A DNA stretch of 64,000 nt from a virus (Duplodnaviria; Caudoviricetes): the IMG/VR virus record IMGVR_UViG_3300020420_000671; one strand, written 5' to 3'. This document shows positions 1 to 64,000 of the stretch, piece by piece (positions within the stretch are counted from its first letter, which is position 1; each line of letters begins with the position of its first letter). The translations under genes were made by a program, and so were the position numbers. The notes beneath the pieces are model-generated. The model did not search any database. It worked only from the letters and a program-made list of their open reading frames with translations, and was not told the DNA's origin.

Positions 1-1
1 A

Positions 2-2734
2 AATACAATAGATGATAGAACATTTAATATCACAATCGACGGAGCAGATGCTCCTACTTGGGTAACCAATGAAGGTTCTTTACCATTAGGTCCTAATCAA
101 AAATTTTATATACTAGATAGTAGTCCGGTTGATTTTCAACTACAGGTAATAGATCCTGATATACCAGCAGGAGATAATCTAGAATACTTTATAGCTGATG
201 GAGATGGAGAATTACCTCCAGGTATAGAACTAGGAAATACAACAGGAAAACTTACAGGCATTGTTGAACCTTTGTTGGCATTAGAAAAAAGAGCCGCTTC
301 TGGATTTTATGATTCAAATACATTTGGAGAATTTCCTTTTGATTTTGGTGTACAAAGTTTTAATGGTTATTCAAGTTTTTATTATGATACGAATTTTTAT
401 GATTTTGCTATACCAACACAAAGTCCAAAAAAATTAAATAGATTCTATGATTTTACAGTTAGTGTTAGTGACGGAATAGTAATAGCCAAGAGACCATTTC
501 AAATTTATCTTGTAGGTGATGATTTCCTTAGAACAGATAATACAATCATGCAGATAGGAACAGGATTATTTACAGCAGATAACACATTCCTAAGAGCTCC
601 TGTTTGGTTGACTCCAAGTGATTTAGGATTTAGGAGAGCTAACAATTACGTTACTTTATTCTTAGATGTGTATGATCCTACAAGCAATCAAGGACTAATC
701 AGTTTCACAGTAAAAAAAGCTAATCCAGATGGAACAGCAAGTGCTTTACCTCCAGGATTAAGTATTGATTCTACAACAGGCGAAATCGCAGGATTAGTTC
801 CTTATCAACCTGCTGTTACAAAAGAATATAAATTTACTATTGAAGCTCTAAGACAACTTGGATCAGCCGCTAGTACATCTTTCCAATCATATTTCAATAA
901 CATAGGCGTTGGCCAAACTTGGTCAGGAGAACAAAATGTTCCTTTCTTTAATTTTGCTGAACAAAACTTTATAGGACAAAACAACGAAACTGGTTGGATT
1001 GTTTTTAATTCTGTTCCTGTAACAACAGCAGATGCTAGTGATAATTCAAAATATACTCTACAAGGAGTAATTGATAAATCTGTTTGGGTGGTGAAAAATG
1101 GTAGAGTAGTTGGAACAGCAACTGATAAAACTTTAACAAGAGTAGAGCAAGGTGATAGTGATTTAATTAGATCGAGTTTTAAAGGCAGTATTACTGATGT
1201 TGGTTTTAGAACATTTGATGGTAACGGGGCAGTGACTTCCAACAAAGTAGTTACAATGTCCTTTTATGATTATGATGAAAGGATTACATCTGAAACAAAT
1301 CAGGTTATAGGAAAAGATAAAACCTTTACAGTAAAATTACTAGGAGAAGTAGAAAGTGTAATTACGTGGAATACAGCGAGTGATCTCGGAAACTTACGAG
1401 CAAACTTTATTTCAACTTTGTCAGTAAATGCTACAAGCACAGTACCTAATGCCATTTTAGTGTATTCATTAGATTCAGGTAGATTACCTCCTGGAATAAC
1501 ATTAGCTATTGATGGACAATTACAAGGAAAAGTTAGACAGTTTGGAGAAGTTGGTAAGCCCGGACTGACCACCATTGATAAAGCAACTGGAGCATTTACG
1601 TTAGACGGTGGTACAACAACACTTGATAGATCATATACGTTCACAGTTACAGCACAAGATCAATTTGGATTTAGTGCTACAACAAGAACGTTTACTATAT
1701 CAACAACTGATCCAGATGATTTGTTATATAGCAGTATCTCAATGGTACCATTAATGAAAAATACTGATAGATTAAGTTTTAGGAATTTTATATCTGATCC
1801 AAATATATTTCCTCCACAGGCAGTATACAGACCAAACGATCCTGCTTTTGGATTACAAGATCAAATCAAAGCATTAGCATACGCAGGAATTGAAACAAAA
1901 GAGGTACAAGAATTTGTTGGAGCTGTGGCGAAAAATCATCTAAAGAAACAATACAAGTTCGGAGCAGTAAAAAAAGCTGTGGCGAAAAATGTTGGCTCTA
2001 ATGACACAGTATATGAAGTTATCTATGTTGAACTAGTTGATCCTTCGGAGCCTACAGCAGGAGAGACAAAAGAACAGTTTATCACAACAACTTCTAAAAA
2101 CGTTACGGTTGATAGTGTTCAGTTTGAGGTTAATGATGATAACACTGGTGTAGGTACTGGACAAGGATTTTTTGACATAGGACTAAGAGGTGGGGCAGGA
2201 AAATCGCCTGCTTCTACAGGAACAATAACAATCTTTGCTAGAACATCTCCGTTATTGTTTACTCCAGGAAATCAAATTACAGTTACAGATCAATCAGGCA
2301 ATGTTATTGTTGTTGCTGATATAGATGACAGTATTAACAGTGATCCTCTTAGACTTCGTCCAATTACTAATACGATTAAGATTGATAGTAATGCTATTAA
2401 GATAAGCGATAGTGCTGATCAAAGAAAGTACATCAGTAATATAACAAATATGAGAAAACGTATTAGAGCATTAGGAAATAATTTAAGAGAATTTTATCCA
2501 TTATGGATGCGAACATCACAAGCAACTGGCCAAGCTGAATTAGGTTTTATTTTAGCAGTACCTTTGGTGTATTGTAAACCAGGACAAGCTGATGCTGTTT
2601 TACTAAACATAACAAACAGTAATTTTGATTTTAAAAAATTAAACATAGAAATAGATCGTTATAACATAGACTCAACAAAAAATAACAGTAATGAACAATA
2701 CATCAAATTTGCTGATTTCCAATTTAACGTCTAA
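2..2734 (+). CDS. Large virion structural protein with putative Ig/cadherin-like repeats (baseplate/tail associated); 5'-truncated by window edge
   Basis: Frame is open from position 2, upstream of the 272 start in the ORF track. Repeated LPPG(I/L)xxxxxxG motifs typical of He_PIG/putative Ig domains; Thr/Gly/Asn-rich beta composition. Confidence 0.65.
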   Translation, partial: NTIDDRTFNITIDGADAPTWVTNEGSLPLGPNQKFYILDSSPVDFQLQVIDPDIPAGDNLEYFIADGDGELPPGIELGNTTGKLTGIVEPLLALEKRAASGFYDSNTFGEFPFDFGVQSFNGYSSFYYDTNFYDFAIPTQSPKKLNRFYDFTVSVSDGIVIAKRPFQIYLVGDDFLRTDNTIMQIGTGLFTADNTFLRAPVWLTPSDLGFRRANNYVTLFLDVYDPTSNQGLISFTVKKANPDGTASALPPGLSIDSTTGEIAGLVPYQPAVTKEYKFTIEALRQLGSAASTSFQSYFNNIGVGQTWSGEQNVPFFNFAEQNFIGQNNETGWIVFNSVPVTTADASDNSKYTLQGVIDKSVWVVKNGRVVGTATDKTLTRVEQGDSDLIRSSFKGSITDVGFRTFDGNGAVTSNKVVTMSFYDYDERITSETNQVIGKDKTFTVKLLGEVESVITWNTASDLGNLRANFISTLSVNATSTVPNAILVYSLDSGRLPPGITLAIDGQLQGKVRQFGEVGKPGLTTIDKATGAFTLDGGTTTLDRSYTFTVTAQDQFGFSATTRTFTISTTDPDDLLYSSISMVPLMKNTDRLSFRNFISDPNIFPPQAVYRPNDPAFGLQDQIKALAYAGIETKEVQEFVGAVAKNHLKKQYKFGAVKKAVAKNVGSNDTVYEVIYVELVDPSEPTAGETKEQFITTTSKNVTVDSVQFEVNDDNTGVGTGQGFFDIGLRGGAGKSPASTGTITIFARTSPLLFTPGNQITVTDQSGNVIVVADIDDSINSDPLRLRPITNTIKIDSNAIKISDSADQRKYISNITNMRKRIRALGNNLREFYPLWMRTSQATGQAELGFILAVPLVYCKPGQADAVLLNITNSNFDFKKLNIEIDRYNIDSTKNNSNEQYIKFADFQFNV

Positions 2735-2740
2735 TAAATA
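2733..2740 (+). promoter_or_regulatory. T4-like late promoter (AATAAATA)
   Basis: Matches the recurring (N)ATAAATA box found upstream of many genes here; followed by GGAG SD and ATG 2758. Confidence 0.45.
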
Positions 2741-2757
2741 TTTTGTTGGAGTAACAT

Positions 2758-3507
2758 ATGGCTGGTATTAGCAAGTCCCAAAAATTAGAATTATCAAACA
2801 TAGCTGTAGAACTAGATAAAGAAGAAGTTGGTTTAATAAGATACGTCCTTGAGAATTATTTCACAATGACTTCTGTAGCTAGATTGGTGAATACTTTAAA
2901 GTCCTGTAAATATGCTGTAGAAAATAATATCCCTGGAGATTTTGTTGAATGTGGAGTATGGCGAGGCGGACATGGAATATTAGCAAAGAAAATATTTGAA
3001 CGCATGGGGTCTAACAAAAAAGTTTGGATGTATGATACATTTGAAGGAATGGCAGAACCAACAGAATTTGATGTCAATGCTCGGACTAAAGAAAAGGCCA
3101 CTGTTAAATATCATCAAACCAAAACAGAGACGCATGTTGATTGGTGTTACGCATCTTTAGAAGATGTCAAGAAATGTTGTCAGGTATCTGGTTTAGACAT
3201 AAATGCAGTTACGTTTATAAAAGGAGACGTGTGCGAAACACTTAAAGATCCTATCAATAGACCGACACAGATAAGTGTGCTTAGATTGGACACTGATTGG
3301 TATCAATCTACTAAAACAGAATTACATTGGTTGTATCCTGTTTTAAGCAATAATGGTGTGCTTATTATCGATGATTATGGGCATTGGCAAGGATCTCGTA
3401 AGGCAGTAGACGAATATTTCGCCAAAAATCCATATAAACCTTTGTTTAACGTAGTAGACTTTACTGGACGTTCAGCAATTAAGATAAATAATATGACAGG
3501 AGAATAG
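2758..3507 (+). CDS. TylF/MycF-family (macrocin) O-methyltransferase
   Basis: GDFVECGVWRGG SAM-binding motif, DTFEGM, LRLDTDWYQST and IIDDYGHWQG motifs. Confidence 0.9.
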   Translation: MAGISKSQKLELSNIAVELDKEEVGLIRYVLENYFTMTSVARLVNTLKSCKYAVENNIPGDFVECGVWRGGHGILAKKIFERMGSNKKVWMYDTFEGMAEPTEFDVNARTKEKATVKYHQTKTETHVDWCYASLEDVKKCCQVSGLDINAVTFIKGDVCETLKDPINRPTQISVLRLDTDWYQSTKTELHWLYPVLSNNGVLIIDDYGHWQGSRKAVDEYFAKNPYKPLFNVVDFTGRSAIKINNMTGE

Positions 3508-3508
3508 C

Positions 3509-4081
3509 ATGGCTAGTAATATAAATGATACAGGTGTAAACAAAGATTACCCAGTAGCAGGTCAAGATAACGATTCACAGGGCTTTAGAGATAACTTTAA
3601 TGTTATCAAGGACAATTTTGTAGCCGCAAAAAGCGAGATAGAAACCCTACAAACAAACACAGCAAAGCTAAACGCTTCTAATAATTTTCTTGGCAACAAT
3701 ATTCAAAACGCAAACTTCATTGACAATAGCTATGGTTATTTTGCTGGAGGTACTGTAAACTCTAGTCAAAACGTAAACTATAGTAACGGTAATTTTCAAT
3801 CTTTTACTGTTGGCGCAGATATTACATTAACATTAACTGAGTGGCCGGCAACTACTAAAGCAGGTGTTGTAAGAGTGTATGTCAACAATGACGGAGTGCA
3901 AAGAACAATTACCTTTGCTTCTAATGCTGGCGCTGGAACTTTAAAAAAGAGCAGTGACTGGTCAGGCGCAGGGAATACATTTGTAATAGATACTCCGAAC
4001 ACAAGAACTTACGTTTTTGAATTCATTAGTTACGACGCTGGAGCAACTGTATTCGCAGATTACATCGGTTACTTTGAATAA
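3509..4081 (+). CDS. Probable virion structural protein
   Basis: N-terminal YPVAGQDNDSQGFRDNF segment, short coiled coil, then beta-rich domain; lies in the structural gene run. Confidence 0.5.
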   Translation: MASNINDTGVNKDYPVAGQDNDSQGFRDNFNVIKDNFVAAKSEIETLQTNTAKLNASNNFLGNNIQNANFIDNSYGYFAGGTVNSSQNVNYSNGNFQSFTVGADITLTLTEWPATTKAGVVRVYVNNDGVQRTITFASNAGAGTLKKSSDWSGAGNTFVIDTPNTRTYVFEFISYDAGATVFADYIGYFE

Positions 4082-4311
4082 TGATTCATCCATTTAGCGA
4101 AGATACTGCTAATATGTCTGTATCCGATATACACGAAAAACTTGCCGAACTATCCAAAAAATACTTCCAAACCCAAAATCCACAGGTAAGAGAACAATTA
4201 CAAACATTTATTGAATTCTATAAGCAAGAAGCTAGAATAAAAGAAGAAAAAGAAAAACAACAAGAACAAAATGGCGATTTAGATCTTGACAATTTGATCA
4301 ATATATCGTAA
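4081..4311 (+). CDS. Hypothetical protein
   Basis: ORF translationally coupled to the upstream gene; helical, charged. Confidence 0.6.
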   Translation: MIHPFSEDTANMSVSDIHEKLAELSKKYFQTQNPQVREQLQTFIEFYKQEARIKEEKEKQQEQNGDLDLDNLINIS

Positions 4312-4321
4312 AATACAATTA

Positions 4322-4843
4322 ATGCTAATGAAAACAGACAATTTTGGAATTCCCAGATTCACGAGCGAGGATCTAATAGATTTAATCTATGAAGGTAATA
4401 TTAATAAGTGCCACACAGTTCTATGTGATCCTAGTGACGATATAGATAGATTTAACACACTAGCAGAACACTCTGGTATTCCTAAATTAAAAAAATATAA
4501 AGAGATAGATGTATCAAAAGAACAGTTTGACGAAGTGTGTCAAAATGAATGGTTCATGCCAGATTATTACAAAACACTAGATATAGAGAAATACGTAAAA
4601 GATAAGTGTAAAGATCAACAAGAAATTGATAGAGTAGAAAAAGAACTAATAGAGTATAAAAAAAGACAGATGTACAATCTTCTTAGATACATGGTTTATC
4701 TAGTTGACTTTATGAGAGAAAACCACATAGTGTGGGGTGTAGGAAGAGGTTCGAGTGTAGCCAGTTATATACTATATTTAATTGGTATACATAAAGTTAA
4801 TTCGATCCAATATGAGCTAGATTACACCGAGTTCTTGAGATAA
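4322..4843 (+). CDS. Stand-alone fragment of DNA polymerase III alpha (DnaE) palm region
   Basis: RVEKEL...VWGVGRGSSVASYILYLIGIHKVNSIQYELDYTEFLR parallels DnaE GRGSAAGSLVAYxLGITxxDPxxYxLxFERFL; stops before the catalytic DxD. Confidence 0.75.
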   Translation: MLMKTDNFGIPRFTSEDLIDLIYEGNINKCHTVLCDPSDDIDRFNTLAEHSGIPKLKKYKEIDVSKEQFDEVCQNEWFMPDYYKTLDIEKYVKDKCKDQQEIDRVEKELIEYKKRQMYNLLRYMVYLVDFMRENHIVWGVGRGSSVASYILYLIGIHKVNSIQYELDYTEFLR

Positions 4844-4870
4844 GTACATATATAATAAAGGAGGTCAGTT

Positions 4871-5263
4871 ATGGCAGTCAGACAAACAGGTAGAAAACAA
4901 TACCGTACAATGCAAGGTAAGAACATTGATATGGATCTTCTACGCCAGAGAAATGAACTTACTCCAGCAGTTGGCAACGTAAGAGTTAACGCTAGAGGAG
5001 ATGAATTAGGTCCAGGCGGAAAGATCGTTAGAAAACGTGAAGATGTCCTTAGAGACTATTACGAAGATAATGTTCCTGCTACAGAGTTTGAAACTCCAGC
5101 TACTTCAGTCAAAGAAGAAGCCGATGAAGCTCCAGCAGTACAAGTAGAAGAAGTTAAAAAATCTTCGAGTGTAAAAACAAAGTCTGGAAAAACAAAAGCT
5201 GAAACAGCTGAAGAAGATTGGGTAGAAGACAAAGACGGCAATTTTGTTAAAAGAGGTGCGTAA
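4871..5263 (+). CDS. Hypothetical protein
   Basis: Strong SD (AGGAGG), ATAAGTA box upstream, low-complexity charged C-terminus. Confidence 0.7.
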   Translation: MAVRQTGRKQYRTMQGKNIDMDLLRQRNELTPAVGNVRVNARGDELGPGGKIVRKREDVLRDYYEDNVPATEFETPATSVKEEADEAPAVQVEEVKKSSSVKTKSGKTKAETAEEDWVEDKDGNFVKRGA

Positions 5264-5661
5264 TGGCAACTAATCTACATACTATACAGGGAGACCTTAC
5301 CCCTGTTAAAAATAGAGTCTTGGTAAGAGATATGTATTTTGGAGAGCAAAAGACAGCAGGTGGTTTAATTATCTCAAATGATGACGGAACCACAAGAGGT
5401 ATATATCCTAGATGGGCAAAAGTTTATGCCAAAGGTCCAACTAATAATGATGACTATAATAATGGTGATTGGATATTAGTTGAACATGGTAGATGGACTA
5501 GAGGAGTAAAAATCAATAACGGCAATGAGGAAATTGAACTTAGAATGGTAGAAGCTGAAAGTGTTCTAGCAGTAAGTGAGGAGAAACCTACGGACGCTAT
5601 TATTGGTAAGGAGTACTCCGACGGACCTGTAGATATTAGACCAGAAGAATTTACAAGGTGA
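5263..5661 (+). CDS. groES: Co-chaperonin GroES (Cpn10)
   Basis: PVKNRVLV...KTAGGLII mobile-loop motif, GPxxxxxxxGDWILV. Confidence 0.8.
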   Translation: MATNLHTIQGDLTPVKNRVLVRDMYFGEQKTAGGLIISNDDGTTRGIYPRWAKVYAKGPTNNDDYNNGDWILVEHGRWTRGVKINNGNEEIELRMVEAESVLAVSEEKPTDAIIGKEYSDGPVDIRPEEFTR

Positions 5662-6125
5662 TTGAATTGATAGATTTAGAAACTGTTCGTAGGAACATAC
5701 CAGAAGAAAAAAGCACAGACAAGATTGATCTAAACAAGTATAAAAACTTTGTACAAGAAGTGACGTCTGCGGAATCAAATAATAGTTCATTTATGACTGA
5801 AAGAATTAAGCAACTTGAATTCGATTCCAAAACAAATATAGCTTTACTGATGACAGGAGCAATTGGTATAGCATCAGAAGGAGGCGAATTTGCTGAAATT
5901 ATTAAAAAATGTGTATTTCAAGGTAAGCCTATGGACGACGATACCAAATATCATATTAAGCGAGAACTTGGCGATATTATTTGGTATTGGATTAATTCAT
6001 GTAGAGCATTGGATTTAGATCCAAATGAAGTTATAAAAGAAAATGTTAACAAACTTAAGGCAAGATATCCAGGCGGTGAATTTGATGTACACTATTCCGA
6101 AAATAGAAAACAAGGTGATTTATAG
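5658..6125 (+). CDS. MazG-like nucleotide pyrophosphohydrolase
   Basis: GIASEGGEFAEIIKK...ELGDIIWY...ENVNKLKARYP all-alpha NTP-PPase motifs. Confidence 0.85.
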   Translation: MIELIDLETVRRNIPEEKSTDKIDLNKYKNFVQEVTSAESNNSSFMTERIKQLEFDSKTNIALLMTGAIGIASEGGEFAEIIKKCVFQGKPMDDDTKYHIKRELGDIIWYWINSCRALDLDPNEVIKENVNKLKARYPGGEFDVHYSENRKQGDL

Positions 6126-6135
6126 CCAAAAGTAG

Positions 6136-6164
6136 TTGACATTCCGAGTTGTTTATGTTATTAT
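6136..6164 (+). promoter_or_regulatory. Sigma70-type promoter
   Basis: TTGACA-17 nt-TATTAT with TGn extended -10. Confidence 0.7.
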
Positions 6165-6184
6165 AAACAAAATAGGAGTGTATA

Positions 6185-6349
6185 ATGAAGTTTCCAAAAC
6201 CACAATCAAGCGGCATTGGTACAACTGGAGTTGTAGGTGTTGCTTTAATGACTTTACATTTAATTGGCATGATAGAAGGCTGGGGTTGGCCTATACTTTA
6301 TATTCTACTAATCCTCATAGCAATGGGACAGGAGAATAGGAAAGGATAA
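6185..6349 (+). CDS. Small membrane protein (54 aa, not in ORF track)
   Basis: AGGAG SD; MKFPKPQSSGIGTTGVVGVALMTLHLIGMIEGWGWPILYILLILIAMGQENRKG; stop overlaps next ATG. Confidence 0.65.
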   Translation: MKFPKPQSSGIGTTGVVGVALMTLHLIGMIEGWGWPILYILLILIAMGQENRKG

Positions 6350-7023
6350 TGGGTAAAAGTGTTTACGACATAATTAAAAGACGTAAGCATGTGGTTCATT
6401 ACGACATGAATAAAATTCCATCTAAAGTAGAGATATTGAAATGTTTAAGAGCGTCATGGTCAATGACTCCTTCAAAACAAAACTGCCATCCTTATAGTAT
6501 TAATATATTAGGTCCGGAACACAAAGAACAAAAAATTAAACTATGGAATTTAGTAAAAGATAATCATTTTACAATGGAAGAAAAAGGTGTAAAAGTAGGA
6601 ATGATAGACGAAGTAAGCGGTAGCATTAATCCTTACTATTATCATATAAGGAAAAATCCTTACACACTTATCATTACACCAAGGCTAGTTCTAAAACAAA
6701 ATGAACATTATACAAGGAAGATTAAAGGGGGACATTACATGGAGCAGATGGACCCTGTTAGAATGGAAAACAGAAAAGATATAAATGCTATCTCAGTTGA
6801 GGTAGGTATGTTTGCGGCAAATCTCTGTTCAATATTAATGGAGCGTGGTTTGGATATATCATATACAAATTGCTTTCCAACTGATATAAAACATTGGAAA
6901 GAATTTCCTTTTATAAAGTATGCTCCTGTTCTACTAGTTAGTATAGGAAAGGCTGAAAATTATAGGGGCCGTGTCCAAGGAGATACAAAAGCTCCCTTTG
7001 AAGATATAATAGAATGGAGGTAG
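6349..7023 (+). CDS. Nitroreductase-family protein
   Basis: IIKRRKHVVHY, MTPSKQNCHPY (APSxxNxQPW-like), EVGMFAANL...GLDISY, C-terminal SIGK. Confidence 0.7.
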   Translation: MGKSVYDIIKRRKHVVHYDMNKIPSKVEILKCLRASWSMTPSKQNCHPYSINILGPEHKEQKIKLWNLVKDNHFTMEEKGVKVGMIDEVSGSINPYYYHIRKNPYTLIITPRLVLKQNEHYTRKIKGGHYMEQMDPVRMENRKDINAISVEVGMFAANLCSILMERGLDISYTNCFPTDIKHWKEFPFIKYAPVLLVSIGKAENYRGRVQGDTKAPFEDIIEWR

Positions 7024-7024
7024 A

Positions 7025-7156
7025 ATGAAAAAATATAAAAGAAATTGGTTAGAAAGAAAACTTGATGAATACAATCATACTATGGAATTAATTAGAACAA
7101 TTCTGCCGATTGCTATATTGATCATACAAGTTATAATATTATTGAAGGTTTTATGA
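7025..7156 (+). CDS. Small protein with C-terminal TM helix (43 aa, not in ORF track)
   Basis: MKKYKRNWLERKLDEYNHTMELIRTILPIAILIIQVIILLKVL; stop overlaps next ATG. Confidence 0.5.
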   Translation: MKKYKRNWLERKLDEYNHTMELIRTILPIAILIIQVIILLKVL

Positions 7157-7320
7157 TAGAAGAAATACTTAAAGATTTAAAAGCATTAAGAGATGAGATG
7201 TTATCAGTAAACTGGCCTGCTCAGAGATTAAGTAATATTATTACAATATATGAGATAAAGTTACAAGAGCAAAAAAGTGAAAGTCAAAAATTACAGGATG
7301 ATTTAGAGCCTATAGAATAA
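7153..7320 (+). CDS. Small hypothetical protein (55 aa, not in ORF track)
   Basis: ATGA overlap with upstream gene; fills the gap before 7336. Confidence 0.5.
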   Translation: MIEEILKDLKALRDEMLSVNWPAQRLSNIITIYEIKLQEQKSESQKLQDDLEPIE

Positions 7321-7335
7321 GGTACAGGAGATAGT

Positions 7336-7881
7336 ATGGCGACACATGGAATGATAGATTTAGAAACACTTGGGGTTAATCCTGATAGTGTTATCGTAAC
7401 AGTTGGTGCTATTAAGTTTAATCCATTTGATAATGCTGAACCTCATAATCCTTTGTATCTCAGATGTGATATAGAAGAACAAAGTGAAAATTTAAATAGA
7501 AAAATAGATGATAACACAATGAAGTGGTGGAGTAAACAACCACAAGAAATACAAGACGAAGCATTTGGAGATCATGAAAGAGTGGACAGTGGCGAACTTA
7601 CAAAACAATTAAACAAGTGGTGCGTAGGTTTAGATTATATTTGGTGCCAAGGACCTACCTTTGATTTTGTAATATTACAGGACTTATATAAAAATTTAGG
7701 CAAACCTGTGCCTTGGAACTTTTGGCAGATTAGAGATAGTAGAACATTGTTTAAAATGTTGCCACAGGATCCAAGAAAAAAGATACAACAATCAGCACAC
7801 AACGCCTTAGCAGATTGTTATTATCAAGCAAAATGCGTTCAAGACACATATAAACATTTTGGAGTTAAAAGTGAAAGCTAG
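7336..7881 (+). CDS. DEDDh 3'-5' exonuclease/exoribonuclease
   Basis: MIDLETLG motif I, QGPTFDFVIL motif II, HNALAD motif III. Confidence 0.85.
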   Translation: MATHGMIDLETLGVNPDSVIVTVGAIKFNPFDNAEPHNPLYLRCDIEEQSENLNRKIDDNTMKWWSKQPQEIQDEAFGDHERVDSGELTKQLNKWCVGLDYIWCQGPTFDFVILQDLYKNLGKPVPWNFWQIRDSRTLFKMLPQDPRKKIQQSAHNALADCYYQAKCVQDTYKHFGVKSES

Positions 7882-8182
7882 AAAATTAATTGACGGAACT
7901 GTAGTAGAAGAATTAGAGCAACCAGTTAATTTAGTTATTGAAACCAAATGTCCGAGCAAATGGAAAATCATTGATATGGAAACAGGACAGGCATATATTG
8001 GTACAGATAAAAATAAAAAGTTTCAATATTGGCAAGCCATAGATAATGATAGATTGACAAATATAGAAAAAGAACTTAAAATGTTAAATGAGAAGTTAGG
8101 AAAACATATTGAATTTATTGATCAAACATATGAAGGACTTAAAAACCCAATCAATGCGGCTAGGAGGTGGTTAGGACGATGA
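7871..8182 (+). CDS. Hypothetical protein
   Basis: GTG start after GGAG; CPSKWKIIDMETG motif; coupled to clamp loader. Confidence 0.55.
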   Translation: MKARKLIDGTVVEELEQPVNLVIETKCPSKWKIIDMETGQAYIGTDKNKKFQYWQAIDNDRLTNIEKELKMLNEKLGKHIEFIDQTYEGLKNPINAARRWLGR

Positions 8183-9096
8183 AGGAACTTTGGGTAGAAA
8201 AATATAGGCCGAAGGACGTAAAAGGATATGTGTTTCGGGATGAGCATCAAAGAAAACAAGTTGAGCAGTGGATAAAGGATGGTACTATTCCCCATTTATT
8301 GTTTAGCGGAAATGCTGGTATAGGTAAAACAACTCTAGCTAAAATTTTATTAACACAATTAGAAATAAATGACTTAGACGTATTAGAGATTAATGCCAGT
8401 AGAACTAATAGTGTAGAAGACGTTAGAGATAAGATTGTAAACTTTGTACAAATGATTCCGTTTGGAGCATTTAAGGTTGTATTGCTAGATGAGGCAGATT
8501 ATCTAAGTCCAAACGCACAAGCGGCATTGCGTGGTGTGATGGAAGAATATCATACAACAAGCAGGTTCATACTTACTTGTAACTATCCAAACAGGATTAT
8601 TCCAGCACTACATTCAAGATGTCAAGGCTTTCATATTGAACGTATTGATCAAACAGAATTTACTGCTCGTGTAGCAGAGATATTAATTGCTGAAGAAATT
8701 ACACCAGACATTGATACACTAGATACATACGTTAAGGCTACGTATCCTGATTTACGTAAGTGTATAAATATGGTACAAATGAATAGTGTAAGTGGTGAGC
8801 TTGTTCCTCCGCAAAAGAGTGATGCTGGAGAAAGTGATTGGAAACTTGAGATGACTGAACTATTCAAAGCAGGACAGATTTCTAAAGCAAGAAAACTTGT
8901 CTGTAGCCAAGCAAGACCAGAAGAGATAGAAGATGTTTACAAATGGCTTTATGACAACATTGATCTGTTTGGAAATGAAGAAAAACAGGAAAGTGCTATA
9001 TTGATTATAAAACAAGGATTAGTAGATCATACATTGGTTTCCGACCCAGAAATAAATTTGGCGGCTACTATGATCCGGTTAGCAAGAATGAAATGA
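8179..9096 (+). CDS. Sliding-clamp loader AAA+ subunit (RFC/gp44-like)
   Basis: [15 protein letters not shown] Walker A, LDEAD Walker B, SRC motif, INLAA terminus. Confidence 0.92.
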
Positions 9097-9437
9097 CATA
9101 CCTTGTTAATGACAACTGTATAAAATGCAAACACATGGATTGCGTTGAGGTTTGTCCTGTAGACTGTTTCTACGAGGGTGAAAACATGTTGGTGATAAAT
9201 CCAGACGAATGTATTGACTGTGGTGTTTGTGAGCCTGAATGTCCTGTGGATGCTATAATACAAGATTTTGATGATCCTCAAAACAAATGGTATGATTTAA
9301 ATTTTAAATATTCAAACGAATGGCCAAACATTACAGAAAAACGTGACGCCGATGTCCCTGCTGATGCTTCTGAATACAAAGATATGAAAGATAAATTCGA
9401 TAAGTATTTTTCAGAGAAGCCCGGTAAAGGTGATTAA
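9093..9437 (+). CDS. fdxA: 7Fe ferredoxin (FdxA type)
   Basis: [21 protein letters not shown]...[12 protein letters not shown] pattern. Confidence 0.92.
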
Positions 9438-9757
9438 TGAAATTAAAATGTAAGCATATTCTATTAAGTCATAAAGACGCAGAAAATAGTACTCACGATA
9501 GACCTTTAGGCGTTGCTGTTAAAGAAGCCGAAAGAATAATCAAAGAACTTAAAACAGGTGGTATTTCATTTGCCGAAGCCGCAGGAACATTTAGTGCCTG
9601 TGCCAGTGGTCCAAGACAGGGCGGAGATCTTGGTTGGTTTGAAGAACATAAGATGCATCCAGACTTTTCAGAAGCAGTCAAGGTTATAGGAGTAGATACA
9701 ATAGGACCTCCTGTGATTACTCCTTGGGGTGTTCACATAGTATTGAGGACAGGATGA
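9437..9757 (+). CDS. ppiC: Parvulin (PpiC-type) peptidyl-prolyl isomerase
   Basis: HILL, FAEAAGTFSAC, GGDLGWF, TPWGVHIV. Confidence 0.9.
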   Translation: MKLKCKHILLSHKDAENSTHDRPLGVAVKEAERIIKELKTGGISFAEAAGTFSACASGPRQGGDLGWFEEHKMHPDFSEAVKVIGVDTIGPPVITPWGVHIVLRTG

Positions 9758-10284
9758 ATATTAAAAAATACGATTGGAACTATCTAATCACACAAAAAGA
9801 TAGGGATATGGTTTGTGACGATGTACGTCAAGCGATAGATGATGGAAAGTTTTGGACCAATAGTCCTAAATTTCAAACAAACTTCAATGTATTTGGATTG
9901 CCAAGTCCACATTGGATGAAACTTAAAATGAGTTTTATCATGAGTTGTTTTATGTTTTTAGAAAAAGAAGTACAAATTAAAAATATTCAAGCATGGAGTT
10001 TTATGACAAAACTACCAGGAGAAGATAGAGAAAAGCTATGGCATCATCACTGGCATGATATAAGCACAAACAGTATAAGTGGTGTATACTACGCACACTT
10101 ACCTGAAGCAGATGATGACTGCGGAACAGAATTTGCGCCTGATGGACCTAAAGAAAAATCAAGACACATGGAACCACCATTGTTAGGTGGCTGGATAATT
10201 TACGAAAGTAAAGAATGGCATCGACCAGGAAAATTAAAATCTGAAGATTCAAGATTTATCGTTGCCGCAGATATGATGTACTAG
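9754..10284 (+). CDS. Putative 2OG-Fe(II) oxygenase-like protein
   Basis: WHHHWHD...ISGVYY...GTEF...WHRP double-stranded beta-helix pattern. Confidence 0.55.
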   Translation: MNIKKYDWNYLITQKDRDMVCDDVRQAIDDGKFWTNSPKFQTNFNVFGLPSPHWMKLKMSFIMSCFMFLEKEVQIKNIQAWSFMTKLPGEDREKLWHHHWHDISTNSISGVYYAHLPEADDDCGTEFAPDGPKEKSRHMEPPLLGGWIIYESKEWHRPGKLKSEDSRFIVAADMMY

Positions 10285-10293
10285 GAGTTTCAA

Positions 10294-10959
10294 ATGGAAG
10301 TAAAATTAATAAGCTATTCCCAACCTGTGGAAAATTTAACAGCCCGGCATCTTATAGATGCTCAAGACTTGATTGCTTTTTGTGCTAGAGTAAGTAATCC
10401 GTCAAATCAAATGAATACAGAAACTAGTGAAAAACTAATCAAATATCTAGTGAAGCATAAACATTGGTCACCATTGGAGATGGTTAGTGCCTGTTTAGAA
10501 ATAAAAACCACAAGAGATATAGCACATCAAATTGTAAGACATCGTAGTTTTAGTTTTCAAGAATTTAGTCAACGCTATGCTGATCCAGAAGCACAGGGTG
10601 AGATGTTTGAGTACAGTGAAGCAAGGTTACAAGATCCTAAGAATAGACAAAATTCTGTAGAAGTTGAAGATTCAAAACTTCAACAGGAATGGGAATGGGC
10701 TCAAAGACGTATAGCTGTTTTGGCCAAGAAAGAATATGATTGGGCTATTAAAAAAGGTATTGCAAAAGAACAAGCTAGGAAAGTTCTACCTGAAGGCCTT
10801 ACAAAAACCACACTCTATATGAATGGAACCTTAAGAAGTTGGGCCCATTATATCGAGTTACGTGGAGCAAATGGCACACAAAAAGAACACATGGATATTG
10901 CTCACGCTTGTGCCAGCGTCATCAGTAATATTTTTCCGTTGGTTGACGAACTAAACTAG
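10294..10959 (+). CDS. thyX: FAD-dependent thymidylate synthase
   Basis: HWSPLE, RHRSFSFQEFSQRY signature, EQARKVLP. Confidence 0.95.
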   Translation: MEVKLISYSQPVENLTARHLIDAQDLIAFCARVSNPSNQMNTETSEKLIKYLVKHKHWSPLEMVSACLEIKTTRDIAHQIVRHRSFSFQEFSQRYADPEAQGEMFEYSEARLQDPKNRQNSVEVEDSKLQQEWEWAQRRIAVLAKKEYDWAIKKGIAKEQARKVLPEGLTKTTLYMNGTLRSWAHYIELRGANGTQKEHMDIAHACASVISNIFPLVDELN

Positions 10960-11679
10960 TTCATCACCATATACTTCTAACACTTCTTTTACTGCTTCAT
11001 GCCTTTCAATATCTGTATGCGAAAAGGTCACACATGCCAATCTACTAGCAGACGGGTGTCTGCTTAGGTTACCTATAAAATCCAAAAGGCCGTTATCTTT
11101 CATACGGTCAGCTTGATTCAGGTCACCAGTGACTGCCATTTTTGATCCTTCTCCTAAACGAGTGAGTAACATTTTCATTTGACTTACTGTTGAATTCTGC
11201 ATTTCGTCAGCAATGATATAAGCATTTTTAAAAGTTCTGCCACGCATATATGCTAATGGAGAAATTTCTATAACACCTTCATTAATCATTCCTTCTATTT
11301 CTCGAGCGTTAAAATACTCTCTTAAAACATCAAATACAGGTCGTGTCCATGGAGCCATCTTTTGCTCCAATGTTCCTGGTAAAAATCCAAGATCTTCATC
11401 TACAGAAACTGCTGGTCTTGTTACAATAATTTTGTCAACTTGGCCTTCTTTAAAAAGTTTTACAGCCGTTAATACCGCAATGATCGTTTTTCCTGTCCCA
11501 GCCGGACCAATCCCAAAGACTACGTCTTTTCTCGTGTCAGCAAGGGTAAGCAGGTAGGTTTCCTGTGATCTGTTTCGCGGATATATTTTAACGATTTTTT
11601 TCTTTTCAGGGAGATAATTAGTTAGTTGTACAACATTATTGTGAAAGTTTTTGCTCTTTCGAGCCCTCTTTGCACTCAT
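10951..11679 (-). CDS. phoH: PhoH-family ATPase
   Basis: GPAGTGKT, LGFLPG, YMRGRTF, DEMQN, TGDLNQAD; start at 11679 preceded by GGAGG. Confidence 0.95.
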   Translation of the reverse strand: MSAKRARKSKNFHNNVVQLTNYLPEKKKIVKIYPRNRSQETYLLTLADTRKDVVFGIGPAGTGKTIIAVLTAVKLFKEGQVDKIIVTRPAVSVDEDLGFLPGTLEQKMAPWTRPVFDVLREYFNAREIEGMINEGVIEISPLAYMRGRTFKNAYIIADEMQNSTVSQMKMLLTRLGEGSKMAVTGDLNQADRMKDNGLLDFIGNLSRHPSASRLACVTFSHTDIERHEAVKEVLEVYGDELV

Positions 11680-11803
11680 GAAGTGTCCTCCTTTATATGA
11701 CTTCTGTAGGCATTTCTTCCTACACAAATATTTAGTAGGTGAACCCAAAGAGTTAAACACAAAGACAATTATGGATAAATAATACTAACATACAGGAAAA
11801 CCA

Positions 11804-12340
11804 ATGAAAGACGTTTTAGAGGTAATAAAAAACATACAAAGCATATACGAAAGCGATGTATCTTTTCAAGTTTTAAAAGACTTTGAAAGGGTGCTAGACG
11901 ACCTTGATTTGTATGTTTATGAAAACTGGATGGATGGAGAGCTAGTAAGTGGACCTAAAATAGGTAGACATTGGGTTACTTGTTCATTTATGTGGGATCG
12001 TGATAAAATGCCTGATCCTATGGGTGGTAAAAGACTTTTAGATTATGACTGTAAAGTTTCATATAAAAGAGATACTATAATTAAACCACGTAAAATACGT
12101 AAACCTGATGATATAAGACCTGGAACTAAAAAGGGTAAATTAGACGTCGAACCTATATGGGTAGTTGAAATAATGATGCCTAAGAAGTTGATAGCTGACA
12201 TTTATACTGGCTACAAAGCACAGGAAGATATAGGCACAGATCCTACTGTAACTCCAAGTATTGCTCCAGAAATACAACCTGCTGAAGTAGGTGCTGAAGC
12301 AACTAATGTAGTAACACAAGGCGCAGAGGATATAGCATAA
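11804..12340 (+). CDS. Hypothetical phage protein
   Basis: Late box GATAAATA at 11774 and AGGA SD. Confidence 0.7.
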   Translation: MKDVLEVIKNIQSIYESDVSFQVLKDFERVLDDLDLYVYENWMDGELVSGPKIGRHWVTCSFMWDRDKMPDPMGGKRLLDYDCKVSYKRDTIIKPRKIRKPDDIRPGTKKGKLDVEPIWVVEIMMPKKLIADIYTGYKAQEDIGTDPTVTPSIAPEIQPAEVGAEATNVVTQGAEDIA

Positions 12341-13044
12341 TGGGATTACTATCTAACGATTTACAATTTTTAGTAGATAATGTTCTTGAAATAGATTCAT
12401 ACAAATCAAAAATGGGTACAGATAGAGATATTGTTACCCTTGCTTTTTCAGTAAACGGAAAAGAACCAGCCACTGATTTAGAAAATTTTATAGAAAAAGG
12501 ATATCCTTTTGTATTAGATGCTGATGTGACTAGTGGTGAACAATCAGACGGAACTTACAAAGTGTTTGTAGAAATAGAAAGAAACAAGGATGTAGGTTCA
12601 CAAATTATGGAAATAGCTGACGGTGTAACAAAACTTGCTAATGTTGATAATCTTAGATTTAGATATTACAAGAACTTTAAAAGCAAAGAACTAAACAACG
12701 AAAACATCAACGAAGAATTACCATTAGATGGCGAAGCATACGATGTCAAAACAAAAGAATCACATTTAGAAAATTACAAAAACTTTTTTACAAACAGTTA
12801 TGCAGAAAGCATTAATATAGTAGGTGATACACTTACTGTTAAAAATACCTACCAACAACCTGTTCACTTCGAAGTTATTGACTTTGGTAAGGGAATGGAA
12901 ATAAACGAAACAATTAACATGGATCACATGTCAGAAGTAATATGGCTTACAAAGTATTTAGGTGATTACAACATCAACAAATATGGTAAGGATTTAGTTT
13001 TACAAAATGAAGGATATGTGCTCAAGCTAAGAAGGATACAATAA
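12340..13044 (+). CDS. Hypothetical phage protein
   Basis: Coupled ORF, 234 aa. Confidence 0.7.
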   Translation: MGLLSNDLQFLVDNVLEIDSYKSKMGTDRDIVTLAFSVNGKEPATDLENFIEKGYPFVLDADVTSGEQSDGTYKVFVEIERNKDVGSQIMEIADGVTKLANVDNLRFRYYKNFKSKELNNENINEELPLDGEAYDVKTKESHLENYKNFFTNSYAESINIVGDTLTVKNTYQQPVHFEVIDFGKGMEINETINMDHMSEVIWLTKYLGDYNINKYGKDLVLQNEGYVLKLRRIQ

Positions 13045-13193
13045 TGAACTGTTGTTTAAACTGCGGTCATGAACAACACGACGGGCCACTATGGAAAGAA
13101 TTTCTTGATGGTGATAATAAGCCTGTCATGATTGAAGTGTGCAAACAGTATAGAGGTGAAGTTTGCCAAGAAGAGGAAACTGTAGATGGCTAA
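13044..13193 (+). CDS. Small Cys-containing hypothetical protein (49 aa, not in ORF track)
   Basis: MNCCLNCGHEQHDGPLWKEFLDGDNKPVMIEVCKQYRGEVCQEEETVDG; overlaps both neighbours. Confidence 0.5.
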   Translation: MNCCLNCGHEQHDGPLWKEFLDGDNKPVMIEVCKQYRGEVCQEEETVDG

Positions 13194-14034
13194 AGAGCAT
13201 TTTAAATTTGATTTTGAAGAATGGATGGCCGAAGAGCTTATCCATAGAGATGACTGGAAAGATTGGTACGAAGCTATGTGCGAAATCTTACCATTATGGG
13301 AAGTAGATACTGTAGAACGTGTAGCAGGTTTTATTGCTCAGTGTGGACACGAGTCCGGGGGCTTTAGAGTGTTAAGCGAAAACTTAAACTATAGTGCCAA
13401 AGCATTAAACACTATATTTCCAAAATACTTTAGGAGAGCAGGAAGAGATGCGAACGATTATCATAGAAAGCCTGAAAAGATTGCAAACGTTATCTATGCT
13501 AATAGGATGGACAATGGCGATAGTGATTCAGGAGACGGTTGGCGTTTCAGAGGAGGTGGAATACTTCAACTCACTGGAAGATACAACTATACAGAATTTG
13601 GAAAAGCAGTAGAAATGTCTCCAGAAGAAGCAGTTGACTATGTACGCACAAAGAAAGGTGCGTTAGATTCAGCTTGTTGGTTTTGGGATACAAATAACAT
13701 TAACAAATACTGTGATAACCAAGACATTGTTGGTATGACAAAACGTATCAATGGTGGAACCATAGGCTTAGAAGATCGTAAGAAACATTACATACATGCG
13801 TTGGATGTTTTTGGCGGAGACTTTGAAGAGCCTGAAGTGGATTATAATCAAACAATAAAACAAGGTTCAAGAGGACCATTAGTAGCAGAAGTACAGGAAA
13901 AACTAGATATTTCTCCAGCAGATGGAATATTCGGCCCTGGAACTGCTAAAATTGTTAAACACTGGCAGAGTTCAAATGGACTAGTGGCTGATGGTATAGT
14001 AGGACCAAAAACATTGGGAAAGTTGTTAGGGTAA
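13186..14034 (+). CDS. GH19 endolysin with C-terminal peptidoglycan-binding domain
   Basis: FIAQCGHESGGF..LSENLNYS, FRGGGILQLTGRYNY, TKRINGG..GLEDR; C-terminal DGIFGPGT/ADGIVGPKT PGBD. Confidence 0.9.
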   Translation: MAKEHFKFDFEEWMAEELIHRDDWKDWYEAMCEILPLWEVDTVERVAGFIAQCGHESGGFRVLSENLNYSAKALNTIFPKYFRRAGRDANDYHRKPEKIANVIYANRMDNGDSDSGDGWRFRGGGILQLTGRYNYTEFGKAVEMSPEEAVDYVRTKKGALDSACWFWDTNNINKYCDNQDIVGMTKRINGGTIGLEDRKKHYIHALDVFGGDFEEPEVDYNQTIKQGSRGPLVAEVQEKLDISPADGIFGPGTAKIVKHWQSSNGLVADGIVGPKTLGKLLG

Positions 14035-14039
14035 AGAGT

Positions 14040-14432
14040 ATGGGGATTTTCGGTGGTTTGAAATTGCTTCTAGTAGTGGGGCTTCTTGCTGGTGCTGGTG
14101 GCGGTTTATTTTACGTTAAAAATTTAAAAGCAAACTTAGATTTAGCAAAGGCAAATGTTGCTAAACTGGAGTCTGCTGTTGAAACAAGTGAAGCAAGTTT
14201 GGCTTTACTTAAAAAGGATAATGCTAGATTAAATGATCTTGCTGATCAACTTGGCGTGGATCTAAAAAAATCAGAACAGTATGGGGATGAACTCCGTGCT
14301 ACATTAAATAAACATGACCTAACACACTTGGCAAATAAAAAGCCAGGTTTGATAGAAAAACGAATGCAGGATAAAACAGATGCACTATGGAAAGATCTCG
14401 AGTCTATTACTGATTCTACTCCTACTGAGTAG
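14040..14432 (+). CDS. Putative i-spanin (Rz-like)
   Basis: N-terminal TM followed by long coiled coil; directly after endolysin. Confidence 0.65.
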   Translation: MGIFGGLKLLLVVGLLAGAGGGLFYVKNLKANLDLAKANVAKLESAVETSEASLALLKKDNARLNDLADQLGVDLKKSEQYGDELRATLNKHDLTHLANKKPGLIEKRMQDKTDALWKDLESITDSTPTE

Positions 14433-14760
14433 TTGCAGTTCATTCAGACCCGACCCAGAAATTAAGATAGTAACCAAGATAGAAAAAACTGTGGTTCCTA
14501 TACAACCACTACCTAAGCCAGTACAGATGAACGACATCAAGATATATGTTGTTTCTCCAAGCGAAAACTTTGAAGAGTTTAAGAAAGAGTTTGAAGCTAA
14601 GAACGGTGGTGATTCATATATAGCAATAAGTGTTAAGGACTATCAAAATTTAGCAAAAAACTTTGCTGAACTAAGACGCTATATAGAACAGCAAAAAGCC
14701 ATTATAGTATATTATGAGAAAGCTGTCCAACCTGTACCTGCTGATAATACTACTGAATAA
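14380..14760 (+). CDS. Putative o-spanin lipoprotein (Rz1-like)
   Basis: Lipobox LLLSSC, Pro-rich segment, overlaps the i-spanin 3' end. Confidence 0.65.
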   Translation: MHYGKISSLLLILLLLSSCSSFRPDPEIKIVTKIEKTVVPIQPLPKPVQMNDIKIYVVSPSENFEEFKKEFEAKNGGDSYIAISVKDYQNLAKNFAELRRYIEQQKAIIVYYEKAVQPVPADNTTE

Positions 14761-14778
14761 TCAGTAAATCTTTCCGCT

Positions 14779-14786
14779 TATAAATA
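14779..14786 (+). promoter_or_regulatory. T4-like late promoter TATAAATA
   Basis: Exact T4 late consensus; ATG begins 6 nt after the box. Confidence 0.6.
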
Positions 14787-14791
14787 CATTC

Positions 14792-15472
14792 ATGAGCGTA
14801 TTAGATATTTTACGAGCCAAAAGACATAAAACAAAATTCCACAAGCGATTAGGTGAAGAAAACAGCTACGGTTACAGAGCTATGGAGTTTGATTCTTATG
14901 AATGGGCCAACAGCATTTTATTCTTAGGCTGTAGTCATGTGTTTGGTATGGGAAATTACATAGAGGATACTATACCTTATCTAGTTTCTAAATTAAGTGG
15001 TGACCCAACTATCAACATGGGTATATGTGGTGGAAGTATTGATACTGTTTATCATAACACTTTCGCATGTATAGAAAAAGGATATATTCCAAAACAGGTT
15101 GTAGTATTATGGCCTCAAGCATCAAGACAGTTTTATTACAAAGGCGATAAGATTGGAAGTTTTATAGTTGGCGCCAATCTAGGAAATTGGAGTGAAAAAG
15201 CAGAAGCGGCTTTATGGCAACAACATATCATAAGCGACGAAAATTACCTAACAAAAGCATATCTGGGCGTAAGTGCAGTTAACAAGGCGTGGCAACTAGA
15301 AAACGTAAAAGTATTAAATTTTTCAATTATAAGGAAAGATTCTACATATTTTTTAAAAGGAAAGTATCCTGTTACTCCCCTACCTAGACGTGTAGATACA
15401 GCACAAGATGATGTACATTGGGGGCCAAAGACACATTTGAACTATGCCAAAATTATACATAAATACTTGTGA
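14792..15472 (+). CDS. SGNH/GDSL-like hydrolase or acyltransferase
   Basis: FLGCSHVFG block I, NMGICGG block II, DDVHWG block V. Confidence 0.6.
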   Translation: MSVLDILRAKRHKTKFHKRLGEENSYGYRAMEFDSYEWANSILFLGCSHVFGMGNYIEDTIPYLVSKLSGDPTINMGICGGSIDTVYHNTFACIEKGYIPKQVVVLWPQASRQFYYKGDKIGSFIVGANLGNWSEKAEAALWQQHIISDENYLTKAYLGVSAVNKAWQLENVKVLNFSIIRKDSTYFLKGKYPVTPLPRRVDTAQDDVHWGPKTHLNYAKIIHKYL

Positions 15473-15762
15473 TGGAAGCAATATACGAAATGATAGCAAG
15501 AATGGCCTCTGATAGACTGTGGATTTACACAGCACTAGCAGGTTCTCTATTTGGAGCCGCATTTTTGTTCTGGTTCAAAGACACAAGAATGGCTACATGG
15601 GCAGTTGCTAAATTTGATCGTACATTAGAATATCTAGTAAATCGATGGGGTTGGACTTGGTTACAGAATGATCCTAACGCTTGGCGTGTTAAGTATCCTA
15701 AAATTACAAGTAAGATAGATGAACTAGAAGCCAGAATTAAAAAATTAGAAAAGAAGAAATAA
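15472..15762 (+). CDS. Membrane protein
   Basis: One TM segment, C-terminal coiled coil; CATAAATA box at 15458. Confidence 0.6.
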   Translation: MEAIYEMIARMASDRLWIYTALAGSLFGAAFLFWFKDTRMATWAVAKFDRTLEYLVNRWGWTWLQNDPNAWRVKYPKITSKIDELEARIKKLEKKK

Positions 15763-15763
15763 A

Positions 15764-16216
15764 ATGTTTGATCAATTAGGAATGGAACTTACAGACTTGT
15801 TAGCACCATGGATTGCTATTTTAATATCTTTATCGGCGGTATTTTGGTTTAAGGATTTTGCCGTCAACTTAATGAGCGGATTAAAATTTAAATTCAACCC
15901 AGCGTTCAACGAAGGTGATCATATCATACTAGATGATTGTGATGCCATCATTGTTAAGATTGGTTTGCGAGAATCAGTATTTGGTGTTTACAGTGACAAA
16001 GGTTATGTTTGGCAATATATTTCAAATGATAGAATTAAATTACATAAACTTGAAAAGATTATAAACAAGAATCTACATCTAGATAGCGAAGCAGAAAAAG
16101 GAAGACGCTTACAAGCTATGATTGATAAAGCACAAAATGAGGACATAGATCATAACAGAGATGATATTGCTAAGAACAAAAAAGAAATTGAAGACATAAA
16201 AAGAGGGAGAAAATAA
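15764..16216 (+). CDS. MscS-like membrane protein (single TM plus MscS middle beta domain)
   Basis: NLMSGLKF...FNEGDHIILD...IVKIGLRES...ISN resembles MscS FxxGDxIxxxxxxGxVxxIxxRxT. Confidence 0.55.
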   Translation: MFDQLGMELTDLLAPWIAILISLSAVFWFKDFAVNLMSGLKFKFNPAFNEGDHIILDDCDAIIVKIGLRESVFGVYSDKGYVWQYISNDRIKLHKLEKIINKNLHLDSEAEKGRRLQAMIDKAQNEDIDHNRDDIAKNKKEIEDIKRGRK

Positions 16217-16572
16217 TGCCTAGAAAGAAACCTGAGGAACTTGAAGTAAGTAAAAAAGCCGATGCTGAGGTCGTAGTGCCTGCTTCAAAAGAAGGTGTAA
16301 GTAAAAAGGTAAAATTAGATTTGGAAGTTGATACAAGTGTAAAAGACTTGGGTCCTAATCCTTTTGCTTGGATTATTCATTTAGCAAGAGCAGTAGATGC
16401 TTGGAGAATATTTCCAAGGATCTTTATTACAATGTATATTTTTTTACTATACAAATGCGTAATTTGGTTTATGGCTCTTGAAAATCCAACCTTAGAACAG
16501 TCAGGTTTAATATCTGTTGTTGTTGGTGCTGGAGCCGCTTGGTTTGGTTTGTATACCAGTTCAAGAAAATAA
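16216..16572 (+). CDS. Two-TM membrane protein (holin-like candidate)
   Basis: Charged N-terminus, two hydrophobic helices, near the lysis cassette. Confidence 0.4.
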   Translation: MPRKKPEELEVSKKADAEVVVPASKEGVSKKVKLDLEVDTSVKDLGPNPFAWIIHLARAVDAWRIFPRIFITMYIFLLYKCVIWFMALENPTLEQSGLISVVVGAGAAWFGLYTSSRK

Positions 16573-16575
16573 CAC

Positions 16576-16604
16576 TTGACATTTGACAAAGAAAGTAATA
16601 TAAT
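16576..16604 (+). promoter_or_regulatory. Consensus sigma70 promoter
   Basis: TTGACA-17 nt-TATAAT; ATG 7 nt downstream with no SD. Confidence 0.8.
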
Positions 16605-16610
16605 TTAACT

Positions 16611-17696
16611 ATGAGATTTAGAGATATTAAAATTGCTGAAGCGAATAAAGGATCTAACGTAGTAAGGTATAACACCGAACTGGCGATGTTGACTGCTTTC
16701 AGTGGAGGAACAACTTTAAAAGATATTCCAGATGAAGCACTTGTCAATCCTAAAGCAACAAAAGTTGAAATAAAAAAGGTAGCCAAGTACTTTGATCAAA
16801 AAAAGTTTGATCAATGGATGACAATTAGTAATACATATAAAGAAAAAATATTATCTCATAGTGGAAAATTACCTCAACAATATGATTGGGTTGGCGGAAG
16901 CAACATAGGACCAGTAGCTGATTTAGTATTTAAGGATCATCCAGCTAGTGGAATAAGTGTAAAAGACGCATCCGGAATTACTCTAGCAAATCTAACACCT
17001 AAGGCTCTAGGTTTGGAACCATTGAAGGGCAAAGATGTGTTTCAATCATATGCTGATAAAGAATTTAAAAAATTTAAGATAAGAGTTTTTAATTTAATGA
17101 TGGACGAAGCAGAAGCAAGTCCTGGACAAGTTATACATCCAAGACCTAGTGGAAAAGAACGAAGTATGATGTTCGATGAAGAAAGTAAAAAATTTGTAAT
17201 TAAATATGACAAAGGTGTATTGAATCTTGATAGGAATGAAGTAATAAGAACTTCACCAAAAAATGCTTTATGGCAAAGAGTATTTGGTGATTGGTATCAA
17301 TCTAATTTTCAAAAATACAAAGACATAATGCGGCCACTTGTAAAAACAATTTCAAGAAGCTTCAAAGAAATAATGGGTAATGCTCTTTCAGATAGTGATA
17401 CCCTAAAAAAACTTTTACAGTTTGAAGACAAACCTTACTACTATGCTACTCCAAAAAAAATGTATTTTGTTCCGTCTGCCAAAGAGGCAGGAGATCTAGA
17501 ACTTAAAGCAATTGACTATGATGATCCAGATGGTACCAGTCAATTATTTAAAGCAAAGATTGGTAATGTTAACAGTGACGATGGAGCAGTCATAGATATC
17601 TACATACGTTTTGCAAATGGATTATTTGCTACTAATTCAACAGCCCGAGTACAAAGTATTAAGAACCCTGAACTGATAGCTTGGGACCTCATATAA
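16611..17696 (+). CDS. Putative PD-(D/E)XK nuclease-like protein with capsid-targeting-like leader
   Basis: Leader MRFRDIKIAE; YNTEL, VADLVF...GISVK resembles the restriction-endonuclease core. Confidence 0.45.
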   Translation: MRFRDIKIAEANKGSNVVRYNTELAMLTAFSGGTTLKDIPDEALVNPKATKVEIKKVAKYFDQKKFDQWMTISNTYKEKILSHSGKLPQQYDWVGGSNIGPVADLVFKDHPASGISVKDASGITLANLTPKALGLEPLKGKDVFQSYADKEFKKFKIRVFNLMMDEAEASPGQVIHPRPSGKERSMMFDEESKKFVIKYDKGVLNLDRNEVIRTSPKNALWQRVFGDWYQSNFQKYKDIMRPLVKTISRSFKEIMGNALSDSDTLKKLLQFEDKPYYYATPKKMYFVPSAKEAGDLELKAIDYDDPDGTSQLFKAKIGNVNSDDGAVIDIYIRFANGLFATNSTARVQSIKNPELIAWDLI

Positions 17697-17709
17697 AATA
17701 AGTAATAGT

Positions 17710-18558
17710 ATGGACTATTACGATCTATTAGGCGTATCAAGACAAGCCTCCGACAAAGACTTAAAAAATGCTTTCAAAAACAAAGCCAGAGAACACCATC
17801 CCGACAAAGGTGGTGATCCTGAAAAGTTCAAACAAGTCAACGAGGCTTATCAAAATTTAAGCGATCCTCAAAAGCGTCAGATGTATGATCAATTTGGAAC
17901 TACTGACCCACAACAAGCAGGTTTCAATCAAGGCGGACAAACTTTCCATTTTACAGGAGATGGCTTTGGTGGTGGTATTAACATTAATGATATAATGAAC
18001 CAATTCGGTATGGGTGGTTTTGGACAAAGACAAATGGCTAACCAGGATGTCACGATCGGGTGTAGGATAACACTTAATGAAATATATACTGGTAAGAATG
18101 TTATTGCTAATTATAGACTTAATAATGGACAAGAACAAACTGTAGACATAAAGATTCCACCTGGAATAATTCCCGGAGATAAAATTAAATATTCAGGAAT
18201 GGGTCAAAGGGATATAAATGGTATTCCTCCAGGAGATCTATATGTTCAAATTCAAGTTTTAAGAGATAGAGATTGGGCTATCAATGGACTGGATTTGTTG
18301 ACAGAAAAGAAAGTGAGTGTTTTAGATTTGATGACAGGAACAACATTTAATGTAGACACTCCGGCAGGCAACAGTATAAGACTTACAATTCCAAAAGGCA
18401 CACAACCTAATACTGTATTCAACGTAACAGGAAAAGGCTTACATAACAGAAGAACAGGTAATATAGGAAACATACATGTCAAAATAATAGGTACAGTTCC
18501 TAAAAATTTAGACAACGAAGATGTAAACGCAATTGAGCAAATACGGAGAAAAAATTAG
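17710..18558 (+). CDS. dnaJ: DnaJ/CbpA-type co-chaperone (no zinc finger)
   Basis: DYYDLLGV, HPDKGG J-domain, G/F-rich linker, GDLYV C-terminal domain. Confidence 0.92.
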   Translation: MDYYDLLGVSRQASDKDLKNAFKNKAREHHPDKGGDPEKFKQVNEAYQNLSDPQKRQMYDQFGTTDPQQAGFNQGGQTFHFTGDGFGGGININDIMNQFGMGGFGQRQMANQDVTIGCRITLNEIYTGKNVIANYRLNNGQEQTVDIKIPPGIIPGDKIKYSGMGQRDINGIPPGDLYVQIQVLRDRDWAINGLDLLTEKKVSVLDLMTGTTFNVDTPAGNSIRLTIPKGTQPNTVFNVTGKGLHNRRTGNIGNIHVKIIGTVPKNLDNEDVNAIEQIRRKN

Positions 18559-18587
18559 TTGACAAATATGTGTGAAATATGTATAAT
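18559..18587 (+). promoter_or_regulatory. Consensus sigma70 promoter
   Basis: TTGACA-17 nt-TATAAT upstream of clpA. Confidence 0.8.
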
Positions 18588-18613
18588 AAATAAAAAATTA
18601 GGAGTGTATAAGA

Positions 18614-20875
18614 ATGGTTGAACCATCTGAAGAATTACAGGTAGTTTTTGAAAAAGCAAATAAAGATGCTAAAAAGTTAAAACATGATTATGTTACTTTA
18701 GAGCACTTGTTTTTTGCGATGTGTTGTAGTGACAACTTTATGAAGATACTAGAAGGGTATGGAGTAACTATTACAAAACTTAAAGACGAACTACATGACT
18801 ATCTTCAAAACAAATTAGATGATATCAAGAGAACTGACGACAAGCCGTATAAACCAAAGAAAACACAAACTGTTGAAAGAGTCATGAACAGAGCTTTCAC
18901 TCAAGTCTTGTTTAGTGGTAGACAGCATATTGATATTACTGATGTATTTTTATCTATGCTTAATGAGAAAAAATCATTCAGCACATACATTGCGACAGCA
19001 AACGGAGTTAACAAAGATAAGTTTAATGAATATATTAACGCCGAATATGTTAGCACTATCGAAGATGAGGAATTAGCAGGAGTTGCCCAAAGGGCTTTAA
19101 GAGCATTTACGACTAACCTCAATACTAAAGTTACGCAAGGTAAAATAGATCCTGTAATTGGCAGACAAGACGAGCTTGAAACGATATGTTTAAGTTTAGG
19201 TAGGCGTTTAAAGAATAACGTTTTGCTAGTAGGAGATCCAGGCGTTGGTAAAACTGCTATAGCCGAAGGTTTAGCATATAGAATTGTTAACAAAGTTGTT
19301 CCTAAGTTCCTAGAAGAATATAGTGTTTACAATCTAGATATAGGCTCAATGTTAGCAGGCTCTAAATATAGAGGAGACTTTGAAGAAAGATTTAAATTAG
19401 TTATGTCAGCTATTAAAAAGCAAGGCAAAACAATAGTATTCATTGATGAAGCACACATGATTAACGGTGCTGGTGCTGGTGGCGGAAACAGCTCAAATGA
19501 TTTGGCCAATATGTTGAAACCAGCTCTAGGTAAAGGTGACATCAAGGTTGTTGCTTCAACCACTTGGGAAGAATATAGAAAATACTTTGAGAAAGATAGA
19601 GCACTAATGCGTAGATTTCAACGTGTAAGTGTTGATGAACCTGATAAGAAAACTTCAGAAGATATCCTTAAAGGTATTAAAAAGTATTACGAGGACTTTC
19701 ATAACGTAGTAATTACAGATGAGGCGATTGACGAGTCAATCAAATTAAGTGTCAAATACATGACTGATAAAAAATTACCTGATAAAGCTATTGACTTGAT
19801 TGATCTAGCATGTTCAAGATTTAATTTGAAAGAAAAAGTACCGGAAGTTAAGACTGTAACTCCTGAAGAAATAAAGTTCGAACTTGCTAAGGTAGTAAAT
19901 TTACCTCCAGAACAAATACAACAAAAAGAAACAAATAATTTAAGTAAACTTAATAAAAACTTAAAACTAAATGTATATGGCCAGGATAATGCTATAGATG
20001 AAATAGTTGATAAGATCTTGGTAGCACAGGCAGGACTTAAATCAGAAGATAAACCAATTGGTTCATTTGTTTTCATGGGTCCAACTGGTGTAGGTAAAAC
20101 TGAATTAGCAAAACAATTGGCTAAACATTTAAGCATTAATTTAGCAAGATTTGATATGAGTGAATATCAAGAGAAACATAGTGTAAGTAAGCTGATTGGT
20201 TCACCTCCAGGATATGTTGGTCATGATGAACATTCAGGACAGTTGATTAATAAACTACAGGAACATCCTAATTGTGTATTGTTACTAGATGAAGTAGAAA
20301 AAGCACATCCTGATATTTCGCAAATTCTATTACAGTTAATGGATAACGGAAAAATTACAGGTAGTGACGGTAAAGAAGCAGACGCTAGAAATTGTATTTT
20401 AATATTAACAACTAATCTTGGTGCTGAGCAGGCAGAAAAAAATACAATAGGATTTAGTCAAGATATGGATATCGCTTATGGAGATGAGGAATTTAAAAGA
20501 TTCTTTGCTCCTGAATTTAGAAATAGACTTGACGGTGTTGTTGTGTTTGGAAAACTAGACAAACCAATTATGTTAAAAATTGTTGGAAAATTCCTAGTTG
20601 AGTTGAGAAATATGTTAACGGATAAAAATGTAAAATGTGAAATATCTGATTCTGCTTTAGATCATCTAGTCGATAATGGGTTTGATAGCAAGATGGGTGC
20701 TAGACCTATGCAGAGATACATAGACAAAAACATTAAACGTCCTTTAAGTAAATTACTGTTGTTCGGTGAATTAAAAGATGGCGGCACAGTAAAAATTGAT
20801 ATTGAAAAAGATCAAATAAAACTTATTCCACTAGAAAAAAAGGTCACCCATGTTACTGAAAAAGAAAACAGCTAG
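18614..20875 (+). CDS. clpA: ClpA-type Hsp100 ATPase
   Basis: Clp-N domain, two AAA+ modules (GDPGVGKT, GPTGVGKT), no ClpB middle domain, IGF loop (NTIGF), GARPM. Confidence 0.92.
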   Translation: MVEPSEELQVVFEKANKDAKKLKHDYVTLEHLFFAMCCSDNFMKILEGYGVTITKLKDELHDYLQNKLDDIKRTDDKPYKPKKTQTVERVMNRAFTQVLFSGRQHIDITDVFLSMLNEKKSFSTYIATANGVNKDKFNEYINAEYVSTIEDEELAGVAQRALRAFTTNLNTKVTQGKIDPVIGRQDELETICLSLGRRLKNNVLLVGDPGVGKTAIAEGLAYRIVNKVVPKFLEEYSVYNLDIGSMLAGSKYRGDFEERFKLVMSAIKKQGKTIVFIDEAHMINGAGAGGGNSSNDLANMLKPALGKGDIKVVASTTWEEYRKYFEKDRALMRRFQRVSVDEPDKKTSEDILKGIKKYYEDFHNVVITDEAIDESIKLSVKYMTDKKLPDKAIDLIDLACSRFNLKEKVPEVKTVTPEEIKFELAKVVNLPPEQIQQKETNNLSKLNKNLKLNVYGQDNAIDEIVDKILVAQAGLKSEDKPIGSFVFMGPTGVGKTELAKQLAKHLSINLARFDMSEYQEKHSVSKLIGSPPGYVGHDEHSGQLINKLQEHPNCVLLLDEVEKAHPDISQILLQLMDNGKITGSDGKEADARNCILILTTNLGAEQAEKNTIGFSQDMDIAYGDEEFKRFFAPEFRNRLDGVVVFGKLDKPIMLKIVGKFLVELRNMLTDKNVKCEISDSALDHLVDNGFDSKMGARPMQRYIDKNIKRPLSKLLLFGELKDGGTVKIDIEKDQIKLIPLEKKVTHVTEKENS

Positions 20876-21533
20876 TCTCTTTTACAACAAGTATCTTTAT
20901 AAGCTAAGACTACGTAACCCTATTGGTGCTATTTTTAGGGGTATGAATCTAGGATTTGCTAAACAAAAGCTAGATGAAATGCAAAGAGATGCTGAAGCAG
21001 ATATATCAATTAAGAGTCCATTCCGTGTTTGGCGTGGTGAATCGAAACACATTAGCTTAGAATTGTTCATGGATAATTGCGTAATTTATTCTTTTTTAGA
21101 GAATAACAAGGCAAAAGCATCAGTACGTTGTGAAGGACAAAAACTCGATATCTATTCCAACGAACCTAATTGGTTATTGGAACTAGCAGAAAAAATTGGA
21201 GCAATTGAATTCCATGAGCCTGCCACAGATGATATAGCAAATTTTTTAGCTAACAATGCTGTAAACACAGTAGTTACAGATAAAGACAATGAATGGCCTT
21301 ACAAAGCCTTTTTAGCAAAAAGAGTTGATAGTAGATTTGCTGATTTTTGTAGACAAAATTCAAAGCACATAAAAATAGGAAACAGAGCATTAAGGGCTAT
21401 AGAAAAAGACCATTGGACACAAGGTTTTTACTTTAGATGTAAAACAGAAAAATATCTTATGTTAGCTAAGATAGCCGCAGGAACTGGAATTACCAAAGTC
21501 ATCAAATATGTTAGCGAGAACGATTTGGCATAA
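20850..21533 (+). CDS. Hypothetical phage protein
   Basis: 227-aa ORF overlapping the clpA end. Confidence 0.65.
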   Translation: MLLKKKTASLFYNKYLYKLRLRNPIGAIFRGMNLGFAKQKLDEMQRDAEADISIKSPFRVWRGESKHISLELFMDNCVIYSFLENNKAKASVRCEGQKLDIYSNEPNWLLELAEKIGAIEFHEPATDDIANFLANNAVNTVVTDKDNEWPYKAFLAKRVDSRFADFCRQNSKHIKIGNRALRAIEKDHWTQGFYFRCKTEKYLMLAKIAAGTGITKVIKYVSENDLA

Positions 21534-21536
21534 ATA
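21529..21536 (+). promoter_or_regulatory. Late promoter CATAAATA
   Basis: ATG begins 6 nt after the box; no SD. Confidence 0.55.
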
Positions 21537-21541
21537 CTTGT

Positions 21542-21883
21542 ATGCCAAGTAGTAGTGAAATAATTTTATCAGCAAACACACATCCTGGAGATAGCACGAC
21601 TGAAACTATCACAGGAAGTAACTTTCGTGGTGATGGTTATTACGGTAGAGCAGACGGTTTACACACCGTAATGTATGATTATACCGGTTTAACTGGAACA
21701 ATTACCATACAAGGAACGTTAGCTACAACACCAACAGATTCTGATTGGTTTGACGTAGATTCTATTACTGCGTCAACAGAAACAGCAATCAAGTATGCTA
21801 ATTTTACTGGTAACTTTGTTTACATTAGAGCTAAGGTTGTATACACAGACGGTACAATAAATAGTATCAGAATGAATCATTAA
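21542..21883 (+). CDS. Beta-rich hypothetical (possibly virion) protein
   Basis: Late box, Thr/Gly-rich all-beta composition. Confidence 0.55.
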   Translation: MPSSSEIILSANTHPGDSTTETITGSNFRGDGYYGRADGLHTVMYDYTGLTGTITIQGTLATTPTDSDWFDVDSITASTETAIKYANFTGNFVYIRAKVVYTDGTINSIRMNH

Positions 21884-21892
21884 GGAAGTGCT

Positions 21893-22159
21893 ATGGAAAA
21901 CTTTATCAACATCGTTTTTGACACAAAGCAAGAAGTAGATGACATAGTTGTCTCTGAAGTAGCAACATCAGCATCAAATGCCTTACTAGAAGAAGAAACA
22001 GGCTACGAGCTGTACGACACAAACGATGGCAAAACAGTTCTAACAGTTGAAACACATGTACAACTAGATGAACAAGCGTCAAATGATGTGGCAAAGAAAA
22101 TAGCAAATAAATTATTTGATTTAGGATATAATAACTTTGACATTGAAGTGAGTGTCTAA
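21893..22159 (+). CDS. Acidic hypothetical protein
   Basis: AAGGAAG SD; coupled to the next gene. Confidence 0.6.
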   Translation: MENFINIVFDTKQEVDDIVVSEVATSASNALLEEETGYELYDTNDGKTVLTVETHVQLDEQASNDVAKKIANKLFDLGYNNFDIEVSV

Positions 22160-23229
22160 TGCGTTTTTATCATTTTAAACTAGACGAAAAGGTTCGACCG
22201 CCACGTCCTCAGACTGGTTTAGATCCTGAGCGTCTAAAAAAAATTGATAGAATTACACGTAAACTACAAAGCGATCCTGAACTAGTAGATGAAATTTTTA
22301 CCCAGATAAGCACTAAAGCAAAAGACATAGAAGGCAATTTTATTAATAGATTTATAGCTATGTTGAATCCGGATAATACTAGACCGGAAGCAGATCAAGC
22401 ATTTTCAAACTTTTTAAGAAAGTATGCTGAAGTTATTTCCGAAGTTGAAAGTACAACAGAAGAAAAATTTGCTTTTATTGGTAATCTAGGAAAGAAAAGC
22501 TATGTAGACACAGGTAAACTTTTAAAGCCAGGAAAGTCAAGCTGGGACGATTGGTTAGCAAATGACGACTTTGCCAGAAAATTATTTGACCATGCGTTCG
22601 GCGATCCAAGACTTACTACTGACAATAAGGGTCCAGGCGAAGCGGCCCTGGCTATTCTTTCTCCAGATATAAAATTATCAATTGGCGGAAGTGGTGACAT
22701 AGAAGTAAAAAATACACCAGTTGAAGTAAAAGCGGCGGCTGGACAAAGCACAGGTGCTGGAAGGCTTACTCCAACAAAAAACACTCTCGGTAATTATGAT
22801 TCTAAGGTAGTAGCTAAAATGTTATTTCCAAACGATCAAACCAAGCAAGATGCGTTAAATCAAAATTATAGAAACTGTTCAGCAAATATTTTTGGTAAAT
22901 TTGTAGAAGATTTTCAACTAGAGACTAATCAAGTACAAACTTTACTATCTAATATATTCAAAGAAGAAAGCATACAAGACATGGTTTCTAAGGTTGCGGC
23001 AAAGGGTAAAAACATAACTGGAAAAGACCTTCTTGGATTAAGCATTTACAATTACGGTAGATCACAAAATGATGAACATTTTTTAATACTTGTTAAGTCC
23101 ACTAGATCCAGCTTATATTTCCAGATAGACAATTGGGATCAGCCTGGTCTACAATTTGGTTTAACTGTGTTTGGAAGCGATGCACGTACTGTAGGTCAAA
23201 CGCAAATTGGAATCTTAAAGAGAGCTTAA
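22159..23229 (+). CDS. Putative PD-(D/E)XK nuclease-like protein with capsid-targeting-like leader
   Basis: Leader MRFYHFKLDE; GPGEAAL...GDIEV...VEVK motif triad. Confidence 0.5.
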   Translation: MRFYHFKLDEKVRPPRPQTGLDPERLKKIDRITRKLQSDPELVDEIFTQISTKAKDIEGNFINRFIAMLNPDNTRPEADQAFSNFLRKYAEVISEVESTTEEKFAFIGNLGKKSYVDTGKLLKPGKSSWDDWLANDDFARKLFDHAFGDPRLTTDNKGPGEAALAILSPDIKLSIGGSGDIEVKNTPVEVKAAAGQSTGAGRLTPTKNTLGNYDSKVVAKMLFPNDQTKQDALNQNYRNCSANIFGKFVEDFQLETNQVQTLLSNIFKEESIQDMVSKVAAKGKNITGKDLLGLSIYNYGRSQNDEHFLILVKSTRSSLYFQIDNWDQPGLQFGLTVFGSDARTVGQTQIGILKRA

Positions 23230-23577
23230 ATTTTTTTCTCTATCTAAAAACTTATATTCAACTTTTTCTGGTTCAAACTGCTGTAAGGCATCAAATACTT
23301 TTTGTATATCTAAAGGACCGCATGTATAAACATCTAATTGTATTAACCCAGGTTTACATTCATCCCAAACATGTATAGCAACATGACTGGTTTCTATAAC
23401 AGTCACACAGGTAATACCTCTATTGCCTTCCATATCGCAATACTTTGCGTAGGGACCTAGCATGATTCTCATGCCTATTGACTCTATTAAACTTTTTGCC
23501 CAACCCACTATTTGATGTTCGTTATTAGGTGGATTCTTTACTTCTGACCTAACAATCAGATGCTTGTGCTGTAACAT
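23215..23577 (-). CDS. speD: Pyruvoyl-dependent S-adenosylmethionine decarboxylase family
   Basis: KHLI..., VIETSHVAIHVW, LDVYTCG. Confidence 0.85.
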   Translation of the reverse strand: MLQHKHLIVRSEVKNPPNNEHQIVGWAKSLIESIGMRIMLGPYAKYCDMEGNRGITCVTVIETSHVAIHVWDECKPGLIQLDVYTCGPLDIQKVFDALQQFEPEKVEYKFLDREKNLSSL

Positions 23578-23672
23578 AAGCGTATCCTTTTTAGGTTCTA
23601 CTTATCTCGAACTAACTTTTGTATTTACATATATTGATAAATACTTTATAATAACGTATACAAGGTGTTATC

Positions 23673-24542
23673 ATGACAAAAACATTTAAAGATTATCTAA
23701 AAGAAAGCGGTTTACAGTACTATACTGGTGTTAAAAAACACGGTGAAGAGTACATGAAAAAAGCGGCTAAAGCAGGTCGTGAAGGAGCTAGCCAAGAAGA
23801 ACTAGGACGCCTAAAGGACAAATACAGTAAAGCAGAAAAGAATAAAAAAACTACTGAAGCTGATATGCAACGTGGCATGGGTGCTTTAGATAAATTTAGA
23901 GAATTATATAGAAAAGGTATTGGCACAAATGATGACGAAGTTGTTTTGAAAGAGTTGATTGACGTAATTAATGATGATACTTTACAAGATGATTTTCCAC
24001 AACTTAAATCTTTTACAAGTGCATCACCGTTTGACGACTCAGAGATAGTCCAAGCAAAAGATGTACCTGGAAATAGTGCTGATGAAAAAATTATGTCACT
24101 CATAAAAGCAATTGATGATGATTCATGGGTAGATGGTTTCGCTCAAATGTTGACGAAAGATTTCAACATGAGTGATAATGAAGAACTTGATAGAGTTCAG
24201 GAACTTGCTGGTGTACAAACAAATGAAGAAACATATGATGGAGATGATTTCTATAATAACTATGGTGACATGTGGTACAACGAAGATGAGATCATGGACG
24301 AAGCAGAATATCAAGGACGTAAAGTAAAGCTAGGCAAACCAATGCGTGGCGATGTAAAAAAGTTCAAAGTATACGTTAAAGATCCAAAAACTAAAAATGT
24401 TAAAAAAGTAAACTTTGGTGATCCTAACATGAAAATTAAAAAATCTAATCCGGCACGTAGAAGAAGTTTCCGTGCTAGACACAACTGTGATAATCCAGGA
24501 CCAAGAACAAAAGCTAGATATTGGTCATGTAGGAAATGGTAA
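23673..24542 (+). CDS. Putative internal head protein (T4-like CTS) with C-terminal basic two-Cys module
   Basis: MTKTFKDYLKE closely resembles T4 IP leaders; late box GATAAATA at 23636; C-terminal AEYQGRKVKLGKP...RYWSCRKW. Confidence 0.6.
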   Translation: MTKTFKDYLKESGLQYYTGVKKHGEEYMKKAAKAGREGASQEELGRLKDKYSKAEKNKKTTEADMQRGMGALDKFRELYRKGIGTNDDEVVLKELIDVINDDTLQDDFPQLKSFTSASPFDDSEIVQAKDVPGNSADEKIMSLIKAIDDDSWVDGFAQMLTKDFNMSDNEELDRVQELAGVQTNEETYDGDDFYNNYGDMWYNEDEIMDEAEYQGRKVKLGKPMRGDVKKFKVYVKDPKTKNVKKVNFGDPNMKIKKSNPARRRSFRARHNCDNPGPRTKARYWSCRKW

Positions 24543-24896
24543 ATGAAAATATTTGAAATTTTTAATAAAGAAATAGAAGATAAAATGCCCTACGATGTAG
24601 TAGATGACGTTCATTTTCATTTGCTTAATGACGATATGTTTTATAGAAAATATTATCTTCCGTGTATGGAAAAAATAAGAGCAGAGAAAAATGAAAAAGT
24701 GATTCAAGGTCATATGGATCCTATGATCCATAAAGGAATCAATCATTATGTTATAAAATATGACATAGATAAAACACCCACTGATTTAATGACTCCAGAG
24801 GAAGTAAAATCATTAAAGGACAGGGTTTTGGATCACGAACGAAATCCTGATAAGGAGTTACAAAGTGCACCTGAGACAGATATTCGAAGACCGTAA
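24543..24896 (+). CDS. Putative internal head protein
   Basis: Leader MKIFEIFNKE. Confidence 0.5.
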   Translation: MKIFEIFNKEIEDKMPYDVVDDVHFHLLNDDMFYRKYYLPCMEKIRAEKNEKVIQGHMDPMIHKGINHYVIKYDIDKTPTDLMTPEEVKSLKDRVLDHERNPDKELQSAPETDIRRP

Positions 24897-25749
24897 AACG
24901 GCTGTCTTTGCTTTAGGTAGACTGAATCCAGCTACCATTGGCCATGAAAGACTAGTTAACAAAATCAAAGAACAAAAAGGTGATCCTTTCCTTTTCTTAA
25001 CTGACCGACCATCAAAATTACCTGACGATCCTTTAGCACCGCAAGAAAAATTAGAGTGGGCACAAAAAAGTTTTGACGGAATACAAATTAGATTAGCAAA
25101 AACAATAGCTACAGCGGCAAATCAATTATATAGACAAGGTTACAATGAAATTACATTCTTAGAAGGTGAAGATAAATTATTTAATATACTTAAAAATTAC
25201 AACGGAAAGTTTGATGGCAAAAAAGGTCCTATTGAATTTCCCTTTAAGTTCGATAAATTAAATTACGTTAGGCTAGAAAGAAATGCTGACGATCCTGGTG
25301 CTTCAGGAATGAGTGCTACAAAGCTAAGACAATTTGCTCAAAATAATGATCTAGAAAAATTTACTTCAGGACTAGCTCAAAAGGCACAACCAAATGCGGA
25401 AAAAATGATGCGTCAGTTACAAGGAGCATTAGGTGTTGATCCTGTTGAAGAAGATTTACAAGAGCTAGAAGTAAAACAGCAAAAACCAAAGATAGATGTA
25501 TTGAATAACATTGCCGCAAGGACAGATGGAAGACCTTTTCCTTTGAGTTGGAACGCAGGTAAAGATGAAATATCAGTTGGAGGTAAAATGTTTGTATCTC
25601 CAAAGACAGCAAATAAATTTTTACGTTTCTTCGATAATCAAGAAAAGGAAAATCAAGAACTTATGAAAAAAGCACTAGGAAGTGCTAAAACAGCCGCTCA
25701 GCTTTTTAAAAATTTAGGCTTTGAATTTAAACTTGATATGGAGAGATAA
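24865..25749 (+). CDS. HIGH-superfamily nucleotidyltransferase (cytidyltransferase-like) with CTS-like leader
   Basis: GTG start after AAGGAG; MHLRQIFE; GRLNPATIGH (HIGH-like) and GMSATKLR (KMSKS-like). Confidence 0.75.
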   Translation: MHLRQIFEDRKTAVFALGRLNPATIGHERLVNKIKEQKGDPFLFLTDRPSKLPDDPLAPQEKLEWAQKSFDGIQIRLAKTIATAANQLYRQGYNEITFLEGEDKLFNILKNYNGKFDGKKGPIEFPFKFDKLNYVRLERNADDPGASGMSATKLRQFAQNNDLEKFTSGLAQKAQPNAEKMMRQLQGALGVDPVEEDLQELEVKQQKPKIDVLNNIAARTDGRPFPLSWNAGKDEISVGGKMFVSPKTANKFLRFFDNQEKENQELMKKALGSAKTAAQLFKNLGFEFKLDMER

Positions 25750-25961
25750 TGGATATTAAAACTCTTCAAAAACTTGCTGGCATAAATGAATTTCAAGGTT
25801 ACAGACCTGTTAGCATAGAAAATATGAGTCATACTGCTAGTGCTTTGAAGGCAAAGGAAAAGCGTTTAGGAGTAAAACCAGGCGATCGCGATTGGTTCAA
25901 GTTGTGGTTTAACTTACCTTACCTTACTGGTCCTGCTCAATTTAGGAGTAGAAAGAAATGA
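25749..25961 (+). CDS. Small putative internal head protein
   Basis: MDIKTLQKLAGINE; basic remainder. Confidence 0.55.
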   Translation: MDIKTLQKLAGINEFQGYRPVSIENMSHTASALKAKEKRLGVKPGDRDWFKLWFNLPYLTGPAQFRSRKK

Positions 25962-26506
25962 AAATAAGACAAATTTTTGAAGCAGTTGAAGGTAAACTAG
26001 AACTAACAAAATTGCCTTATAAAACAGGAGATCTTTCTCCAGTTCTTTCTAAGGACAATGTAGAATATCATTATAATGTGCTATCCAAAGGATATGTAAA
26101 TAGATATAATAATCAAGAAGGTGATCCAAAATTTAATTATGGTGGTGCTATGTTACACAATTTATTTTGGTCACAACTAAAGAAACCAGCAGGGTCAAAT
26201 TTACCTACAGGAGCAATTAAAAATTTAATTGAAGAAAACCATGAAGACTATTCTACGTTTAAAAATAGCGTGGTAGTTTTAGCAATGGGTATACAAGGTA
26301 GTGGTTGGGTCTATCTATCAAAAAACGGAGATCTTAAAACAACTCCTAATCAAAGTTATAAAACAGATATACTAATGCCTATAGATATGTGGGAACATAG
26401 TTTTACTGATTATATTCCGGCAAAAGATGCTAAGAAAAAGTATTTACAAAACATATTTAAGATAGTAAACTGGGACGTAATAAACAATAGGATAGACGGA
26501 AAATGA
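25958..26506 (+). CDS. Fe/Mn superoxide dismutase with CTS-like leader
   Basis: MKIRQIFEAVE; LPYKTGDLSPVLS, YHY, LHNLFW, GSGWVYL, DMWEH (all four metal ligands present). Confidence 0.88.
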   Translation: MKIRQIFEAVEGKLELTKLPYKTGDLSPVLSKDNVEYHYNVLSKGYVNRYNNQEGDPKFNYGGAMLHNLFWSQLKKPAGSNLPTGAIKNLIEENHEDYSTFKNSVVVLAMGIQGSGWVYLSKNGDLKTTPNQSYKTDILMPIDMWEHSFTDYIPAKDAKKKYLQNIFKIVNWDVINNRIDGK

Positions 26507-29500
26507 AATTTGGTGATTTCAAAGTAAAAGAAGAAGCCGCTGGCGTTGGCATAATTACAAAACAAAACGCAACCAAAGATGTTCCTGTTGGCGGTGAATA
26601 TATGAATGTGAAAAAACTTGGTTTGGGCAAAGGTAAGCCAAAAAAACATCCTAAAAAAGTACGAGGATCAAAGACCAATGTATTATTCAATTTAGGAATG
26701 GCCGAGAAGGAAGACAAAGGCGAAGACATGAAAGGTTTTGATCCTGAAACAGTACAAGCCCTAGCTAGACTTAGATCCAAATATCCACATGCCAAAGATC
26801 CGTTAGACGCACTTCTAAAATCAGTTCTTGCTACAGATAGAGATAACGATGCTGTTGACGATACGCAAGATGATAAGATCAGTAAAAACAAAACAACGGT
26901 TAGTAAACTTGAACCTGAGATTATAAGATTAAAAAGCAGATTGAGAGATGTAGAACTTCAGTTGAAAAATAAAGTGAAGGTAGGAGAGGCAGAACAATTA
27001 GACGAATTTATCCCCGCAGTGGCCGCAAGAATTGCTACTAGTGTTTTACCTAACATCGCAAAAAATTCTTCGCACCTAGGAGCCACAGGAGCTGGTACAG
27101 CAATAGGTGATAAGTTATTCAAACAGATTAAAAAAACTAGAAATGCCAATAAAGGTGTAGGACTAAAGGGTAGAAATCTAAGAGCTAAACAACTTTCACA
27201 AACCAATGAAGTTACAGCAAAGGATTTAAGTAGCGACAGCGAAGTTTACGTCGATATGGATGGCGTTCTAGCTGATTTCTTTGGTGCTTGGAAAAAACTT
27301 GTAGGTAAAGATTGGCGACAAATAAAAGATTTAGATGGAGCGTTACAGAAGATTAGGGATAAGGAAGATTTTTGGTTAAACATTCCTATTACTTCAAATG
27401 CTATGAATCTTTTAAATTTGATAAAAGAACTTAAAGGCAAATATAATATATTAAGTGCTCCTCTTCCAAACGATCCTAATGCTGAACCCCACAAACGTGA
27501 ATGGATCAAAAAGAATCTATCAGCCTTTCCACCGAGCAAGGTTATAATTACATCTAATAAAGCAGTACACGCTACCCAACCAGACGGAACACCAAACATC
27601 CTAATAGATGACTTTGGGAAAAATATTGAAAAATGGGAAGCGGCAGGCGGTGTTGGATTCAAACACAAGGATCACAAGTTTGAAAGAACTGTTAAAAATC
27701 TTAAACAAAATATGAAAGAAGATCTAGAAGAGCAACAGTTAGATGAATTTTTTCAATATTTTAAAATGTTAAAATATGGTTGGAAAACAGGCATGTGGCT
27801 GTGGAACAACAAATGGGCTATTGCGTTTATAGGCATTTCTTACAAGGCTTTTAAATGGGTTGCTGATGCTATAGCATGGCTTAAACCCTTCCTTGACAAT
27901 CCAGTAGTAAAAGCATTAGGAAGATATGGATTACCTGCTATAGGAGTTGCTATTGCGTTATATGGTGGAAAAAAACTATACGACCAAATAACAAAAGCAG
28001 AGAACGAAAAAGACTTGGAAAAAATATTAGCAAACTTTGAAGCAGATCAAGAAGAACTTGCTATGCTTAAAAAAGAATTAGAAATTATATCGAAAAAAAG
28101 CAAAACTACTGAAGCAAAAATGAGCAAAGATTCCATTAAAAGCATACACAAAACAGCTGACAAAATTAAAGATAAACCAAAAGCCAAAAAGTCAATAGGC
28201 AATTGGGCAAAAGAAAGAGGAATGGATCCTGAAGGAGCAATTTACGCAATAGCTACAAATATGAAAAAGCGTAAGCAAGGAAAAAAAATTACAGGATTAG
28301 GCAAGGAGTCTTACACAAGAGATGAACTTCCACAAATAAGTCAAAAACATTTAGTGAAGATTCCGCACACGATGGAAACTGTTTATGTCAAAGACATAGT
28401 CCCAGTACAAAAAGAAAGATTAAAAGAAAATCATAAAAAACAACTTTACAAAATACTAGATGGAAGATTTAATCCTATTGTGGTAGACTGTTACGATAGA
28501 ATAGTCAACGGTCATCACAGATATGACATCCTTAAAATGCTTCAGATGGAAAGCATTACAGTTGCTAAACTTCCTTTTACATTAGAATTTTTATTAGAAA
28601 TAACTAGAAGAGATTTCTTAAAAGGGCTTGGCGCCACAGCGGCAATGTCCATGGTACCGAAGGCCGCAAAAGCGTTGGCCAACAACAAGGAACAATGGTA
28701 TGTTATAGATGAAAAAGGCAGATTACAAGGACCTATGGATAGTAATAAAGCAAAAACTGTATCCATTGCTTATCCAAAAAAATTACCGGCTATAGAACCT
28801 GCTCCTGAAGGTTTTGAAATAATAATTGCCCAAGGATCAAGTACTAAATTGAATATGGCTTTTACAAAAGCCGAGTTTGCTATAAAGAAAATATATGCTA
28901 GAAGATTTCCTGGAAAGACTGTGAATGTAAATCGCAAAATAATTAAATTACAGGGTAGAGCAATAGAGGCGGCAGGTTCATCTTATGTAGCTACTCAGAG
29001 TGCTTATGTTAAGAAAACTACAGAAGAAAGCGTTGAAGAAGGAAATTTATTATCAAATCCACAGAACTCTATTTTGGTTAGAAAAAAAGATGGTTATGAC
29101 CATTATAAACTTGCCACGCACATAGCAAACATAAAAGGAATGTCACCAAAGGTTGCCGCTAGGAATAAGCAAGACATATTCATTCAATTTTATGGTGGTG
29201 AAAAAGAAAAACAATACATGATGAAAAATCTTAAACGTATAGGATATGATGTACAACCTGCTGATGGATATAAAGATACACATTTCGACGAAAACATAGA
29301 CGGATCATACATATTAAGAGTGAGAGAAAATTTTGCTGATGGTAAGAAAAAAGGTAAAAGTAGACCAGGACGTGTTAAACGTTCAGGAGCAAGTTGTAAA
29401 GGATCAGTTACAAGTTTAAGAGCAAAAGCAAAGAAAGCATCAGGTGAACGTGCTAAGATGTATCATTGGTGTGCTAATATGAAGGGTGGTAAAAAGAAAA

Positions 29501-30423
29501 CTGAAGCATATACCCAAGATGAATTTTTTAAAATTTTAGTAGAAAGTACTCCACAACAGCTCGAAGAAGGTATAGCAGATACACTTAAAAAACTTCCTAA
29601 GAATTTATTATCAAAAGTGACACCTATAATTAAAAAGATCCCAAAGACAGCAAAAAATTTAACCTTAATGGCAGTATTGCTTGGTACAATGGTAAATGCT
29701 GTTGCGGCAGGAGATATGGCCAAAGTCAATACACCACTTGATAAACTTAATAATATGACAACTATGAGCACTACAATGGACACAGGTACTGATGCTGACG
29801 TTGGGCCAGGGCATACAATGCCTGACAAAATAAAGGTATTAAAAATGCCAACACCTCCACCAGCACCGGGTGCAGATACTCCAGATGGAACAAAAAATGA
29901 TGGTACAAACACACAGACAACAAAAGATGGTAATCGTACTGTGTCAAGTGGAGCAGGTACATATACATTTTCACCAGATGGGAAATTATTAAAGTATGAA
30001 ACTCCTAAAATAAAAGGATATCAACAAATACATGATCTAGTTAAAAAAACAGTCACAGTTGATGCTAATACATCTGTTACAATGGACAAAGATTTTGGTA
30101 ACTTATCCAAAGCAGATAAAGAATTATTGAAAAAGAATGATCCTAATTTTGATAAAAGTACATCAGTAATAGATCAAAAAGCAACTTATGACATGAGCGG
30201 TAACCTTATAAGCAAAGATCATACTGGTATAAAGTCCGGAGCAGTATCGATTGGTATTGGTGGAGATGGAAATAAGAGTTTTAAATTTGACGCAGGAGGA
30301 GGAAAGGTATATAAAGCAAGTAGTGCCGATATGCCAGCGGCTAAGAAAACTTTAAGCAAAATGCAGACGGATTTGAACAAAGCAAAAGATCAGAGTGCGC
30401 CATTTGCAAACAAATCGACCTAG
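26503..30423 (+). CDS. Modular polyprotein (HAD 5'-nucleotidase, membrane segment, ParB/Srx-like domain, Tat-signal domain, basic module, Sec-signal domain)
   Basis: DMDGVLADF...ILIDD HAD motifs; PIVVD...IVNGHHR ParB-like motif; TRRDFLKG; modules bounded by xLxE-type linkers. Confidence 0.7.
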   Translation: MKFGDFKVKEEAAGVGIITKQNATKDVPVGGEYMNVKKLGLGKGKPKKHPKKVRGSKTNVLFNLGMAEKEDKGEDMKGFDPETVQALARLRSKYPHAKDPLDALLKSVLATDRDNDAVDDTQDDKISKNKTTVSKLEPEIIRLKSRLRDVELQLKNKVKVGEAEQLDEFIPAVAARIATSVLPNIAKNSSHLGATGAGTAIGDKLFKQIKKTRNANKGVGLKGRNLRAKQLSQTNEVTAKDLSSDSEVYVDMDGVLADFFGAWKKLVGKDWRQIKDLDGALQKIRDKEDFWLNIPITSNAMNLLNLIKELKGKYNILSAPLPNDPNAEPHKREWIKKNLSAFPPSKVIITSNKAVHATQPDGTPNILIDDFGKNIEKWEAAGGVGFKHKDHKFERTVKNLKQNMKEDLEEQQLDEFFQYFKMLKYGWKTGMWLWNNKWAIAFIGISYKAFKWVADAIAWLKPFLDNPVVKALGRYGLPAIGVAIALYGGKKLYDQITKAENEKDLEKILANFEADQEELAMLKKELEIISKKSKTTEAKMSKDSIKSIHKTADKIKDKPKAKKSIGNWAKERGMDPEGAIYAIATNMKKRKQGKKITGLGKESYTRDELPQISQKHLVKIPHTMETVYVKDIVPVQKERLKENHKKQLYKILDGRFNPIVVDCYDRIVNGHHRYDILKMLQMESITVAKLPFTLEFLLEITRRDFLKGLGATAAMSMVPKAAKALANNKEQWYVIDEKGRLQGPMDSNKAKTVSIAYPKKLPAIEPAPEGFEIIIAQGSSTKLNMAFTKAEFAIKKIYARRFPGKTVNVNRKIIKLQGRAIEAAGSSYVATQSAYVKKTTEESVEEGNLLSNPQNSILVRKKDGYDHYKLATHIANIKGMSPKVAARNKQDIFIQFYGGEKEKQYMMKNLKRIGYDVQPADGYKDTHFDENIDGSYILRVRENFADGKKKGKSRPGRVKRSGASCKGSVTSLRAKAKKASGERAKMYHWCANMKGGKKKTEAYTQDEFFKILVESTPQQLEEGIADTLKKLPKNLLSKVTPIIKKIPKTAKNLTLMAVLLGTMVNAVAAGDMAKVNTPLDKLNNMTTMSTTMDTGTDADVGPGHTMPDKIKVLKMPTPPPAPGADTPDGTKNDGTNTQTTKDGNRTVSSGAGTYTFSPDGKLLKYETPKIKGYQQIHDLVKKTVTVDANTSVTMDKDFGNLSKADKELLKKNDPNFDKSTSVIDQKATYDMSGNLISKDHTGIKSGAVSIGIGGDGNKSFKFDAGGGKVYKASSADMPAAKKTLSKMQTDLNKAKDQSAPFANKST

Positions 30424-30444
30424 GAAATAAAGGTAAATAATACT

Positions 30445-30663
30445 ATGTTAGTTAGAGAAATAATTAAGGAATACGCTACACAAGGAGCGACTGTCGCAGG
30501 TAATGTACCAGCAGTAGCGAACCCTAGTATGGCTTATGGACATAGACCTAAGGGTAAAAATGGCTTACCACAAGCTCCACAAAAGAAAAACAAGGATGGA
30601 ACAGCTAAAAACGCATTGGATATTAGTAACAATTTAATGGGCGGTAAGACCATTAAGAGATAA
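30445..30663 (+). CDS. Small basic putative internal head protein
   Basis: GTAAATA box 6 nt before ATG; leader MLVREIIKE. Confidence 0.55.
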   Translation: MLVREIIKEYATQGATVAGNVPAVANPSMAYGHRPKGKNGLPQAPQKKNKDGTAKNALDISNNLMGGKTIKR

Positions 30664-30682
30664 ATACTAAAAAGGAAGCAAA

Positions 30683-31618
30683 ATGAGAGAAAAGGACCTT
30701 AAAGAAGATTTAGCAACGCTGGCTTACAAAGCCGAAGCAGACCATGAAGTACAGATGGCTAGATCAGATCTATATAAAATAGCCAAATACTCTATCAAGC
30801 TACACGAAATGATGAAGGGTGTAACTGAGCAAGAGGGTATTGAAGGTTGGGTTCAATCTAAAATTACAAAAGCCGCAGATTACATAGGTTCAGTATACCA
30901 TTATCTAGACTATGAAATGAAGTTTGATGAAATGACTGAAGCTAAAAAAGCAAAACCAGATTACATTGATATTGACGGCGATGGCGATAAAAAAGAGCCA
31001 ATGAAAAAAGCAGTCAAGGATAAAGCTAAGAAGAAAAAAGTTAAAGAAGGTATGATGGACGACGAAGTAAAATCCATACTTATGAAGCATCCAAAAGAAT
31101 TCGCAAAACTGAGAGCATCAGAAGATTTGATGGACGTTTATGGCACTCCGTTATATCAAGAATTGTTTGAATATTTTTCAGATTCAGGTGAAATGCCATA
31201 TGGTACTCAAAAGGGCAGAGACGGTGATCCTGTCCAGTGGATGAACGATGAGCTAGATGACATGGGTGTATTTGACCAACCAGAAAAAATGAATGTATCA
31301 GCCGCAGACAAAAGATTAAACACACCTGCTTTCAAAAAAATGCAAGCCGGAGATAAACGTTATAGTGATAAAACTGAAGAAACATACGAAAGTTATCTAC
31401 AGGAAAAACTTAACAAAACAAGAAAGTATAAAACACTACTGGAATCTGTTGGAAAACCAATTTCAGAAGAAGAATTTGACACCCTTGCTGAGAAACAAGA
31501 TGCTTGTTATCACAAGGTAAAGTCCAGATACAAAGTTTGGCCTAGCGCCTATGCCTCTGGTGCTCTAGTTCAGTGCCGTAAAAAGGGTGCTAAGAACTGG
31601 GGTAACAAGAGCAAGTGA
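30683..31618 (+). CDS. Modular putative internal head protein
   Basis: GATAAATA box at 30659; MREKDLKE; DIDGDGD Ca-binding-like loop; C-terminal KQDAC...VQCRKKGAKNWG module. Confidence 0.55.
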   Translation: MREKDLKEDLATLAYKAEADHEVQMARSDLYKIAKYSIKLHEMMKGVTEQEGIEGWVQSKITKAADYIGSVYHYLDYEMKFDEMTEAKKAKPDYIDIDGDGDKKEPMKKAVKDKAKKKKVKEGMMDDEVKSILMKHPKEFAKLRASEDLMDVYGTPLYQELFEYFSDSGEMPYGTQKGRDGDPVQWMNDELDDMGVFDQPEKMNVSAADKRLNTPAFKKMQAGDKRYSDKTEETYESYLQEKLNKTRKYKTLLESVGKPISEEEFDTLAEKQDACYHKVKSRYKVWPSAYASGALVQCRKKGAKNWGNKSK

Positions 31619-32388
31619 AACTAAGACAACTCATAAGCATTATCGAAAACGCTGACCAAGACAGTACAGAAGTCACTGTTGGCAATTATACCACAACACA
31701 TTTTTATATGTGTGGAAGTGCGATCAAGACAGCAGAAAAACACGGGGAAAAGCCCGGTATGGAAGATTTAGTCCGTTTACAAGATATGATTTATAAACTT
31801 GAAAAAGCAGTTATGGATACTGGCGAAGCAACATCTGAAGCAAAACAATTTGCTCAAAAATTACATAACGAAATAATGGATAAAGCAAAAGAGATTGGCA
31901 TCGAAGACGAAATTGTTGACTACCAAGAAGATCATAGAGACAGTATTTTAAAAGGCGATCCTAAGCCTGGATTTGGGCGTGTGGATGTTGAAGAAAATTG
32001 GGAAATTACAGATGAAGGTACTAGATGTTGGAAGGGTTATGAACGTAAAGGCATGAAGACCATGTTCGGAAAACGTGTACCTAACTGTGTAAAAAGAGAA
32101 CATGTAGACTATTGTGTGAACTGTGGTGATCTTGTATTTTCAGAAGATATGAATTTACATGAAGATTTAAAAAAATGGTTCAAACAAAAATGGGTCCGCT
32201 TTGGTCCAGACGGAAAAGTACGTGGATCATGCGGAGGAAAAAGTGAAGGTGAAGGAAAGCCAAAGTGTTTACCAGCCGCAAAGGCCTACGCTATGGGCAA
32301 GAAGAAAAGAAAAACTTCTGCCGCTCGTAAACGTAGGAAAGATCCTAATGCAGATAGACGTGGTAAGGCTAAAAACGTTAAAACTTAG
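31615..32388 (+). CDS. Modular putative internal head protein
   Basis: GTG start; MKLRQLISIIE; two basic two-Cys modules following Glu residues. Confidence 0.55.
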   Translation: MKLRQLISIIENADQDSTEVTVGNYTTTHFYMCGSAIKTAEKHGEKPGMEDLVRLQDMIYKLEKAVMDTGEATSEAKQFAQKLHNEIMDKAKEIGIEDEIVDYQEDHRDSILKGDPKPGFGRVDVEENWEITDEGTRCWKGYERKGMKTMFGKRVPNCVKREHVDYCVNCGDLVFSEDMNLHEDLKKWFKQKWVRFGPDGKVRGSCGGKSEGEGKPKCLPAAKAYAMGKKKRKTSAARKRRKDPNADRRGKAKNVKT

Positions 32389-32397
32389 GAGTAGAAT

Positions 32398-32511
32398 ATG
32401 GAAAACACTTGTAAATGCGATAAATGTAATCATGATTGTCACTGTGATACTGAATGCCAAGAATGCGTAAATGATATCTGTACAGGTTGTGAATGCGATC
32501 ACTGCAGATAA
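32398..32511 (+). CDS. Metallothionein-like Cys-rich peptide (37 aa, not in ORF track)
   Basis: AGGAG SD; MENTCKCDKCNHDCHCDTECQECVNDICTGCECDHCR has 11 Cys and 3 His. Confidence 0.65.
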   Translation: MENTCKCDKCNHDCHCDTECQECVNDICTGCECDHCR

Positions 32512-32627
32512 AAGACATACCTATCTACGAAAAGTGGAGTTCTAAATATAAAAAGAGCATAAACTGTTCTAATCCTAAAGGCTTTTCACAAAAAGCTCAT
32601 TGTGCCGGAAAGAAAAAGAAGAAATAA
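32493..32627 (+). CDS. 44-aa CTS-like leader plus basic two-Cys micro-protein (not in ORF track)
   Basis: MRSLQIKDIPIYE|KWSSKYKKSINCSNPKGFSQKAHCAGKKKKK. Confidence 0.6.
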   Translation: MRSLQIKDIPIYEKWSSKYKKSINCSNPKGFSQKAHCAGKKKKK

Positions 32628-32648
32628 TATCAGATAAATACATTTGAT

Positions 32649-33296
32649 ATGTCTTTTTTAGTTTGTAACACCCCAATTATTCCAGTATATGTAAAGAAAG
32701 AATATCTCTATGATTTAGAAAAAGGTCATGGCGAACTAACTCCTGGCTTTTGGATCACAGCTAAAAGTGTTATGGGTAAAGCTCTGTACTTTGAAACACT
32801 TCTAACAGATTACGGTGCTTTATTTGATAAACTTCCTATATCAGCTTTTGTTTGGAAGGAAGATTATGATAAACATAACCAACTACCATTAGATGTTTTA
32901 CAGATATGGGATTGTTTTGATTATGACATTACTATTATTAAAAAGTCTATGCTATCCAACTGTCAATTTTTTGGAAAAGATAAAAAAATGCATAACGGTG
33001 AATATCTATTTACTATTGACAATGCTCATAGGGAAAGAAATGTTATTGATACAAACTTTTCTGAACACGATCCCGAACACAAATCGTTTAACATAATTAA
33101 GTTAGACAATGGTCAGTTTGCGGCACAGCCTAACAATAGAATAATATTCACAGATCAAAGCCTAGTTCTAGGTGATAGAAAACAACCAGACTTCAAAGTG
33201 TGTACACAAAATTACACAGTAGAAAATACCCCAAAGTGGTCAGTAGGACATACAGACGAATGGCAATACAAGACAAAAGAGGAAAAAGATTTATAG
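32649..33296 (+). CDS. Hypothetical protein
   Basis: 215-aa ORF after GATAAATA box at 32633. Confidence 0.7.
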   Translation: MSFLVCNTPIIPVYVKKEYLYDLEKGHGELTPGFWITAKSVMGKALYFETLLTDYGALFDKLPISAFVWKEDYDKHNQLPLDVLQIWDCFDYDITIIKKSMLSNCQFFGKDKKMHNGEYLFTIDNAHRERNVIDTNFSEHDPEHKSFNIIKLDNGQFAAQPNNRIIFTDQSLVLGDRKQPDFKVCTQNYTVENTPKWSVGHTDEWQYKTKEEKDL

Positions 33297-33985
33297 AAGA
33301 TTATCGGCTTTATGATCTTGAAGAACGTGAACTTTATAGAAAACTTCCGCACTTACACAAGTGGTGGAATAAATTGTACCTGGCAGAAACAATGGGCTAT
33401 CAATGTGGACCAGGCGCAACTGAAATTCCTGAAACAAAAGAATACGTAATAAGACCAATTTATAATCTAGGTGGTATGGGTATATGTACCACCATTAAAG
33501 TTTTAGAACAAGGTGATATATCAAGTGTACCGCCAGGTTACTTTTGGTGTGAGTATCTTGAAGGCAACCACTATTCAGCAACATATTTTAAAGAAGATAA
33601 AGGATTTTACCACGAATGGAAACTGCTTCATAACTGGCAGGGCTGGAATGACAAATCAAACGTTGTTAAATTTACAAGATGGCTTAAATTAGATACTGCT
33701 CCGGAACTGCCCAAACAGTTAGCAGAAATAGATGTTCCTGTTATCAATGTAGAATACAAAGGTAGCAATCCTATTGAAATACATTTTAGACCAAGTGGTA
33801 ATCCAGACGGTACAACTGACAACAAATGGAATGAATACATTCCAATATGGCAAGATACAACTGAAAATTATAAAAACTCTTTAGTTGAACAAGGATATGT
33901 TTGGATCGATAATCCATTTGAAGACTGGTATGAGGATATAAAGCCATATTTTAATGAGAAGAGGTTAGGTTATTATGTACGGTAG
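33260..33985 (+). CDS. ATP-grasp-like protein
   Basis: YVIRPIYNLGGMG, FWCEYLEG.HYS, INVE...IEIHFR resemble ATP-grasp motifs; start uncertain (33200-33260). Confidence 0.4.
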   Translation: MAIQDKRGKRFIEDYRLYDLEERELYRKLPHLHKWWNKLYLAETMGYQCGPGATEIPETKEYVIRPIYNLGGMGICTTIKVLEQGDISSVPPGYFWCEYLEGNHYSATYFKEDKGFYHEWKLLHNWQGWNDKSNVVKFTRWLKLDTAPELPKQLAEIDVPVINVEYKGSNPIEIHFRPSGNPDGTTDNKWNEYIPIWQDTTENYKNSLVEQGYVWIDNPFEDWYEDIKPYFNEKRLGYYVR

Positions 33986-34421
33986 AGTAGATTTATCTAA
34001 AATAGAATATGAATTAGATAAAGAAATAGTTAATCAAAAGCCAACATTGGAAGAAGCAACTGATGTGTTTAGGGCATATTGTTTACATAAAAATTTTGCC
34101 AGTGTACATCCATTATATCAAGATGACATAAATTTATTTGAATGGAATTGTCTATATGAAAACGCCAAACTCATTGCTTGGGAACAAACATTGTTATATC
34201 CAAATGATAAGATTGGAATGAGTATTCAATTCGCATGGAATTATGAGGAACCCACAAAACAAATAGGTTGGAGATTTAGTCATCACGTTCCGGCCTGGTT
34301 AAAGTCTATAGGGTATAAGTACTTATACTTGGGAGATCATCACGAGTATAAAGCCAAAATAAAAGGATATGAAGTTTTAGCTCCAATTAGTAAACATATA
34401 GATGGAACATTTTCAAAATGA
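33975..34421 (+). CDS. GNAT/aminoacyl-transferase (ATE C-terminal)-like protein
   Basis: QFAWNYEEP..QIG...LKSIGYKYLYLG resembles the ATE_C YDP..SLG...G..YxYLG pattern. Confidence 0.4.
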   Translation: MYGRVDLSKIEYELDKEIVNQKPTLEEATDVFRAYCLHKNFASVHPLYQDDINLFEWNCLYENAKLIAWEQTLLYPNDKIGMSIQFAWNYEEPTKQIGWRFSHHVPAWLKSIGYKYLYLGDHHEYKAKIKGYEVLAPISKHIDGTFSK

Positions 34422-34615
34422 CACCAGAATTTCGGAAAGAAGCATACCGAAGATTTTGGATGATAAAAGGTCATTTAGGTTGCCATAATTGGTCTGACGA
34501 CGATATTATTTCAATGAACGATTCCTACTTAAAAAGACTTTGGCATAATGAAGAAGCATATATACATTCAGAAGGTTTTGAAGAAGCATATCAAAAATTA
34601 TTACAAAATGGTTAA
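34418..34615 (+). CDS. Hypothetical protein
   Basis: Coupled small ORF. Confidence 0.55.
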   Translation: MTPEFRKEAYRRFWMIKGHLGCHNWSDDDIISMNDSYLKRLWHNEEAYIHSEGFEEAYQKLLQNG

Positions 34616-34622
34616 ATTTTAC

Positions 34623-34651
34623 TTGACAAAACAACAAAAATACATTATAAT
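34623..34651 (+). promoter_or_regulatory. Consensus sigma70 promoter
   Basis: TTGACA-17 nt-TATAAT heading the replication operon. Confidence 0.8.
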
Positions 34652-34673
34652 TAGGCAACACTAGGAGAATATT

Positions 34674-34934
34674 ATGAGTGATAGAGTTTATGGACAAGAC
34701 GAAAAGGCAAAACTAGAAAGACTAGTAAATGAAGGCGCCACTGTTTTACAAGAAATTAATGATCTTCAAGAAGGTCTTAAAGAAACAGTCAAAGCAGTTT
34801 CAGAAGAATTGAACGTAAAGACAGCATTAATTAACAAAGCGATTAAGGTAGCACACAAAGGTGACTGGCATAAAGTTGCTGATGAATTTGAAGACCTTGA
34901 AACTCTTGTTACTACTGTTGGAAAAGACAAGTAG
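34674..34934 (+). CDS. Small dsDNA-binding protein (GapR/T4 DsbA-like)
   Basis: Helical pattern LERLVNE...EGLKETVKAV.EELNVKTALINKAIK; sits just before polB. Confidence 0.45.
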   Translation: MSDRVYGQDEKAKLERLVNEGATVLQEINDLQEGLKETVKAVSEELNVKTALINKAIKVAHKGDWHKVADEFEDLETLVTTVGKDK

Positions 34935-35014
34935 ATATATAAGTTAATAACGCCCTATGCCAAATGGCGGGCATGTAGTATGGTTTTGTTGGCCACAAGC
35001 AACATGGAGATTGA

Positions 35015-37687
35015 ATGAGTTACGTAGACGCCTATTTTGACAGAGATTCTGACATCATCAGAGTAGTAGAACGAGTTGATGGTAAAAGAATTTTTCAAGA
35101 ACATCCTGTAAAATATACTTTTTATTATGACGACCCGAAAGGTAAGCACAGAAGCATCTATGGAGATCCAATCTCGCGTATTGTTTCAAGAAACACAAAA
35201 GACTTTCGCAAAGAACTAGCAATAAACAATAAAAGAAAACTTTTTGAAAGTGATATCAATCCTATATTCCAATGTTTGAGTGAAAACTATCTTAATCAAG
35301 ATGCTCCAAAACTTAATGTAGCATTTTTTGACATTGAAACAGATTTTGATCCTGAAAGAGGATTTGCTGACCCAAGCGATCCTTTTATGCCTATCACTGC
35401 TATTACGGTACATTTACAATGGCTTGATGCCTTGATAACTTTAGCAGTTCCGCCAAAGACTTTGACAATGGAGGAGGCAAAAGAACAGACTAAGGAATGG
35501 GGACAGGAATGTGTACTCTTTGAAAAAGAAGAAGATATGTTACAAGCATTCTTGGATCTGATTCAAGATAGTGATATACTAACAGGTTGGAACAGTGAAG
35601 GTTATGATATTCCTTATACTGTGAATAGAGTAAGCAGAGTCCTAAGCAAAGATGATACAAGACGTTTTTGTTTATGGAAACAACTTCCGAAAAAACGTGA
35701 ATACGAAAAATATGGTAAATCTGCTGAAACCTATGACCTAATAGGTAGAGTACATTTAGATAGTTTAGAATTATATCGTAAATATACATATGAAGAAAGA
35801 CATACTTACAGACTTGATGCCATTGGTGAACTTGAAGTTGGTGAAAAGAAAACTGTGTATGAAGGTACACTCGATCAACTTTATAACAATGACTTCAGAA
35901 CATTCATCGAATACAACAGACAAGACGTTGCACTACTGGACAAGCTGGACAAAAAACTAAGATTCATCGATCTTAGTAATGAATTGGCACATGCGAATAC
36001 TGTTTTGCTACAGACCACTATGGGTGCTGTCGCAGTTACAGAACAAGCTATTGTGAATGAAGCACACAGGCGTGGTATGCGAGTGCCTAATAGGCCGAAA
36101 CGTGATCCTGAGTCTTCGACAGCGGCTGGTGCCTATGTCGCTTTTCCTAAAAAAGGCTTACACAAATGGATAGGATCAATGGACTTGAATTCACTGTATC
36201 CATCTGTTATTAGAGCATTAAACATGGATCCAGCAACTATTGTTGGACAACTACGCCCAACACTTACTGATGAATATCTAAATGAAGCTATGAACTTACA
36301 AAAGAAATCCTTTGCTGGTGCTTGGGAAGGAAAGTTTGGCACATTAGAATATGAAGCAGTAATGGATCAGAAGAGAGATGTTGCTATTACTGTTGATTGG
36401 GAAAATGATAAAGAAGATGTTCTAAGTGGAGCAGAAATTTACAAAATAATTTTTGAAAGCAACAAACCTTGGATGCTTTCCTCAAACGGAACAATCTTTA
36501 CAACTGAACATGAGGGTGTAATTCCAGGATTGCTTAAACGTTGGTATCAAGAAAGAAAAGAATTACAAGGCCAACTTAAAAAGGCAAAAGATGCTGGTAA
36601 TTCTATTGAAATAGAATATTGGGATAAAAGACAGTTAGTAAAAAAGATTAACCTAAATAGTTTATACGGTGCTATTCTAAATCCTGGTTGTAGATTCTTT
36701 GATAAACGTATTGGTCAATCAACAACACTGAGTGGTAGAACTATTGTTAAACACATGTCAGCAGAAGTAAACAAAGTAATTACAGGTACATATGATCATG
36801 TAGGTGATGCGGTTATATATGGAGATACAGATTCTGTTTATTTCAGTGCTTTTCCTATACTTAAAAAAGATATTGATGCTGGTAAAATTCCTTGGAGCAA
36901 AGAAAACGTTATTACACTATATGATCAAGTAGCAGAGGCGGCAAACGCAACATTTGACAAGTTCATGGCTGAAGCTTTTCATTGCCCTAAAAGTCGAGCA
37001 GAGGTTATTGCGGCTGGTAGAGAAATCGTAGCAGAAAGTGGCTTATACATTACAAAGAAAAGATATGCGGCATTGGTTTATGACTTAGAAGGATTTAGAA
37101 CTGATACAGAAGGCAAGCCTGGTAAAGTAAAAGCAATGGGTTTAGACTTGCGTAGATCAGATACTCCGGTATTCATGCAAGAGTTTCTAAGTGAACTTCT
37201 ACTAATGGTATTAACTAATAAAACTGAAAAAGATGTACTAGACAGAATTACTGAATTTAGAACTGACTTTAAACAACGCCCAGGTTATGAAAAAGGTTCT
37301 CCAAAGAGAGCAAACAAGATAGGACACTATCAGAGACTTGAACAAAAGCAAGGAAAAGCTAACATGCCTGGACATGTAAGAGCAAGTATCAACTGGAATA
37401 CACTAAAACGTATGAATGGAGACAAGTATTCGCAGGAAATCGTAGATGGTATGAAAGTAATTGTTTGTAAACTAAAACAAAATCCATTAGGATATACCTC
37501 CGTTGCTTATCCAACAGATCAACTACGTATTCCAGATTGGTTTAAAGAACTTCCGTTTGATAATGATGCGATGGAGGAAACAATAATTGACAATAAACTA
37601 GGAAACTTAATAGGTGTGTTGAATTACGATTTAGAAAATACAAAACAAAACAACACTTTCAACAGCCTATTTGACTTTGGAGAGTAA
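35015..37687 (+). CDS. polB: Family B DNA polymerase
   Basis: FDIETD exonuclease I, GWNSEGYDIPY, DLNSLYPS, KKINLNSLYG, YGDTDS, KKRYA. Confidence 0.97.
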   Translation: MSYVDAYFDRDSDIIRVVERVDGKRIFQEHPVKYTFYYDDPKGKHRSIYGDPISRIVSRNTKDFRKELAINNKRKLFESDINPIFQCLSENYLNQDAPKLNVAFFDIETDFDPERGFADPSDPFMPITAITVHLQWLDALITLAVPPKTLTMEEAKEQTKEWGQECVLFEKEEDMLQAFLDLIQDSDILTGWNSEGYDIPYTVNRVSRVLSKDDTRRFCLWKQLPKKREYEKYGKSAETYDLIGRVHLDSLELYRKYTYEERHTYRLDAIGELEVGEKKTVYEGTLDQLYNNDFRTFIEYNRQDVALLDKLDKKLRFIDLSNELAHANTVLLQTTMGAVAVTEQAIVNEAHRRGMRVPNRPKRDPESSTAAGAYVAFPKKGLHKWIGSMDLNSLYPSVIRALNMDPATIVGQLRPTLTDEYLNEAMNLQKKSFAGAWEGKFGTLEYEAVMDQKRDVAITVDWENDKEDVLSGAEIYKIIFESNKPWMLSSNGTIFTTEHEGVIPGLLKRWYQERKELQGQLKKAKDAGNSIEIEYWDKRQLVKKINLNSLYGAILNPGCRFFDKRIGQSTTLSGRTIVKHMSAEVNKVITGTYDHVGDAVIYGDTDSVYFSAFPILKKDIDAGKIPWSKENVITLYDQVAEAANATFDKFMAEAFHCPKSRAEVIAAGREIVAESGLYITKKRYAALVYDLEGFRTDTEGKPGKVKAMGLDLRRSDTPVFMQEFLSELLLMVLTNKTEKDVLDRITEFRTDFKQRPGYEKGSPKRANKIGHYQRLEQKQGKANMPGHVRASINWNTLKRMNGDKYSQEIVDGMKVIVCKLKQNPLGYTSVAYPTDQLRIPDWFKELPFDNDAMEETIIDNKLGNLIGVLNYDLENTKQNNTFNSLFDFGE

Positions 37688-37688
37688 T

Positions 37689-37904
37689 ATGATACACACT
37701 ATACAACAACTAATGGACAAAGTAAGTGCTATGCATGGCTTGGCTGTACAAGCACACAGAGAAAAATACAAAAGTCACACAAAAGAATACAATGTTGACC
37801 TTGTTACACACTTGGTCGAACAGATTCAAGCTATGGCTGGGGATATCTATAACGACAGGACACCTCATCCTAAGCTGGTAGCAAAGAAGAAGGAGAAGAA
37901 ATAA
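37689..37904 (+). CDS. Hypothetical protein
   Basis: GGAG SD. Confidence 0.55.
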   Translation: MIHTIQQLMDKVSAMHGLAVQAHREKYKSHTKEYNVDLVTHLVEQIQAMAGDIYNDRTPHPKLVAKKKEKK

Positions 37905-37905
37905 A

Positions 37906-38328
37906 TTGAATATGTTTGCTAAAATTAGTAGCCGATTGCCAGAGTTTTGTTTGAGCCATTGGTTATTTAGAATACCTTTAGCGATTGTTTTTATACAACA
38001 AGGGTTAGATAAAATACCTGTTGATATAGAAACCGCTGAATCTTTTGGTTTACCTTATCTCGTGTGGTGGTTCGTTGCTTATGGTGAACTAGGTGGAGGT
38101 CTCGGCTTGTTAGCAGGAGGCTTGATGAACAACAAATGGTTAAAAAGATGGCCTTGGATGGGAGATACTGTTACAAGGTTCAGTGGTATTACTATCTGTT
38201 GTATCATGACTGGAGTAATTTGGATCGGAGAGCCTGAAAGTTTCTGGGACGTAATATTATATGATAACCTACATGTATTTTTATGGGTAGGTGGATTGTT
38301 TTTTGCTTTGAGAGGTAATAGGACGTGA
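37906..38328 (+). CDS. DoxX-family membrane protein
   Basis: FRIPLAIVFIQQGLDK, ELGGGLGLLAG, 4 TM segments. Confidence 0.75.
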   Translation: MNMFAKISSRLPEFCLSHWLFRIPLAIVFIQQGLDKIPVDIETAESFGLPYLVWWFVAYGELGGGLGLLAGGLMNNKWLKRWPWMGDTVTRFSGITICCIMTGVIWIGEPESFWDVILYDNLHVFLWVGGLFFALRGNRT

Positions 38329-38558
38329 GTAATGTAAAAAAAGTAGCACAGGAACAAGCCGAAGAAGCATATGATATATTTTTTAAATTTATGAAAGGCT
38401 TTGCTTGGGTATGTGGGTTTATTATGTTAGCATTAGTAAGTTGTAATTTTGGTGTAGATGGTACAGGTAGTAAATCGGATCCTGCTCTTTATGAAGAATA
38501 TAAAGAACGTATGGAAGAAATGACAGAAGAAATTAAAAGGAAAAAATATGAGCAATGA
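38325..38558 (+). CDS. Small membrane protein
   Basis: Single TM segment. Confidence 0.55.
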   Translation: MSNVKKVAQEQAEEAYDIFFKFMKGFAWVCGFIMLALVSCNFGVDGTGSKSDPALYEEYKERMEEMTEEIKRKKYEQ

Positions 38559-38805
38559 ACCGTATCATAATCAAGGCTTTGGCGTAGCTTTTTTATGGAT
38601 TATATTAGTTGTGTTTCTATTTCCATTGGCGGCAATGATGACCGTAGATGATACATGGGATAGATTTTTGAGCAAGTATGGAGACCCAATTACGACAGAG
38701 TGTTGGGAAAACAGTAAGCATGAAAAAGTTTGTAAAACAAAAAATAGTTGTAAATTTTTAAGAAACTTTTGTATAGAAGAAGTATATAGATGGAGAGCAA
38801 AATGA
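38548..38805 (+). CDS. Small membrane protein
   Basis: N-terminal TM, Cys-containing tail. Confidence 0.55.
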   Translation: MSNEPYHNQGFGVAFLWIILVVFLFPLAAMMTVDDTWDRFLSKYGDPITTECWENSKHEKVCKTKNSCKFLRNFCIEEVYRWRAK

Positions 38806-38888
38806 TGATATCAGATACAGAAACAATGTTATTAACATTAGTACTAGGTGGACTATTTTATGCCTACCTATGCTGGAAAAATTTATGA
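38802..38888 (+). CDS. 28-aa single-TM peptide (not in ORF track)
   Basis: MMISDTETMLLTLVLGGLFYAYLCWKNL; ATGA overlaps on both sides. Confidence 0.4.
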   Translation: MMISDTETMLLTLVLGGLFYAYLCWKNL

Positions 38889-39655
38889 AACTTACACTAA
38901 TAGGATTTGGCTTCGTAGGCAAAGCAGTACATAACTTACTACAAGAACATTACGATGTAAAAGTAGTGGATCCTCAGTATAATAAAAATACAATTACGGA
39001 TGATTCAGATGGTTATATTGTTTGTGTTCCTACTCCAAGTTCACCTAACTTACATGCTTGTGATATGAGCATTGTTTGGGAGGTAGTGAAAGAGTGTCCT
39101 GACGATAAACCAATTTTAATTAAAAGCACAATTAGTTTAGAAGGTTATGAAGAAATCAAGAATTGGAACAAAAGAATTACTTTTAGTCCAGAATTTCTAA
39201 CAGCCGCAAATGCTAATGAAGATTTTAAAAATCAAAAAGATATGTTGTTCGGTGGATATGACACTGACTTTTGGTATGACATATTTATTTTAGTAAAAGG
39301 ATTCAAACCAACGTATGGTACAATAGAAGAACTTATTATGGCAAAGTATCTACGTAATAGTTTTTTAGCTACTAAGGTAGCCTTTTTCAATGAAGTATAT
39401 GATTTTTGTAAAGCAACAAATATTAGTTACGAAAGTGTTGCTGAACTAGTGGGAATGGACAATAGAATAACTAGAAATCACATGAAGGTTCCTGGTCCAG
39501 ATGGTAGTAGAGGATTTGGTGGTGCTTGTTTTCCTAAGGATACTAAAGCACTCTTACATACTTTTTCAACTTACAATAAACCGTTTACTATACTTAAAGA
39601 AGTAGTAGACTCAAACGAAAGGACAATTGATGAACATTCTGATAACAGGACATGA
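38885..39655 (+). CDS. UDP-glucose/GDP-mannose dehydrogenase family (N-terminal plus central domains)
   Basis: GFGFVG, VCVPTP, IKSTI, FSPEFL, KYLRNSFLATKVAFFNE, GFGGACFPKD. Confidence 0.9.
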   Translation: MKLTLIGFGFVGKAVHNLLQEHYDVKVVDPQYNKNTITDDSDGYIVCVPTPSSPNLHACDMSIVWEVVKECPDDKPILIKSTISLEGYEEIKNWNKRITFSPEFLTAANANEDFKNQKDMLFGGYDTDFWYDIFILVKGFKPTYGTIEELIMAKYLRNSFLATKVAFFNEVYDFCKATNISYESVAELVGMDNRITRNHMKVPGPDGSRGFGGACFPKDTKALLHTFSTYNKPFTILKEVVDSNERTIDEHSDNRT

Positions 39656-40346
39656 GGGATTCATAGGAACCGAGTTATGGAAAAAACTATCCACTAAACA
39701 TGATCTAATGGGATTAGATATAAAGAGTGGGGACGACATATTAACCTGCGATTTGCCTCACCCTAGTGTTGTAGAAGTGGTAATACATTTGGCAGGCATA
39801 GGAGGTGTGAGAGAAAGTCTAGCTGACCCACAAAAGTATTGGAATAACAATGTAGAAGGCACTAAAAGACTGCTCAATTACTATCCTAATGCTAGAATAT
39901 GTGTTGCTGGATCAAGTTCGCAATATGAACCACATCTAAATCCTTATGCGGCAAGTAAGAATGCTATAGAATATATTCCACATGATAATTGTTGTTTTAT
40001 GAGATTTCATACAGTATACGGTCCTGTACCAAGAGCAAACATGTTTTTTGATAAACTGCTTAACAACAAATTAGAATACGTAACACATCACAAAAGAGAC
40101 TTTATACATATTGAAGATTTATGTGATGCTATAGAAATTATAATGAACAGTAAAACTGTAGGATCATTAGATGTTGGAACCGGAGTATCTGTAAGTATCC
40201 AAGACATTAGGCCGGATCTACCTGTAAAACTAAATACTGTTGGTGAAAGAAAAATCACACAGGCAAATACAAAACAACTTCGAGATTTAGGTTTTAGATA
40301 TAAACACACAGTAGAAGGCTTTTTAAAAGAAAGAGGCATAAAATGA
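39630..40346 (+). CDS. NAD-dependent epimerase/dehydratase
   Basis: ITGHEGFIG, HLAG, YAASK, RFHTVYGP, RDFIHIED. Confidence 0.9.
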   Translation: MNILITGHEGFIGTELWKKLSTKHDLMGLDIKSGDDILTCDLPHPSVVEVVIHLAGIGGVRESLADPQKYWNNNVEGTKRLLNYYPNARICVAGSSSQYEPHLNPYAASKNAIEYIPHDNCCFMRFHTVYGPVPRANMFFDKLLNNKLEYVTHHKRDFIHIEDLCDAIEIIMNSKTVGSLDVGTGVSVSIQDIRPDLPVKLNTVGERKITQANTKQLRDLGFRYKHTVEGFLKERGIK

Positions 40347-40750
40347 AAATAGGCTTTACTTGTTCTACATTTGATTTACTACACGCAGGCCATGTTATAA
40401 TGTTGAGAGAGGCAAAACAACAATGCGACTTTTTAATTTGTGGTCTACAAGTTGATCCTAGTTTAGATAGAAAAGATAAAAATCCCCCCGTACAAACACT
40501 AGTAGAAAGATACAGTCAACTACATGCCTGTAAGTATGTAGATGAAATAATCCCTTATCAAACAGAAAAAGATTTAGAAGATATTTTGGAAATGTATGCC
40601 ATTGACGTAAGAATTTTGGGTGAAGAATACATAGAAAAAGAATTTACAGGTAAAGATATCTGTGAGAAAAGAGGTATACAACTATACTTCAATACAAGAG
40701 ATCACCGTTTTAGCAGTAGTGATCTAAGAAAAAGAGTAAAAAACTGTTGA
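40343..40750 (+). CDS. Glycerol-3-phosphate cytidylyltransferase-like (TagD family)
   Basis: STFDLLHAGH, YVDEIIPY, RFSSSDLR. Confidence 0.88.
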   Translation: MKIGFTCSTFDLLHAGHVIMLREAKQQCDFLICGLQVDPSLDRKDKNPPVQTLVERYSQLHACKYVDEIIPYQTEKDLEDILEMYAIDVRILGEEYIEKEFTGKDICEKRGIQLYFNTRDHRFSSSDLRKRVKNC

Positions 40751-40775
40751 CAAATAATGACAAATATCGTATACT
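40747..40775 (+). promoter_or_regulatory. Sigma70-type promoter
   Basis: TTGACA-17 nt-TATACT. Confidence 0.7.
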
Positions 40776-40794
40776 ATAAAATAGGAGAAGCAAT

Positions 40795-41529
40795 ATGAAA
40801 GATATTTTACAAGATGTAGTCGCAAAAACACATGCCCTTGGGTTCCTTAACTTGGTTAAGGTGACAGGCGATGACACATCAACAACAATTGAATCAATGG
40901 CTGAAGACAGAAGTGTGATTCTCACTGCCAACACTAAAGACAAGGTAGAAGAGTTTGGTGCTAATGTTTTCGGTATGCCTAACATGGATAAGTTGGCTTT
41001 ACATTTAAAAAATCCAGAGTATCAAAAGAACAGTAAACTTACAATTACTAAAGCACAAAGAAATGGTGTTGAAGTTCCTACTGGAATACATTTTGAAAAT
41101 GAAGCTGGAGACTTCCAGAATGACTTTAGATTTATGGTAGCAGAAATCATAAATGAAAAACTTAAAAGTGTTAAATTTAAAGGGGCGTCTTGGGACGTGA
41201 ACTTTACTCCGTCTTTAGCATCTATTACTAGAATGAAATTACAGAGTGCGGCACACACAGAAGAAACTGTGTTTACTGTAAAAGTAGAAGACAAAGACTT
41301 GATGTTTTACTTTGGTGATGCTAATACACACGCAGGTAAATTTGTTTTCCAGAATGCTATTGAAGGAGATCTAAAACATACTTGGGCTTATCCGGTAGCA
41401 CAGGTACAAGCTATACTTAATCTGGATGGGACAATAACAATGTCGCTCAGTGATCAAGGAGCAATGCAGATTGCTGTCGATAGTGGAATGGCAACTTACA
41501 ATTACATATTGCCAGCACAAAGTAAATAG
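40795..41529 (+). CDS. Probable sliding clamp (gp45/PCNA-like)
   Basis: 244 aa, two-domain alpha/beta alternation, C-terminal YNYILPA; PolB and clamp loader are in the window. Confidence 0.55.
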   Translation: MKDILQDVVAKTHALGFLNLVKVTGDDTSTTIESMAEDRSVILTANTKDKVEEFGANVFGMPNMDKLALHLKNPEYQKNSKLTITKAQRNGVEVPTGIHFENEAGDFQNDFRFMVAEIINEKLKSVKFKGASWDVNFTPSLASITRMKLQSAAHTEETVFTVKVEDKDLMFYFGDANTHAGKFVFQNAIEGDLKHTWAYPVAQVQAILNLDGTITMSLSDQGAMQIAVDSGMATYNYILPAQSK

Positions 41530-41536
41530 GAGGTTT

Positions 41537-41743
41537 ATGACCGAAACAGACGAAAACTTAAGATCAGAAGATACAAGTTATGAAAATGAACAAAGTATGG
41601 TAACAATACCCCTAAAAGAATATGACAAGTTGAAGGGAAGATCTAAATACATTACTGATAGAGATCTTATCAGTTGTATAGACAAGATAGAAGAACTTGT
41701 TAGAGCTTTAAGGAAACACATAGTAAGGACGGACTTAGATTGA
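41537..41743 (+). CDS. Hypothetical protein
   Basis: AGGAGG SD. Confidence 0.6.
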   Translation: MTETDENLRSEDTSYENEQSMVTIPLKEYDKLKGRSKYITDRDLISCIDKIEELVRALRKHIVRTDLD

Positions 41744-43200
41744 ATACTAACCTAACCAACGAACAAAAGGACTACGCAATATTTTTGCCAGCATTGAGCG
41801 GCTTTTTTGCGACCTTTGTCGGAAAACAACGTAAGGAAGAATACGTAGAAAAAACACGTATTCCTAAATGCTTCCCCAATGAGGTTGAAAGTTTAAACTG
41901 GCTTAACCCTAGTAAGTCTATGTTCAATTATCATTGGAGTTTGTATTCAGCGGGTCATGCTGATCTTGACGTAAACAAAGATGCTCCCAAGGAAGATATG
42001 GTTAGAGATAGAGATCATAAGAACAGTTGGTTGTTAGGTGACTCGGGTGGTTTTCAAATTGGTAAAGGTGTATGGGAAGGTGACTGGAAAGATCCTAATT
42101 GTCCTAAGGCAAAGAAGAAACGTGAACAAGTGCTTACATGGATGGATGCCTATATGGATTATGGAATGATACTTGATATTCCAGCTTGGGTATCAAGATC
42201 AGAAGCAGGACAAAAAGCAACAGGAATAACAACTTATCAAGAAGCAGTCAATGCCACACGTATAAACAATGATTACTTTATGAAAAACCGTAATGGTAAC
42301 TGTAAGTTTTTAAATGTTTTACAAGGTGAAAATCATGCTGATGCTGAAGATTGGTATCAACAAATGAAAGACTATTGTGATCCTGTAAAATATCCTAACA
42401 CACATTTTAATGGTTGGTCCATGGGAGGACAAAACATGTGTGATATTCATCTAGTTTTGAAAAGATTGGTAGCACTACGTTTTGATGGTTTACTGGAAAA
42501 AGGTGTACATGACTTCATGCACTTCTTAGGCACATCTAAGTTAGAATGGGCTACCCTATTAACAGATATACAAAGAGCAGTTAGAAAATATCACAACGAA
42601 AACTTTACAATTACTTTTGATTGTGCTTCTCCATTTCTTGCTACTGCTAACGGACAGTTATACATACAAACAGAAACACAAGACAGAACAAAATGGGTCT
42701 ACAGAATGGTGCCTAGCATAGATGACAAGAAATATGCCAGTGACACAAGAATATTCAAGGATGCTGTTTTACAAGATGGTATATTTAAAAATTTTACAGA
42801 CAGTCCTGTGACTAAGGACTTGTTAGTAAAAGACGTTTGTATATATGCTCCAGGTGATTTGAATAAAATAGGCAAGGAAGGAAAGACTAGTTGGGATAGT
42901 TTTAGTTATGCTATACAAATGGCACACAACGTTTGGAGCCATATAAATGCGGTACAAGAAGCGAATAGACAATATGACTCAGGTATAACTCCAGCAATGC
43001 TTATAGATGAATCCTTTGATAGAATTTTATTTAGAGATGTTATTGAAGCAATTTTTGCTACATCTAATAGAGATGAAGCTGAAGCAGTAATAGAAGAATT
43101 CAGTAGATTCTGGATATCAATTATAGGTACACGAGGTGCCGTTGGTAAAAAGACAGTGAATGCTTCTACACAATTTGGAAACCTATTCGAGGAGGTATAA
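41740..43200 (+). CDS. TGT/DpdA-like guanine transglycosylase (7-deazaguanine insertion)
   Basis: LLGDSGGFQIG (TGT DSGGFQ), ILDIP, NVLQG, HFLG, FDCASP, HNV; linked to folE, queD and queE. Confidence 0.75.
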   Translation: MNTNLTNEQKDYAIFLPALSGFFATFVGKQRKEEYVEKTRIPKCFPNEVESLNWLNPSKSMFNYHWSLYSAGHADLDVNKDAPKEDMVRDRDHKNSWLLGDSGGFQIGKGVWEGDWKDPNCPKAKKKREQVLTWMDAYMDYGMILDIPAWVSRSEAGQKATGITTYQEAVNATRINNDYFMKNRNGNCKFLNVLQGENHADAEDWYQQMKDYCDPVKYPNTHFNGWSMGGQNMCDIHLVLKRLVALRFDGLLEKGVHDFMHFLGTSKLEWATLLTDIQRAVRKYHNENFTITFDCASPFLATANGQLYIQTETQDRTKWVYRMVPSIDDKKYASDTRIFKDAVLQDGIFKNFTDSPVTKDLLVKDVCIYAPGDLNKIGKEGKTSWDSFSYAIQMAHNVWSHINAVQEANRQYDSGITPAMLIDESFDRILFRDVIEAIFATSNRDEAEAVIEEFSRFWISIIGTRGAVGKKTVNASTQFGNLFEEV

Positions 43201-43201
43201 T

Positions 43202-43384
43202 ATGGGGACTGGAAGAGCTAGTAAAAGAGCTAAGAAACTACAAAATCTACACAACTATTTCCACAATAAAGTAGAACAAGTAGAGATTGAAAGAAACGGC
43301 GATAGAACTTGGCAAACAAAGGAACATCTTATTAGATTAAAAAAACAAAAATTAGCAATCAAAGATAGGTTACAGAATGAATAG
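43202..43384 (+). CDS. Small basic hypothetical protein
   Basis: GAGGAGG SD. Confidence 0.55.
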   Translation: MGTGRASKRAKKLQNLHNYFHNKVEQVEIERNGDRTWQTKEHLIRLKKQKLAIKDRLQNE

Positions 43385-43922
43385 AGATTACGAAAACGGA
43401 CAACAAAACGATATAGATTACTTTGTAGGAAGAGAAGTAGAAAAAACTCCAGCCTATGATAAGAATACTTTGTTTGTAGTAGGCATAAAACCTGTGAAAG
43501 ATGTGTTAAAATTAGCAACAAGAAATGATTGCGATCATGTTTATTTAGGAGCAAATCAAAGTTTTCATCTTACAGGAGAATCTGGTACAGAAGAAGAAAG
43601 CCAAGGTTGGGACAATTTGGTCACAGAACTACTTAAAGCAGGACTTTGGGTAACATTGGATTATGATGTAAGATATCATGATTATGTAATAGAAAGCGGA
43701 TACAACGAAAATGACAACTTTATAAGCATGATATCAGTAAAACTACCACACGTTAACCAATTGAACTATAACGCATGTATTAAGTTAGATGATGTTGATT
43801 TCAAAGCTACAAATCCAGGTGTTTGGGTATCATATGTACAAGAACATTTGGATAGAAAAAAATTTACAGATTGGGAAAAATATACCAAAGATCTGCCAAT
43901 TAAGGTTGACAGTGAGCATTAA
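43377..43922 (+). CDS. Hypothetical protein in the deazaguanine cluster
   Basis: FVGREVEKTPAY..TLFVVG, HVYLGANQSF; between the DpdA-like and QueD-like genes. Confidence 0.65.
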   Translation: MNRDYENGQQNDIDYFVGREVEKTPAYDKNTLFVVGIKPVKDVLKLATRNDCDHVYLGANQSFHLTGESGTEEESQGWDNLVTELLKAGLWVTLDYDVRYHDYVIESGYNENDNFISMISVKLPHVNQLNYNACIKLDDVDFKATNPGVWVSYVQEHLDRKKFTDWEKYTKDLPIKVDSEH

Positions 43923-43934
43923 AGGTAGTATACT
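43906..43934 (+). promoter_or_regulatory. Sigma70-type promoter
   Basis: TTGACA-17 nt-TATACT. Confidence 0.6.
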
Positions 43935-44408
43935 ATGTTTGGAAATGTTGAATATTCAGAACCAGAGCGATATTATGATTGGATGCTTTGGAAAATGAGA
44001 CAAGAAAGAGAAGAGGCAAATATGAAAACAAAAGCAAAAAGAATGATTTGGGTAACTTTTAGAAAAGAAGGTATCCACAAATATCCGGCGGCATTAGATG
44101 ATCCTAAATTAGCTACAGGTGACGAGTATGATGTTTCATTTTTAGGATATCCACATAGACATATATTTCATTTTAAAGTAGGTATTACTGTAACACACAA
44201 CGATAGAGATATTGAGTTTATACAATTTAAAAGATGGATGGAGAAACTTTACGCAGAAAAAACACTAGAACTAGATTATAAGTCATGTGAAATGATGGCT
44301 GATGATTTGTACGATAAGGTTACAGAAAAGTATCCTAACAGAGAAGTACATATTGATATTTCAGAGGACGGTGAGAACGGTGCTCACATTGAATACCCTA
44401 GCTACTAG
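43935..44408 (+). CDS. QueD-like (6-pyruvoyl-tetrahydropterin synthase fold) protein
   Basis: GIHKYP...HRHIFHFKV...DIEFIQFK...SCEMMA...SEDGENGA T-fold pattern; real start may be 44022. Confidence 0.7.
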   Translation: MFGNVEYSEPERYYDWMLWKMRQEREEANMKTKAKRMIWVTFRKEGIHKYPAALDDPKLATGDEYDVSFLGYPHRHIFHFKVGITVTHNDRDIEFIQFKRWMEKLYAEKTLELDYKSCEMMADDLYDKVTEKYPNREVHIDISEDGENGAHIEYPSY

Positions 44409-44421
44409 AAGGAGAAACAAA

Positions 44422-44679
44422 GTGAAACAGGGTGACTACTTCGTTAAGAATCCAGAGATTGTAAAAATCTTTGACGATTTAGAACAATACAAAAAGTTTT
44501 GCCAAATTGCTTTTGGCTATGGCCATGACGGCTATGTTTTTAATGAGAAAGACCTTTACAATGACAAAAGTCGTGCCTGGCGTGCCTTTTGTAATTTTAG
44601 AAAAGGCAAAAAACGTCCTTACTTTAAAAAGTTTGATAAAAAATTTCAAGGACGTTATTATAGTAAAAGGAGACACTAG
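44422..44679 (+). CDS. Hypothetical protein
   Basis: GTG start after AAGGAG. Confidence 0.5.
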   Translation: MKQGDYFVKNPEIVKIFDDLEQYKKFCQIAFGYGHDGYVFNEKDLYNDKSRAWRAFCNFRKGKKRPYFKKFDKKFQGRYYSKRRH

Positions 44680-45746
44680 TGACGATTTATATAGTAGATA
44701 TTGAAGCAGTTGATACACGTTATACAAAACAATGGAAAGAGCATCTTCCCTCTCAACTAAGACAATCTACTAACCATAAAGTTGTTACTATAAGTGGCGG
44801 AGATACTCCCCAGGCAACAACACCTGGGGCGTTTCTTAACTTTGGTGGTACTAACGTATACAAAAGTAAACAGTTAGAACAGATAGGAGAAATGTTTTGT
44901 AAAGGTGAAGTTAAAAAAGGTGATTACTTTCTTTATACTGATGCTTGGAATCCTACTGTTATACAATTACGTTACATGTCAGAACTATTAGGAGTTCCAA
45001 TTAGAATTGGAGGACTATGGCATGCCGGTTCATATGATCCACAAGACTTTTTAGGTAGATTGATAGGTGATAAACCTTGGGTAAGACATGCTGAAAGAAG
45101 TATGTATGCTTGTTTTGATGATAACTTTTTTGCCACACAGTTTCATATTGATATGTTTCTTGATACGTTTAAACATAAAGGAAGTGACCTCCAATGGATA
45201 CAAGTAGATGAATCTAAAGTAAAGAAAGTTGGCTGGCCAATGGAGTATCTAAAAGATAGTTTAACTTCTTATAGAAAGATGGACAAAATAAATTCTATAG
45301 TATTTCCACATAGACTTGCTCCAGAAAAACAAATTGACATTTTTAAAGATCTAAGAGAAAGTATGCCAGAATATGAGTTTGTAATATGTCAAGAAAGACA
45401 ACTGACAAAGAATGAATATCATAACATACTAGGCGAAGCTAAAATTGTTTTTAGTGCTAACTTACAAGAAACTTTGGGAATAAGTTGGTATGAAGGAGTA
45501 ATAGTAGGTGCCCTTCCACTAGTTCCTGATAGATTAAGTTATAGTGAAATGGCTACACAAGATTTTAAATATCCTAGCATTTGGACTAAGAACTTTGAAC
45601 AGTATCAAAGATACAAACCGCAGTTGATAGCAAAAATAAAAGACCTAATGGAATACTATGATGAATATTTAGGGCCATTAGAAAAACAACGTTTACAACT
45701 TAAAAAGTTTTTTGATGGTGAAAAGTTATACGGGAGTATAAAGTAA
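44679..45746 (+). CDS. GT-B glycosyltransferase
   Basis: FPHRLAPEKQ, FSANLQETLGISWYEG...PLVPDRLSYSE (E-x7-E type donor-binding motif). Confidence 0.75.
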   Translation: MTIYIVDIEAVDTRYTKQWKEHLPSQLRQSTNHKVVTISGGDTPQATTPGAFLNFGGTNVYKSKQLEQIGEMFCKGEVKKGDYFLYTDAWNPTVIQLRYMSELLGVPIRIGGLWHAGSYDPQDFLGRLIGDKPWVRHAERSMYACFDDNFFATQFHIDMFLDTFKHKGSDLQWIQVDESKVKKVGWPMEYLKDSLTSYRKMDKINSIVFPHRLAPEKQIDIFKDLRESMPEYEFVICQERQLTKNEYHNILGEAKIVFSANLQETLGISWYEGVIVGALPLVPDRLSYSEMATQDFKYPSIWTKNFEQYQRYKPQLIAKIKDLMEYYDEYLGPLEKQRLQLKKFFDGEKLYGSIK

Positions 45747-46093
45747 TGGGCGACGATCATAAAATTACAATTAATATTAGCAATCCGGAGGACAACTATT
45801 CTACTTATATTACTAGTGGAACCTCAACGATCGCTCCTAGTTTTAACATAGATGATTTAAATGATACTGGCTCAGAATATGCTATAAACACAGATTACAC
45901 TTATACTACAGACGGTTTTGATATTAGTATGCCTGGTATAGACAATAGCCCAGACACTTGGCCTGCTGAGTATAGAGTAAAGGAAATGATTGAAAAGTAT
46001 CCAGCTTTGAAAATACAATATGAAAAATTTTTAGAGATTTATAATTTAATTAAAGATGACCATAAGGACAATTTGGATGACATTCTTAAGTAA
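45746..46093 (+). CDS. Hypothetical protein
   Basis: Acidic low-complexity N-terminus, KYPAL C-terminal helix. Confidence 0.55.
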   Translation: MGDDHKITINISNPEDNYSTYITSGTSTIAPSFNIDDLNDTGSEYAINTDYTYTTDGFDISMPGIDNSPDTWPAEYRVKEMIEKYPALKIQYEKFLEIYNLIKDDHKDNLDDILK

Positions 46094-46586
46094 GTTTATG
46101 GATAAAATAGGAAGACGCAGAGTAATTACAGATAGGACTGGGAAGATTCCTTATCTTATAAGATACTATGTGTTTCTAAAAGATAGAAAACATTTTCCGT
46201 TCAACATAACCTTACATAAGGTTTTAGTAAGTGATGAACCTAAACTACATGACCATCCTTGGAACTGGGGAGCAGTAATATTGAAAGGTGGTTATTGGGA
46301 ACACATTCCTATTAGATCAATGGAAGGAGCAGTAGTTGGTAGCACAAGAGAATGGAGAGGTCCTGGGCACATTAGATTTAGAAAAGCAGAAGACTTACAT
46401 TGGTTAGAATTAGAAAAGGATAAGGACGGTAATGAAATACCTTGTGTCAGTTTATTCTTGATGGGTAAGAAACGTAAAGAATGGGGATTTGTAGACTGGT
46501 TTCCAGCAACAGAGAAAAACTGGAGAAACGCAGGTTATAGATGGGTACATAATGAAACATACTTAAAGGAAAGGCAGAATGGTTAA
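46077..46586 (+). CDS. Cupin-fold protein
   Basis: LHDHPWNWGAVILKGGYWE...HWLEL cupin metal motif. Confidence 0.65.
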   Translation: MTFLSKFMDKIGRRRVITDRTGKIPYLIRYYVFLKDRKHFPFNITLHKVLVSDEPKLHDHPWNWGAVILKGGYWEHIPIRSMEGAVVGSTREWRGPGHIRFRKAEDLHWLELEKDKDGNEIPCVSLFLMGKKRKEWGFVDWFPATEKNWRNAGYRWVHNETYLKERQNG

Positions 46587-47112
46587 AAAGCATTACTACA
46601 CTTGGAAAGATGTAGAAAGAAGTTGTATTAGCATCGTTAATCAAATGTATACTGACCAGTGGCGACCAGATTACATTGTTGGTATTACAAGAGGTGGTAA
46701 TATTCCTGCTACGATAATTTCAAACATGACAGGAATACCATGTGAAGCAATTAAAGTAAGTCTTAGAGATGACAGCAAATTAGAAAGCAATACTAGAATG
46801 GCAATGGATGCCTATGGCAAATTTCAACAAGGACAAAACAAAAACGAAGGAAAAAACATTTTAATTGTTGATGATATAAATGACACAGGAGCAACGTTCA
46901 ATTGGATAGTAGATGATTGGGAAAGAAGTTGTAATCCTGGTGATACAGAATGGAGAAACGTTTGGTGTGAAAATGTACGTTTCGCAGTAATAACAGATAA
47001 CTCAGCAAGTGATTTTAAATTTATGGTAAATTATTCAACACATGAAGTGAATAAAAAAGAAGAAGACATTTGGTTAGTTTACCCTTGGGAAAGGGTAGGC
47101 ACATATGATTGA
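46579..47112 (+). CDS. Type I phosphoribosyltransferase (purine PRTase-like)
   Basis: IVGITRGG, ILIVDDINDTGATF PRPP loop, WLVYPWE. Confidence 0.88.
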   Translation: MVKKHYYTWKDVERSCISIVNQMYTDQWRPDYIVGITRGGNIPATIISNMTGIPCEAIKVSLRDDSKLESNTRMAMDAYGKFQQGQNKNEGKNILIVDDINDTGATFNWIVDDWERSCNPGDTEWRNVWCENVRFAVITDNSASDFKFMVNYSTHEVNKKEEDIWLVYPWERVGTYD

Positions 47113-47689
47113 ACATCAATTAATTTTTCCTACACAGGTATTTAGAGCCCAGTATCAACCTGCTAATGAATTACAAAGGACTGTGGTACCAATATTATTA
47201 GAACAAGAGAAAAATGATCAAAAACCTTTAAAGTATACTGCTAACGGATATACTGACTATGGTAGAGAAAACTTATTAGAAAGACCCGTGTTTAAAGACT
47301 TGAAAGAGTTCATTGATGATGTAGTGGTGCGTTGTCATAAACAGACAGGCTTACAAAACACACCGTCACTTAAAAGCAGTTGGTTTAGTATTAACCGTAA
47401 ATACACATATCACGAAGAGCATAATCATCTTCCAGACACATGGAGCGGAGTATATTATATACAAGCAGATAGAGATCATCCAGGGCTTACTTTGGTTAAT
47501 CCTAACATGAAATCAAACTGGCCTGGTACATATGGTAGAGCAGAATTGAACGATGTTAATTCATCAAGTGTTACTTGTGCGGCATTTACAGGAAGCCTAA
47601 TAGTATTTCCAAGCCATTTACATCACAAAGTAGAACAACAAACAGTAGATAAAGAACGTATAATGGTGGCATTTAATTATGGATTCTAA
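47105..47689 (+). CDS. 2OG-Fe(II) oxygenase family protein
   Basis: HEEHNH...WSGVYY...FPSHLHHKV...RIMVAFN. Confidence 0.8.
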   Translation: MIEHQLIFPTQVFRAQYQPANELQRTVVPILLEQEKNDQKPLKYTANGYTDYGRENLLERPVFKDLKEFIDDVVVRCHKQTGLQNTPSLKSSWFSINRKYTYHEEHNHLPDTWSGVYYIQADRDHPGLTLVNPNMKSNWPGTYGRAELNDVNSSSVTCAAFTGSLIVFPSHLHHKVEQQTVDKERIMVAFNYGF

Positions 47690-48014
47690 ACCTTGGACAG
47701 ATATTTTGATTGATACGAGAGATTATACAGTTTATAGAGACAAGTATCCAGTAACAGAAGGACACATACTTTTTGTACCCAAAGAACAAACCTTTGAAGC
47801 AATACAAAAATGCTATAAAGCCGCATACGGCTGGGGTTATGAATGGGTAGAAAAAGGTTACTGTGATGCTTATAATGTTGGACAAAATGTAGGCAAGGAA
47901 GCAGGTCAAACTGTTCCTTATCCACATATCCATCTCATCCCACGTCGCAAGGGTGATATGGAAGATCCAAGAGGAGGAGTGCGACACGTGATCCCTGAAA
48001 AGGGAAGATATTAG
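47679..48014 (+). CDS. HIT-family nucleotide hydrolase
   Basis: YPVTEGHILFVP, GQTVPYPHIHLIPR histidine triad. Confidence 0.92.
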   Translation: MDSKPWTDILIDTRDYTVYRDKYPVTEGHILFVPKEQTFEAIQKCYKAAYGWGYEWVEKGYCDAYNVGQNVGKEAGQTVPYPHIHLIPRRKGDMEDPRGGVRHVIPEKGRY

Positions 48015-48017
48015 GAG

Positions 48018-48239
48018 GTGAAAATGAAGCCAGGTGATGCTCTATTAGTTGCGGCTAGAAAACAAGCAGAAGGTGAAATTGCGGTACATCTTGCTAACAT
48101 TGAAGTTTACAAAACAATGCCAGCAGGTATTGGTGAACATTCAGATGTTACAGAAGCAGTTATCGCAGAGCTTGATAAGTTAGCGGCGGCTGATGACCGG
48201 TTAGAAATGCTTGACAAGTACTTCAAAGATAATGACTAA
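48018..48239 (+). CDS. Hypothetical protein
   Basis: AGGAGG SD. Confidence 0.6.
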   Translation: MKMKPGDALLVAARKQAEGEIAVHLANIEVYKTMPAGIGEHSDVTEAVIAELDKLAAADDRLEMLDKYFKDND

Positions 48240-49059
48240 AACATTATTCTTGGGTGACAGCCATTCACATGGTTACTTCGAAATGGGTGGAAAAGTCCAC
48301 GCATGGGAAAGCAATAACTATGCTGAAATATACGCCAGAGATAATGACAAACAAACTGTAATTTACAGTATTCCAGGCGGGTGTAATAGAAAGTATCCTG
48401 CCTGGTTAAAATCAATGCTTGATAGATATCAAGACATAGATGAAGTATTTGTTCAATCAACTTACTGGAATAGATTTTTATTATCCTGCTCAAGAGACTT
48501 AGGAGTCGGAGAGGAAACTGATTCTAGCCTGTACCTGGACGAAGACCAACCTAAAGACGAACTAATTGATAGATACACAGATCATAGAATAACAGATGGT
48601 TATATAGAAATGATCGAACAAACAAGGAAAGAAAACTATGAAGAATTCAAAGGATTTGCTTTTAATGATATGAAAGTTGGACATGATTTTAAAACATTCC
48701 ATGAAAAATATTCTTATACAAAACTATGGCATGAATTGGTTACACCATTACAGTATAAAGACTATTGTATCGATCTTTATGCCATAGATAATATGTGTAA
48801 GGAAAGAAACATAAAATGGTATCTTTGGAGTATAAATGATAGGGTATTCGTTCCTGAAAATATCAATTACTATGGAAAGCTATCTTGTATTAGAGCGCCT
48901 ATGAGTGCTGAATCTTTTTTCAAAACTAAGATGGATTTGGATATTGAAACGGATCATTATAGACTTGATGGTGAACATTACATTAGAGAAATACACAATA
49001 AGATAGCTAGAGACTATATTGGTTATTTAAAGGATCCTAATTATGAAATTAAGACTTGA
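48232..49059 (+). CDS. SGNH-like protein
   Basis: FLGDSHSHG block I, DGEHY block V. Confidence 0.55.
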   Translation: MTKTLFLGDSHSHGYFEMGGKVHAWESNNYAEIYARDNDKQTVIYSIPGGCNRKYPAWLKSMLDRYQDIDEVFVQSTYWNRFLLSCSRDLGVGEETDSSLYLDEDQPKDELIDRYTDHRITDGYIEMIEQTRKENYEEFKGFAFNDMKVGHDFKTFHEKYSYTKLWHELVTPLQYKDYCIDLYAIDNMCKERNIKWYLWSINDRVFVPENINYYGKLSCIRAPMSAESFFKTKMDLDIETDHYRLDGEHYIREIHNKIARDYIGYLKDPNYEIKT

Positions 49060-49084
49060 CAAAAACCTAAATAAAGTATATAAT
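49056..49084 (+). promoter_or_regulatory. Consensus sigma70 promoter
   Basis: TTGACA-17 nt-TATAAT upstream of folE. Confidence 0.8.
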
Positions 49085-49127
49085 AAACAGAAATGGCAAT
49101 CCACTGCCTTAACATCGGAGATGAAAA

Positions 49128-49817
49128 TTGGATAAAAGTGAAGAAATTATTAAAAGACTGCGTGATGCCAACATTAGGTATTGGGCAGGTGATAATATTA
49201 GTGAAGTACTAAAACAAGGTGACAAGGAAGCCTTAATTGAAGAACTTACTCCAAAGTTTGAAACAGTACTAGACAGTTTAATTATTGATCGTTATAATGA
49301 TCCTAACAGTAAAGACACTGGTAGACGATTAGCAAAAATGTATATCAATGAAATAATGAGTGGTAGGTATGAGCCTATGCCAAACGCAACTGCTTTTCCT
49401 AACCACGTAGATGATGGTTACAAAGGAATGTTGGTTGTGCGAAGCGAAATAAAAAGTATGTGTTCGCATCATCATCAACCTGTAAATGGTGTGGCATACA
49501 TAGGTATCATTGCCGCAGAAACACTAATAGGACTTTCTAAGTATACACGTATAGCTCAATGGTGTGCTAGAAGAGGAACATTACAAGAAGAACTAAACAA
49601 TGTAATTGCTAACGAAATACAAAAAGCAACAGGTAGTTCAAACATAGGTGTCTATTTACAAGCAACACATGGTTGTTGTGAAAATAGAGGTATAGGTGCT
49701 CATAGTAGTTTAACACAGACTACTGTACTACGTGGAGCATTTAATGAGGATCCAGGAACTAAAAAGGAGTTTATGGACAATATTAAACTACAACAAGAAT
49801 TTGCTTGTGGAAAATAG
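49128..49817 (+). CDS. folE: GTP cyclohydrolase I
   Basis: TTG start; SMCSHHHQP, GLSKYTRI, LQEEL, HGCCENRG. Confidence 0.95.
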   Translation: MDKSEEIIKRLRDANIRYWAGDNISEVLKQGDKEALIEELTPKFETVLDSLIIDRYNDPNSKDTGRRLAKMYINEIMSGRYEPMPNATAFPNHVDDGYKGMLVVRSEIKSMCSHHHQPVNGVAYIGIIAAETLIGLSKYTRIAQWCARRGTLQEELNNVIANEIQKATGSSNIGVYLQATHGCCENRGIGAHSSLTQTTVLRGAFNEDPGTKKEFMDNIKLQQEFACGK

Positions 49818-49827
49818 AAAGGATAAC

Positions 49828-50028
49828 ATGAATCATTTTTCAGTTAGTATAGTTAAAAGTATTTTTAGAATCGTAGCAGGTGGATTATTATCCTATGGAG
49901 GCTACGTTTTTTGGTCGGCAAATATGTACAGTGATATCTTTATAGCAGACAGTGGGTTTGTAATAATGTTATCAGGTGGAGCATTTGTCATAGCAGAAGC
50001 ATTAGGTATAATAGAGGAGATAGTGTAA
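49828..50028 (+). CDS. Small two-TM membrane protein
   Basis: Two hydrophobic helices. Confidence 0.55.
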   Translation: MNHFSVSIVKSIFRIVAGGLLSYGGYVFWSANMYSDIFIADSGFVIMLSGGAFVIAEALGIIEEIV

Positions 50029-50141
50029 TGAAGTTAAGCGAATTTAGAAAAAAGTTCGGTGAAGGTACAGATTTTGATCTTGACTATGGTAAACTTTTTA
50101 TTATAGCAATTTGTATTTACATTGCGATTAAGGTCAGCTAA
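50028..50141 (+). CDS. 37-aa single-TM peptide (not in ORF track)
   Basis: MKLSEFRKKFGEGTDFDLDYGKLFIIAICIYIAIKVS; GAGGAG SD. Confidence 0.45.
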   Translation: MKLSEFRKKFGEGTDFDLDYGKLFIIAICIYIAIKVS

Positions 50142-50144
50142 GAT

Positions 50145-51047
50145 ATGGACAAGGCAGAAAAGAAAGTATATTACAGTGAAATATTCCACTCTATTCAGGG
50201 AGAAGGACACTATACAGGTGTGCCTACTGCTTGGATACGTTTCTTTCTGTGTAACCTACAATGTAGTGGCTTTGGACAGATAGATCCTACAAATCCAGAA
50301 ACATATGATCTTCCGTTTTTAGATTATGATGTAAGTCAAGTAGAAAGAGTAGAAGACTTGCCTGTGTGGGAAAAAGGTTGTGATAGTTCTTACACTTGGG
50401 CAAAAAAATACAAACATCTTATGGGACATGAAGTTCCTAGTGTATTGGCAAACAAGATTGTAGATATACTAAGAACAGATTCGAATCCAGAAGGTTTGTT
50501 TTTACATCCTGTGAGTAAACAAAGACAACACTTATGTTTTACAGGCGGCGAACCCTTAATGATTACTGGACAGACAGCAAGTGTTGGCATTTATGAGGAA
50601 CTTGAAAAATTAGGTAACTTGCCTAGTTCAATGACTTTTGAAACTAACGGTACACAAAAGTTGAGAGATCCTTTTAAAGAATGGGTGAAAAGAATAGATG
50701 AAGAAGTATTCTTTAGTTGTAGTCCTAAACTGTTTACTGTGAGTGGAGAAGAAGCTAAAAAAGCAATTATACCAGAAGTAGTAGGTGAGTATGCTGATCT
50801 TTCTAATAAAGGACAATTAAAATTTGTTGTAGGTTCTGAACAACGACAATGGGATGAAATGGAATCTGTTGTAGAAAAATTTAAAGCACAAGGTGTTGAT
50901 TGGCCAATATGGGTTATGCCTGTAGGAGCCAGAGAAGAAGAACAGAGTGCGACAGCAGGTGATGTAGCAAAAATGGCTTTCCAAAGAGGATATAATGTAG
51001 CGGCAAGAGTACATGTATACTTGTTTGGAAACGCAATTGGAACGTAA
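50145..51047 (+). CDS. queE: 7-carboxy-7-deazaguanine synthase (radical SAM)
   Basis: SEIFHSIQGEG, RFFLCNLQC...CDS, FTGGEP, ETNGT, SPK, RVH. Confidence 0.9.
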   Translation: MDKAEKKVYYSEIFHSIQGEGHYTGVPTAWIRFFLCNLQCSGFGQIDPTNPETYDLPFLDYDVSQVERVEDLPVWEKGCDSSYTWAKKYKHLMGHEVPSVLANKIVDILRTDSNPEGLFLHPVSKQRQHLCFTGGEPLMITGQTASVGIYEELEKLGNLPSSMTFETNGTQKLRDPFKEWVKRIDEEVFFSCSPKLFTVSGEEAKKAIIPEVVGEYADLSNKGQLKFVVGSEQRQWDEMESVVEKFKAQGVDWPIWVMPVGAREEEQSATAGDVAKMAFQRGYNVAARVHVYLFGNAIGT

Positions 51048-51057
51048 AGGAGGTGAT

Positions 51058-51447
51058 ATGAAAGATATCATTAATAAGATAAAAGGTCTTGGCAAAAAGA
51101 AAAAAGAAGTAAAGAAACCTCTTAGTGCTGAAGAAGAAAGAAGAGCAGTATTAGCCAAAGAAAAGGAAGAAGCATCTAAGAAAGGTGAACCTTGGGTTGG
51201 TGTATTAGATACAAAAGTAAATCCAGATAACATCAAAAATGGTTTTTTCGAGCTTGATTGGAATAATGAATTTATTGAACAATTACTCGATGCTGGCTAT
51301 ACTGGCGAATCAAATGAGCAAATTGTTGATGCTTGGTTCAAAACTATTGCTAGGCAAGTGCTTGAAGATGGTGGAGAAGACCCAGATAGAAATGCTGGTT
51401 TTATAGACACTACTAAAATTGATGAAAAGAAAACAAAAGTTTCTTGA
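51058..51447 (+). CDS. Hypothetical phage protein
   Basis: AGGAGG SD; GFFELDWN motif. Confidence 0.65.
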   Translation: MKDIINKIKGLGKKKKEVKKPLSAEEERRAVLAKEKEEASKKGEPWVGVLDTKVNPDNIKNGFFELDWNNEFIEQLLDAGYTGESNEQIVDAWFKTIARQVLEDGGEDPDRNAGFIDTTKIDEKKTKVS

Positions 51448-51472
51448 CAAATTACACAATAGAAAGTATAGT
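51444..51472 (+). promoter_or_regulatory. Sigma70-type promoter
   Basis: TTGACA-17 nt-TATAGT; ATG 7 nt downstream. Confidence 0.65.
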
Positions 51473-51478
51473 AATACT

Positions 51479-52465
51479 ATGACTTACATATTAGTAGATA
51501 CAGCAAATACATTTTTTCGAGCTAGACACGTAATACGTGGAGATTTAGAAACTAAAATTGGTATGGCATTACATATCACGTTAGGTGGTATACGTAAAGC
51601 ATATCAGGACTTTGAAGGTGCTCATGTTGTATTCTGCTTAGAAGGTCGTAGTTGGCGTAAGGATTATTATGAGCCTTACAAAAGAAATAGAAGTGATGCT
51701 CGTGCGGCACAGACAGAAAGAGAACAAGAAGAAGATAAAGTGTTCTGGGAAATATTTGATGAGTTTAATAAGTTTGTAAGTAACAAAACAAATTGTTCTG
51801 TATTACATCACCCTACTTTAGAAGCAGATGATTTGATCGCAGGTTGGATACAAGCACACCCTAATGATAATCATGTTATTATATCAACCGATGGTGACTT
51901 CGGACAACTTATTGCTCCTAATGTAAGTCAATACAATGGCGTACAAAATACTATTATTACACACGAAGGATACTTTGATGATAAGAAAAGATTGCCTGTG
52001 ATAGATAAAAAGACAGGCAAAGAAAAGCCTGCTCCAGATCCTGAATGGTTATTGTTTGAAAAGTGTATGAGAGGTGACACAAGTGATAATGTGTTTAGTG
52101 CTTATCCTGGTGTAAGAACAAAAGGCACAAAAAATAAAGTAGGCTTGTTAGAAGCATACGCAGATAGAAAAAGTAAAGGATTTAATTGGAATAATCTAAT
52201 GTTACAACGTTGGATGGATCACAAAGGAGAAGAACATAGAGTTCTTGACGATTACAATAGAAATGTTGTTCTGTGTGATTTATCAGCACAGCCTGGTAAC
52301 GTTAGGTCAATTATAAATGACGTAGTAGAAGATGCTATGGAACAACCGAAAAGCATATCACAAGTTGGATTACATCTTATGAAGTTCTGTGCTAAACATG
52401 ACCTACAAAAGATAGCAGATAATGTTCAACAATATGCTGAACCACTACAGGCAAAATACTCATAG
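51479..52465 (+). CDS. T4 RNase H-like 5'-3' exonuclease (flap endonuclease family)
   Basis: ILVDTAN, SWRKDYYEPYKRNR, EADDLIA, ISTDGDF, GDTSDNV. Confidence 0.88.
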   Translation: MTYILVDTANTFFRARHVIRGDLETKIGMALHITLGGIRKAYQDFEGAHVVFCLEGRSWRKDYYEPYKRNRSDARAAQTEREQEEDKVFWEIFDEFNKFVSNKTNCSVLHHPTLEADDLIAGWIQAHPNDNHVIISTDGDFGQLIAPNVSQYNGVQNTIITHEGYFDDKKRLPVIDKKTGKEKPAPDPEWLLFEKCMRGDTSDNVFSAYPGVRTKGTKNKVGLLEAYADRKSKGFNWNNLMLQRWMDHKGEEHRVLDDYNRNVVLCDLSAQPGNVRSIINDVVEDAMEQPKSISQVGLHLMKFCAKHDLQKIADNVQQYAEPLQAKYS

Positions 52466-52474
52466 GAGGCAAAT

Positions 52475-52951
52475 ATGATAAAAGCAAAACCAATACTAAA
52501 AAATAAATTTTGGATTATAGAAAACAATGGACAAAGAATAGGCACATTATCTAAGCAAGAAGATAAAAGATATATGTATAGTTGTGCTACTGGTACTGAA
52601 TATTTTTCGGATACAAAAAGTTTCAACAGTTACATAGGAGGAGTAAGCTGGGATAAAACAAGTATTTCAGATGCTGACTCTGTCACAAAAGAAATACACG
52701 GATTTAGTACTTCAACTAAACCACACAATGTGATTTATAATGTACAGAAAAAACTTCCGCTTTTTACAAAAAGTAAAAAGTCTAAAAGTTTATATTGTGC
52801 TGGATATTATATAATTAAGTTTGACAAGGGTTGGGTAAGAAGTTTTTGTCCTAAACTTGTTACTCTTGAAACCTATGATTACAAAGGACCTTTCAAGACA
52901 GAATTTACTATGAGAGAGGAACTTAAAAATGCAAACAAAAGAAGCTATTAA
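52475..52951 (+). CDS. Hypothetical phage protein
   Basis: AGGAGG SD, 158 aa. Confidence 0.65.
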   Translation: MIKAKPILKNKFWIIENNGQRIGTLSKQEDKRYMYSCATGTEYFSDTKSFNSYIGGVSWDKTSISDADSVTKEIHGFSTSTKPHNVIYNVQKKLPLFTKSKKSKSLYCAGYYIIKFDKGWVRSFCPKLVTLETYDYKGPFKTEFTMREELKNANKRSY

Positions 52952-53174
52952 TACTATTCCTATACAAAAGTTTATCCAACAGGTAAAGATTGCTGATTCA
53001 GGTCAGCATAAAGAAATTAGGATGAATATACAAGAAGCAAAAAATCTTATGTTTTCTTTAAGCACACTCATTGCTAATACACAAGGCAGACTAGAACAAC
53101 TTATTGTTGATAACAAATCAACTGGTGAAGAGACTGTTACAATAGCAATGGACGGTGGTTCTGAATGGAAATAA
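52929..53174 (+). CDS. Hypothetical protein
   Basis: Coupled ORF. Confidence 0.6.
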   Translation: MQTKEAINTIPIQKFIQQVKIADSGQHKEIRMNIQEAKNLMFSLSTLIANTQGRLEQLIVDNKSTGEETVTIAMDGGSEWK

Positions 53175-53234
53175 ACAGATAGTTTAACCTAAAAAGAGAT
53201 AAATATATACGTATATAATTTGAAGGATACGTAT

Positions 53235-53525
53235 ATGAGTAGACCAAAACCTACAGTAATATTAGAGAACATTGATAAGAACAATTACAAGTGTGAACAA
53301 ATACTAAAGGCAGAAGCTATATGGGCTGTCTTTTTTAAAGGTGCTCCTTTTAATTTAAAAACCTCTAATGCTCTTACAAATTACCCCGGACCTAAATATA
53401 AGAAAGTTTCTTTTTCAAATCCAGGCCATGCTCATAATCTAGCTAAGAAGCTAAATGAGATGTTCAAGTGCGAAGACTTTTCCGTGTATAAACTTACAAG
53501 TGGAGAAGTGGTAACGGATGAATGA
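53235..53525 (+). CDS. Hypothetical phage protein
   Basis: MSRPKP, KYKKVSFSNPGHA; late box GATAAATA at 53198. Confidence 0.65.
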   Translation: MSRPKPTVILENIDKNNYKCEQILKAEAIWAVFFKGAPFNLKTSNALTNYPGPKYKKVSFSNPGHAHNLAKKLNEMFKCEDFSVYKLTSGEVVTDE

Positions 53526-53905
53526 ACTGGAAAGAAACATACACTAAGATCTTCCTAAAACAGGCTGATATTGCAATTAGTGAAACATCACTAAAGCAGT
53601 ACATGCCTCTATGGTGGCAAAACACCAGAGGCAAAACACAAGGCGGATTACGTCTTACTGATGATGGCTTTGATTTTCTTGCTGAAAGAATAGATCTACA
53701 GATGTATGAAATACCGTTTCCTAAAGATTTTACCATGACTACCCAAACTGTCATTTTTTTAGACCAATTCATAAATTGTCCATACTATCTTGGTAACAGA
53801 AGTATATGGGTAACGGATGAAAAGAAGTCTATGGAACTACATCTTTTCTCAGGTGATCTCCGAAAATATGGTTTAGTGAAAGCAATCGAACGCCAAAAAA
53901 AATAA
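53522..53905 (+). CDS. Hypothetical phage protein
   Basis: GGLRLTDDGF, CPYY. Confidence 0.65.
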   Translation: MNWKETYTKIFLKQADIAISETSLKQYMPLWWQNTRGKTQGGLRLTDDGFDFLAERIDLQMYEIPFPKDFTMTTQTVIFLDQFINCPYYLGNRSIWVTDEKKSMELHLFSGDLRKYGLVKAIERQKK

Positions 53906-53924
53906 TATTTTGGTAAAAAAGAGG

Positions 53925-53952
53925 TTGACTTTTATCTAATTGATGCTATACT
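53925..53952 (+). promoter_or_regulatory. Sigma70-type promoter
   Basis: TTGACT-16 nt-TATACT with TGn extended -10. Confidence 0.55.
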
Positions 53953-53998
53953 GTATACATAGTTAGAAATTAGGCACTGACACAAAAAGGAGTACAAA

Positions 53999-55087
53999 AT
54001 GGAAAATATCGCACTAAGAACAGTTAGTCCGAACGGAGCCAAAAGAAGCATCCGTAGGGCATTCAAGAAGAAAAGACCAATTTTTATTTGGGGACCTCCA
54101 GGCATTGGTAAGTCTGAAGTAGTTCACCAGATTGGTGATGAATACAAGAAAGCTCTTGTAATAGACATTAGACTTTCATTATGGGAACCTACAGACATTA
54201 AAGGTATTCCATATTTTGATAGCAATGCTGGTACAATGGTTTGGGCACCACCATCAGAGCTTCCAGACGAAGCAACTGCTAAAAAATATGAAGTAGTTAT
54301 TTTGTTTATGGACGAAATGAATTCTGCTCCGCCGGCAGTACAAGCGGCGGCTTATCAGCTTATATTAAACAGACGTGTTGGCACATATCATTTGCCAGAT
54401 AACGTTGTTATTGTTGCGGCTGGTAACAGAGATGCTGACAAAGGTGTTACTTATAGAATGCCTGCTCCGTTGGCAAACAGATTTGTACACCTAGAAATGA
54501 AAGTTGATTTTGAGGATTGGTTACAATGGGCCGCCGAACATCAATTACATTCAGACGTTGTAGGTTATTTGACTTTCGCAAAGAAAGACTTGTATGACTT
54601 TGATCCTAAAAGTCCAAGTCGTTCCTTTGCTACACCGCGTTCTTGGTCATTTGTTTCCGAATTACTGGAAGACGATGATGACGAGAATACCACTACCGAT
54701 TTGGTAAGTGGTGCCGTAGGAGAAGGACTTGCCGTTAAGTTTATGGCGCATCGTAAGGTTGCTTCGAAACTCCCTCAACCAATTGACATCTTAGATGGCA
54801 AGGTAAAGGAGTTAGAGACTAAAGAAATCAGTGCCATGTATTCCTTAACAGTCTCTTTATGCTATGAACTGAAAGAAGCCTGTGATAAAAAGGATAAAAA
54901 GTTTGATACGAAAGTTAATAACTTCCTTAGATTCGCAATGGATAATTTTGATACAGAATTGGTTGTAATGGGTATTAAGTTAGCCCTCACACAATACTCA
55001 CTACCAATTGACCCAGATGAGGTTGACTGTTTCGATGAGTTCCATAACAGGTTTGGTAAGTACGTAACTGCGGCTCAAAGTGCATAA
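53999..55087 (+). CDS. MoxR-like AAA+ ATPase
   Basis: GPPGIGKS, FMDEMN, AAGN, LANRF, TPRSW. Confidence 0.88.
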   Translation: MENIALRTVSPNGAKRSIRRAFKKKRPIFIWGPPGIGKSEVVHQIGDEYKKALVIDIRLSLWEPTDIKGIPYFDSNAGTMVWAPPSELPDEATAKKYEVVILFMDEMNSAPPAVQAAAYQLILNRRVGTYHLPDNVVIVAAGNRDADKGVTYRMPAPLANRFVHLEMKVDFEDWLQWAAEHQLHSDVVGYLTFAKKDLYDFDPKSPSRSFATPRSWSFVSELLEDDDDENTTTDLVSGAVGEGLAVKFMAHRKVASKLPQPIDILDGKVKELETKEISAMYSLTVSLCYELKEACDKKDKKFDTKVNNFLRFAMDNFDTELVVMGIKLALTQYSLPIDPDEVDCFDEFHNRFGKYVTAAQSA

Positions 55088-55101
55088 TAGCACTGGGAGT
55101 T

Positions 55102-55133
55102 TGGGCGTCTCCTTTAAAAAACGCCCATTTTTT
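55102..55133 (+). terminator. Intrinsic terminator
   Basis: TGGGCGT/ACGCCCA stem followed by a T6 run. Confidence 0.7.
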
Positions 55134-55136
55134 CAC

Positions 55137-55165
55137 TTGACAAATGATGAAAAATGTTGTATATT
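55137..55165 (+). promoter_or_regulatory. Sigma70-type promoter
   Basis: TTGACA-17 nt-TATATT. Confidence 0.6.
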
Positions 55166-55196
55166 AAATATATAATAAGGCAATACGGAGAGGCAC

Positions 55197-56465
55197 ATGA
55201 CAATAGATACTAAAGGATTTGAACCAAAAAAGCTCACAAAAGAAGAGCTAGAGGTAATGAGAGCAGACGTTGCTGATAGAATTATCGTAGCAAGAGTTGG
55301 TTTATTACTACGACATCCGTTCTTTGGTAACATGGCAACTAGACTTAAAGTTGAAAACTGTGATGCTTGGTGCCCTACTGCCGCTACAGACGGTAAGCAT
55401 TTATTTTACAATACACAATTTTTTAATGCTCTTTCTAACAAGGAAATAGAGTTTGTTATAGCACATGAAATACTTCATTGTGTTTTTGATCACATTATAA
55501 GAAGAGAAGATAGAGATCCAGAAATATACAATATTGCTTGTGACTATATTGTAAACAATACACTGGTCCGTGATAAAATAGGTGATCCTGTAAAAATGAT
55601 TCCAATATATCAAGACTGGAAATATGATAACTGGCAATCAGAAGCAGTATACGATGATATTTACGAAAAGGCAAAAGAGAACGGTAAAAAGTTCTTAGAA
55701 CAAATGGGTCAGTTACTTGATGAACATATTGATTGGGAAAAGAAGCCTGGACAAAGTAAAAAAGGTAAAGGTGGAAAAGGGCAACAACGTCCATATTACA
55801 CAAAAGATGAAATGAAAAAGATTAGAGATCAGGTTAAAGAAAACATGATTTCTGCGGCACAATCCGCTGGTGCTGGTAATGTTCCTGCTGAAATAGAAAG
55901 AATGATAAAGGAACTAACAGAACCAAAAATGAATTGGAGAGAAATACTAAGACAGCAAATACAGGCAACTATAAGAAACGATTATACTTTTAGTCGACCT
56001 AGTAGAAAAGGTTGGCATACTGGTGTTGTATTGCCAGGTATGAATTTTGATCAACAAATAGATTGTGCTATTGCTTTTGACATGTCAGGTTCTATTGGAG
56101 ATGATCAAGCAAAAGACTTCCTATCAGAAGTAAAGGGCATAATGGATGAATTCAAAGAATACAATGTTAAGTTGTGGTGTTTTGATACAGCCGTGTATAA
56201 TGAACAGGATTTTTCCAGCACAGACGGGGAAGACTTTTCAAACTATCAACCCATTGGTGGCGGCGGTACAGAGTTTATGTGTAATTGGGAATACATGAAA
56301 GAACATGATATACAACCTAAAAAGTTGATTATGTTTACAGATGGTTATCCTTTTGGTAGTTGGGGTGAAGATGATTACTGTGATACAGTCTTTGTAATTC
56401 ATGGACATCATGATAAAAACTTTACTGCTCCTTTTGGAATAACTGCCCATTATGAGGATGCCTAA
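55197..56465 (+). CDS. Metallopeptidase-like plus VWA domain protein (MoxR partner)
   Basis: TAATDG, AHEILH (HExxH), DMSGS MIDAS, GGGT, FTDG. Confidence 0.85.
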   Translation: MTIDTKGFEPKKLTKEELEVMRADVADRIIVARVGLLLRHPFFGNMATRLKVENCDAWCPTAATDGKHLFYNTQFFNALSNKEIEFVIAHEILHCVFDHIIRREDRDPEIYNIACDYIVNNTLVRDKIGDPVKMIPIYQDWKYDNWQSEAVYDDIYEKAKENGKKFLEQMGQLLDEHIDWEKKPGQSKKGKGGKGQQRPYYTKDEMKKIRDQVKENMISAAQSAGAGNVPAEIERMIKELTEPKMNWREILRQQIQATIRNDYTFSRPSRKGWHTGVVLPGMNFDQQIDCAIAFDMSGSIGDDQAKDFLSEVKGIMDEFKEYNVKLWCFDTAVYNEQDFSSTDGEDFSNYQPIGGGGTEFMCNWEYMKEHDIQPKKLIMFTDGYPFGSWGEDDYCDTVFVIHGHHDKNFTAPFGITAHYEDA

Positions 56466-56471
56466 TATTAT

Positions 56472-56753
56472 ATGAAATTAGAATACAAACTAAATCCACA
56501 AGATTATTTTAAGTTTAGGAAACTTAATCACCAGTCACCTCATTTGGCTGTAATTGACCTACCACTAAAATATAATATCCAAAATGCTATAGAAACTTGG
56601 ATAGATTCAAATCTTAAAAACAGATATTTTATTGGAAAATCAATAGGCTTAACCAAAAGTAATAGCATTGATCAAGTTCTTAGAGTAGGATTTGAGGATC
56701 CAAAAGAGCTGTCTTTTTTCGTTTTAGCTTGTCCACTTTTGAAGTACAAGTAA
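56472..56753 (+). CDS. Hypothetical protein
   Basis: 93-aa ORF. Confidence 0.6.
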   Translation: MKLEYKLNPQDYFKFRKLNHQSPHLAVIDLPLKYNIQNAIETWIDSNLKNRYFIGKSIGLTKSNSIDQVLRVGFEDPKELSFFVLACPLLKYK

Positions 56754-56792
56754 ATACTGAGCAGATAATTACTATATAAAGGAGTATAAAAT

Positions 56793-57086
56793 ATGTCTGA
56801 AAACACAACTGTACAAGGTACAAAACCCGCTGAAGCACCTACTGGAGCACCGGCTCAAGGCACACCGCCTGCTGGATCACCTGTAGAACTTACAGTACAA
56901 GATCTTGGAGTTATTAAATCCATTATCGATGTTGCTTCACAGAGGGGTGCTTTTAGAGCAAATGAAATGGAAGCCGTTGGCAAAACTTTTAACAAACTGG
57001 ACTCATTCCTTTCAACTGTTCAAAAAGCTGAAGAAGAAGCAAAAAAGGCCAACGAAGGCAAAGAAGAGTCTAAAGGAGACAAATAA
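56793..57086 (+). CDS. Hypothetical phage protein
   Basis: LTVQDL...RGAFRANE; late box GTAAATA at 56750. Confidence 0.65.
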   Translation: MSENTTVQGTKPAEAPTGAPAQGTPPAGSPVELTVQDLGVIKSIIDVASQRGAFRANEMEAVGKTFNKLDSFLSTVQKAEEEAKKANEGKEESKGDK

Positions 57087-57742
57087 TGGCTGATATAAAA
57101 CACGTAGGTCGACTTAAAGCAAACCAACGAAAGGTTGTTGTCGCTTACAAAGTCATACCAAATGAAGATCCAGCAGTAAGTGCATTGATAATTGATACGG
57201 CAACTTTAGAAGATGCTGATCACGATGCTTTAATTAATACTGTCCAAGGTAACGCAGGCCAGTCAGCATTTGAATTTGCTGAAGTAATGGCAAGAAGCAC
57301 ATTACCTGATGGTTCGAACATGTTAGCTAGATTCCATGCTACTGGAAAATTAGTTAAAGTTCCGCACACTTCAGTTGAAATGATGCCTAATCCAAACACA
57401 ATGATAGGGTTAGATGAATTAGTGAAAATTATTGCTGAACAAAGAGGCACAACTGTTGCAGGTTTGGCTATGGAAGATCCAAACAAATTGCCAGAAGGCA
57501 CAACAATTACAGAAGCTGGTTCAGTAAGCGAGATGCCAAAAACATCAAACGTAGCGGCTGAAGCACAGGCGGCAAGTATTCAAGCCCCAGACAACGCGGC
57601 ATTATCAGATGAGCAATTAGCGGCGAGCTATAGATCTCAAGCTGATAGACTTTATAAAGAAGCAAAAAGTCTTAGAGAACAAGCTGAAGAGCTAGTTCCT
57701 ACTAAAAAGAAAAGCAAAGCCAGTGTCAAAGCGGCTTCCTGA
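57086..57742 (+). CDS. Hypothetical phage protein
   Basis: 218-aa coupled ORF. Confidence 0.65.
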   Translation: MADIKHVGRLKANQRKVVVAYKVIPNEDPAVSALIIDTATLEDADHDALINTVQGNAGQSAFEFAEVMARSTLPDGSNMLARFHATGKLVKVPHTSVEMMPNPNTMIGLDELVKIIAEQRGTTVAGLAMEDPNKLPEGTTITEAGSVSEMPKTSNVAAEAQAASIQAPDNAALSDEQLAASYRSQADRLYKEAKSLREQAEELVPTKKKSKASVKAAS

Positions 57743-58040
57743 TGATGTAATAAAGCATTGGCCAGACGTTTTCAAAGATATTGATATTCACACTATCCCC
57801 ATAAACTATCTTAGTTCTATTAAGGTAGAGTTTAAAAAAGGTAGAGTATGGGAGATAGATTGTAATGCTAAAAGAGAAACTGGCGCTGATCTAGACAAAA
57901 GCATATCAGATCTATTTAAACAGTACGGAGACGATATATTACACGTCGATTTTAGGCTTAATACACCTAGACTTAAGAGGGACATAGAAAAACGTACTAG
58001 AGCATTCCTAAAAAACCCAAGAAAAAAGAGAACACGATAA
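57723..58040 (+). CDS. Hypothetical phage protein
   Basis: GTG start, 105 aa. Confidence 0.55.
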   Translation: MSKRLPDDVIKHWPDVFKDIDIHTIPINYLSSIKVEFKKGRVWEIDCNAKRETGADLDKSISDLFKQYGDDILHVDFRLNTPRLKRDIEKRTRAFLKNPRKKRTR

Positions 58041-58086
58041 TTGATTAATGTGATAAATATATATAACAATGAATTAGGAGTATTAG

Positions 58087-59184
58087 ATGGGTACTTTAAG
58101 ACTTAAAAGAGGAACAAAAGAAGCACTACAAACCAACCCGGGTTTTACACCTGCGGAGGGTGAACTTGTTTATACAACCGATAGCAAAGAGGTATTTGTA
58201 GGCGATGGTGCCACACAAGGTGGCATAGCAGTTTCAGTATCCACACAGAACCTAGAAGATTTAGGTAACGTTCAAGCACTAGCGGCACAAAAAGACCAAA
58301 TATTAGTATATACAGGATCTAATTGGGCGGCGACAGACAATCCAGCAGTAGACATACGTGGTAACATTTACGGTGATGATTCAACACTATTAGTTGATGC
58401 TATCAACGGAAAAATAGTAGGACCAGTTGAAACTTCAACTGTAGCGGCAACTACACTAACAGGAAACCTTACAGGTGATACTAACGGATCACATACAGGC
58501 GGAGTAGTAGGTGATGTTGTAGGTAATGTAGTAGGAACTATCACTGGTTCATTAACAGGTACTATGACCGGTTCAGTGTTTGGTGACGACAGTTCAGGAT
58601 TACTAGTAGACGGTATCAATAACAAAATTACTGGTGCTATTAATGCTATGAATGTTTCAACCTTTGATAATACTATCAACATAGGTACAAAAGTAGCTAA
58701 TCCAGCTTTTAATTATAACACAACGTCAACAAACGGTTCTTTTCCACAATCAACTATACAGATAAGAAATGTACATAACGATGTAACAGCAGACGAATTA
58801 GGTCTTTTCAGATCCAGAGGAACTTTAGGAGCAAGAACAACTGTACAAGCAAATGATGTAATAGGTGGATTTGGTTGGTCAGCATATGATGGAGCATCAG
58901 TTTTAATTGGTGCGAACATGAATAGTGTTATTAATAGTGTTTCCGCTAATAATCTATCAGCAGATTTAATTATTAGAACAAGAAACGGTGCTATATCAAC
59001 ATACGGCGAAGCAATGAGAATCAAAGCAGATAAAGGTGTGACAACAGCAAGTTACGTCCAGTTTGGTAGTTTAACAACTACACAAAGAGATGCTCTAACA
59101 GCCGCGAATGGTATGGTGATATATAATTCTACAGATAATAAGTTCCAAGGCTATGAAAATGGTGCTTGGGCTAATTTAATTTAA
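58087..59184 (+). CDS. Tail-fibre-like virion protein
   Basis: LRLKRGT...PAEGELVYTTDSKEVFVGDG N-terminal anchor, two GDDS repeats, GxVxG beta repeats, C-terminal LTTTQRDAL...GMVIYN; late box at 58052. Confidence 0.65.
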   Translation: MGTLRLKRGTKEALQTNPGFTPAEGELVYTTDSKEVFVGDGATQGGIAVSVSTQNLEDLGNVQALAAQKDQILVYTGSNWAATDNPAVDIRGNIYGDDSTLLVDAINGKIVGPVETSTVAATTLTGNLTGDTNGSHTGGVVGDVVGNVVGTITGSLTGTMTGSVFGDDSSGLLVDGINNKITGAINAMNVSTFDNTINIGTKVANPAFNYNTTSTNGSFPQSTIQIRNVHNDVTADELGLFRSRGTLGARTTVQANDVIGGFGWSAYDGASVLIGANMNSVINSVSANNLSADLIIRTRNGAISTYGEAMRIKADKGVTTASYVQFGSLTTTQRDALTAANGMVIYNSTDNKFQGYENGAWANLI

Positions 59185-59755
59185 ATAATTTACCCTTATC
59201 ATATAAATCAACAATTTCACCAAAAGGTATATCTGTACTAAATTGGCAATGAAATCTATAATCATTTGTCTCGTTTGTAGCATTATGATATTCTAACAAG
59301 TTAAAAATCACAGCAGTATGATCTTGATAATTTATAGTTTCCTGTAATTTAAATTTAGCATTATCGTAATCATTGTACTCCCCCTCCTCTAAAGTCCAAA
59401 ACTTTGTTGGTCCGAAACTACGAATATCTAAAGGATAAACAGGAATACTAATTACACTTACTCTTGGCACAAAAGGATTCTTTTGGTCTACATGAATCTT
59501 TCCTATGGTAAAAGGCGTTTGTCCTAGTATTTCATAGTGTACATCAACCATAAACTTTTTGCCAATTTCATCCATAAGTTCTGTAGGAATCAAATCTCTA
59601 GGACAATACCAATTCCAATCTGTTTTACCATACTTGTCTGGCTTTGTACCAGTATAAGCAAAATTGTCTTTGTGTTTCAGTATATGATCTGCTAATTTAG
59701 ATCTAGTTTCTTTACAGAAAGTTAATTCTTTTATGTGTTGATAATAAGGTCTCAT
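59171..59755 (-). CDS. 2OG-Fe(II) oxygenase-like protein
   Basis: IHVD...YHNA...R HxD...H facial triad. Confidence 0.55.
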   Translation of the reverse strand: MRPYYQHIKELTFCKETRSKLADHILKHKDNFAYTGTKPDKYGKTDWNWYCPRDLIPTELMDEIGKKFMVDVHYEILGQTPFTIGKIHVDQKNPFVPRVSVISIPVYPLDIRSFGPTKFWTLEEGEYNDYDNAKFKLQETINYQDHTAVIFNLLEYHNATNETNDYRFHCQFSTDIPFGEIVDLYDKGKLFKLN

Positions 59756-60312
59756 TTATTTCTCTCTTTAATTTTTTGCTTAACATCCTCGTAAGAGTCC
59801 TTAGTAAAACGTAATGTATATAACACCCTTTTCATATCAGTTTGAACCGGAACACTATGTGGAATAGTTATGTTTAACAATGCTATGTCATAAAAATCTT
59901 CATTGTAGCCTTTGAATACAACCGGTGTGTGGCCGCCCTGTAGCACAAAATTAATCTTACAGGTAGTTCCAGGATCAGTATGTAGAAGCACCTCTGTGTT
60001 CTTCTCCTGTGTAAGAAAATTTGATTTGATATCATCAGTGTCGCACATTGTTTTAAATAATGCTAATATGCGTCTGCTTTCTGAAATATCAAACTCACTT
60101 GTTTTAGGTTCTCTTGATGCGTTCCAGGATGTCTGCTCTTCCCACCATTGTCCGTTATTCTCAATAAAAGACAAATCATCATTATGTATCTCATCGCTAG
60201 ATCTTGTTAAAAAATTTTGTTTGTTAACAGGTTTGTAATTAAACACCTTTGACTCTTGTAATAGTTTATTTTTATCAAAATCAATTTTAAATTTATATAA
60301 ACAGTTCTCCAT
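59752..60312 (-). CDS. 2OG-Fe(II) oxygenase-like protein (paralogue A)
   Basis: LHTD...HSV...R. Confidence 0.55.
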   Translation of the reverse strand: MENCLYKFKIDFDKNKLLQESKVFNYKPVNKQNFLTRSSDEIHNDDLSFIENNGQWWEEQTSWNASREPKTSEFDISESRRILALFKTMCDTDDIKSNFLTQEKNTEVLLHTDPGTTCKINFVLQGGHTPVVFKGYNEDFYDIALLNITIPHSVPVQTDMKRVLYTLRFTKDSYEDVKQKIKERNK

Positions 60313-60315
60313 TTA

Positions 60316-60888
60316 CTATCTCCACATCGGATAATTATTTTGAATACATTGCTTTATCTCATCGAAAGTATGATGTGTAAAACGTAATTTGAATAATATT
60401 CTATTTTGATCTTTTTGTACTGGCACACTATGATTCACACTTACATTCAATAATGCTGTATCATAATATTCATCTGCGTATCCTTCAAAATTAATAGGAG
60501 TTTGCCCTCCTTCTAAAATAAAATTTATAGCACATAAGGTTCCTACGTCTGTATGTGTAGGTACTTCTGACCCTTGTGTCTGTGTTAAAAAGTTAGCTTT
60601 GATTTTATCTGTTTTACATATTTCTTTCATTAACTTTGTTATACGTATACTCTCTGAAAGATCAACTTTTTCTGACATAGGTTCTCTTGAAGCCGCCCAT
60701 GATTCTTGTTCTGTCCACCATTTATCATCCTTTTCAATAAAAGAAATATCATCGTTAAATTCTATTCCTTCATTGTATATCCATGTTAAAGTCTCTTTGT
60801 TGATCGGTTTATAATTGAAAACCTTAGATTCTTCTATAAGTTTTTCCTTGTCATGATCCATTTTAAATTTATAAAGGCAATTCTCCAT
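60316..60888 (-). CDS. 2OG-Fe(II) oxygenase-like protein (paralogue B)
   Basis: THTD...HSV...R; N-terminus closely matches paralogue A. Confidence 0.55.
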   Translation of the reverse strand: MENCLYKFKMDHDKEKLIEESKVFNYKPINKETLTWIYNEGIEFNDDISFIEKDDKWWTEQESWAASREPMSEKVDLSESIRITKLMKEICKTDKIKANFLTQTQGSEVPTHTDVGTLCAINFILEGGQTPINFEGYADEYYDTALLNVSVNHSVPVQKDQNRILFKLRFTHHTFDEIKQCIQNNYPMWR

Positions 60889-61599
60889 TTATTTTTTCCT
60901 ACCTAGGTAATACATTCTATTTGCCATATCTAAAGCTACTATATCCCCTGTAGCAAACCAATCATCATATATACAAGTATCTCCTTTTACATAAAGTTCA
61001 TGATCAATTATTTTCCAGTCACAATAAAATTTATTTCCTAAAATTGTATAACCTTCAAAACATCTTTCCTTTACGTATTTTACATATTCTAAATTATCAA
61101 ATTCTATATTAATAGTGATAGGCCCTATTTCACTCATTCCCCAATTTGGTTGTACTATTGCTCCTCTTTCTACAAACGACTCTATCATTTCCCAAGACAC
61201 AGGATCACTTCCACCTAATATTCTTTTTCCAGATAGATCACAATCCTTAAATCCTTTTGTATTCATCAATGCTTTCATTTGAGCAGGTGCTAAGAAAGTA
61301 TGTGTGTAATGTTCTAAATTTTTTAAGAAAGTAAAAGGATTAAATTTATTTAATACTGTTACTTCTGCGTTTACACTAAAAGCTGGTAAACTTTGTGCTA
61401 ATAAACCACCAGCATGACTCATCCTAGTCACAGTTAATATTTTACTGGTTACTGATATTTTCTGAGCTTCTACAGCTACCTTATTTGCCGCTTTGAGATT
61501 TTCTGGTGTTCTAAAAATTTCTTTGGCAGGACCTGTTGTGCCACTACTAGAAATGGTTACACCCTCTTCCAAAATTTTTCCAAAATCAATCATTTTCAT
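60889..61599 (-). CDS. Truncated adenylate-forming (AMP-binding, ANL family) enzyme
   Basis: SSSGTTGPAK P-loop, WGMSE, WFATGD, YLGRK; lacks the N-terminal subdomain and C-terminal lid. Confidence 0.75.
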   Translation of the reverse strand: MKMIDFGKILEEGVTISSSGTTGPAKEIFRTPENLKAANKVAVEAQKISVTSKILTVTRMSHAGGLLAQSLPAFSVNAEVTVLNKFNPFTFLKNLEHYTHTFLAPAQMKALMNTKGFKDCDLSGKRILGGSDPVSWEMIESFVERGAIVQPNWGMSEIGPITINIEFDNLEYVKYVKERCFEGYTILGNKFYCDWKIIDHELYVKGDTCIYDDWFATGDIVALDMANRMYYLGRKK

Positions 61600-62632
61600 A
61601 TCTTTCCAAACTATTATTGATTTGATTATTCACTTTAATAAACGTGCAAAGCTCATATAAGCGGTTTATGTGTTCTGCGCCTACATACGTACATGTACTC
61701 CTTAAACCCCCTTGTAACTGCTTTAAAATGCGTTTAATAGGCCCTTTACAGGGTATTAACAAGTCTCTACCTTCGTTAGGTTTGTAGTCCATTTCGTCTG
61801 GATTTGTTTTATTGTACATTTTGGTACTGCCCAATCCATATAAATTCACATAGTGTTTTCCATCTATTTCTACCTGGTTATCACACTCATCACTACCACT
61901 TACCATACCTGCTATCATAACAATTTTGGCTCCTGCTCCTATTGCTTTCGCAACATCACCCGGAGTTACACAACCTCCATCAGATATAATATCCAATCCA
62001 AATTTTGTTGCTTCAGGATAACAATCCATGATAGCACTCAATTGTGGTACACCGACTCCGACTTCTGATCTTGTTTTACAAGCCGCTCCACTGCCTACAC
62101 CTACCTTTATTAAATTTGCTCCTGCCATTGCTAATTTTTTAATTACTGATGGAGTTGCTATGTTTCCGGCACAAATTTTTATGTGAGGAAATTCTTTTCT
62201 AAATTGTTTAATTGTTTCTACCATTCCTTCAACATTAGCATACACATTAGCAATATCAATATTAATAATTCCTACGTCCGGAAAATGAGATATTATTTTA
62301 ATTGTTTTTTCTCTATCCTTAGGACGCACACCGCTTGTTATAGCAATGTATCTTCTATCTTCTATTTCTTGTAAATGCTTCAGATGATCTTCTAACTTAT
62401 ATTCTTTATGTATGAAAGTAAAAAATCGCAATGGTGTAAGAATTTTTGCTATGTTATATGTGCCAGTGCTTGTCATATTAGCAACTGCGATAGGATGGAC
62501 TGTAGTATCTAACCAGTCAATCTCTATGTTTATATCTTTACGTGTGAGTGATTTAGATGCCTCACGAGGTTCTATTAATACATCTTTAAAGTCTAATTTT
62601 GTATCTTGTTTTACTTTAATATTCATTTTCAT
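61586..62632 (-). CDS. guaC: GMP reductase
   Basis: KLDFKDVLIEP, ANM, IDIAN, KVGVGSGAACKTR, ISDGG, GGLRSTCTYVGA. Confidence 0.88.
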   Translation of the reverse strand: MKMNIKVKQDTKLDFKDVLIEPREASKSLTRKDINIEIDWLDTTVHPIAVANMTSTGTYNIAKILTPLRFFTFIHKEYKLEDHLKHLQEIEDRRYIAITSGVRPKDREKTIKIISHFPDVGIINIDIANVYANVEGMVETIKQFRKEFPHIKICAGNIATPSVIKKLAMAGANLIKVGVGSGAACKTRSEVGVGVPQLSAIMDCYPEATKFGLDIISDGGCVTPGDVAKAIGAGAKIVMIAGMVSGSDECDNQVEIDGKHYVNLYGLGSTKMYNKTNPDEMDYKPNEGRDLLIPCKGPIKRILKQLQGGLRSTCTYVGAEHINRLYELCTFIKVNNQINNSLERYEND

Positions 62633-63548
62633 TCATTTTTACATGTTCATAAAAAGGAGCTAACTTCCAATCTTTTGTAATTCTTCCTCTACGTGTGCTT
62701 CCAGGATCAGGAATACCTACTTCATTATCTGTATCCCAATCTGTTATTTTTACCCATTGCCCTTTGTATCTTTCTTTGTTACTAGGATCTAATGGAAATT
62801 CTATTGTGCCGGGTTCAACTACATTACTATATCTATGAGGCTTACCATAATGACTCCAAATATAATCTTCTGTAAAATTTAATTGATCAGCACAAAGTTT
62901 TACCATGTCCTTCATTTTTAAATTCTCATCAGCTTCTTTTTGATATCTTCCAAGTTGTCCTACATTTTTAAAACGTAAAGTTATATCAGGAACCTTTTCT
63001 CTAGTAATTAAATCGAGAGCGGCCGCTGGTGCTTCTTCATTTATACCTTTAACTAAAATTATTCCTGCGTTCATGTTAAATTTATCTTTACAATTTTTAA
63101 ATGCTTTTATTTTTTTTGTGGCACATCTCATTTCATCTATTTGCTCGTACCAGTCATCATTATCTATTCCATTAAGACTCATGTAAACATGTTTCAATCC
63201 AGTGGCTTCTATTTTATCTACAAAAGATTGGCTAGCCATTCTCAATCCATTTGTAATCAAAATACAATTATGTCCATACTTAAATCCAATGTTTATAAAA
63301 TCTACAAGCTGTGGATGTAGTGTTGGTTCTGCTCCAACGATACGTAGCATAATTGGTTTAGGAAGTTTAGAAACAAATTTTTCATATGGCTCTACTTCCA
63401 TATCAGGTATGAATCTATTTGGAACATAACAGTTTTTACATTCCATATTACAGCGATGAGTTATGTCAGTAACAACATCAAAAAAAGAATTATTTTCAGG
63501 CTCAACTTCATAATAATTCATATTGTTAAGATCTATTTGTTTTGTCAT
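62616..63548 (-). CDS. Radical SAM protein (MoaA-like)
   Basis: CNMECKNC CxxxCxxC, GAEPTLH, ITNG, MSLNG. Confidence 0.85.
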   Translation of the reverse strand: MTKQIDLNNMNYYEVEPENNSFFDVVTDITHRCNMECKNCYVPNRFIPDMEVEPYEKFVSKLPKPIMLRIVGAEPTLHPQLVDFINIGFKYGHNCILITNGLRMASQSFVDKIEATGLKHVYMSLNGIDNDDWYEQIDEMRCATKKIKAFKNCKDKFNMNAGIILVKGINEEAPAAALDLITREKVPDITLRFKNVGQLGRYQKEADENLKMKDMVKLCADQLNFTEDYIWSHYGKPHRYSNVVEPGTIEFPLDPSNKERYKGQWVKITDWDTDNEVGIPDPGSTRRGRITKDWKLAPFYEHVKMNENEY

Positions 63549-63568
63549 ATAGGTGCTCTTTTACAAAG

Positions 63569-63587
63569 TATTTATAGGATATAAATA
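63569..63587. promoter_or_regulatory. Back-to-back divergent late promoters
   Basis: TATTTATA (63569-63576; TATAAATA on the minus strand) and TATAAATA (63580-63587; plus strand). Confidence 0.6.
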
Positions 63588-63592
63588 TACGT

Positions 63593-64000
63593 ATGTATGA
63601 TGTGAACAAATGGAAAGAATTATATACGCCACATACTGATTATGAAAAAAGTCAGCATAGTGTGATAAGTTTACCTGAAAAGTATAACGTAAATTTACAA
63701 GAAATAGATAAAGGAATAGAATCAGTCCTGAATAATTTTGAGATGGTTGCTTATACTGTAGATACTCCTGTAGGAAAAGTCCAAGTTCCGGGATATTATG
63801 GACTTTGTTTTAAAACAAAATCAAAAACTGTTGATCCTTTAGGTGAAGGCTTGACTAGTAATATACATTCCCATTCAAACATGGACAGTCCTGTAGACAT
63901 AGAATATACAGAAAAAAGTCCTGCTTGGTTTCCATATTTAGATGAAATTGTTGATAAATTTCAAGGACAAGTGACACAGATAAGACTAATAAAATTAGAA
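63593..64000 (+). CDS. Hypothetical protein (possibly oxygenase-like); 3'-truncated by window edge
   Basis: Frame open from ATG 63593 to the window end; ATG begins 6 nt after TATAAATA. Confidence 0.6.
   Translation, partial: MYDVNKWKELYTPHTDYEKSQHSVISLPEKYNVNLQEIDKGIESVLNNFEMVAYTVDTPVGKVQVPGYYGLCFKTKSKTVDPLGEGLTSNIHSHSNMDSPVDIEYTEKSPAWFPYLDEIVDKFQGQVTQIRLIKLE

Follow-up and report, generated by a model that had tools for sequence, protein, structure and literature searches.

The capsid-targeting sequence (CTS) of phage T4, MKTYQEFIAE, is a leader of roughly ten residues that is clipped once, and the internal proteins of T4 are highly basic (PMC8442874). Among the internal proteins of T-even phages the CTS is the only part held in common (PMC3012670), and T4 Alt is cut at two sites, ITE-6 and LTE-619 (PMC5694885). 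In phiKZ and SPN3US, propeptides are mostly longer than 100 residues and the cut motif is (S/A/G)-x-E (PMC5694885). In phage P1, the N-terminal packaging signal of DarB, under 30 residues long, is enough to bring a large protein into the capsid (PMC9024508).

The DNA set against these systems here is a window of 64,000 nucleotides (GC content 35%), belonging to a low-GC jumbo myophage of marine origin, of which T4 is a distant relative. Twelve of its genes, all on the plus strand, carry a leader: one at 16611 and the rest in a run at 22159-32627, with genes for DnaJ and ClpA (17710-20875) directly upstream of the run. The eleven N-termini singled out in the initial annotation were all recovered in place, each being the first start of its own ORF; the twelfth gene, at 25749, had been missed, and its leader, MDIKTLQKLAGINE, is of a second kind. 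Two of the genes, 24865 and 31615, start with GTG; orthologues keep both of these N-termini. The leaders, of 8-14 residues, are amphipathic and follow the form M-(R/K)-hydrophobic-x-(E/D/Q)-hydrophobic ... (L/I/V)-x-E; seven are strict and five looser.

Enrichment over other N-termini, which the initial annotation had suggested as a check, was borne out with two patterns. The loose motif, defined as [LIV]-x-E ending at residue 5-14, was found in 12/14 plus-strand genes at 22159-32627 and in 10/78 elsewhere in the window (Fisher p = 1e-7), the background of this motif alone being about 13-17%. The strict pattern, M-[KRH]-[ILFV]-x-[DEQH]-[ILVF]-x(0-6)-E, was scanned in six frames from all start codons and gave seven matches in the window, all at leader genes (16611, 22159, 24543, 24865, 25958, 26503 and 31615), whereas codon-shuffled windows averaged 0.1 and never exceeded 1. 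The genes at 23673, 30445, 30683 and 32493 show the looser form without a strict match, and the pattern is missing from the window's genes for replication and metabolism. In the large related contig G001, with 49% GC, 11 strict matches were obtained versus about 1.5 in shuffles, and 2/3817 internal Met positions fit the pattern; since it persists at this GC content, the leader is not an artefact of AT bias.

The bodies behind the leaders were described earlier as unrelated, and they indeed belong to different families or matched none (superoxide dismutase (SOD), cytidylyltransferase-like, NT5C/HAD nucleotidase, ParB-like piece); the two largest bodies showed no sequence similarity when compared with each other. 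Among the names proposed for this cargo, SOD, nucleotidyltransferase and HAD were upheld, while 'nuclease-like' is weakly backed. The 361-aa protein encoded at 16611-17696 (leader MRFRDIKIAE, strict match) has a body belonging to a large phage family in which D104 and S116-x-K118 are invariant. Its predicted fold (pLDDT 88.5) matched HinP1I best (Z 5.3 over 179 residues) and MspI with Z 5.1, a weak resemblance of the modelled body to restriction endonucleases of this type. The 356-aa protein at 22159-23229 (MRFYHFKLDE, strict match) is tentatively PD-(D/E)xK-like: E161, D180, E189 and K191 are invariant in its alignment (A1, n = 26), giving the candidate motif D180...E189-x-K191, and restriction endonucleases lead the weak matches (Z <= 4.0) of its predicted fold (pLDDT 79). 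Foldseek returned nothing at E <= 0.001 for either fold.

The 117-aa product of 24543-24896 (MKIFEIFNKE, strict match) matched no family in Pfam and PHROG searches. It is followed at 24865-25749 by a 294-aa cytidylyltransferase-like nucleotidyltransferase (phrog_3041, 1.8e-29) with the leader MHLRQIFE, which is kept in the related locus L004 (67% identity); some polyproteins of relatives begin with this same domain and contain NT5C and basic modules as well. At 25958-26506, an 11-residue leader, MKIRQIFEAVE, precedes an Fe/Mn SOD domain identified by Pfam (Sod_Fe_C, 2.7e-17, 63.1 bits, cut-off 20.9; Sod_Fe_N, 3.5e-11, 43.9 bits, cut-off 27). The enzyme is a compact form, because its N-terminal domain was matched over only 39/82 profile positions. 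The stretch RQIFE is common to the leaders of the nucleotidyltransferase and the SOD. Between these two lies the gene at 25749-25961, encoding a 70-aa basic protein, and the L-K-x-L-A-G-I peptide of its leader also heads SOD homologues in L050-L056 and occurs at the end of gp22-like scaffold proteins (in the large related contig G002 and in EST35_0153 of the cultured Pseudomonas jumbo phage PA5oct) and at the end of a G001 protein.

The longest leader-bearing product, a 1306-aa multi-module protein encoded at 26503-30423 (MKFGDFKVKE, strict match), is probably a polyprotein. It contains an NT5C nucleotidase at aa 248-382 (Pfam above cut-off; PHROG 5'-3' deoxyribonucleotidase, 8e-23), hydrophobic segments, a ParB-like piece at aa 654-689 (PHROG) and an internal Tat-type signal at aa 699-718 after FLLE (Pfam TAT_signal, 23.8 bits, cut-off 22.7); further on, RVRE at aa 942 is followed by a basic two-Cys module. 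Only a cut after FLLE at residue 699 would place the Tat-type signal at an N-terminus. The junction RVRE/NFADG (slashes mark junctions) matches the start of a stand-alone protein in L055, MRFAELVE/NFADG. [LIV]xE sites in the protein number 13 versus 12.9 expected by chance, so they are not in excess.

Modules of the basic two-Cys kind recur in four of the remaining genes. The 289-aa protein at 23673-24542 (MTKTFKDYLKE, looser) ends in one (FKVYVKDPKT...; phrog_7595, 3.5e-12) that is widespread in marine phages, including pelagiphages and roseophages, and its leader recurs in L003 and L004. The 311-aa protein at 30683-31618 (MREKDLKE, looser) ends in another (KVWPSAYASGALVQCRKKG; phrog_727, 2.9e-22), found in 365 phage records, mostly of T4-like cyanophages, and standing alone in L047 as a 51-aa protein, MRIHEIVE/GKKDACYHK. 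Two such modules (GTRCWKGY... and DLKKWFKQKWV...) make up part of the 257-aa protein at 31615-32388 (MKLRQLISIIE, strict match), each preceded by hydrophobic-x-E (ITDE/GT and NLHE/DL), and these stand directly after the leader in L041, L047, L051 and L055. The 44-aa protein at 32493-32627 consists of the looser leader MRSLQIKDIPIYE and one module (KWSSKYKKSINC...), which follows MRYIELTE in L041 and follows ...LQE or ...LGE inside proteins of 465-794 aa. The 72-aa basic protein at 30445-30663 (predicted mature pI 10.4) has a looser leader, MLVREIIKE, kept in L003, L004 and L047. Predicted mature products reach a pI of at least 8.9 in 8/12 cases.

Comparison with homologues indicates that the leader is under selection. 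Among 108 distinct N-termini of the 16611 family, with identities down to 31%, position 2 is R/K in 97/108, position 5 is E/D in 98/108 and position 6 is F/I/L/V in 101/108. Leader length in this family ranges from 9 to 17, and a Glu immediately precedes the conserved body (GGxS..RYN block) in 75/79, with L/I at P3 in 76/78; judged by these alignments, the (L/I)-x-E end corresponds to the site of T4 gp21. The 26 homologues of the 22159 product share an invariant M1 and R2 within the leader MR[FYA]x[EQD][FL]..E, which is followed by a variable, indel-rich linker. At each of the 62 viral-contig loci with a SOD homologue, the protein is extended at its N-terminus by a stretch that drifts in sequence and ends in hydrophobic-x-E. 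The same rule holds for four module types, the small basic two-Cys modules among them, which are preceded by hydrophobic-x-Glu both right after leaders and inside long proteins. Modules are heavily shuffled among relatives, and a leader gene may travel singly, as in L100, where one is flanked by bilin reductase and curli-like genes.

G001 and G002, the two large related contigs, each have a Peptidase_S77 gene, of the gp21 family, that scored above cut-off; none was found in five related fragments, each only 22-35% complete. In G002 a 66-aa leader gene (MRYKELKE) is followed, in order, by genes for an acidic protein, the protease, the scaffold and the capsid protein, whose propeptide ends YLAE/AAS. 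PA5oct, which is only distantly related to the marine phage studied here, has a prohead protease annotated as gp152, a syntenic DnaJ-ClpA neighbourhood and a SOD homologue (35% identical to that at 25958) with a related, looser leader, MNDSIKKYISIAE.

Mass spectrometry of CsCl-purified PA5oct particles had linked 93 proteins to the virion (Lood et al. 2020, PMC7318152); neither a prohead protease nor internal proteins turned up in a term search of the main text of that paper. Several of these virion proteins start M-K/R-hydrophobic-x-D/E-hydrophobic...E, and strict leaders at annotated starts occur in 6/93 virion-positive proteins versus 1/368 others (p = 3e-4), with a pattern composed after some PA5oct N-termini had already been seen; the form of the strict pattern drawn from the window only gave 5/93 versus 1/368 (p = 0.0015). 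The SOD homologue was also detected in virions. The loose motif did not separate virion from non-virion proteins, and detection is not fully specific, because leaderless enzymes (thymidylate synthase, RNR, ligase) are also in the virion list.

Several other explanations of the common start were weighed. The leader could mark morphogenetic parts of the prohead core, like T4 gp22, gp67 and gp68, which contribute to building the head before being degraded and expelled; the tagged proteins would be neither retained nor delivered. Leaders on small head-module genes beside the protease (the 66-aa G002 gene and PA5oct EST35_0150), as well as on EST35_0153, a gp22-like PA5oct protein not detected in virions, speak for such a role; but intact SOD, nucleotidyltransferase and nucleotidase would be senseless as throwaway scaffold, the polyprotein at 26503 lacks dense cut sites, and mature PA5oct virions hold 6/7 leader-tagged annotated proteins besides the SOD homologue, so that we consider this explanation improbable. 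Recognition by another machine, be it a modifying enzyme (RiPP-like), the phage DnaJ/ClpA chaperones or an export system, seems to us slightly less probable still. The chaperone genes do lie directly upstream of the run, and the PA5oct pair also precedes virion protein genes; however, no radical-SAM or other modifying enzyme adjoins the cassette, Sec or Tat export would call for a longer and less polar leader, and the tag moves with single genes, as in L100. An (L/I)-x-E placed right before the body, and also inside polyproteins, suits a protease site better than a binding tag.

The heavy shuffling of modules and the shared RQIFE at 24865 and 25958 would also fit a DNA-level recombination linker for body swapping, as proposed for T-even internal-protein loci, with a peptide that has no role. 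This is very unlikely on its own terms, since what is conserved is a residue pattern rather than a sequence, it is kept at both 49% and 35% GC, and a linker needs no invariant Glu with L/I at P3; a linker role complements the capsid-targeting reading and does not exclude it. Least credible is chance or a translation-start bias towards AT-rich, Lys-rich second codons in a phage of 35% GC. AT-rich genomes often have M-K/R starts, and 13-17% of proteins carry the loose [LIV]xE motif as background, but the controls already contradict this explanation: the codon shuffles and the internal Met positions of G001 yielded next to no matches, and the pattern holds at the higher GC content yet is missing from replication and metabolic genes.

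We therefore favour the reading that the leaders are T4-type capsid-targeting propeptides used lineage-wide, which we regard as likely. The claim of a capsid-targeting, protease-clipped leader on unrelated cargo gained from the deep conservation of the hydrophobic-x-Glu junction, also within polyproteins, and further from the gp21-family protease of relatives, from the leader gene in the head module of one of them and from the PA5oct virion proteome. As with T4 IPI, IPII, IPIII and Alt, an N-terminal leader of roughly ten residues ending (L/I)-x-E stands on unrelated, often basic proteins, the cargo set behind the constant tag is hypervariable, and relatives show the head-gene order of T4 and encode a gp21-family protease. 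The T4 CTS and the leaders here share one build (M-K, polar/acidic middle, hydrophobic, x-E), ten residues being too few to establish homology, and the T4 CTS falls outside the strict pattern because of its T at position 3. The systems differ in that T4 has three or four tagged genes and nearly identical leaders, whereas a cassette here has a dozen or more, with leaders that differ between genes in both sequence and length, recognisable enzymes as cargo (SOD, nucleotidyltransferase, NT5C nucleotidase, restriction-endonuclease-like) and multi-module polyproteins with internal junction sites.

phiKZ and SPN3US, with their S80 proteases (gp175 and gp245), are likewise jumbo phages with dozens of packaged proteins, and there too a gp21-related protease cuts after Glu at short motifs, sometimes several times per protein. 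Unlike theirs, the leaders here are T4-sized with L/I at P3, and the protease of the relatives matches Peptidase_S77; a long propeptide of the phiKZ/SPN3US type was rejected, as the leaders measure 8-17 aa with L/I at P3 rather than >100 aa with a small P3. The anti-restriction Dar system of P1 likewise relies on an N-terminal signal to load a large protein that is to be delivered from the capsid, but has no consensus tag and loads stepwise via partner proteins, and gp21-type leader removal is not described for it.

Promoter sequences bear on the timing of expression. The 'late boxes' of the initial annotation held in part: none of the positions 23636, 30433 and 30659 has the exact TATAAATA, while the 7-mer ATAAATA occurs at 23637 and, ahead of gene 30683, at 30660, though not at 30433. 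Strong sigma70-type promoters precede 16611 (12/12, at 16576-16604) and 23673 (11/12, at 23624-23652), so purely late expression is not indicated. The internal-protein genes of T4 are expressed early as well as late.

By analogy with T4, the tagged proteins are most likely loaded into the capsid. The leader would dock the protein on the scaffolding core during prohead assembly, the gp21-family prohead protease would cut after the leader Glu, and the leader would then leave while the mature protein stays in the head alongside the DNA. Multi-module proteins would probably be cut by the same protease at their hydrophobic-x-Glu junctions, which would free enzyme domains and very basic small two-Cys modules; the latter are likely DNA-associated internal proteins. 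The initial annotation had seen in the cassette an expansion peculiar to this phage, but the mechanism instead appears lineage-wide in T4-related jumbo phages; in the phage studied here, core binding, cleavage, retention in the virion and delivery into the host are candidate steps that we infer from T4.

The N-termini listed in the initial annotation were all recovered, each at the first start codon of its own ORF. A loose form of the leader, [LIV]-x-E with the Glu at residue 5-14, is carried by 12 of the 14 plus-strand genes in 22159-32627 versus 10 of the 78 other window genes (Fisher p = 1e-7). A strict form, M-[KRH]-[ILFV]-x-[DEQH]-[ILVF]-x(0-6)-E, was scanned in six frames over all ATG, GTG and TTG starts of ORFs of at least 40 aa, and matched seven times, always at a real gene start (16611, 22159, 24543, 24865, 25958, 26503 and 31615), versus a mean of 0.1 in codon-shuffled windows; the listed leaders of 23673, 30445, 30683 and 32493 match the loose form only. 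Both patterns bear out an enrichment over other N-termini of the window, where genes for replication, repair and metabolism, such as those of the clamp loader, polymerase, PhoH and FolE, lack the strict one.

The window has a GC content of 35%, and its plus strand carries nearly all genes. The large related contig G001 has a GC content of 49% and yet holds 11 strict-leader ORFs, one of them adjoining the capsid gene, versus about 1.5 in shuffles, while 2 of its 3817 internal Met positions fit the strict pattern; AT-rich starts thus do not explain the leader. The T4-type DNA polymerase of the window (35015-37687) is nearest to those of jumbo myophages (Sinorhizobium phage Phosso, 50%; Agrobacterium Atu_ph07, 45%; Vibrio 2.275.O, 42%), and megablast revealed no near-identical DNA to the cassette among phage records.

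Comparison of three protein families (SOD, 22159 and 16611) indicates that the leader is under selection. In the superoxide dismutase encoded at 25958, 11 residues precede the start of the SOD domain, and an N-terminal extension is present in homologues from all 62 IMG/VR loci. The sequence of this extension drifts, but its hydrophobic-x-E end is kept and is followed by A, S, T, G or K, as in MKYDQITE/A, MSLMRQYIDIVE/T, MKEYIKLFE/A and MRFQHILE/A (slash, predicted cut). Across 26 homologues of 22159 (39-80% identity), M1 and R2 are invariant, and the leader MR[FYA]x[EQD][FL]..E is followed by an indel-rich linker. The 16611 family was sampled as 108 distinct N-termini with identity down to 31%, of which 97 have R/K at position 2, 98 have E/D at position 5 and 101 have F/I/L/V at position 6. 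Its leader varies in length from 9 to 17, with Glu immediately ahead of the conserved body (GGxS..RYN) in 75 of 79 and L/I at P3 in 76 of 78. The T4 prohead protease gp21 generally cuts after (L/I)-x-E, and the 16611-family junction has the specificity attributed to that enzyme.

The bodies behind the leaders are built of recurring modules, freely shuffled among relatives. Four types of small basic two-Cys module, opening with WSxKYKxSIxC, NFADGKxKGKSRPGRVKR, DLxKWFKQKWV or GTRCWKGY, always have hydrophobic-x-E ahead of them, both directly behind a leader and in the interior of long proteins. The NFADG module follows a leader in a 66-aa protein of the related locus L055 (MRFAELVE/NFADG) and is internal in the 1306-aa protein of the window (YILRVRE/NFADG); likewise, the KWS module occurs as MRYIELTE/KWSK and as internal ...ELKELQE/KWSA, and the DL.KWF module as MRAHEFITE/DLRKWF and as internal ...MNLHE/DLKKWF. 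At the sequence level, these junctions fit a rule in which one protease site would serve both leader removal and polyprotein cutting. In the 1306-aa protein, [LIV]xE occurs 13 times versus 12.9 expected by chance; this count was dropped as polyprotein evidence, which leaves only the module-junction positions.

Encoded at 26503, this 1306-aa protein combines an NT5C nucleotidase with hydrophobic segments, a ParB-like piece, a basic module and a candidate internal Tat-type signal. The candidate twin-arginine signal ITRRDFLKGLGATAAMSMVPKAAKA (aa 699-718, window 28597-28656) scores above the Pfam cut-off and sits directly after the hydrophobic-x-Glu site FLLE, so that only a protease cut there would place it at an N-terminus. 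Two EQLDE/F junctions, at aa 168 and 415, lie on either side of the NT5C domain; cleavage at these sites would leave an N-terminal Phe, an N-degron residue for ClpS/ClpAP, and the repeated QLDE/F junction is not shared by relatives.

Virion data are available for PA5oct, a cultured Pseudomonas jumbo phage distantly related to the window, which has a gp21-type protease and, ahead of virion protein genes, a DnaJ-ClpA pair like that of the window. ESI-MS/MS detected 93 proteins in its CsCl-purified particles (PMC7318152), and these were taken from the flags of the GenBank record. The PA5oct SOD homologue EST35_0261, which starts MNDSIKKYISIAE/AASS, is among the 93. The strict pattern occurs at nine ORF starts across six frames of the whole PA5oct genome: six coincide with the starts annotated for MS-positive proteins, one is two codons downstream of the start annotated for the gp22-like gene between the protease and capsid genes, and one is on a 64-aa gene adjoining two MS-positive genes. 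At annotated starts, 6 of 93 MS-positive proteins carry it versus 1 of 368 others (p = 3e-4), with the pattern fixed after some PA5oct N-termini had already been seen; a pattern derived from the window only gave 5/93 versus 1/368 (p = 0.0015). The loose [LIV]xE form was dropped as evidence in PA5oct (18/89 virion versus 50/294 non-virion proteins, p = 0.53). The virion list also holds enzymes that have no leader, namely ribonucleotide reductase, thymidylate synthase, FolE, QueD and DNA ligase (genes in MK797984.1 at, for example, 160598-164076, 167093-169724 and 176918-178288), which reflect either another loading route or co-purification of some abundant proteins.

A gp21-family protease (Peptidase_S77, 90 bits each) is encoded in G001 (453 kb, judged complete) and in a second large related contig, G002 (243 kb); a search of five related fragments (22-35% complete) gave no match to the protease. 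The local gene order of G002 matches that of T4, running from a 66-aa MRYKELKE gene through an acidic protein, the protease and a gp22-like scaffold to the capsid protein, whose propeptide ends in YLAE/AAS. In the window, the 72-aa protein encoded at 30445-30663 continues after its leader with ATQGATVAGNVPAVANP (compare the related locus L065, 3185-3439), which resembles the sequence just past the predicted maturation site of a relative's major capsid protein (AASAGATGAGNVAALNKV).

A second kind of leader, MDIKTLQKLAGINE, opens gene 25749, which was absent from the initial annotation. The peptide D-I-x-x-L-K-x-L-A-G-I is found at window 25749-25790, at L065 3140-3181 and at the C-terminus of PA5oct EST35_0153 (MK797984.1, about 85800-85830). 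It forms the extreme C-terminus of the gp22-like scaffold proteins of G002 and PA5oct and of a 636-aa G001 protein, and appears N-terminally in small proteins and SOD homologues of some relatives and internally in multi-module proteins, one of them a PA5oct virion protein. This sequence may serve as a second peptide for docking to the prohead core.

Besides the compact Fe/Mn SOD (25958), the cassette encodes a cytidylyltransferase-like enzyme (24865). The predicted folds of 22159 (pLDDT 79) and 16611 (pLDDT 88.5) are confident. Their best structural matches are weak: type II restriction endonucleases for 22159 (Z 4.0), and HinP1I and MspI for 16611 (Z 5.1-5.3). VIA-align gave Z values of at most 5.3 throughout for the two folds, and Foldseek against the PDB returned nothing at E <= 0.001 for either. 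Invariant residues are D...E-x-K in 22159 and D...S-x-K in 16611, and both are tentatively assigned as nucleases; paralogy between them was not detectable by BLASTP. The predicted mature products have a pI of at least 8.9 in 8 of 12 cases. Basic two-Cys modules are present in hundreds of marine phages, and T4-like cyanophages encode a multi-module protein with basic modules between their terminase genes. The label "structural protein" on an S-B43 homologue was traceable to no experiment and was set aside. A candidate 37-codon ORF with 13 Cys (MENTCKCDKCNHDCHC...) at 32398-32511 overlaps the 5' end of gene 32493.

Late boxes had been proposed at three sites. The exact TATAAATA is absent from all of them; the 7-mer ATAAATA is present at 23637 and 30660 and missing at 30433. 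This 7-mer is under-represented in the window (17 copies versus 36 expected), with copies at, for example, 2734, 11775, 14780, 21530, 23637, 30660, 32634, 53199 and 58053. Fifteen of the 17 copies are on the coding strand, mostly the plus strand, and most, including those at 23637 and 30660, lie 10-35 nt 5' of start codons, a distribution suggestive of a late promoter like that of T4 in which the first base is relaxed. Genes 16611 and 23673 have sigma70-type promoters ahead of them that are perfect or nearly so.

Directly 5' of the cassette (17710-20875) lie a DnaJ gene and then a ClpA-type double-AAA+ gene, and such a pair also precedes virion protein genes in PA5oct (192924-195842), which has ClpX, ClpS and ClpP as well; the pair could conceivably act as chaperones for head cargo. 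An S-adenosylmethionine decarboxylase gene without a leader (Pfam AdoMet_dc, 9e-15) lies on the minus strand in mid-cassette (23215-23577). Downstream, at 46579-49817, genes for a phosphoribosyltransferase, a 2OG-Fe(II) oxygenase and GTP cyclohydrolase I (Pfam) are consistent with a DNA-modification pathway; PA5oct likewise encodes FolE, QueD and QueE. The 346-kb JGI contig L100 carries, at 7716-15515, a 22159 homologue together with ClpS, heme oxygenase, ferredoxin-dependent bilin reductase and CsgF/CsgG-like curli-type genes, and the pigment genes are a hint that part of the lineage may infect cyanobacteria.

By analogy, the cassette is most likely of the same kind as the internal-protein system of T4, and would work alike: T4 has the capsid-targeting sequence MKTYQEFIAE (PMC8442874), and T4 Alt is cut at ITE-6 and LTE-619 (PMC5694885). 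The cassette differs from T4 in scale, enzymatic cargo, polyproteins and variable leaders, from phiKZ and SPN3US in its short leaders with L/I at P3 (PMC5694885), and from P1 Dar in having a consensus tag (PMC9024508). A necessarily incomplete literature search found no paper on such tags in marine or T4-related jumbo phages. The initial annotation had read these genes as packaged and injected cargo. Motif enrichment, family conservation, module junctions and PA5oct virion data together argue that capsid targeting with protease clipping is probably the best explanation of the leader, which supports that interpretation in part; injection, actual leader cleavage and late timing stand as inferences.

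A broader and rather doubtful reading is that the cassette is one case of a lineage-wide "tag plus polyprotein" loading in T4-related jumbo phages, whose head protease would remove the tag and dice polyproteins at hydrophobic-x-Glu. If this were true, the small basic two-Cys modules scattered over hundreds of marine phage genomes would act inside the head as DNA-associated proteins; SOD, nucleotide enzymes and the two restriction-endonuclease-like proteins would be pre-loaded, the latter pair could attack host DNA on entry, and unmasking of the Tat signal would allow one injected fragment to be exported to the host periplasm. Should the reading of the leader as a capsid tag be right, it would provide short natural tags for putting foreign proteins into large capsids. 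It would also give an internal-head-protein role to unannotated basic modules common in cyanophages, pelagiphages and roseophages, and a search for the tag alone would reveal, from sequence, the proteins that these abundant uncultured ocean jumbo phages bring into their hosts, including such unexpected pre-made cargo as superoxide dismutase, nucleotide-metabolism enzymes and nuclease-like proteins.

Follow-up and report, generated by a model that had tools for sequence, protein, structure and literature searches.

The window analysed here comprises 64,000 nucleotides of IMG/VR record IMGVR_UViG_3300020420_000671, which derives from a marine giant phage. Five of its open reading frames, coding for 289, 1306, 311, 257 and 44 amino acids, carry six short cationic modules, two of them in the 257-aa protein (Table 1). 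The original prediction had described these stretches as Lys/Arg-rich micro-domains following directly on a Glu and containing exactly two Cys, and this description was confirmed: all six lie in frame, each is immediately preceded by Glu, each has exactly two Cys, and their net charges range from +7 to +21, with Lys at least as frequent as Arg. The count of two Cys holds for the modules themselves, while the 257-aa protein possesses three more outside them, at residue 33 and in a CVNC pair (residues 167 and 170), both Cys of which are jointly missing in some homologues. Altogether, the modules account for 14% of the residues of the five proteins and hold 12 of their 16 Cys (binomial P = 7e-8); the Glu content of these proteins is 5–10%. 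The residues P3 to P1 preceding modules 1 to 6 are, in order, MDE, VRE, LAE, TDE, LHE and IYE.

Table 1. Module-bearing genes, putative leaders, junctions and modules in the window
Feature	Position	Strand	Match or basis
289-aa putative precursor: leader, variable middle, conserved acidic segment, C-terminal module 1	23673..24542	+	phrog_7595 on residues 206-289
Leader of 289-aa putative precursor, ends L-K-E	residues 1-11
Acidic segment ETYDGDDF...NEDEIMDE, ends in M-D-E junction	24228..24302	+	many homologues have it before module 1
Module 1, 79 aa, Cys 62/76 of module, always C-terminal	24303..24539	+	homologues, AF2, junction statistics
1306-aa polyprotein-like ORF: leader ending V-K-E, NT5C-like, ParB-like and other parts, module 2 internal	26503..30423	+
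V-R-E junction preceding module 2	29320..29328	+
Module 2, NFADG...HWCANMKGGKKK, Cys spacing 24	29329..29505	+
311-aa putative precursor: N-terminal helical segment, C-terminal module 3	30683..31618	+
L-A-E junction preceding module 3	31484..31492	+
Module 3, KQDACYHKVK...PSAYASG...QCRKKG, Cys spacing 22	31493..31615	+
257-aa putative precursor: leader, DYTTTHF domain, module 4, CVNC, module 5	31615..32388	+
T4-CTS-like leader MKLRQLISIIE of 257-aa putative precursor	31615..31647	+	T4 CTS MKTYQEFIAE
Module 4, GTRCWKGY...VPNCVKRE, predicted beta-hairpin, Cys near both ends	32017..32100	+
CVNC pair, linker between modules 4 and 5	32113..32124	+
L-H-E junction preceding module 5	32155..32163	+
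Module 5, DLKKWF...GSC...PKC... and basic tail, predicted small alpha/beta domain	32164..32385	+	phrog_23735, phrog_727
13-residue leader of 44-aa ORF (32493..32627), ends I-Y-E	32493..32531	+	leader-plus-module 6 genes elsewhere
Module 6, KWSSKYKKSINCSNPKGFSQKAHC..., Cys spacing 11	32532..32624	+

The modules are embedded in very different proteins. AF2 models module 1 with two β-hairpin strands and two helices (pLDDT 88, pTM 0.73), a folded mini-domain and not a disordered tail of the protamine kind; the acidic segment upstream of it is possibly an anionic pro-piece. Parts of the 1306-aa ORF are found on other viral contigs as separate genes, each with a terminal module 2, and the helical segment WVQSKITKAADY of the 311-aa protein is common to the T4-GC119 proteins of cyanophages. 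The 257-aa protein contains only three hydrophobic-x-Glu sites (residues 11, 127 and 183), each at a predicted border, the second being a V-E-E seven residues upstream of the T-D-E that borders module 4. In a structure model of modules 4 and 5, the junction linkers have a pLDDT <50 and module 5 is partly folded. Elsewhere, these two modules are joined with pterin dehydratase, kinase, cytidylyltransferase and other parts.

Comparison with other viruses reveals that the modules are autonomous, ancient and almost invariant mini-domains, each conserved on its own. Modules 1, 2, 3 and 6 each occur on more than 570 viral contigs. For module 1, near-length proteins number at least 8000, in 3914 clusters at 50% identity, and the module forms the extreme C-terminus of proteins of 108–756 aa with differing N-terminal parts; module 2 occurs on >577 contigs at 75–97% identity and in 52 unrelated upstream contexts, module 3 in 365 phage records, mostly of T4-like cyanophages, and on 599 contigs, and module 6 in 17 cyanophage records and on 572 contigs. 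Shuffling of the modules among related phages, which the original prediction had proposed to survey, is directly confirmed: they occur in hundreds of phage proteins and are joined to many unrelated N-terminal parts. Both Cys are invariant in every copy examined (76/76 for module 3, 50/50 for module 6), with one sub-family (HTVC111P, MedDCM-S30-C28) missing both together. Amino-acid identity of the modules is about 90% at saturated synonymous sites (pS 0.66–0.74 versus pN of about 0.10; for module 2, pS 0.66 versus pN 0.10), and they are better conserved than the DNA polymerase (59–62% identity). Their carriers infect SAR11, roseobacters, cyanobacteria, flavobacteria, Methylophilales and Nitrosopumilaceae.

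We then considered the borders of the modules across non-redundant, unrelated upstream contexts. The P1 residue is Glu in 75–100% of these, and P3 is L, I, V or M in 75–95% of the junctions versus 18–33% at other Glu of the same proteins (p 8e-4 to 1e-25). In numbers, such a P3 residue was found in 38/41 and 60/63 contexts of module 1, 42/52 of module 2, 6/7 of module 3, 19/24 of module 4, 9/12 of module 5 and 22/26 of module 6, while P2, P4 and P5 are not hydrophobic. Since Glu at P1 and L/I/V/M at P3 recur at the same borders in unrelated contexts, the Glu borders are not an artefact of how the modules were first delimited. The hydrophobic-x-Glu motif before the modules is, as judged by its sequence, a T4 gp21-type site. 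For module 1, stand-alone homologues naturally begin (Met-Ala-x-Tyr) at the very point where the window has its border: the module is fused and placed after a hydrophobic-x-Glu site in 7/7 T4-type phages examined and is leaderless, beginning at Met-Ala, in 7/7 podo-, sipho- and archaeal viruses examined.

The same motif recurs at the N-termini. By pattern matching, leaders of about 10 residues that end in hydrophobic-x-Glu (M-K/R-I/L-x-E-I/L-..-E) are present in the 289-, 1306-, 257- and 44-aa ORFs, in neighbouring genes and in homologues, and stand-alone genes exist that consist of a T4-CTS-like leader of 8–13 residues and a single module. Leader-like N-termini occur on only 12 of the 100 ORFs of the window, clustered at 16.6 and 22.1–32.6 kb. 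They are also found on enzymes, namely superoxide dismutase and cytidylyltransferase, whose packaging would be unusual.

On the level of known families, scans against Pfam, NCBIfam and PHROG yielded only families of unknown function, and no sequence similarity to T4's internal proteins (IPI, IPII, IPIII) was found. The T4-GC119 families were matched (phrog_727, E = 2.9e-22 and 1.3e-14; phrog_3477, E = 1.4e-13), and tblastn returned S-SM2, S-SM1 and S-SRM01, with the modules visible in the translations. Module 1 matches Tlr6F/DUF5754 (PF19058) weakly over a KKFKVYV...FG...RRRSF core (E = 0.03), but its score of 14.8 bits, and that of 12.4 bits for the HTVC008M homologue, fall short of the threshold of 27.4; PF19058 occurs in 25% of the members of neighbouring Atlas clusters, and we regard the relationship as a lead and not as membership. 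Assignment of module 3 to DUF5872 (PF19197) was likewise rejected (19.6 bits over profile positions 12–42 of 116, threshold 27.5), and the cyanophage proteins that carry module 3 gave no match to this family. None of the window's modules matches DUF6321 (PF19846), which is present in a C-terminal basic Cys domain of S-SM2 (E = 7e-22) and S-SRM01 (E = 9e-12) and resembles modules 1 and 2 in motif by eye only. A zinc ribbon or metal-stapled knuckle, with its four ligands, was rejected for modules with two Cys. The metal staple suggested earlier fares no better: since there are only two Cys and a neighbouring His is not conserved (the His beside a Cys of module 1 is Met in several homologues), a classical metal site is unlikely, although one bridging modules or chains is conceivable. 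From the invariance of the two Cys and their joint loss in one sub-family, we infer that the pair forms a stabilising disulfide.

Of 15 large contigs with modules, 9 carry a gene for an S77 prohead protease (Peptidase_S77); among these are all three jumbo-phage contigs that are ≥90% complete, as well as relatives with 59–62% polB identity. The capsid protein of relative G001 has L-Q-E at the position where T4 gp23 is cut. All characterised proteases of the gp21 family cleave after Glu (PMC5694885), and in T4 the CTS is MKTYQEFIAE and the basic internal proteins remain in the head (PMC8442874). The S-SM1 T4-GC119 protein, which bears modules 5, 3 and 4, was detected in purified virions, where a published proteome gives it 13 peptide counts (PMC3037559, supplementary table 8). 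T4-GC119 proteins have no leader and yet occur in virions; hence, a leader is not required for incorporation in cyanophages.

Based on these comparisons, we propose the following for T4-type myoviruses and their jumbo relatives. The modules would be made as parts of precursors that start with a short T4-CTS-like leader, which would bring the precursor into the assembling prohead. There, the S77 (gp21-type) prohead protease would cleave after Glu, removing the leader and, by the same cleavage, separating the modules from each other and from their acidic or enzymatic partner segments. Inside the head, the small cationic modules would stay with the DNA and later accompany it into the cell; their Cys pair would form the stabilising disulfide after the virion has reached oxic water. 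Nucleic acid binding would be their likeliest activity; for DNA, this suggestion draws on charge and on conservation across hosts. The junction motif, the leaders, the S77 protease of relatives and the virion detection of T4-GC119 make release during head maturation well supported by comparison, and the modules are probably cut free inside the capsid, with packaging and cleavage of the window's own proteins predicted from their sequences. For the explanation as a whole, from leader through cleavage and packaging to DNA binding, we consider the chances to be evenly balanced.

Several observations count against this proposal: the T-D-E at module 4 in the window and a module 3 sub-family without Glu at the border, the leaderless T4-GC119 proteins, and the leaders on enzymes. 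The Glu and the P3 residue could also begin each fold or belong to a shuffled DNA unit. It is conceivable, if on balance unlikely, that the modules stay uncut: as domains of multi-domain proteins that remain intact, within virions or infected cells, they would bind nucleic acid or act as anchors and so tether enzymes or partners to DNA or RNA, and hydrophobic-x-Glu would be a structural start or part of a recombination unit. Modules do occur terminally on enzymes (NT5C-like, ParB-like, pterin dehydratase, kinase) and on peptidoglycan-binding proteins, the Glu is invariant as a domain residue would be, and the virion proteome reports the leaderless T4-GC119 protein and not its fragments (PMC3037559). 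However, uncut domains would not readily account for one P3/P1 rule shared by six different folds with P2 free and P4/P5 hydrophilic, for stand-alone module 1 proteins of non-T4 viruses that are devoid of these residues and start exactly at P1′, for leaders ending in the same motif immediately before a module, or for junctions that fall in low-confidence linkers.

The released peptides might instead be effectors that, like T4 IPI*, are injected and act against restriction or the defence sensors of the host, or membrane-active peptides aiding entry. By analogy, the T4 internal proteins share the CTS, are basic and are injected, and the modules are cationic with a Cys pair. We nevertheless consider such roles improbable: arms-race effectors diversify fast, whereas the modules are more conserved than a DNA polymerase, and neither an amphipathic nor a hydrophobic segment typical of membrane peptides is evident, with module 1 adopting a compact fold. 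Since the hosts of the carriers range from SAR11 to Nitrosopumilaceae, a host-specific target is unlikely, and the inhibition of host sensors raised by the original prediction is argued against by the near-identity of the modules at saturated synonymous sites in phages of such different hosts. That Lys-rich low-complexity tails received their Glu borders by eye, some Glu always being near at the abundance of this residue, is already refuted by thousands of homologues, the invariant Cys, the junction statistics, a confident fold and purifying selection.

The proposed release during head maturation has parallels in known systems. Like the window's proteins, T4 IPI, IPII, IPIII and Alt have a short leader ending in hydrophobic-x-Glu and small basic products, their genes cluster in a variable region, and a gp21-family protease is encoded (for the window, in relatives), cleavage after Glu being established for this family (PMC5694885, PMC8442874). 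In contrast, each T4 internal protein undergoes a single cut, and these proteins differ from phage to phage, whereas the near-invariant modules are strung together with enzymes, with sites in between, and podo-, sipho- and archaeal viruses have them as leaderless genes too. True homologues are the cyanophage T4-GC119 proteins ('structural protein' between g16 and g17; SSM1_115, SSM2_109, QPX48171), in which modules 3, 4, 5 and 6 and the 311-aa protein's helical segment are arranged as beads on a string, together with DUF192, DUF6321 and DUF5661, in a single long leaderless protein within the structural gene block; in the window, five leader-bearing genes located outside the head gene block share the modules between them. 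Tlr6F/DUF5754 is, like module 1, a small viral protein of unknown function, found in polinton-like viruses, virophages, giant viruses and some phages, and a few Tlr6F peptides were seen, below threshold, in PgVV particles (preprint 10.1101/2022.07.28.501842). In phiKZ, 201phi2-1 and SPN3US, a gp21-like protease cleaves after Glu in many proteins packaged into the head, enzymes among them (PMC5694885). These ejection and inner-body proteins share with the window a three-residue motif ending in Glu and a homologous protease, but their motifs are S/A/G-x-E or A-x-E, their propeptides often exceed 100 residues, and no conserved cationic two-Cys mini-domains are described there. Similar in concept only are two adenovirus core proteins, where virus, protease and sequences are unrelated. 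These proteins, pVII and pX (mu), yield small basic DNA-condensing peptides that associate with the genome, are made as precursors and are freed inside the capsid by the viral maturation protease; the peptides are rich in Arg and for the most part disordered, in contrast to the folded module 1.

The modules surpass the DNA polymerase in conservation and are found across virus families, which points to an unrecognised core function. Rather speculatively, the modules, or at any rate module 1 with its possible Tlr6F relatives, might be pan-viral genome-associated mini-proteins of many tailed phage families, of spindle-shaped viruses of archaea and perhaps also of polinton-like and giant viruses, which T4-type phages would have made into a protease-released, recombining cargo library that also carries enzymes into the capsid; virion chromatin would then have a common layer, so far unrecognised, that spans virus realms. 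Should release in the head take place, a general capsid-loading system of leader, cut sites and ultra-conserved cationic peptides would exist in marine T4-type and jumbo phages, some of which are among the ocean's most abundant viruses. Its leader-and-site grammar could package foreign proteins, as already done with T4. Thousands of 'hypothetical' marine viral proteins would be explained, with exact mature N-termini predicted that can be checked by mass spectrometry, and a handle would be gained on what enters SAR11, cyanobacteria and other key hosts alongside the phage DNA.

Six stretches of the window were predicted to follow directly on a Glu and to hold exactly two Cys each; this is confirmed for all of them, and they lie in frame in five ORFs. 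The net charge of these modules ranges from +7 to +21, and 12 of the 16 Cys of the five proteins fall into the modules, which account for 14% of the residues (P = 7e-8). The window has a G+C content of ~35% with almost every gene on one strand, and a megablast search of phage records gave no DNA-level match to deposited phages. Viral and metagenome contigs likewise contained no exact match. The nearest matches to the family-B DNA polymerase of the window come from jumbo myoviruses such as Phosso, Atu_ph07 and Vibrio phage 2.275.O (42–50% identity). Since the polymerases of IMG/VR contigs of 205–340 kb share 59–62% identity with this enzyme, the source phage is placed by sequence in the T4 superfamily, as an uncultured jumbo phage of marine origin.

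Module 1 matches phrog_7595 and occurs in 29 phage records, which include pelagiphages, roseophages, Methylophilales and Flavobacterium phages and also Nitrosopumilaceae spindle-shaped viruses. It was found in at least 8000 proteins similar to each other in length, and 3914 clusters at 50% identity contain it; in these clusters, it forms with 85–99% identity the extreme C-terminus of proteins of 108–756 aa with differing N-terminal parts. No isolated phage matched module 2, which is found in more than 577 viral contigs (75–97% identity) after dozens of unrelated sequences; modules 3 and 6 are each present in more than 570 viral contigs. In T4-like cyanophages, one protein, the cluster T4-GC119, combines modules 3, 4, 5 and 6 like beads on a string with the helical segment known from the N-terminal part of the 311-aa protein; the cyanophage gene lies between g16 and g17 in S-SM2 and S-SRM01. 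A sequence search with the 257-aa protein yielded 2021 relatives, in which recombination has joined modules 4 and 5 and a DYTTTHF domain to pterin-4a-carbinolamine dehydratase, a zeta/AAA_33-type kinase, cytidylyltransferase and others. The shuffling among related phages that the original prediction had raised is hence real and extensive. Each stretch is a conserved module rather than a basic tail.

The homologues of modules 1 and 2 share ~90% amino-acid identity with the window copies at just 75–78% nucleotide identity, and both modules are better conserved than the polymerase. Because synonymous sites are near saturation (pS 0.66–0.74) while pN is ~0.10, the similarity stems from long purifying selection, and recent horizontal spread was rejected as its cause.

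Positions of the modules and associated features, with the frequency among homologues of L/I/V/M two residues before the junction Glu (P3)
Feature	Sequence	Position	P3 = L/I/V/M	p
Module 1 (289-aa protein)	window	from 24303	38/41 (viral contigs)	6e-16
Module 1, same copy	window	from 24303	60/63 (50% representatives)	1e-25
Module 2 (1306-aa protein)	window	from 29329	42/52	1e-17
Module 3 (311-aa protein)	window	from 31493	6/7	8e-4
Module 4 (257-aa protein)	window	from 32017	19/24	1e-10
Module 5 (257-aa protein)	window	from 32164	9/12	9e-5
Module 6 (44-aa protein)	window	from 32532	22/26	9e-13
753-aa AAA+ protein	window	18614-20875
70-aa ORF	window	25749-25961
Fe/Mn superoxide dismutase	window	25958-26506
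1306-aa ORF	window	26503-30423
72-aa ORF	window	30445-30663
N-terminal domain of 257-aa protein	window	31660-31995
CVNC pair	window	32113-32124
Module 1 precursor with knuckles	T4-type relative G001	160646-161161
Fe/Mn superoxide dismutase	T4-type relative G001	194765-195498
Cys-less module 1 (HTVC111P gp26)	HTVC111P locus L083	2498-2779
Cys-less module 1	MedDCM-OCT-S30-C28 locus L352	577-852
T4-GC119 protein SSM2_109	S-SM2 locus L001	4698-6824
T4-GC119 protein	S-SRM01 locus L002	3635-5464

Both Cys are invariant in all copies examined except for one podoviral sub-family of module 1 (HTVC111P and MedDCM-OCT-S30-C28), in which the two Cys and the adjacent His are lost jointly and a longer loop takes their place. 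A classical zinc site within a single module was rejected, as there are two Cys only and the His is not conserved. The linker between modules 4 and 5 holds a CVNC pair, both Cys of which are replaced jointly in several homologues; together with module 4 this pair would total four Cys. AlphaFold2 confidently models module 1 (pLDDT 88, pTM 0.73) as two hairpin strands followed by two Cys-carrying helices. No similar solved structure was found for module 1, with a best Foldseek E-value of 2 and no hit of Z >=2 among 48,161 chains in VIA-align, and the comparison assigned no function to the fold. In BFVD and the Atlas, the only matches were copies of this module in other viral proteins, where the fold sits at the ends of chains with XkdF-like, ChaB, peptidoglycan-binding or DUF5872 parts. 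The model of modules 4 and 5 (pLDDT 65) shows the former as a beta-hairpin with a Cys near each end and the latter as a small alpha/beta unit, the junction regions being below pLDDT 50. Searching Pfam and NCBIfam with whole proteins and single modules gave nothing above threshold, only weak matches to DUF5754 and DUF5872 and spurious ones. Module 1 matches DUF5754 (Tlr6F) and module 3 DUF5872, both below threshold, and the other modules match no Pfam family. Tlr6F is a protein of unknown function conserved in polinton-like viruses, virophages, giant viruses and some phages (PMC4642659, PMC12220804); a relationship of module 1 to it, supported by the Atlas neighbours, is a lead only. Within an incomplete coverage of the literature, we found no paper on the module set or its junction grammar.

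To characterize the junctions, the residues upstream of the modules in homologues were compared, after removal of similar contexts, with all other Glu of the same proteins. The residue directly before the module (P1) is Glu in 75–100% of the non-redundant contexts. P3 is hydrophobic in most junctions of every module (table), compared to just 18–33% of the other Glu; P2 is unconstrained, and hydrophilic residues occupy P4 and P5. In the 257-aa protein, the motif occurs at only 3 of 23 Glu, namely at the leader end, the first-domain end and the start of module 5. This hydrophobic-x-Glu motif equals the specificity known for T4 gp21, and the gp21 relatives of phiKZ, 201phi2-1 and SPN3US likewise cleave after Glu (PMC5694885). 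The 257-aa protein has an N-terminal domain (VTVGNYTTTHFYMCGSAI...GFGRVD) that is mobile in its own right: elsewhere it is inserted in cytidylyltransferase or placed before a kinase or module 1, and the site ahead of it reads G/S-x-Glu rather than hydrophobic-x-Glu.

Stand-alone genes in other viruses consist of a leader of 8–13 residues and one module, e.g. MRIFEITE or MKIVEITE for module 2, MKIKEVISE for module 6 and MKIHELLTE for module 4. The leader consensus M-K/R-I/L-x-E-I/L-..-E resembles the capsid targeting sequence of T4, MKTYQEFIAE (PMC8442874). Only 12 of 100 window ORFs have leader-like starts, clustered at 16.6 and 22.1–32.6 kb, and a general bias of translation starts was rejected as their source on these grounds. 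Two small ORFs (70 and 72 aa) that were not part of the original prediction combine such starts with basic, Cys-free bodies and, judged by sequence, may also encode small cargo proteins. The 1306-aa ORF has pieces, namely the N-terminal ATKDVPVGG segment, an NT5C-like nucleotidase and a ParB-like domain, that are separate genes in other viral contigs, each ending in module 2, and the ORF thus looks like several cargo genes fused into one. An Fe/Mn superoxide dismutase with a leader adjoins the module 2 polyprotein in the window and the module 2 gene in G001, a module-bearing T4-type relative, so this neighbourhood is conserved. A 753-aa protein encoded immediately upstream of the leader-bearing cluster has two AAA+ regions and a match to phrog_4871 ('ATP-dependent protease', E = 1e-246). 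The T4 late promoter TATAAATA is not enriched in the window and is absent from the module gene cluster. ATAAATA, which on the + strand lies 10–36 bases upstream of an ORF start in 14 of 15 occurrences (e.g. 23637, 30660, 32634) and precedes the 289-aa and 311-aa genes among others, probably forms a promoter core resembling the late promoter of T4; as a pointer to expression timing it is weak evidence.

Module 1 is fused behind hydrophobic-x-Glu in the seven T4-type phages examined (the window phage, G001, HTVC008M, Melnitz, immuto, C48C1 and P0114-type proteins). Seven viruses lacking T4-type heads (HTVC111P, HTVC106P, CRP-3, CRP-901, Kolga, MedDCM-S30-C28 and a Nitrosopumilaceae virus) encode it as a separate gene starting with Met-Ala-x-Tyr, and this start coincides exactly with the border after Glu that had been assigned to module 1. 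Protease and capsid genes were looked at in relatives of the window phage. Of 15 large module-bearing contigs, 9 encode the S77 (gp21-type prohead) protease, among them all three with a completeness of at least 90%. In G001, where tblastn located the module copies and a regular expression missed most, the protease gene lies between the genes for portal, scaffold and gp23-type capsid protein, and the N-terminal part of the latter has L-Q-E at the T4 gp23 cut position in an alignment by eye. The module 1 precursor of G001 carries two CxxCxGxG knuckles, a DnaJ-type zinc-finger pattern, between leader and acidic segment. Release at Glu during head maturation is the best-supported mechanism, to which we assign about an even chance. 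The alternative that the modules serve as uncut DNA-binding tags is about half as likely.

One of three virion proteomes of cyanophages contains T4-GC119, which was reported as a structural protein and detected with 13 peptide counts (Sullivan et al. 2010, PMC3037559, supplementary table 8). By column order and coordinates, this proteome is that of S-SM1, whose protein SSM1_115 carries modules 5, 3 and 4. The T4-GC119 proteins of S-SM2 and S-SRM01 also contain DUF192, DUF5661 and a C-terminal DUF6321, the motif of which (RRxSFCxR ... RxWNC) resembles by eye the C-terminal halves of modules 1 and 2. Among the activities proposed for the modules, nucleic-acid binding is a better fit than anti-defence or membrane activity to their charge, to the evidence from virions and to their conservation across hosts.

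Follow-up and report, generated by a model that had tools for sequence, protein, structure and literature searches.

A marine jumbo phage of the T4 superfamily, about 360 kb in size, encodes in a single gene a protein whose dozen or so unrelated modules meet at glutamate sites that resemble cleavage sites of the phage's head-maturation protease. We put the probability at roughly 0.6 that this protein is a polyvalent-type cargo polyprotein, directed to the prohead and processed by the protease of the prohead. Both the packaging and the cleavage are inferred; from this one gene the capsid probably receives 8 to 11 separate proteins. The gene lies at positions 26503-30423 on the plus strand of the 64,000-nucleotide stretch of viral DNA that we analysed (the window). 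As the sequence-only reading had stated, the frame is open and of the correct length for a product of 1306 amino acids (about 145 kDa), and the coordinates given there convert correctly to residues, with E168 ending at nucleotide 27006 and E415 at 27747. Six independently assembled contigs carry a protein identical to this product, and the frame is one real gene.

Module architecture

Some 12 modules stand in this one phage polypeptide, among them a deoxyribonucleotidase (NT5C), a ParB/Srx-like domain and a Tat-signal module; all coordinates below are on the plus strand, and a slash marks a junction. At the N terminus is a leader similar to the T4 capsid-targeting sequence (aa 1-10, MKFGDFKVKE/; 26503..26532). 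Leaders of homologues end in hydrophobic-x-E and are followed at once by (A/G)VG. Next comes the conserved N-module that defines the family (aa 11-68, ending NLGMAE/; 26533..26706). Clustering at 50% identity gives 891 clusters that contain it, in most cases N-terminally; its last residue is Glu in 120/132, and more than 12 different modules stand after it among homologues. It possibly serves as an extended targeting domain or as a propeptide. Module 3 is acidic and helical (aa 69-168, ending KVGE/AEQLDE/; 26707..27006) and is found at the C terminus of other homologues. Module 4, amphipathic or hydrophobic and then basic (aa 169-236; 27007..27210), ends in QTNE/ with a non-canonical residue at P3, the third position ahead of the cut.

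The sequence-only reading had proposed a HAD 5'-nucleotidase, a ParB/Srx-like domain and, behind FLLE/, a Tat domain, and profile searches bore out all three. The first is a HAD-family 5'(3')-deoxyribonucleotidase (NT5C, aa 237-415; 27211..27747), matched by Pfam PF06941 over residues 248-382 and by PHROG 2643 at 8e-23, and its module ends in a triple site, MKE/DLEE/QQLDE/. The ParB/Srx-like module (aa 601-699, containing NGHHRYD and ending FLLE/; 28303..28599) is called by PHROG 620 and by a PDB profile match to the ParB-domain nuclease 5k5d (E 0.003); the positions of both domains agree with the earlier ones. The third is a twin-arginine signal (ITRRDFLKG...AKA/) with a passenger of about 120 residues (aa 700-846, ending SVEE/; 28600..29040). 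Between NT5C and the ParB/Srx-like module lie a Trp-rich hydrophobic and coiled-coil module (aa 416-537; 27748..28113), possibly membrane-active, which ends in the non-canonical KTTE/ and in homologues always has L-(D/N/Y/S)-E/ in front of it, and the basic module 7 (aa 538-600, AKMSK...; 28114..28302), whose end LGKE/ combines a non-canonical P3 residue with an invariant Glu directly ahead of SYxRxELPQ among homologues.

Behind the Tat-signal module comes conserved module 10 (aa 847-942, ending RVRE/; 29041..29328), whose AlphaFold model is of low confidence. It is followed by the NFADGKK junction cassette, after which at least four different modules come in homologues, and a strongly basic two-Cys helical module (aa 943-1000 with the cassette; 29329..29502). 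The latter is modelled by AlphaFold as three helices (pLDDT about 80), has a net charge of +17 and may bind DNA. A short acidic spacer (aa 1001-1022, ending QQLEE/; 29503..29568), which shares homology with the long leader found on stand-alone genes, leads to the C-terminal module (aa 1023-1306 plus stop; 29569..30423). This is made up of a basic stretch, a single helix of transmembrane or signal-like character (LMAVLLGTMVNAVAAG), a disordered linker around residue 1101 and a domain of beta-hairpin repeats; a fold search with this module gave no significant match. Pfam detected no peptidase domain in the 1306-residue protein, and neither PHROG nor Pfam detected homology to IPI, IPII, IPIII or Alt. 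Most of the modules are only putative 'effectors'.

Glutamate junctions and module exchange

Module shuffling occurs at the Glu junctions. Among 120 homologues examined for breakpoints, out of 243 matches, the breaks fall at residues 68, 162-168, 236, 406-415, 537, 600, 699, 846 and 942. Eight of the nine Glu-ended linkers singled out in the sequence-only reading coincide with these breaks (QLDE/F twice, QTNE/V, KTTE/A, LGKE/S, FLLE/I, SVEE/G and RVRE/N), and comparison of the homologues shows modules gained and lost at the linkers. The ninth, QLEE/G, does not appear as a breakpoint; it is supported by an invariant L-x-E/G in 14/14 contexts and by the long leader of one stand-alone gene, which it matches. 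An extra boundary near residue 1101 has no Glu. In distinct homologue contexts, Glu stands before NFADG in 89/89, before the ParB module in 29/29, before the C-terminal module in 14/14, before module 10 in 31/33 and at the end of the N-module in 66/71, and Asp was never seen at the junction position. Where alignments stop and the flanks are unrelated, Glu is the boundary residue in 34-35%, against a background of 5.6%.

The junction motif is [LIVM]-x-E, in which Glu is not replaced by Asp: P3 is L, I, V or M for 60% of 443 junction Glu residues versus 19% of 956 other Glu residues (odds ratio 6.7). The motif is no more frequent in the 1306-residue protein than after shuffling (15 observed, 14.9 expected), and it is its placement that stands out, with 11-12 of the 15 sites at junctions and 3/15 inside modules. 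In a stricter test, 7/14 evaluable sites fell in windows that make up 11% of the length (p = 4e-4, a value that overstates independence, as do all the junction statistics, because they are drawn from related sequences). Across 42 representatives, 54% of the sites lie inside junction windows that make up 16.5% of the length. The earlier remark that several linkers fit (I/L)-x-E and others only loosely can be made precise: the motif is [LIVM]-x-E, and TNE, TTE and GKE depart from it (P3 = T, T and G). Because of these three junctions we expect 8-11 products. The idea that one packaging event loads about ten effectors is partly supported: homologues gain and lose modules at the Glu linkers, but the number of products is not a firm ten.

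The same three junctions favour a different reading, in which the protein is an unprocessed multidomain polyvalent protein, a single 145-kDa polypeptide, packaged or not, whose Glu junctions are no more than favoured places for linkers or recombination between domains. Transfer without processing is in fact known for some polyvalent proteins, among them the N4 virion RNA polymerase and ArdC (PMC5512222), and it is conceivable that the invariant Glu caps the modules structurally, which would speak against cleavage. We nevertheless consider an uncut protein unlikely: ordinary linkers swap Asp and Glu, whereas here Glu is invariant and P3 hydrophobic. The predicted structure is disordered over the RVRE/NFADG junction.

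Stand-alone modules and the gene cluster

In related phages the same modules occur as small separate genes with a short leader that ends exactly at the junction position, which argues against an uncut multidomain protein. Such genes start MRIFEVVE/NFADGKK..., MLVSEITE/NFADG or ...QQLEE/GIKD, and a stand-alone version of module 7, a gene of 94 amino acids, starts MRFAE/LDK.... An N-terminal leader and an internal junction hold one and the same position ahead of a given module.

The polyprotein gene sits in a block of ten consecutive leader-bearing genes (22159..32388, plus strand) that have modules in common with the polyprotein family and include an Fe/Mn superoxide dismutase and a nucleotidyltransferase; modules also move from gene to adjacent gene within the cluster. 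All ten, the polyprotein and its nine neighbours, start with a leader like the T4 capsid-targeting sequence, for example MKIRQIFE/, MHLRQIFE/, MKLRQLISIIE/ and MTKTFKDYLKE. Other proteins led by the N-module bear GH19, phage lysozyme or LysM domains, which are typical of virion-delivered enzymes; the leader and this lysozyme cargo of the wider family are the sole hints of packaging. No cultured relative was found to carry the polyprotein family, and in the cultured phage Phosso NT5C is a plain gene without a leader.

The surroundings of the gene are not those of a late or virion gene: it is flanked by Clp-like and DnaJ-like genes and a DNA polymerase gene, apart from the head genes, and the T4 late-promoter motif is not enriched. 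This setting among early or replication-type genes fits a reading in which the polyprotein is cut in the cytoplasm of the infected cell, either by the prohead protease acting away from the head or by a different protease with Glu specificity, and its products serve the cell that made them, for instance after Tat export to the periplasm, with neither packaging nor injection. In related phages NT5C works as a normal enzyme of the cytoplasm, and Tat export requires a living cytoplasm, which the producing cell also has. Against this, no other candidate site-specific protease was seen in the 64,000-nucleotide window, T4 gp21 acts inside the prohead (PMC9026906), the leaders resemble the capsid-targeting sequence and are of a type that marks head-core proteins in a relative, and lysozyme or GH19 cargo behind the same N-module suits virion delivery. 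Cutting in the cytoplasm thus seems improbable to us.

Internal export signals

The Tat-signal module (aa 700-846) has the twin-arginine motif, the h-region and the AxA site, and its Pfam TAT_signal match (residues 699-718) scores 23.8 bits against a cut-off of 22.7. The signal does not lie at the N terminus of the polypeptide; it starts at residue 700, directly behind FLLE/, and cleavage after E699 would make it N-terminal, which it is only then. The signal is conserved in five homologue groups; RRxFL is never found other than immediately behind L[LV]E/, and two different passengers follow it. An internal Tat signal behind a cut site is a sign that the pieces act separately, and Tat and signal-like segments 700 and 1020 residues into a protein would be useless without a free N terminus, a further argument against a single uncut polypeptide.

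Relation to the prohead protease and the capsid

The T4 capsid-targeting sequence is MKTYQEFIAE (PMC8442874), and the leader MKFGDFKVKE/, of about ten residues with a hydrophobic-x-E end, resembles it. In three long relatives with the syntenic cluster, a portal-protease-scaffold-capsid module includes a Peptidase_S77 that scores 92-96 bits and has 37% identity to T4 gp21; the evidence for the protease rests on these relatives. Their scaffold and capsid proteins bear the [LIVM]-x-E site type too. In one relative, hydrophobic-x-E N-terminal leaders cluster in only two places, this gene cluster and the head module, and the propeptide of its capsid protein has TLE/N and LAE/N beside the position of the T4 gp23 site LTE65/A; the maturation site predicted there has the same motif as the polyprotein junctions. 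The earlier proposal of prohead-protease cutting is strengthened by the motif, the leader, the leaders of stand-alone genes, the S77 protease of the relatives and the capsid site in one of them, and weakened by the three junctions that are off-motif.

The match of sites and leaders to those on a relative's scaffold protein is also what would be seen if the protein were a component of the head core or scaffold, chopped and expelled at maturation like T4 gp22, gp67 and gp68 and without a role after injection. The tandem sites MKE/DLEE/QQLDE/ resemble the redundant propeptide clearing of giant phages (PMC5694885). We regard this as very unlikely: the modules are intact, with the catalytic HAD DxD and ParB GHHR motifs present, and are conserved and shuffled as units, and the small share of sites inside modules (3/15) suggests that folded products are preserved rather than degraded.

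Proposed mechanism

In the cargo model, the leader and the 58-residue N-module would carry the precursor of 145 kDa to the prohead's scaffolding core; in T4 itself the capsid-targeting sequence can direct the packaging of a 116-kDa fusion, and gp21 works inside the prohead (PMC9026906). A gp21-type (Peptidase_S77) prohead protease would then cut after Glu at the [L/I/V/M]-x-E junctions and free about 8-11 separate polypeptides in equal numbers, among them the 5'-deoxyribonucleotidase, the ParB/Srx-like protein, the basic two-Cys module and hydrophobic, putatively membrane-active modules. These pieces would be retained in the capsid and pass into the host together with the DNA. Cutting at FLLE/ would expose the twin-arginine signal and cutting at QLEE/ a signal- or anchor-like helix, and at least two products could thus be redirected to the host envelope. 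More tentatively, and at somewhat less than even odds, we suggest a plug-and-play cargo system in marine jumbo T4-like phages: the leader and N-module address the precursor to the prohead, any module with flanking [LIVM]-x-E sites, often supplied by the portable ENFADGKK cassette, can be gained, lost or shifted from one gene to another, and the head protease yields separate injected proteins, some with unmasked Tat- or Sec-type signals that are re-exported to the envelope of the new host.

Comparison with known systems

The polyprotein idea is less isolated than it first appeared, given the known T4 capsid-targeting and gp21 system and the known polyvalent proteins. T4 IPI, IPII, IPIII and Alt have the same kind of short N-terminal leader with a hydrophobic-x-Glu end, both lineages have an S77 prohead protease, and T4 internal proteins, like the cargo described here, are variable, fast-evolving and in part basic. 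Each T4 cargo protein, however, has its own gene and one N-terminal cut (Alt is cut at both ends), whereas here up to about 12 cargo modules share one reading frame with internal sites and an extra 58-residue N-module.

Polyvalent proteins, defined as phage or conjugative-element proteins with 2-15 functionally unrelated domains (Iyer, Burroughs, Anand, de Souza and Aravind 2017, PMC5512222), likewise combine many unrelated domains with extensive shuffling. The 1306-residue protein shares ParB/Srx with their repertoire, and its homologues share GNAT, Pol-beta-type nucleotidyltransferase, lysozyme, HD and a weak zincin-like module (in homologue P0070, all zincin-like matches are sub-threshold). 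For that class, processing by a built-in metallopeptidase or a C-terminal assemblin-like peptidase has been proposed (PMC5512222); our protein has no peptidase domain, and its conserved sites are predicted to be cut in trans by the head protease. Its gene, unlike those of the class, is not among late genes, and the family, the N-module and the ENFADGKK cassette are absent from that survey (PMC5512222).

In the giant phages phiKZ, 201phi2-1 and SPN3US, ejection or inner-body proteins are cut by gp175 or gp245. As proposed here, cleavage after Glu at a short motif affects many of their head proteins, long paralogous propeptides act as targeting signals, and the cleavage sites are multiple and redundant; the motif, however, is S/A/G-x-E, most cuts remove propeptides and the phage lineage is another. 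We know of no precursor of these phages that holds a dozen unrelated enzymes. Picorna-like viruses and potyviruses similarly obtain several mature proteins in fixed stoichiometry from one reading frame with short protease sites. In contrast to such polyproteins of eukaryotic RNA viruses, the protease here would be encoded elsewhere in the genome, cutting would take place inside the assembling capsid and the strategy would serve cargo loading, not genome expression.

If this reading is true, the family would be a clear case of a bacteriophage polyprotein strategy for capsid loading. Ocean metagenomes hold the family in abundance, with the N-module in 891 clusters at 50% identity. The rule of a leader plus [LIVM]-x-E junctions would allow virion cargo to be predicted in uncultured phages, and leader and cassette could become tools to package foreign proteins, as the T4 capsid-targeting sequence is today. 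Cassette shuffling at protease sites would explain how jumbo phages diversify their injected proteins so fast, and signals unmasked by cleavage would suggest that some of these proteins are sent to the host periplasm or membrane.

A probable 1306-residue polyprotein with mosaic homologues

The ORF at 26503-30423 (+ strand) is open and encodes 1306 residues, bearing out the modular ORF described in the sequence-only reading, whose nucleotide coordinates for linkers and modules were also correct. We found the identical protein on six contigs from independent assemblies, including one of 148.6 kb from ENA and one that Logan assembled from a different sequencing run, so it is not an assembly artefact; more than 100 homologues likewise have uninterrupted ORFs, and a false gene fusion was ruled out. 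Pfam placed NT5C (HAD 5'-deoxyribonucleotidase) at residues 248-382 and, over its curated cut-off, TAT_signal at residues 699-718, but detected no peptidase domain in this putative polyprotein. PHROGs assigned residues 654-689 as ParB-like, and a PDB profile search matched residues 538-699 to the solved ParB-domain nuclease 5k5d (E 0.003). The model of module 10 (residues 847-942) and the basic two-Cys module after it is of low confidence (mean pLDDT 54); in it, a basic domain of three helices reaches about 80, and the RVRE/NFADG junction (the slash marks the proposed cut) is disordered. A PDB profile search with this region gave no match. The model of the C-terminal 306 residues (pLDDT 71) shows helices, a linker that is disordered at 1090-1104, and a domain of beta-hairpin repeats; it had no significant match in the PDB and only weak beta-hairpin-repeat (RHS-like) matches in AlphaFold DB.

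A protein search identified 243 homologues in marine metagenomes, and their architectures are mosaics; in cultured phages, megablast gave no match and tblastn matched the NT5C part alone. Breakpoints cluster at query residues 68, 162-168, 236-242, 406-415, 537, 600, 699-701, 842-846, 942, ~1000 and 1101. At the junctions inspected, the N-terminal module (N-module) always ends in NLG(L/M)(A/T/S)E, followed by more than 12 unrelated sequences, and the NT5C module ends in PVEE, PAKE, MSE or IAE, again with varied modules next. The ParB module starts SYxRxELPQ, after an invariant Glu that is itself preceded by a linker of variable length. L-(D/N/Y/S)-E always stands directly before hydrophobic modules, which accounts for the verbatim QLDE/F repeat seen in the sequence-only reading. 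The ENFADGKK motif (29326-29352), in which Glu precedes NFADG in 89/89 contexts, may be an optimised cleavage site; at least four different modules come after NFADGKK, not just the basic KGKSRPGRVKR domain, so the cassette can be regarded as portable by itself. The basic module has an RPGR core that resembles an AT-hook. Whether homologues gain or lose modules at the linkers had been proposed as a check, and the outcome was in favour: eight of the nine Glu-ended linkers listed earlier are real module boundaries by junction inspection, whereas the ninth, QLEE/G, is supported otherwise, by an invariant L-x-E/G and a preceding spacer that shares homology with the long leader found on stand-alone genes. 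An extra boundary near residue 1101 falls in a Gly/Asp/Thr stretch that is disordered and lacks Glu.

The junction statistics come from mutually related, not independent, sequences, so their p-values should not be read as exact, yet the effect sizes are large. Glu is the boundary residue in 34-35% of BLAST alignment ends with unrelated flanks, compared with 5.6% among aligned identical residues. In distinct contexts, Glu and never Asp precedes NFADG, the ParB module (29/29), module 10 (31/33) and the C-terminal module (14/14), and ends the N-module (66/71). The P3 residue is L, I, V or M in 60% of 443 distinct junction-Glu contexts versus 19% of 956 other Glu (odds ratio 6.7), and N, S, A and G are favoured at P1'. 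Across 42 non-redundant homologues, junction windows make up 16.5% of the length and hold 54% of [LIVM]xE sites and 19.8% of other Glu residues. A composition effect was ruled out: the polyprotein has 15 [LIVM]xE sites against a shuffle expectation of 14.9, and only their placement is non-random, with 11-12 of the 15 at the leader or junctions (10, 68, 162, 168, 406, 410, 415, 699, 846, 942 and 1014/1022) and three inside modules (309, 642 and 737). Internal translation starts were also ruled out, as the residue after a junction is K, F, V, A, S, I, G or N and never Met. TNE236, TTE537 and GKE600 have no hydrophobic P3, and the equivalent junctions are canonical in many homologues; the polyprotein would thus be expected to yield 8 products if canonical sites alone are cut, and up to 11 with every junction Glu.

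Capsid-targeting-like leaders across a putative cargo gene cluster

In T4, the capsid-targeting sequence MKTYQEFIAE, cut by gp21 after its last Glu, alone packages foreign proteins up to the size of beta-galactosidase, and Asp at the final position blocks processing (PMC8442874, PMC9026906). The polyprotein begins with a similar sequence, MKFGDFKVKE, and lies among ten consecutive genes (22159-32388) that all have similar leaders, including MKIRQIFE, MHLRQIFE, MKLRQLISIIE, MLVREIIKE, MTKTFKDYLKE and MRFYHFKLDE; in the rest of the window, about one gene in five has any hydrophobic-x-E near its start. The block as a whole has the appearance of a cluster of cargo genes. Its leader genes include a Fe/Mn superoxide dismutase (25958-26506; Pfam Sod_Fe_N/C) and a cytidylyltransferase-like enzyme (24865-25749). 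Precomputed Pfam matches place AdoMet_dc (S-adenosylmethionine decarboxylase-like) at 23215-23577, the only - strand gene inside the cluster. Several cluster genes terminate in small basic two-Cys domains. Upstream, a further gene (16611-17696) has the leader MRFRDIKIAE.

In related loci, modules of the polyprotein are also found as small stand-alone genes, with leaders that end at the precise position of the junction: MRIFEVVE/NFADGKKKG... (67 aa), MLVSEITE/NFADGKV... (68 aa), MRFAE/LDKRTIRKAHK... (94 aa), MRFVEIKD...QQLEE/GIKD... (229 aa) and MKAYEITE/AEVTPGQ... (164 aa). Modules also shift between neighbouring cluster genes, and in one relative the nucleotidyltransferase gene carries the ParB and basic modules together with module 10. 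We consider this equivalence of leader and junction, together with the movement of modules, the strongest comparative argument that internal junctions would be handled like an N-terminal leader.

The window is AT-rich, with nearly all genes on one strand, and its DNA polymerase shares 42-50% identity with the enzymes of jumbo phages in the T4 superfamily, such as Sinorhizobium phage Phosso, Agrobacterium phage Atu_ph07 and Rak2-like phages. Completeness ratings of 40-75% for related IMG/VR contigs of 146-268 kb imply genomes of ~360 kb. DnaJ-like and Clp-ATPase-like genes upstream of the polyprotein gene and the DNA polymerase gene downstream are syntenic in relatives. The DnaJ-like and Clp-family ATPase genes (17710-20875; PHROG 4871, 822 bits) immediately precede the cargo cluster, and a Clp/peptide deformylase/DnaJ neighbourhood also occurs in the cultured phage Phosso; that their products help to unfold or refold cargo is no more than a guess. 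A PHROG 3704 match ('ferredoxin', E 7e-102; 32649-33296) and a large HNH endonuclease gene (PHROG 1314; 55197-56465) are unrelated to the polyprotein finding.

A gp21-type protease in relatives

In three long relatives sharing the cargo cluster, a T4-like module of portal, acidic protein, protease, scaffold and capsid genes contains a Peptidase_S77 protease (92-96 bits, with 37% identity to T4 gp21). In one relative (G003), the acidic protein (locus L083, 6670-7581) is an extremely Asp/Glu-rich product of 303 aa whose gene separates those for the portal and the S77 protease (L083, 7582-8229) and corresponds in placement to T4 gp67/gp68; a nearby 79-aa gene (119707-119946 in G003 coordinates) starts MILRELF, a leader type shared with cargo genes. 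An end-to-end scan of one relative found that N-terminal hydrophobic-x-E leaders concentrate at only two places, the cargo cluster and the head module, where they occur on the protease, the scaffold protein, the capsid protein and a small gene starting MILRELF. The capsid propeptide of this relative contains LFE/S, LLE/G, TLE/N and LAE/N, the last two on either side of a residue whose alignment falls close to the maturation site LTE65/A of T4 gp23, and LAE/N is the exact sequence at many ...LAE/NFADG junctions. We favour, at a probability of roughly 0.6, a cargo polyprotein that would be addressed to the prohead and cut by a gp21-type protease at [LIVM]-x-E junctions. A point against this reading is that the polyprotein gene is not sited with the head genes; the T4 late-promoter motif TATAAATA is not enriched (4 occurrences versus 10 expected) and gives no guide to expression timing. 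Cleavage might instead happen outside the capsid and the products function in the infected cell that makes them; set beside the leader type shared with head proteins, this seems improbable to us. Those same leaders would also suit a disposable core protein, an explanation that we think very unlikely given the enzymatic domains carried.

The N-module family and polyvalent proteins

A profile of the 68-residue N-terminal region retrieved 891 clusters at 50% identity, 346 of them at E <= 1e-10, nearly always at the N terminus of proteins of 70-1472 residues. The N-module closes with Glu in 120/132 and is continued by at least 32 different kinds of sequence. NT5C is found on only about a fifth of these proteins; other cargo comprises DUF5661, GH19, phage lysozymes, LysM, Cu/Zn superoxide dismutase, CCA-adding or poly(A)-polymerase-type nucleotidyltransferase, cytidylyltransferase-like, HD, GNAT and sigma-70 region 4 domains. 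The peptidoglycan hydrolases are consistent with virion delivery. Among N-module-led proteins such as P0194 and P0199, pterin-4a-carbinolamine dehydratase was seen alongside phage lysozyme, GH19, LysM, HD and sigma-70 region 4.

This repertoire overlaps that of polyvalent proteins, for which a metallopeptidase within the protein, or an assemblin-like peptidase at its C terminus, has been proposed to do the processing (Iyer et al. 2017, PMC5512222), whereas the polyprotein has no peptidase domain. Residues 66-200 of homologue P0070 form an HExxH module with sub-threshold matches to zincin-like peptidases (M78/IrrE, M76 and Tox-MPTase3), which may be a counterpart of the polyvalent-protein metallopeptidase domain. 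The protein might also be a polyvalent protein that stays uncut. The Tat motif, however, directly follows FLLE/ and is conserved across five homologue groups, where it precedes either of two unrelated passengers and always comes immediately after L(L/V)E/; the C-terminal module opens, after the invariant L-x-E/G, with a basic segment and a single hydrophobic helix that ends in AVAAG. Neither signal could operate from deep within a 1306-residue chain, a sign that the pieces would act separately, and we judge an uncut protein unlikely.

Prohead-addressed cargo cut at its junctions would join capsid-targeting leaders and gp21 processing, both known from T4, to the established concept of polyvalent proteins, and our literature search did not find this merged form described.
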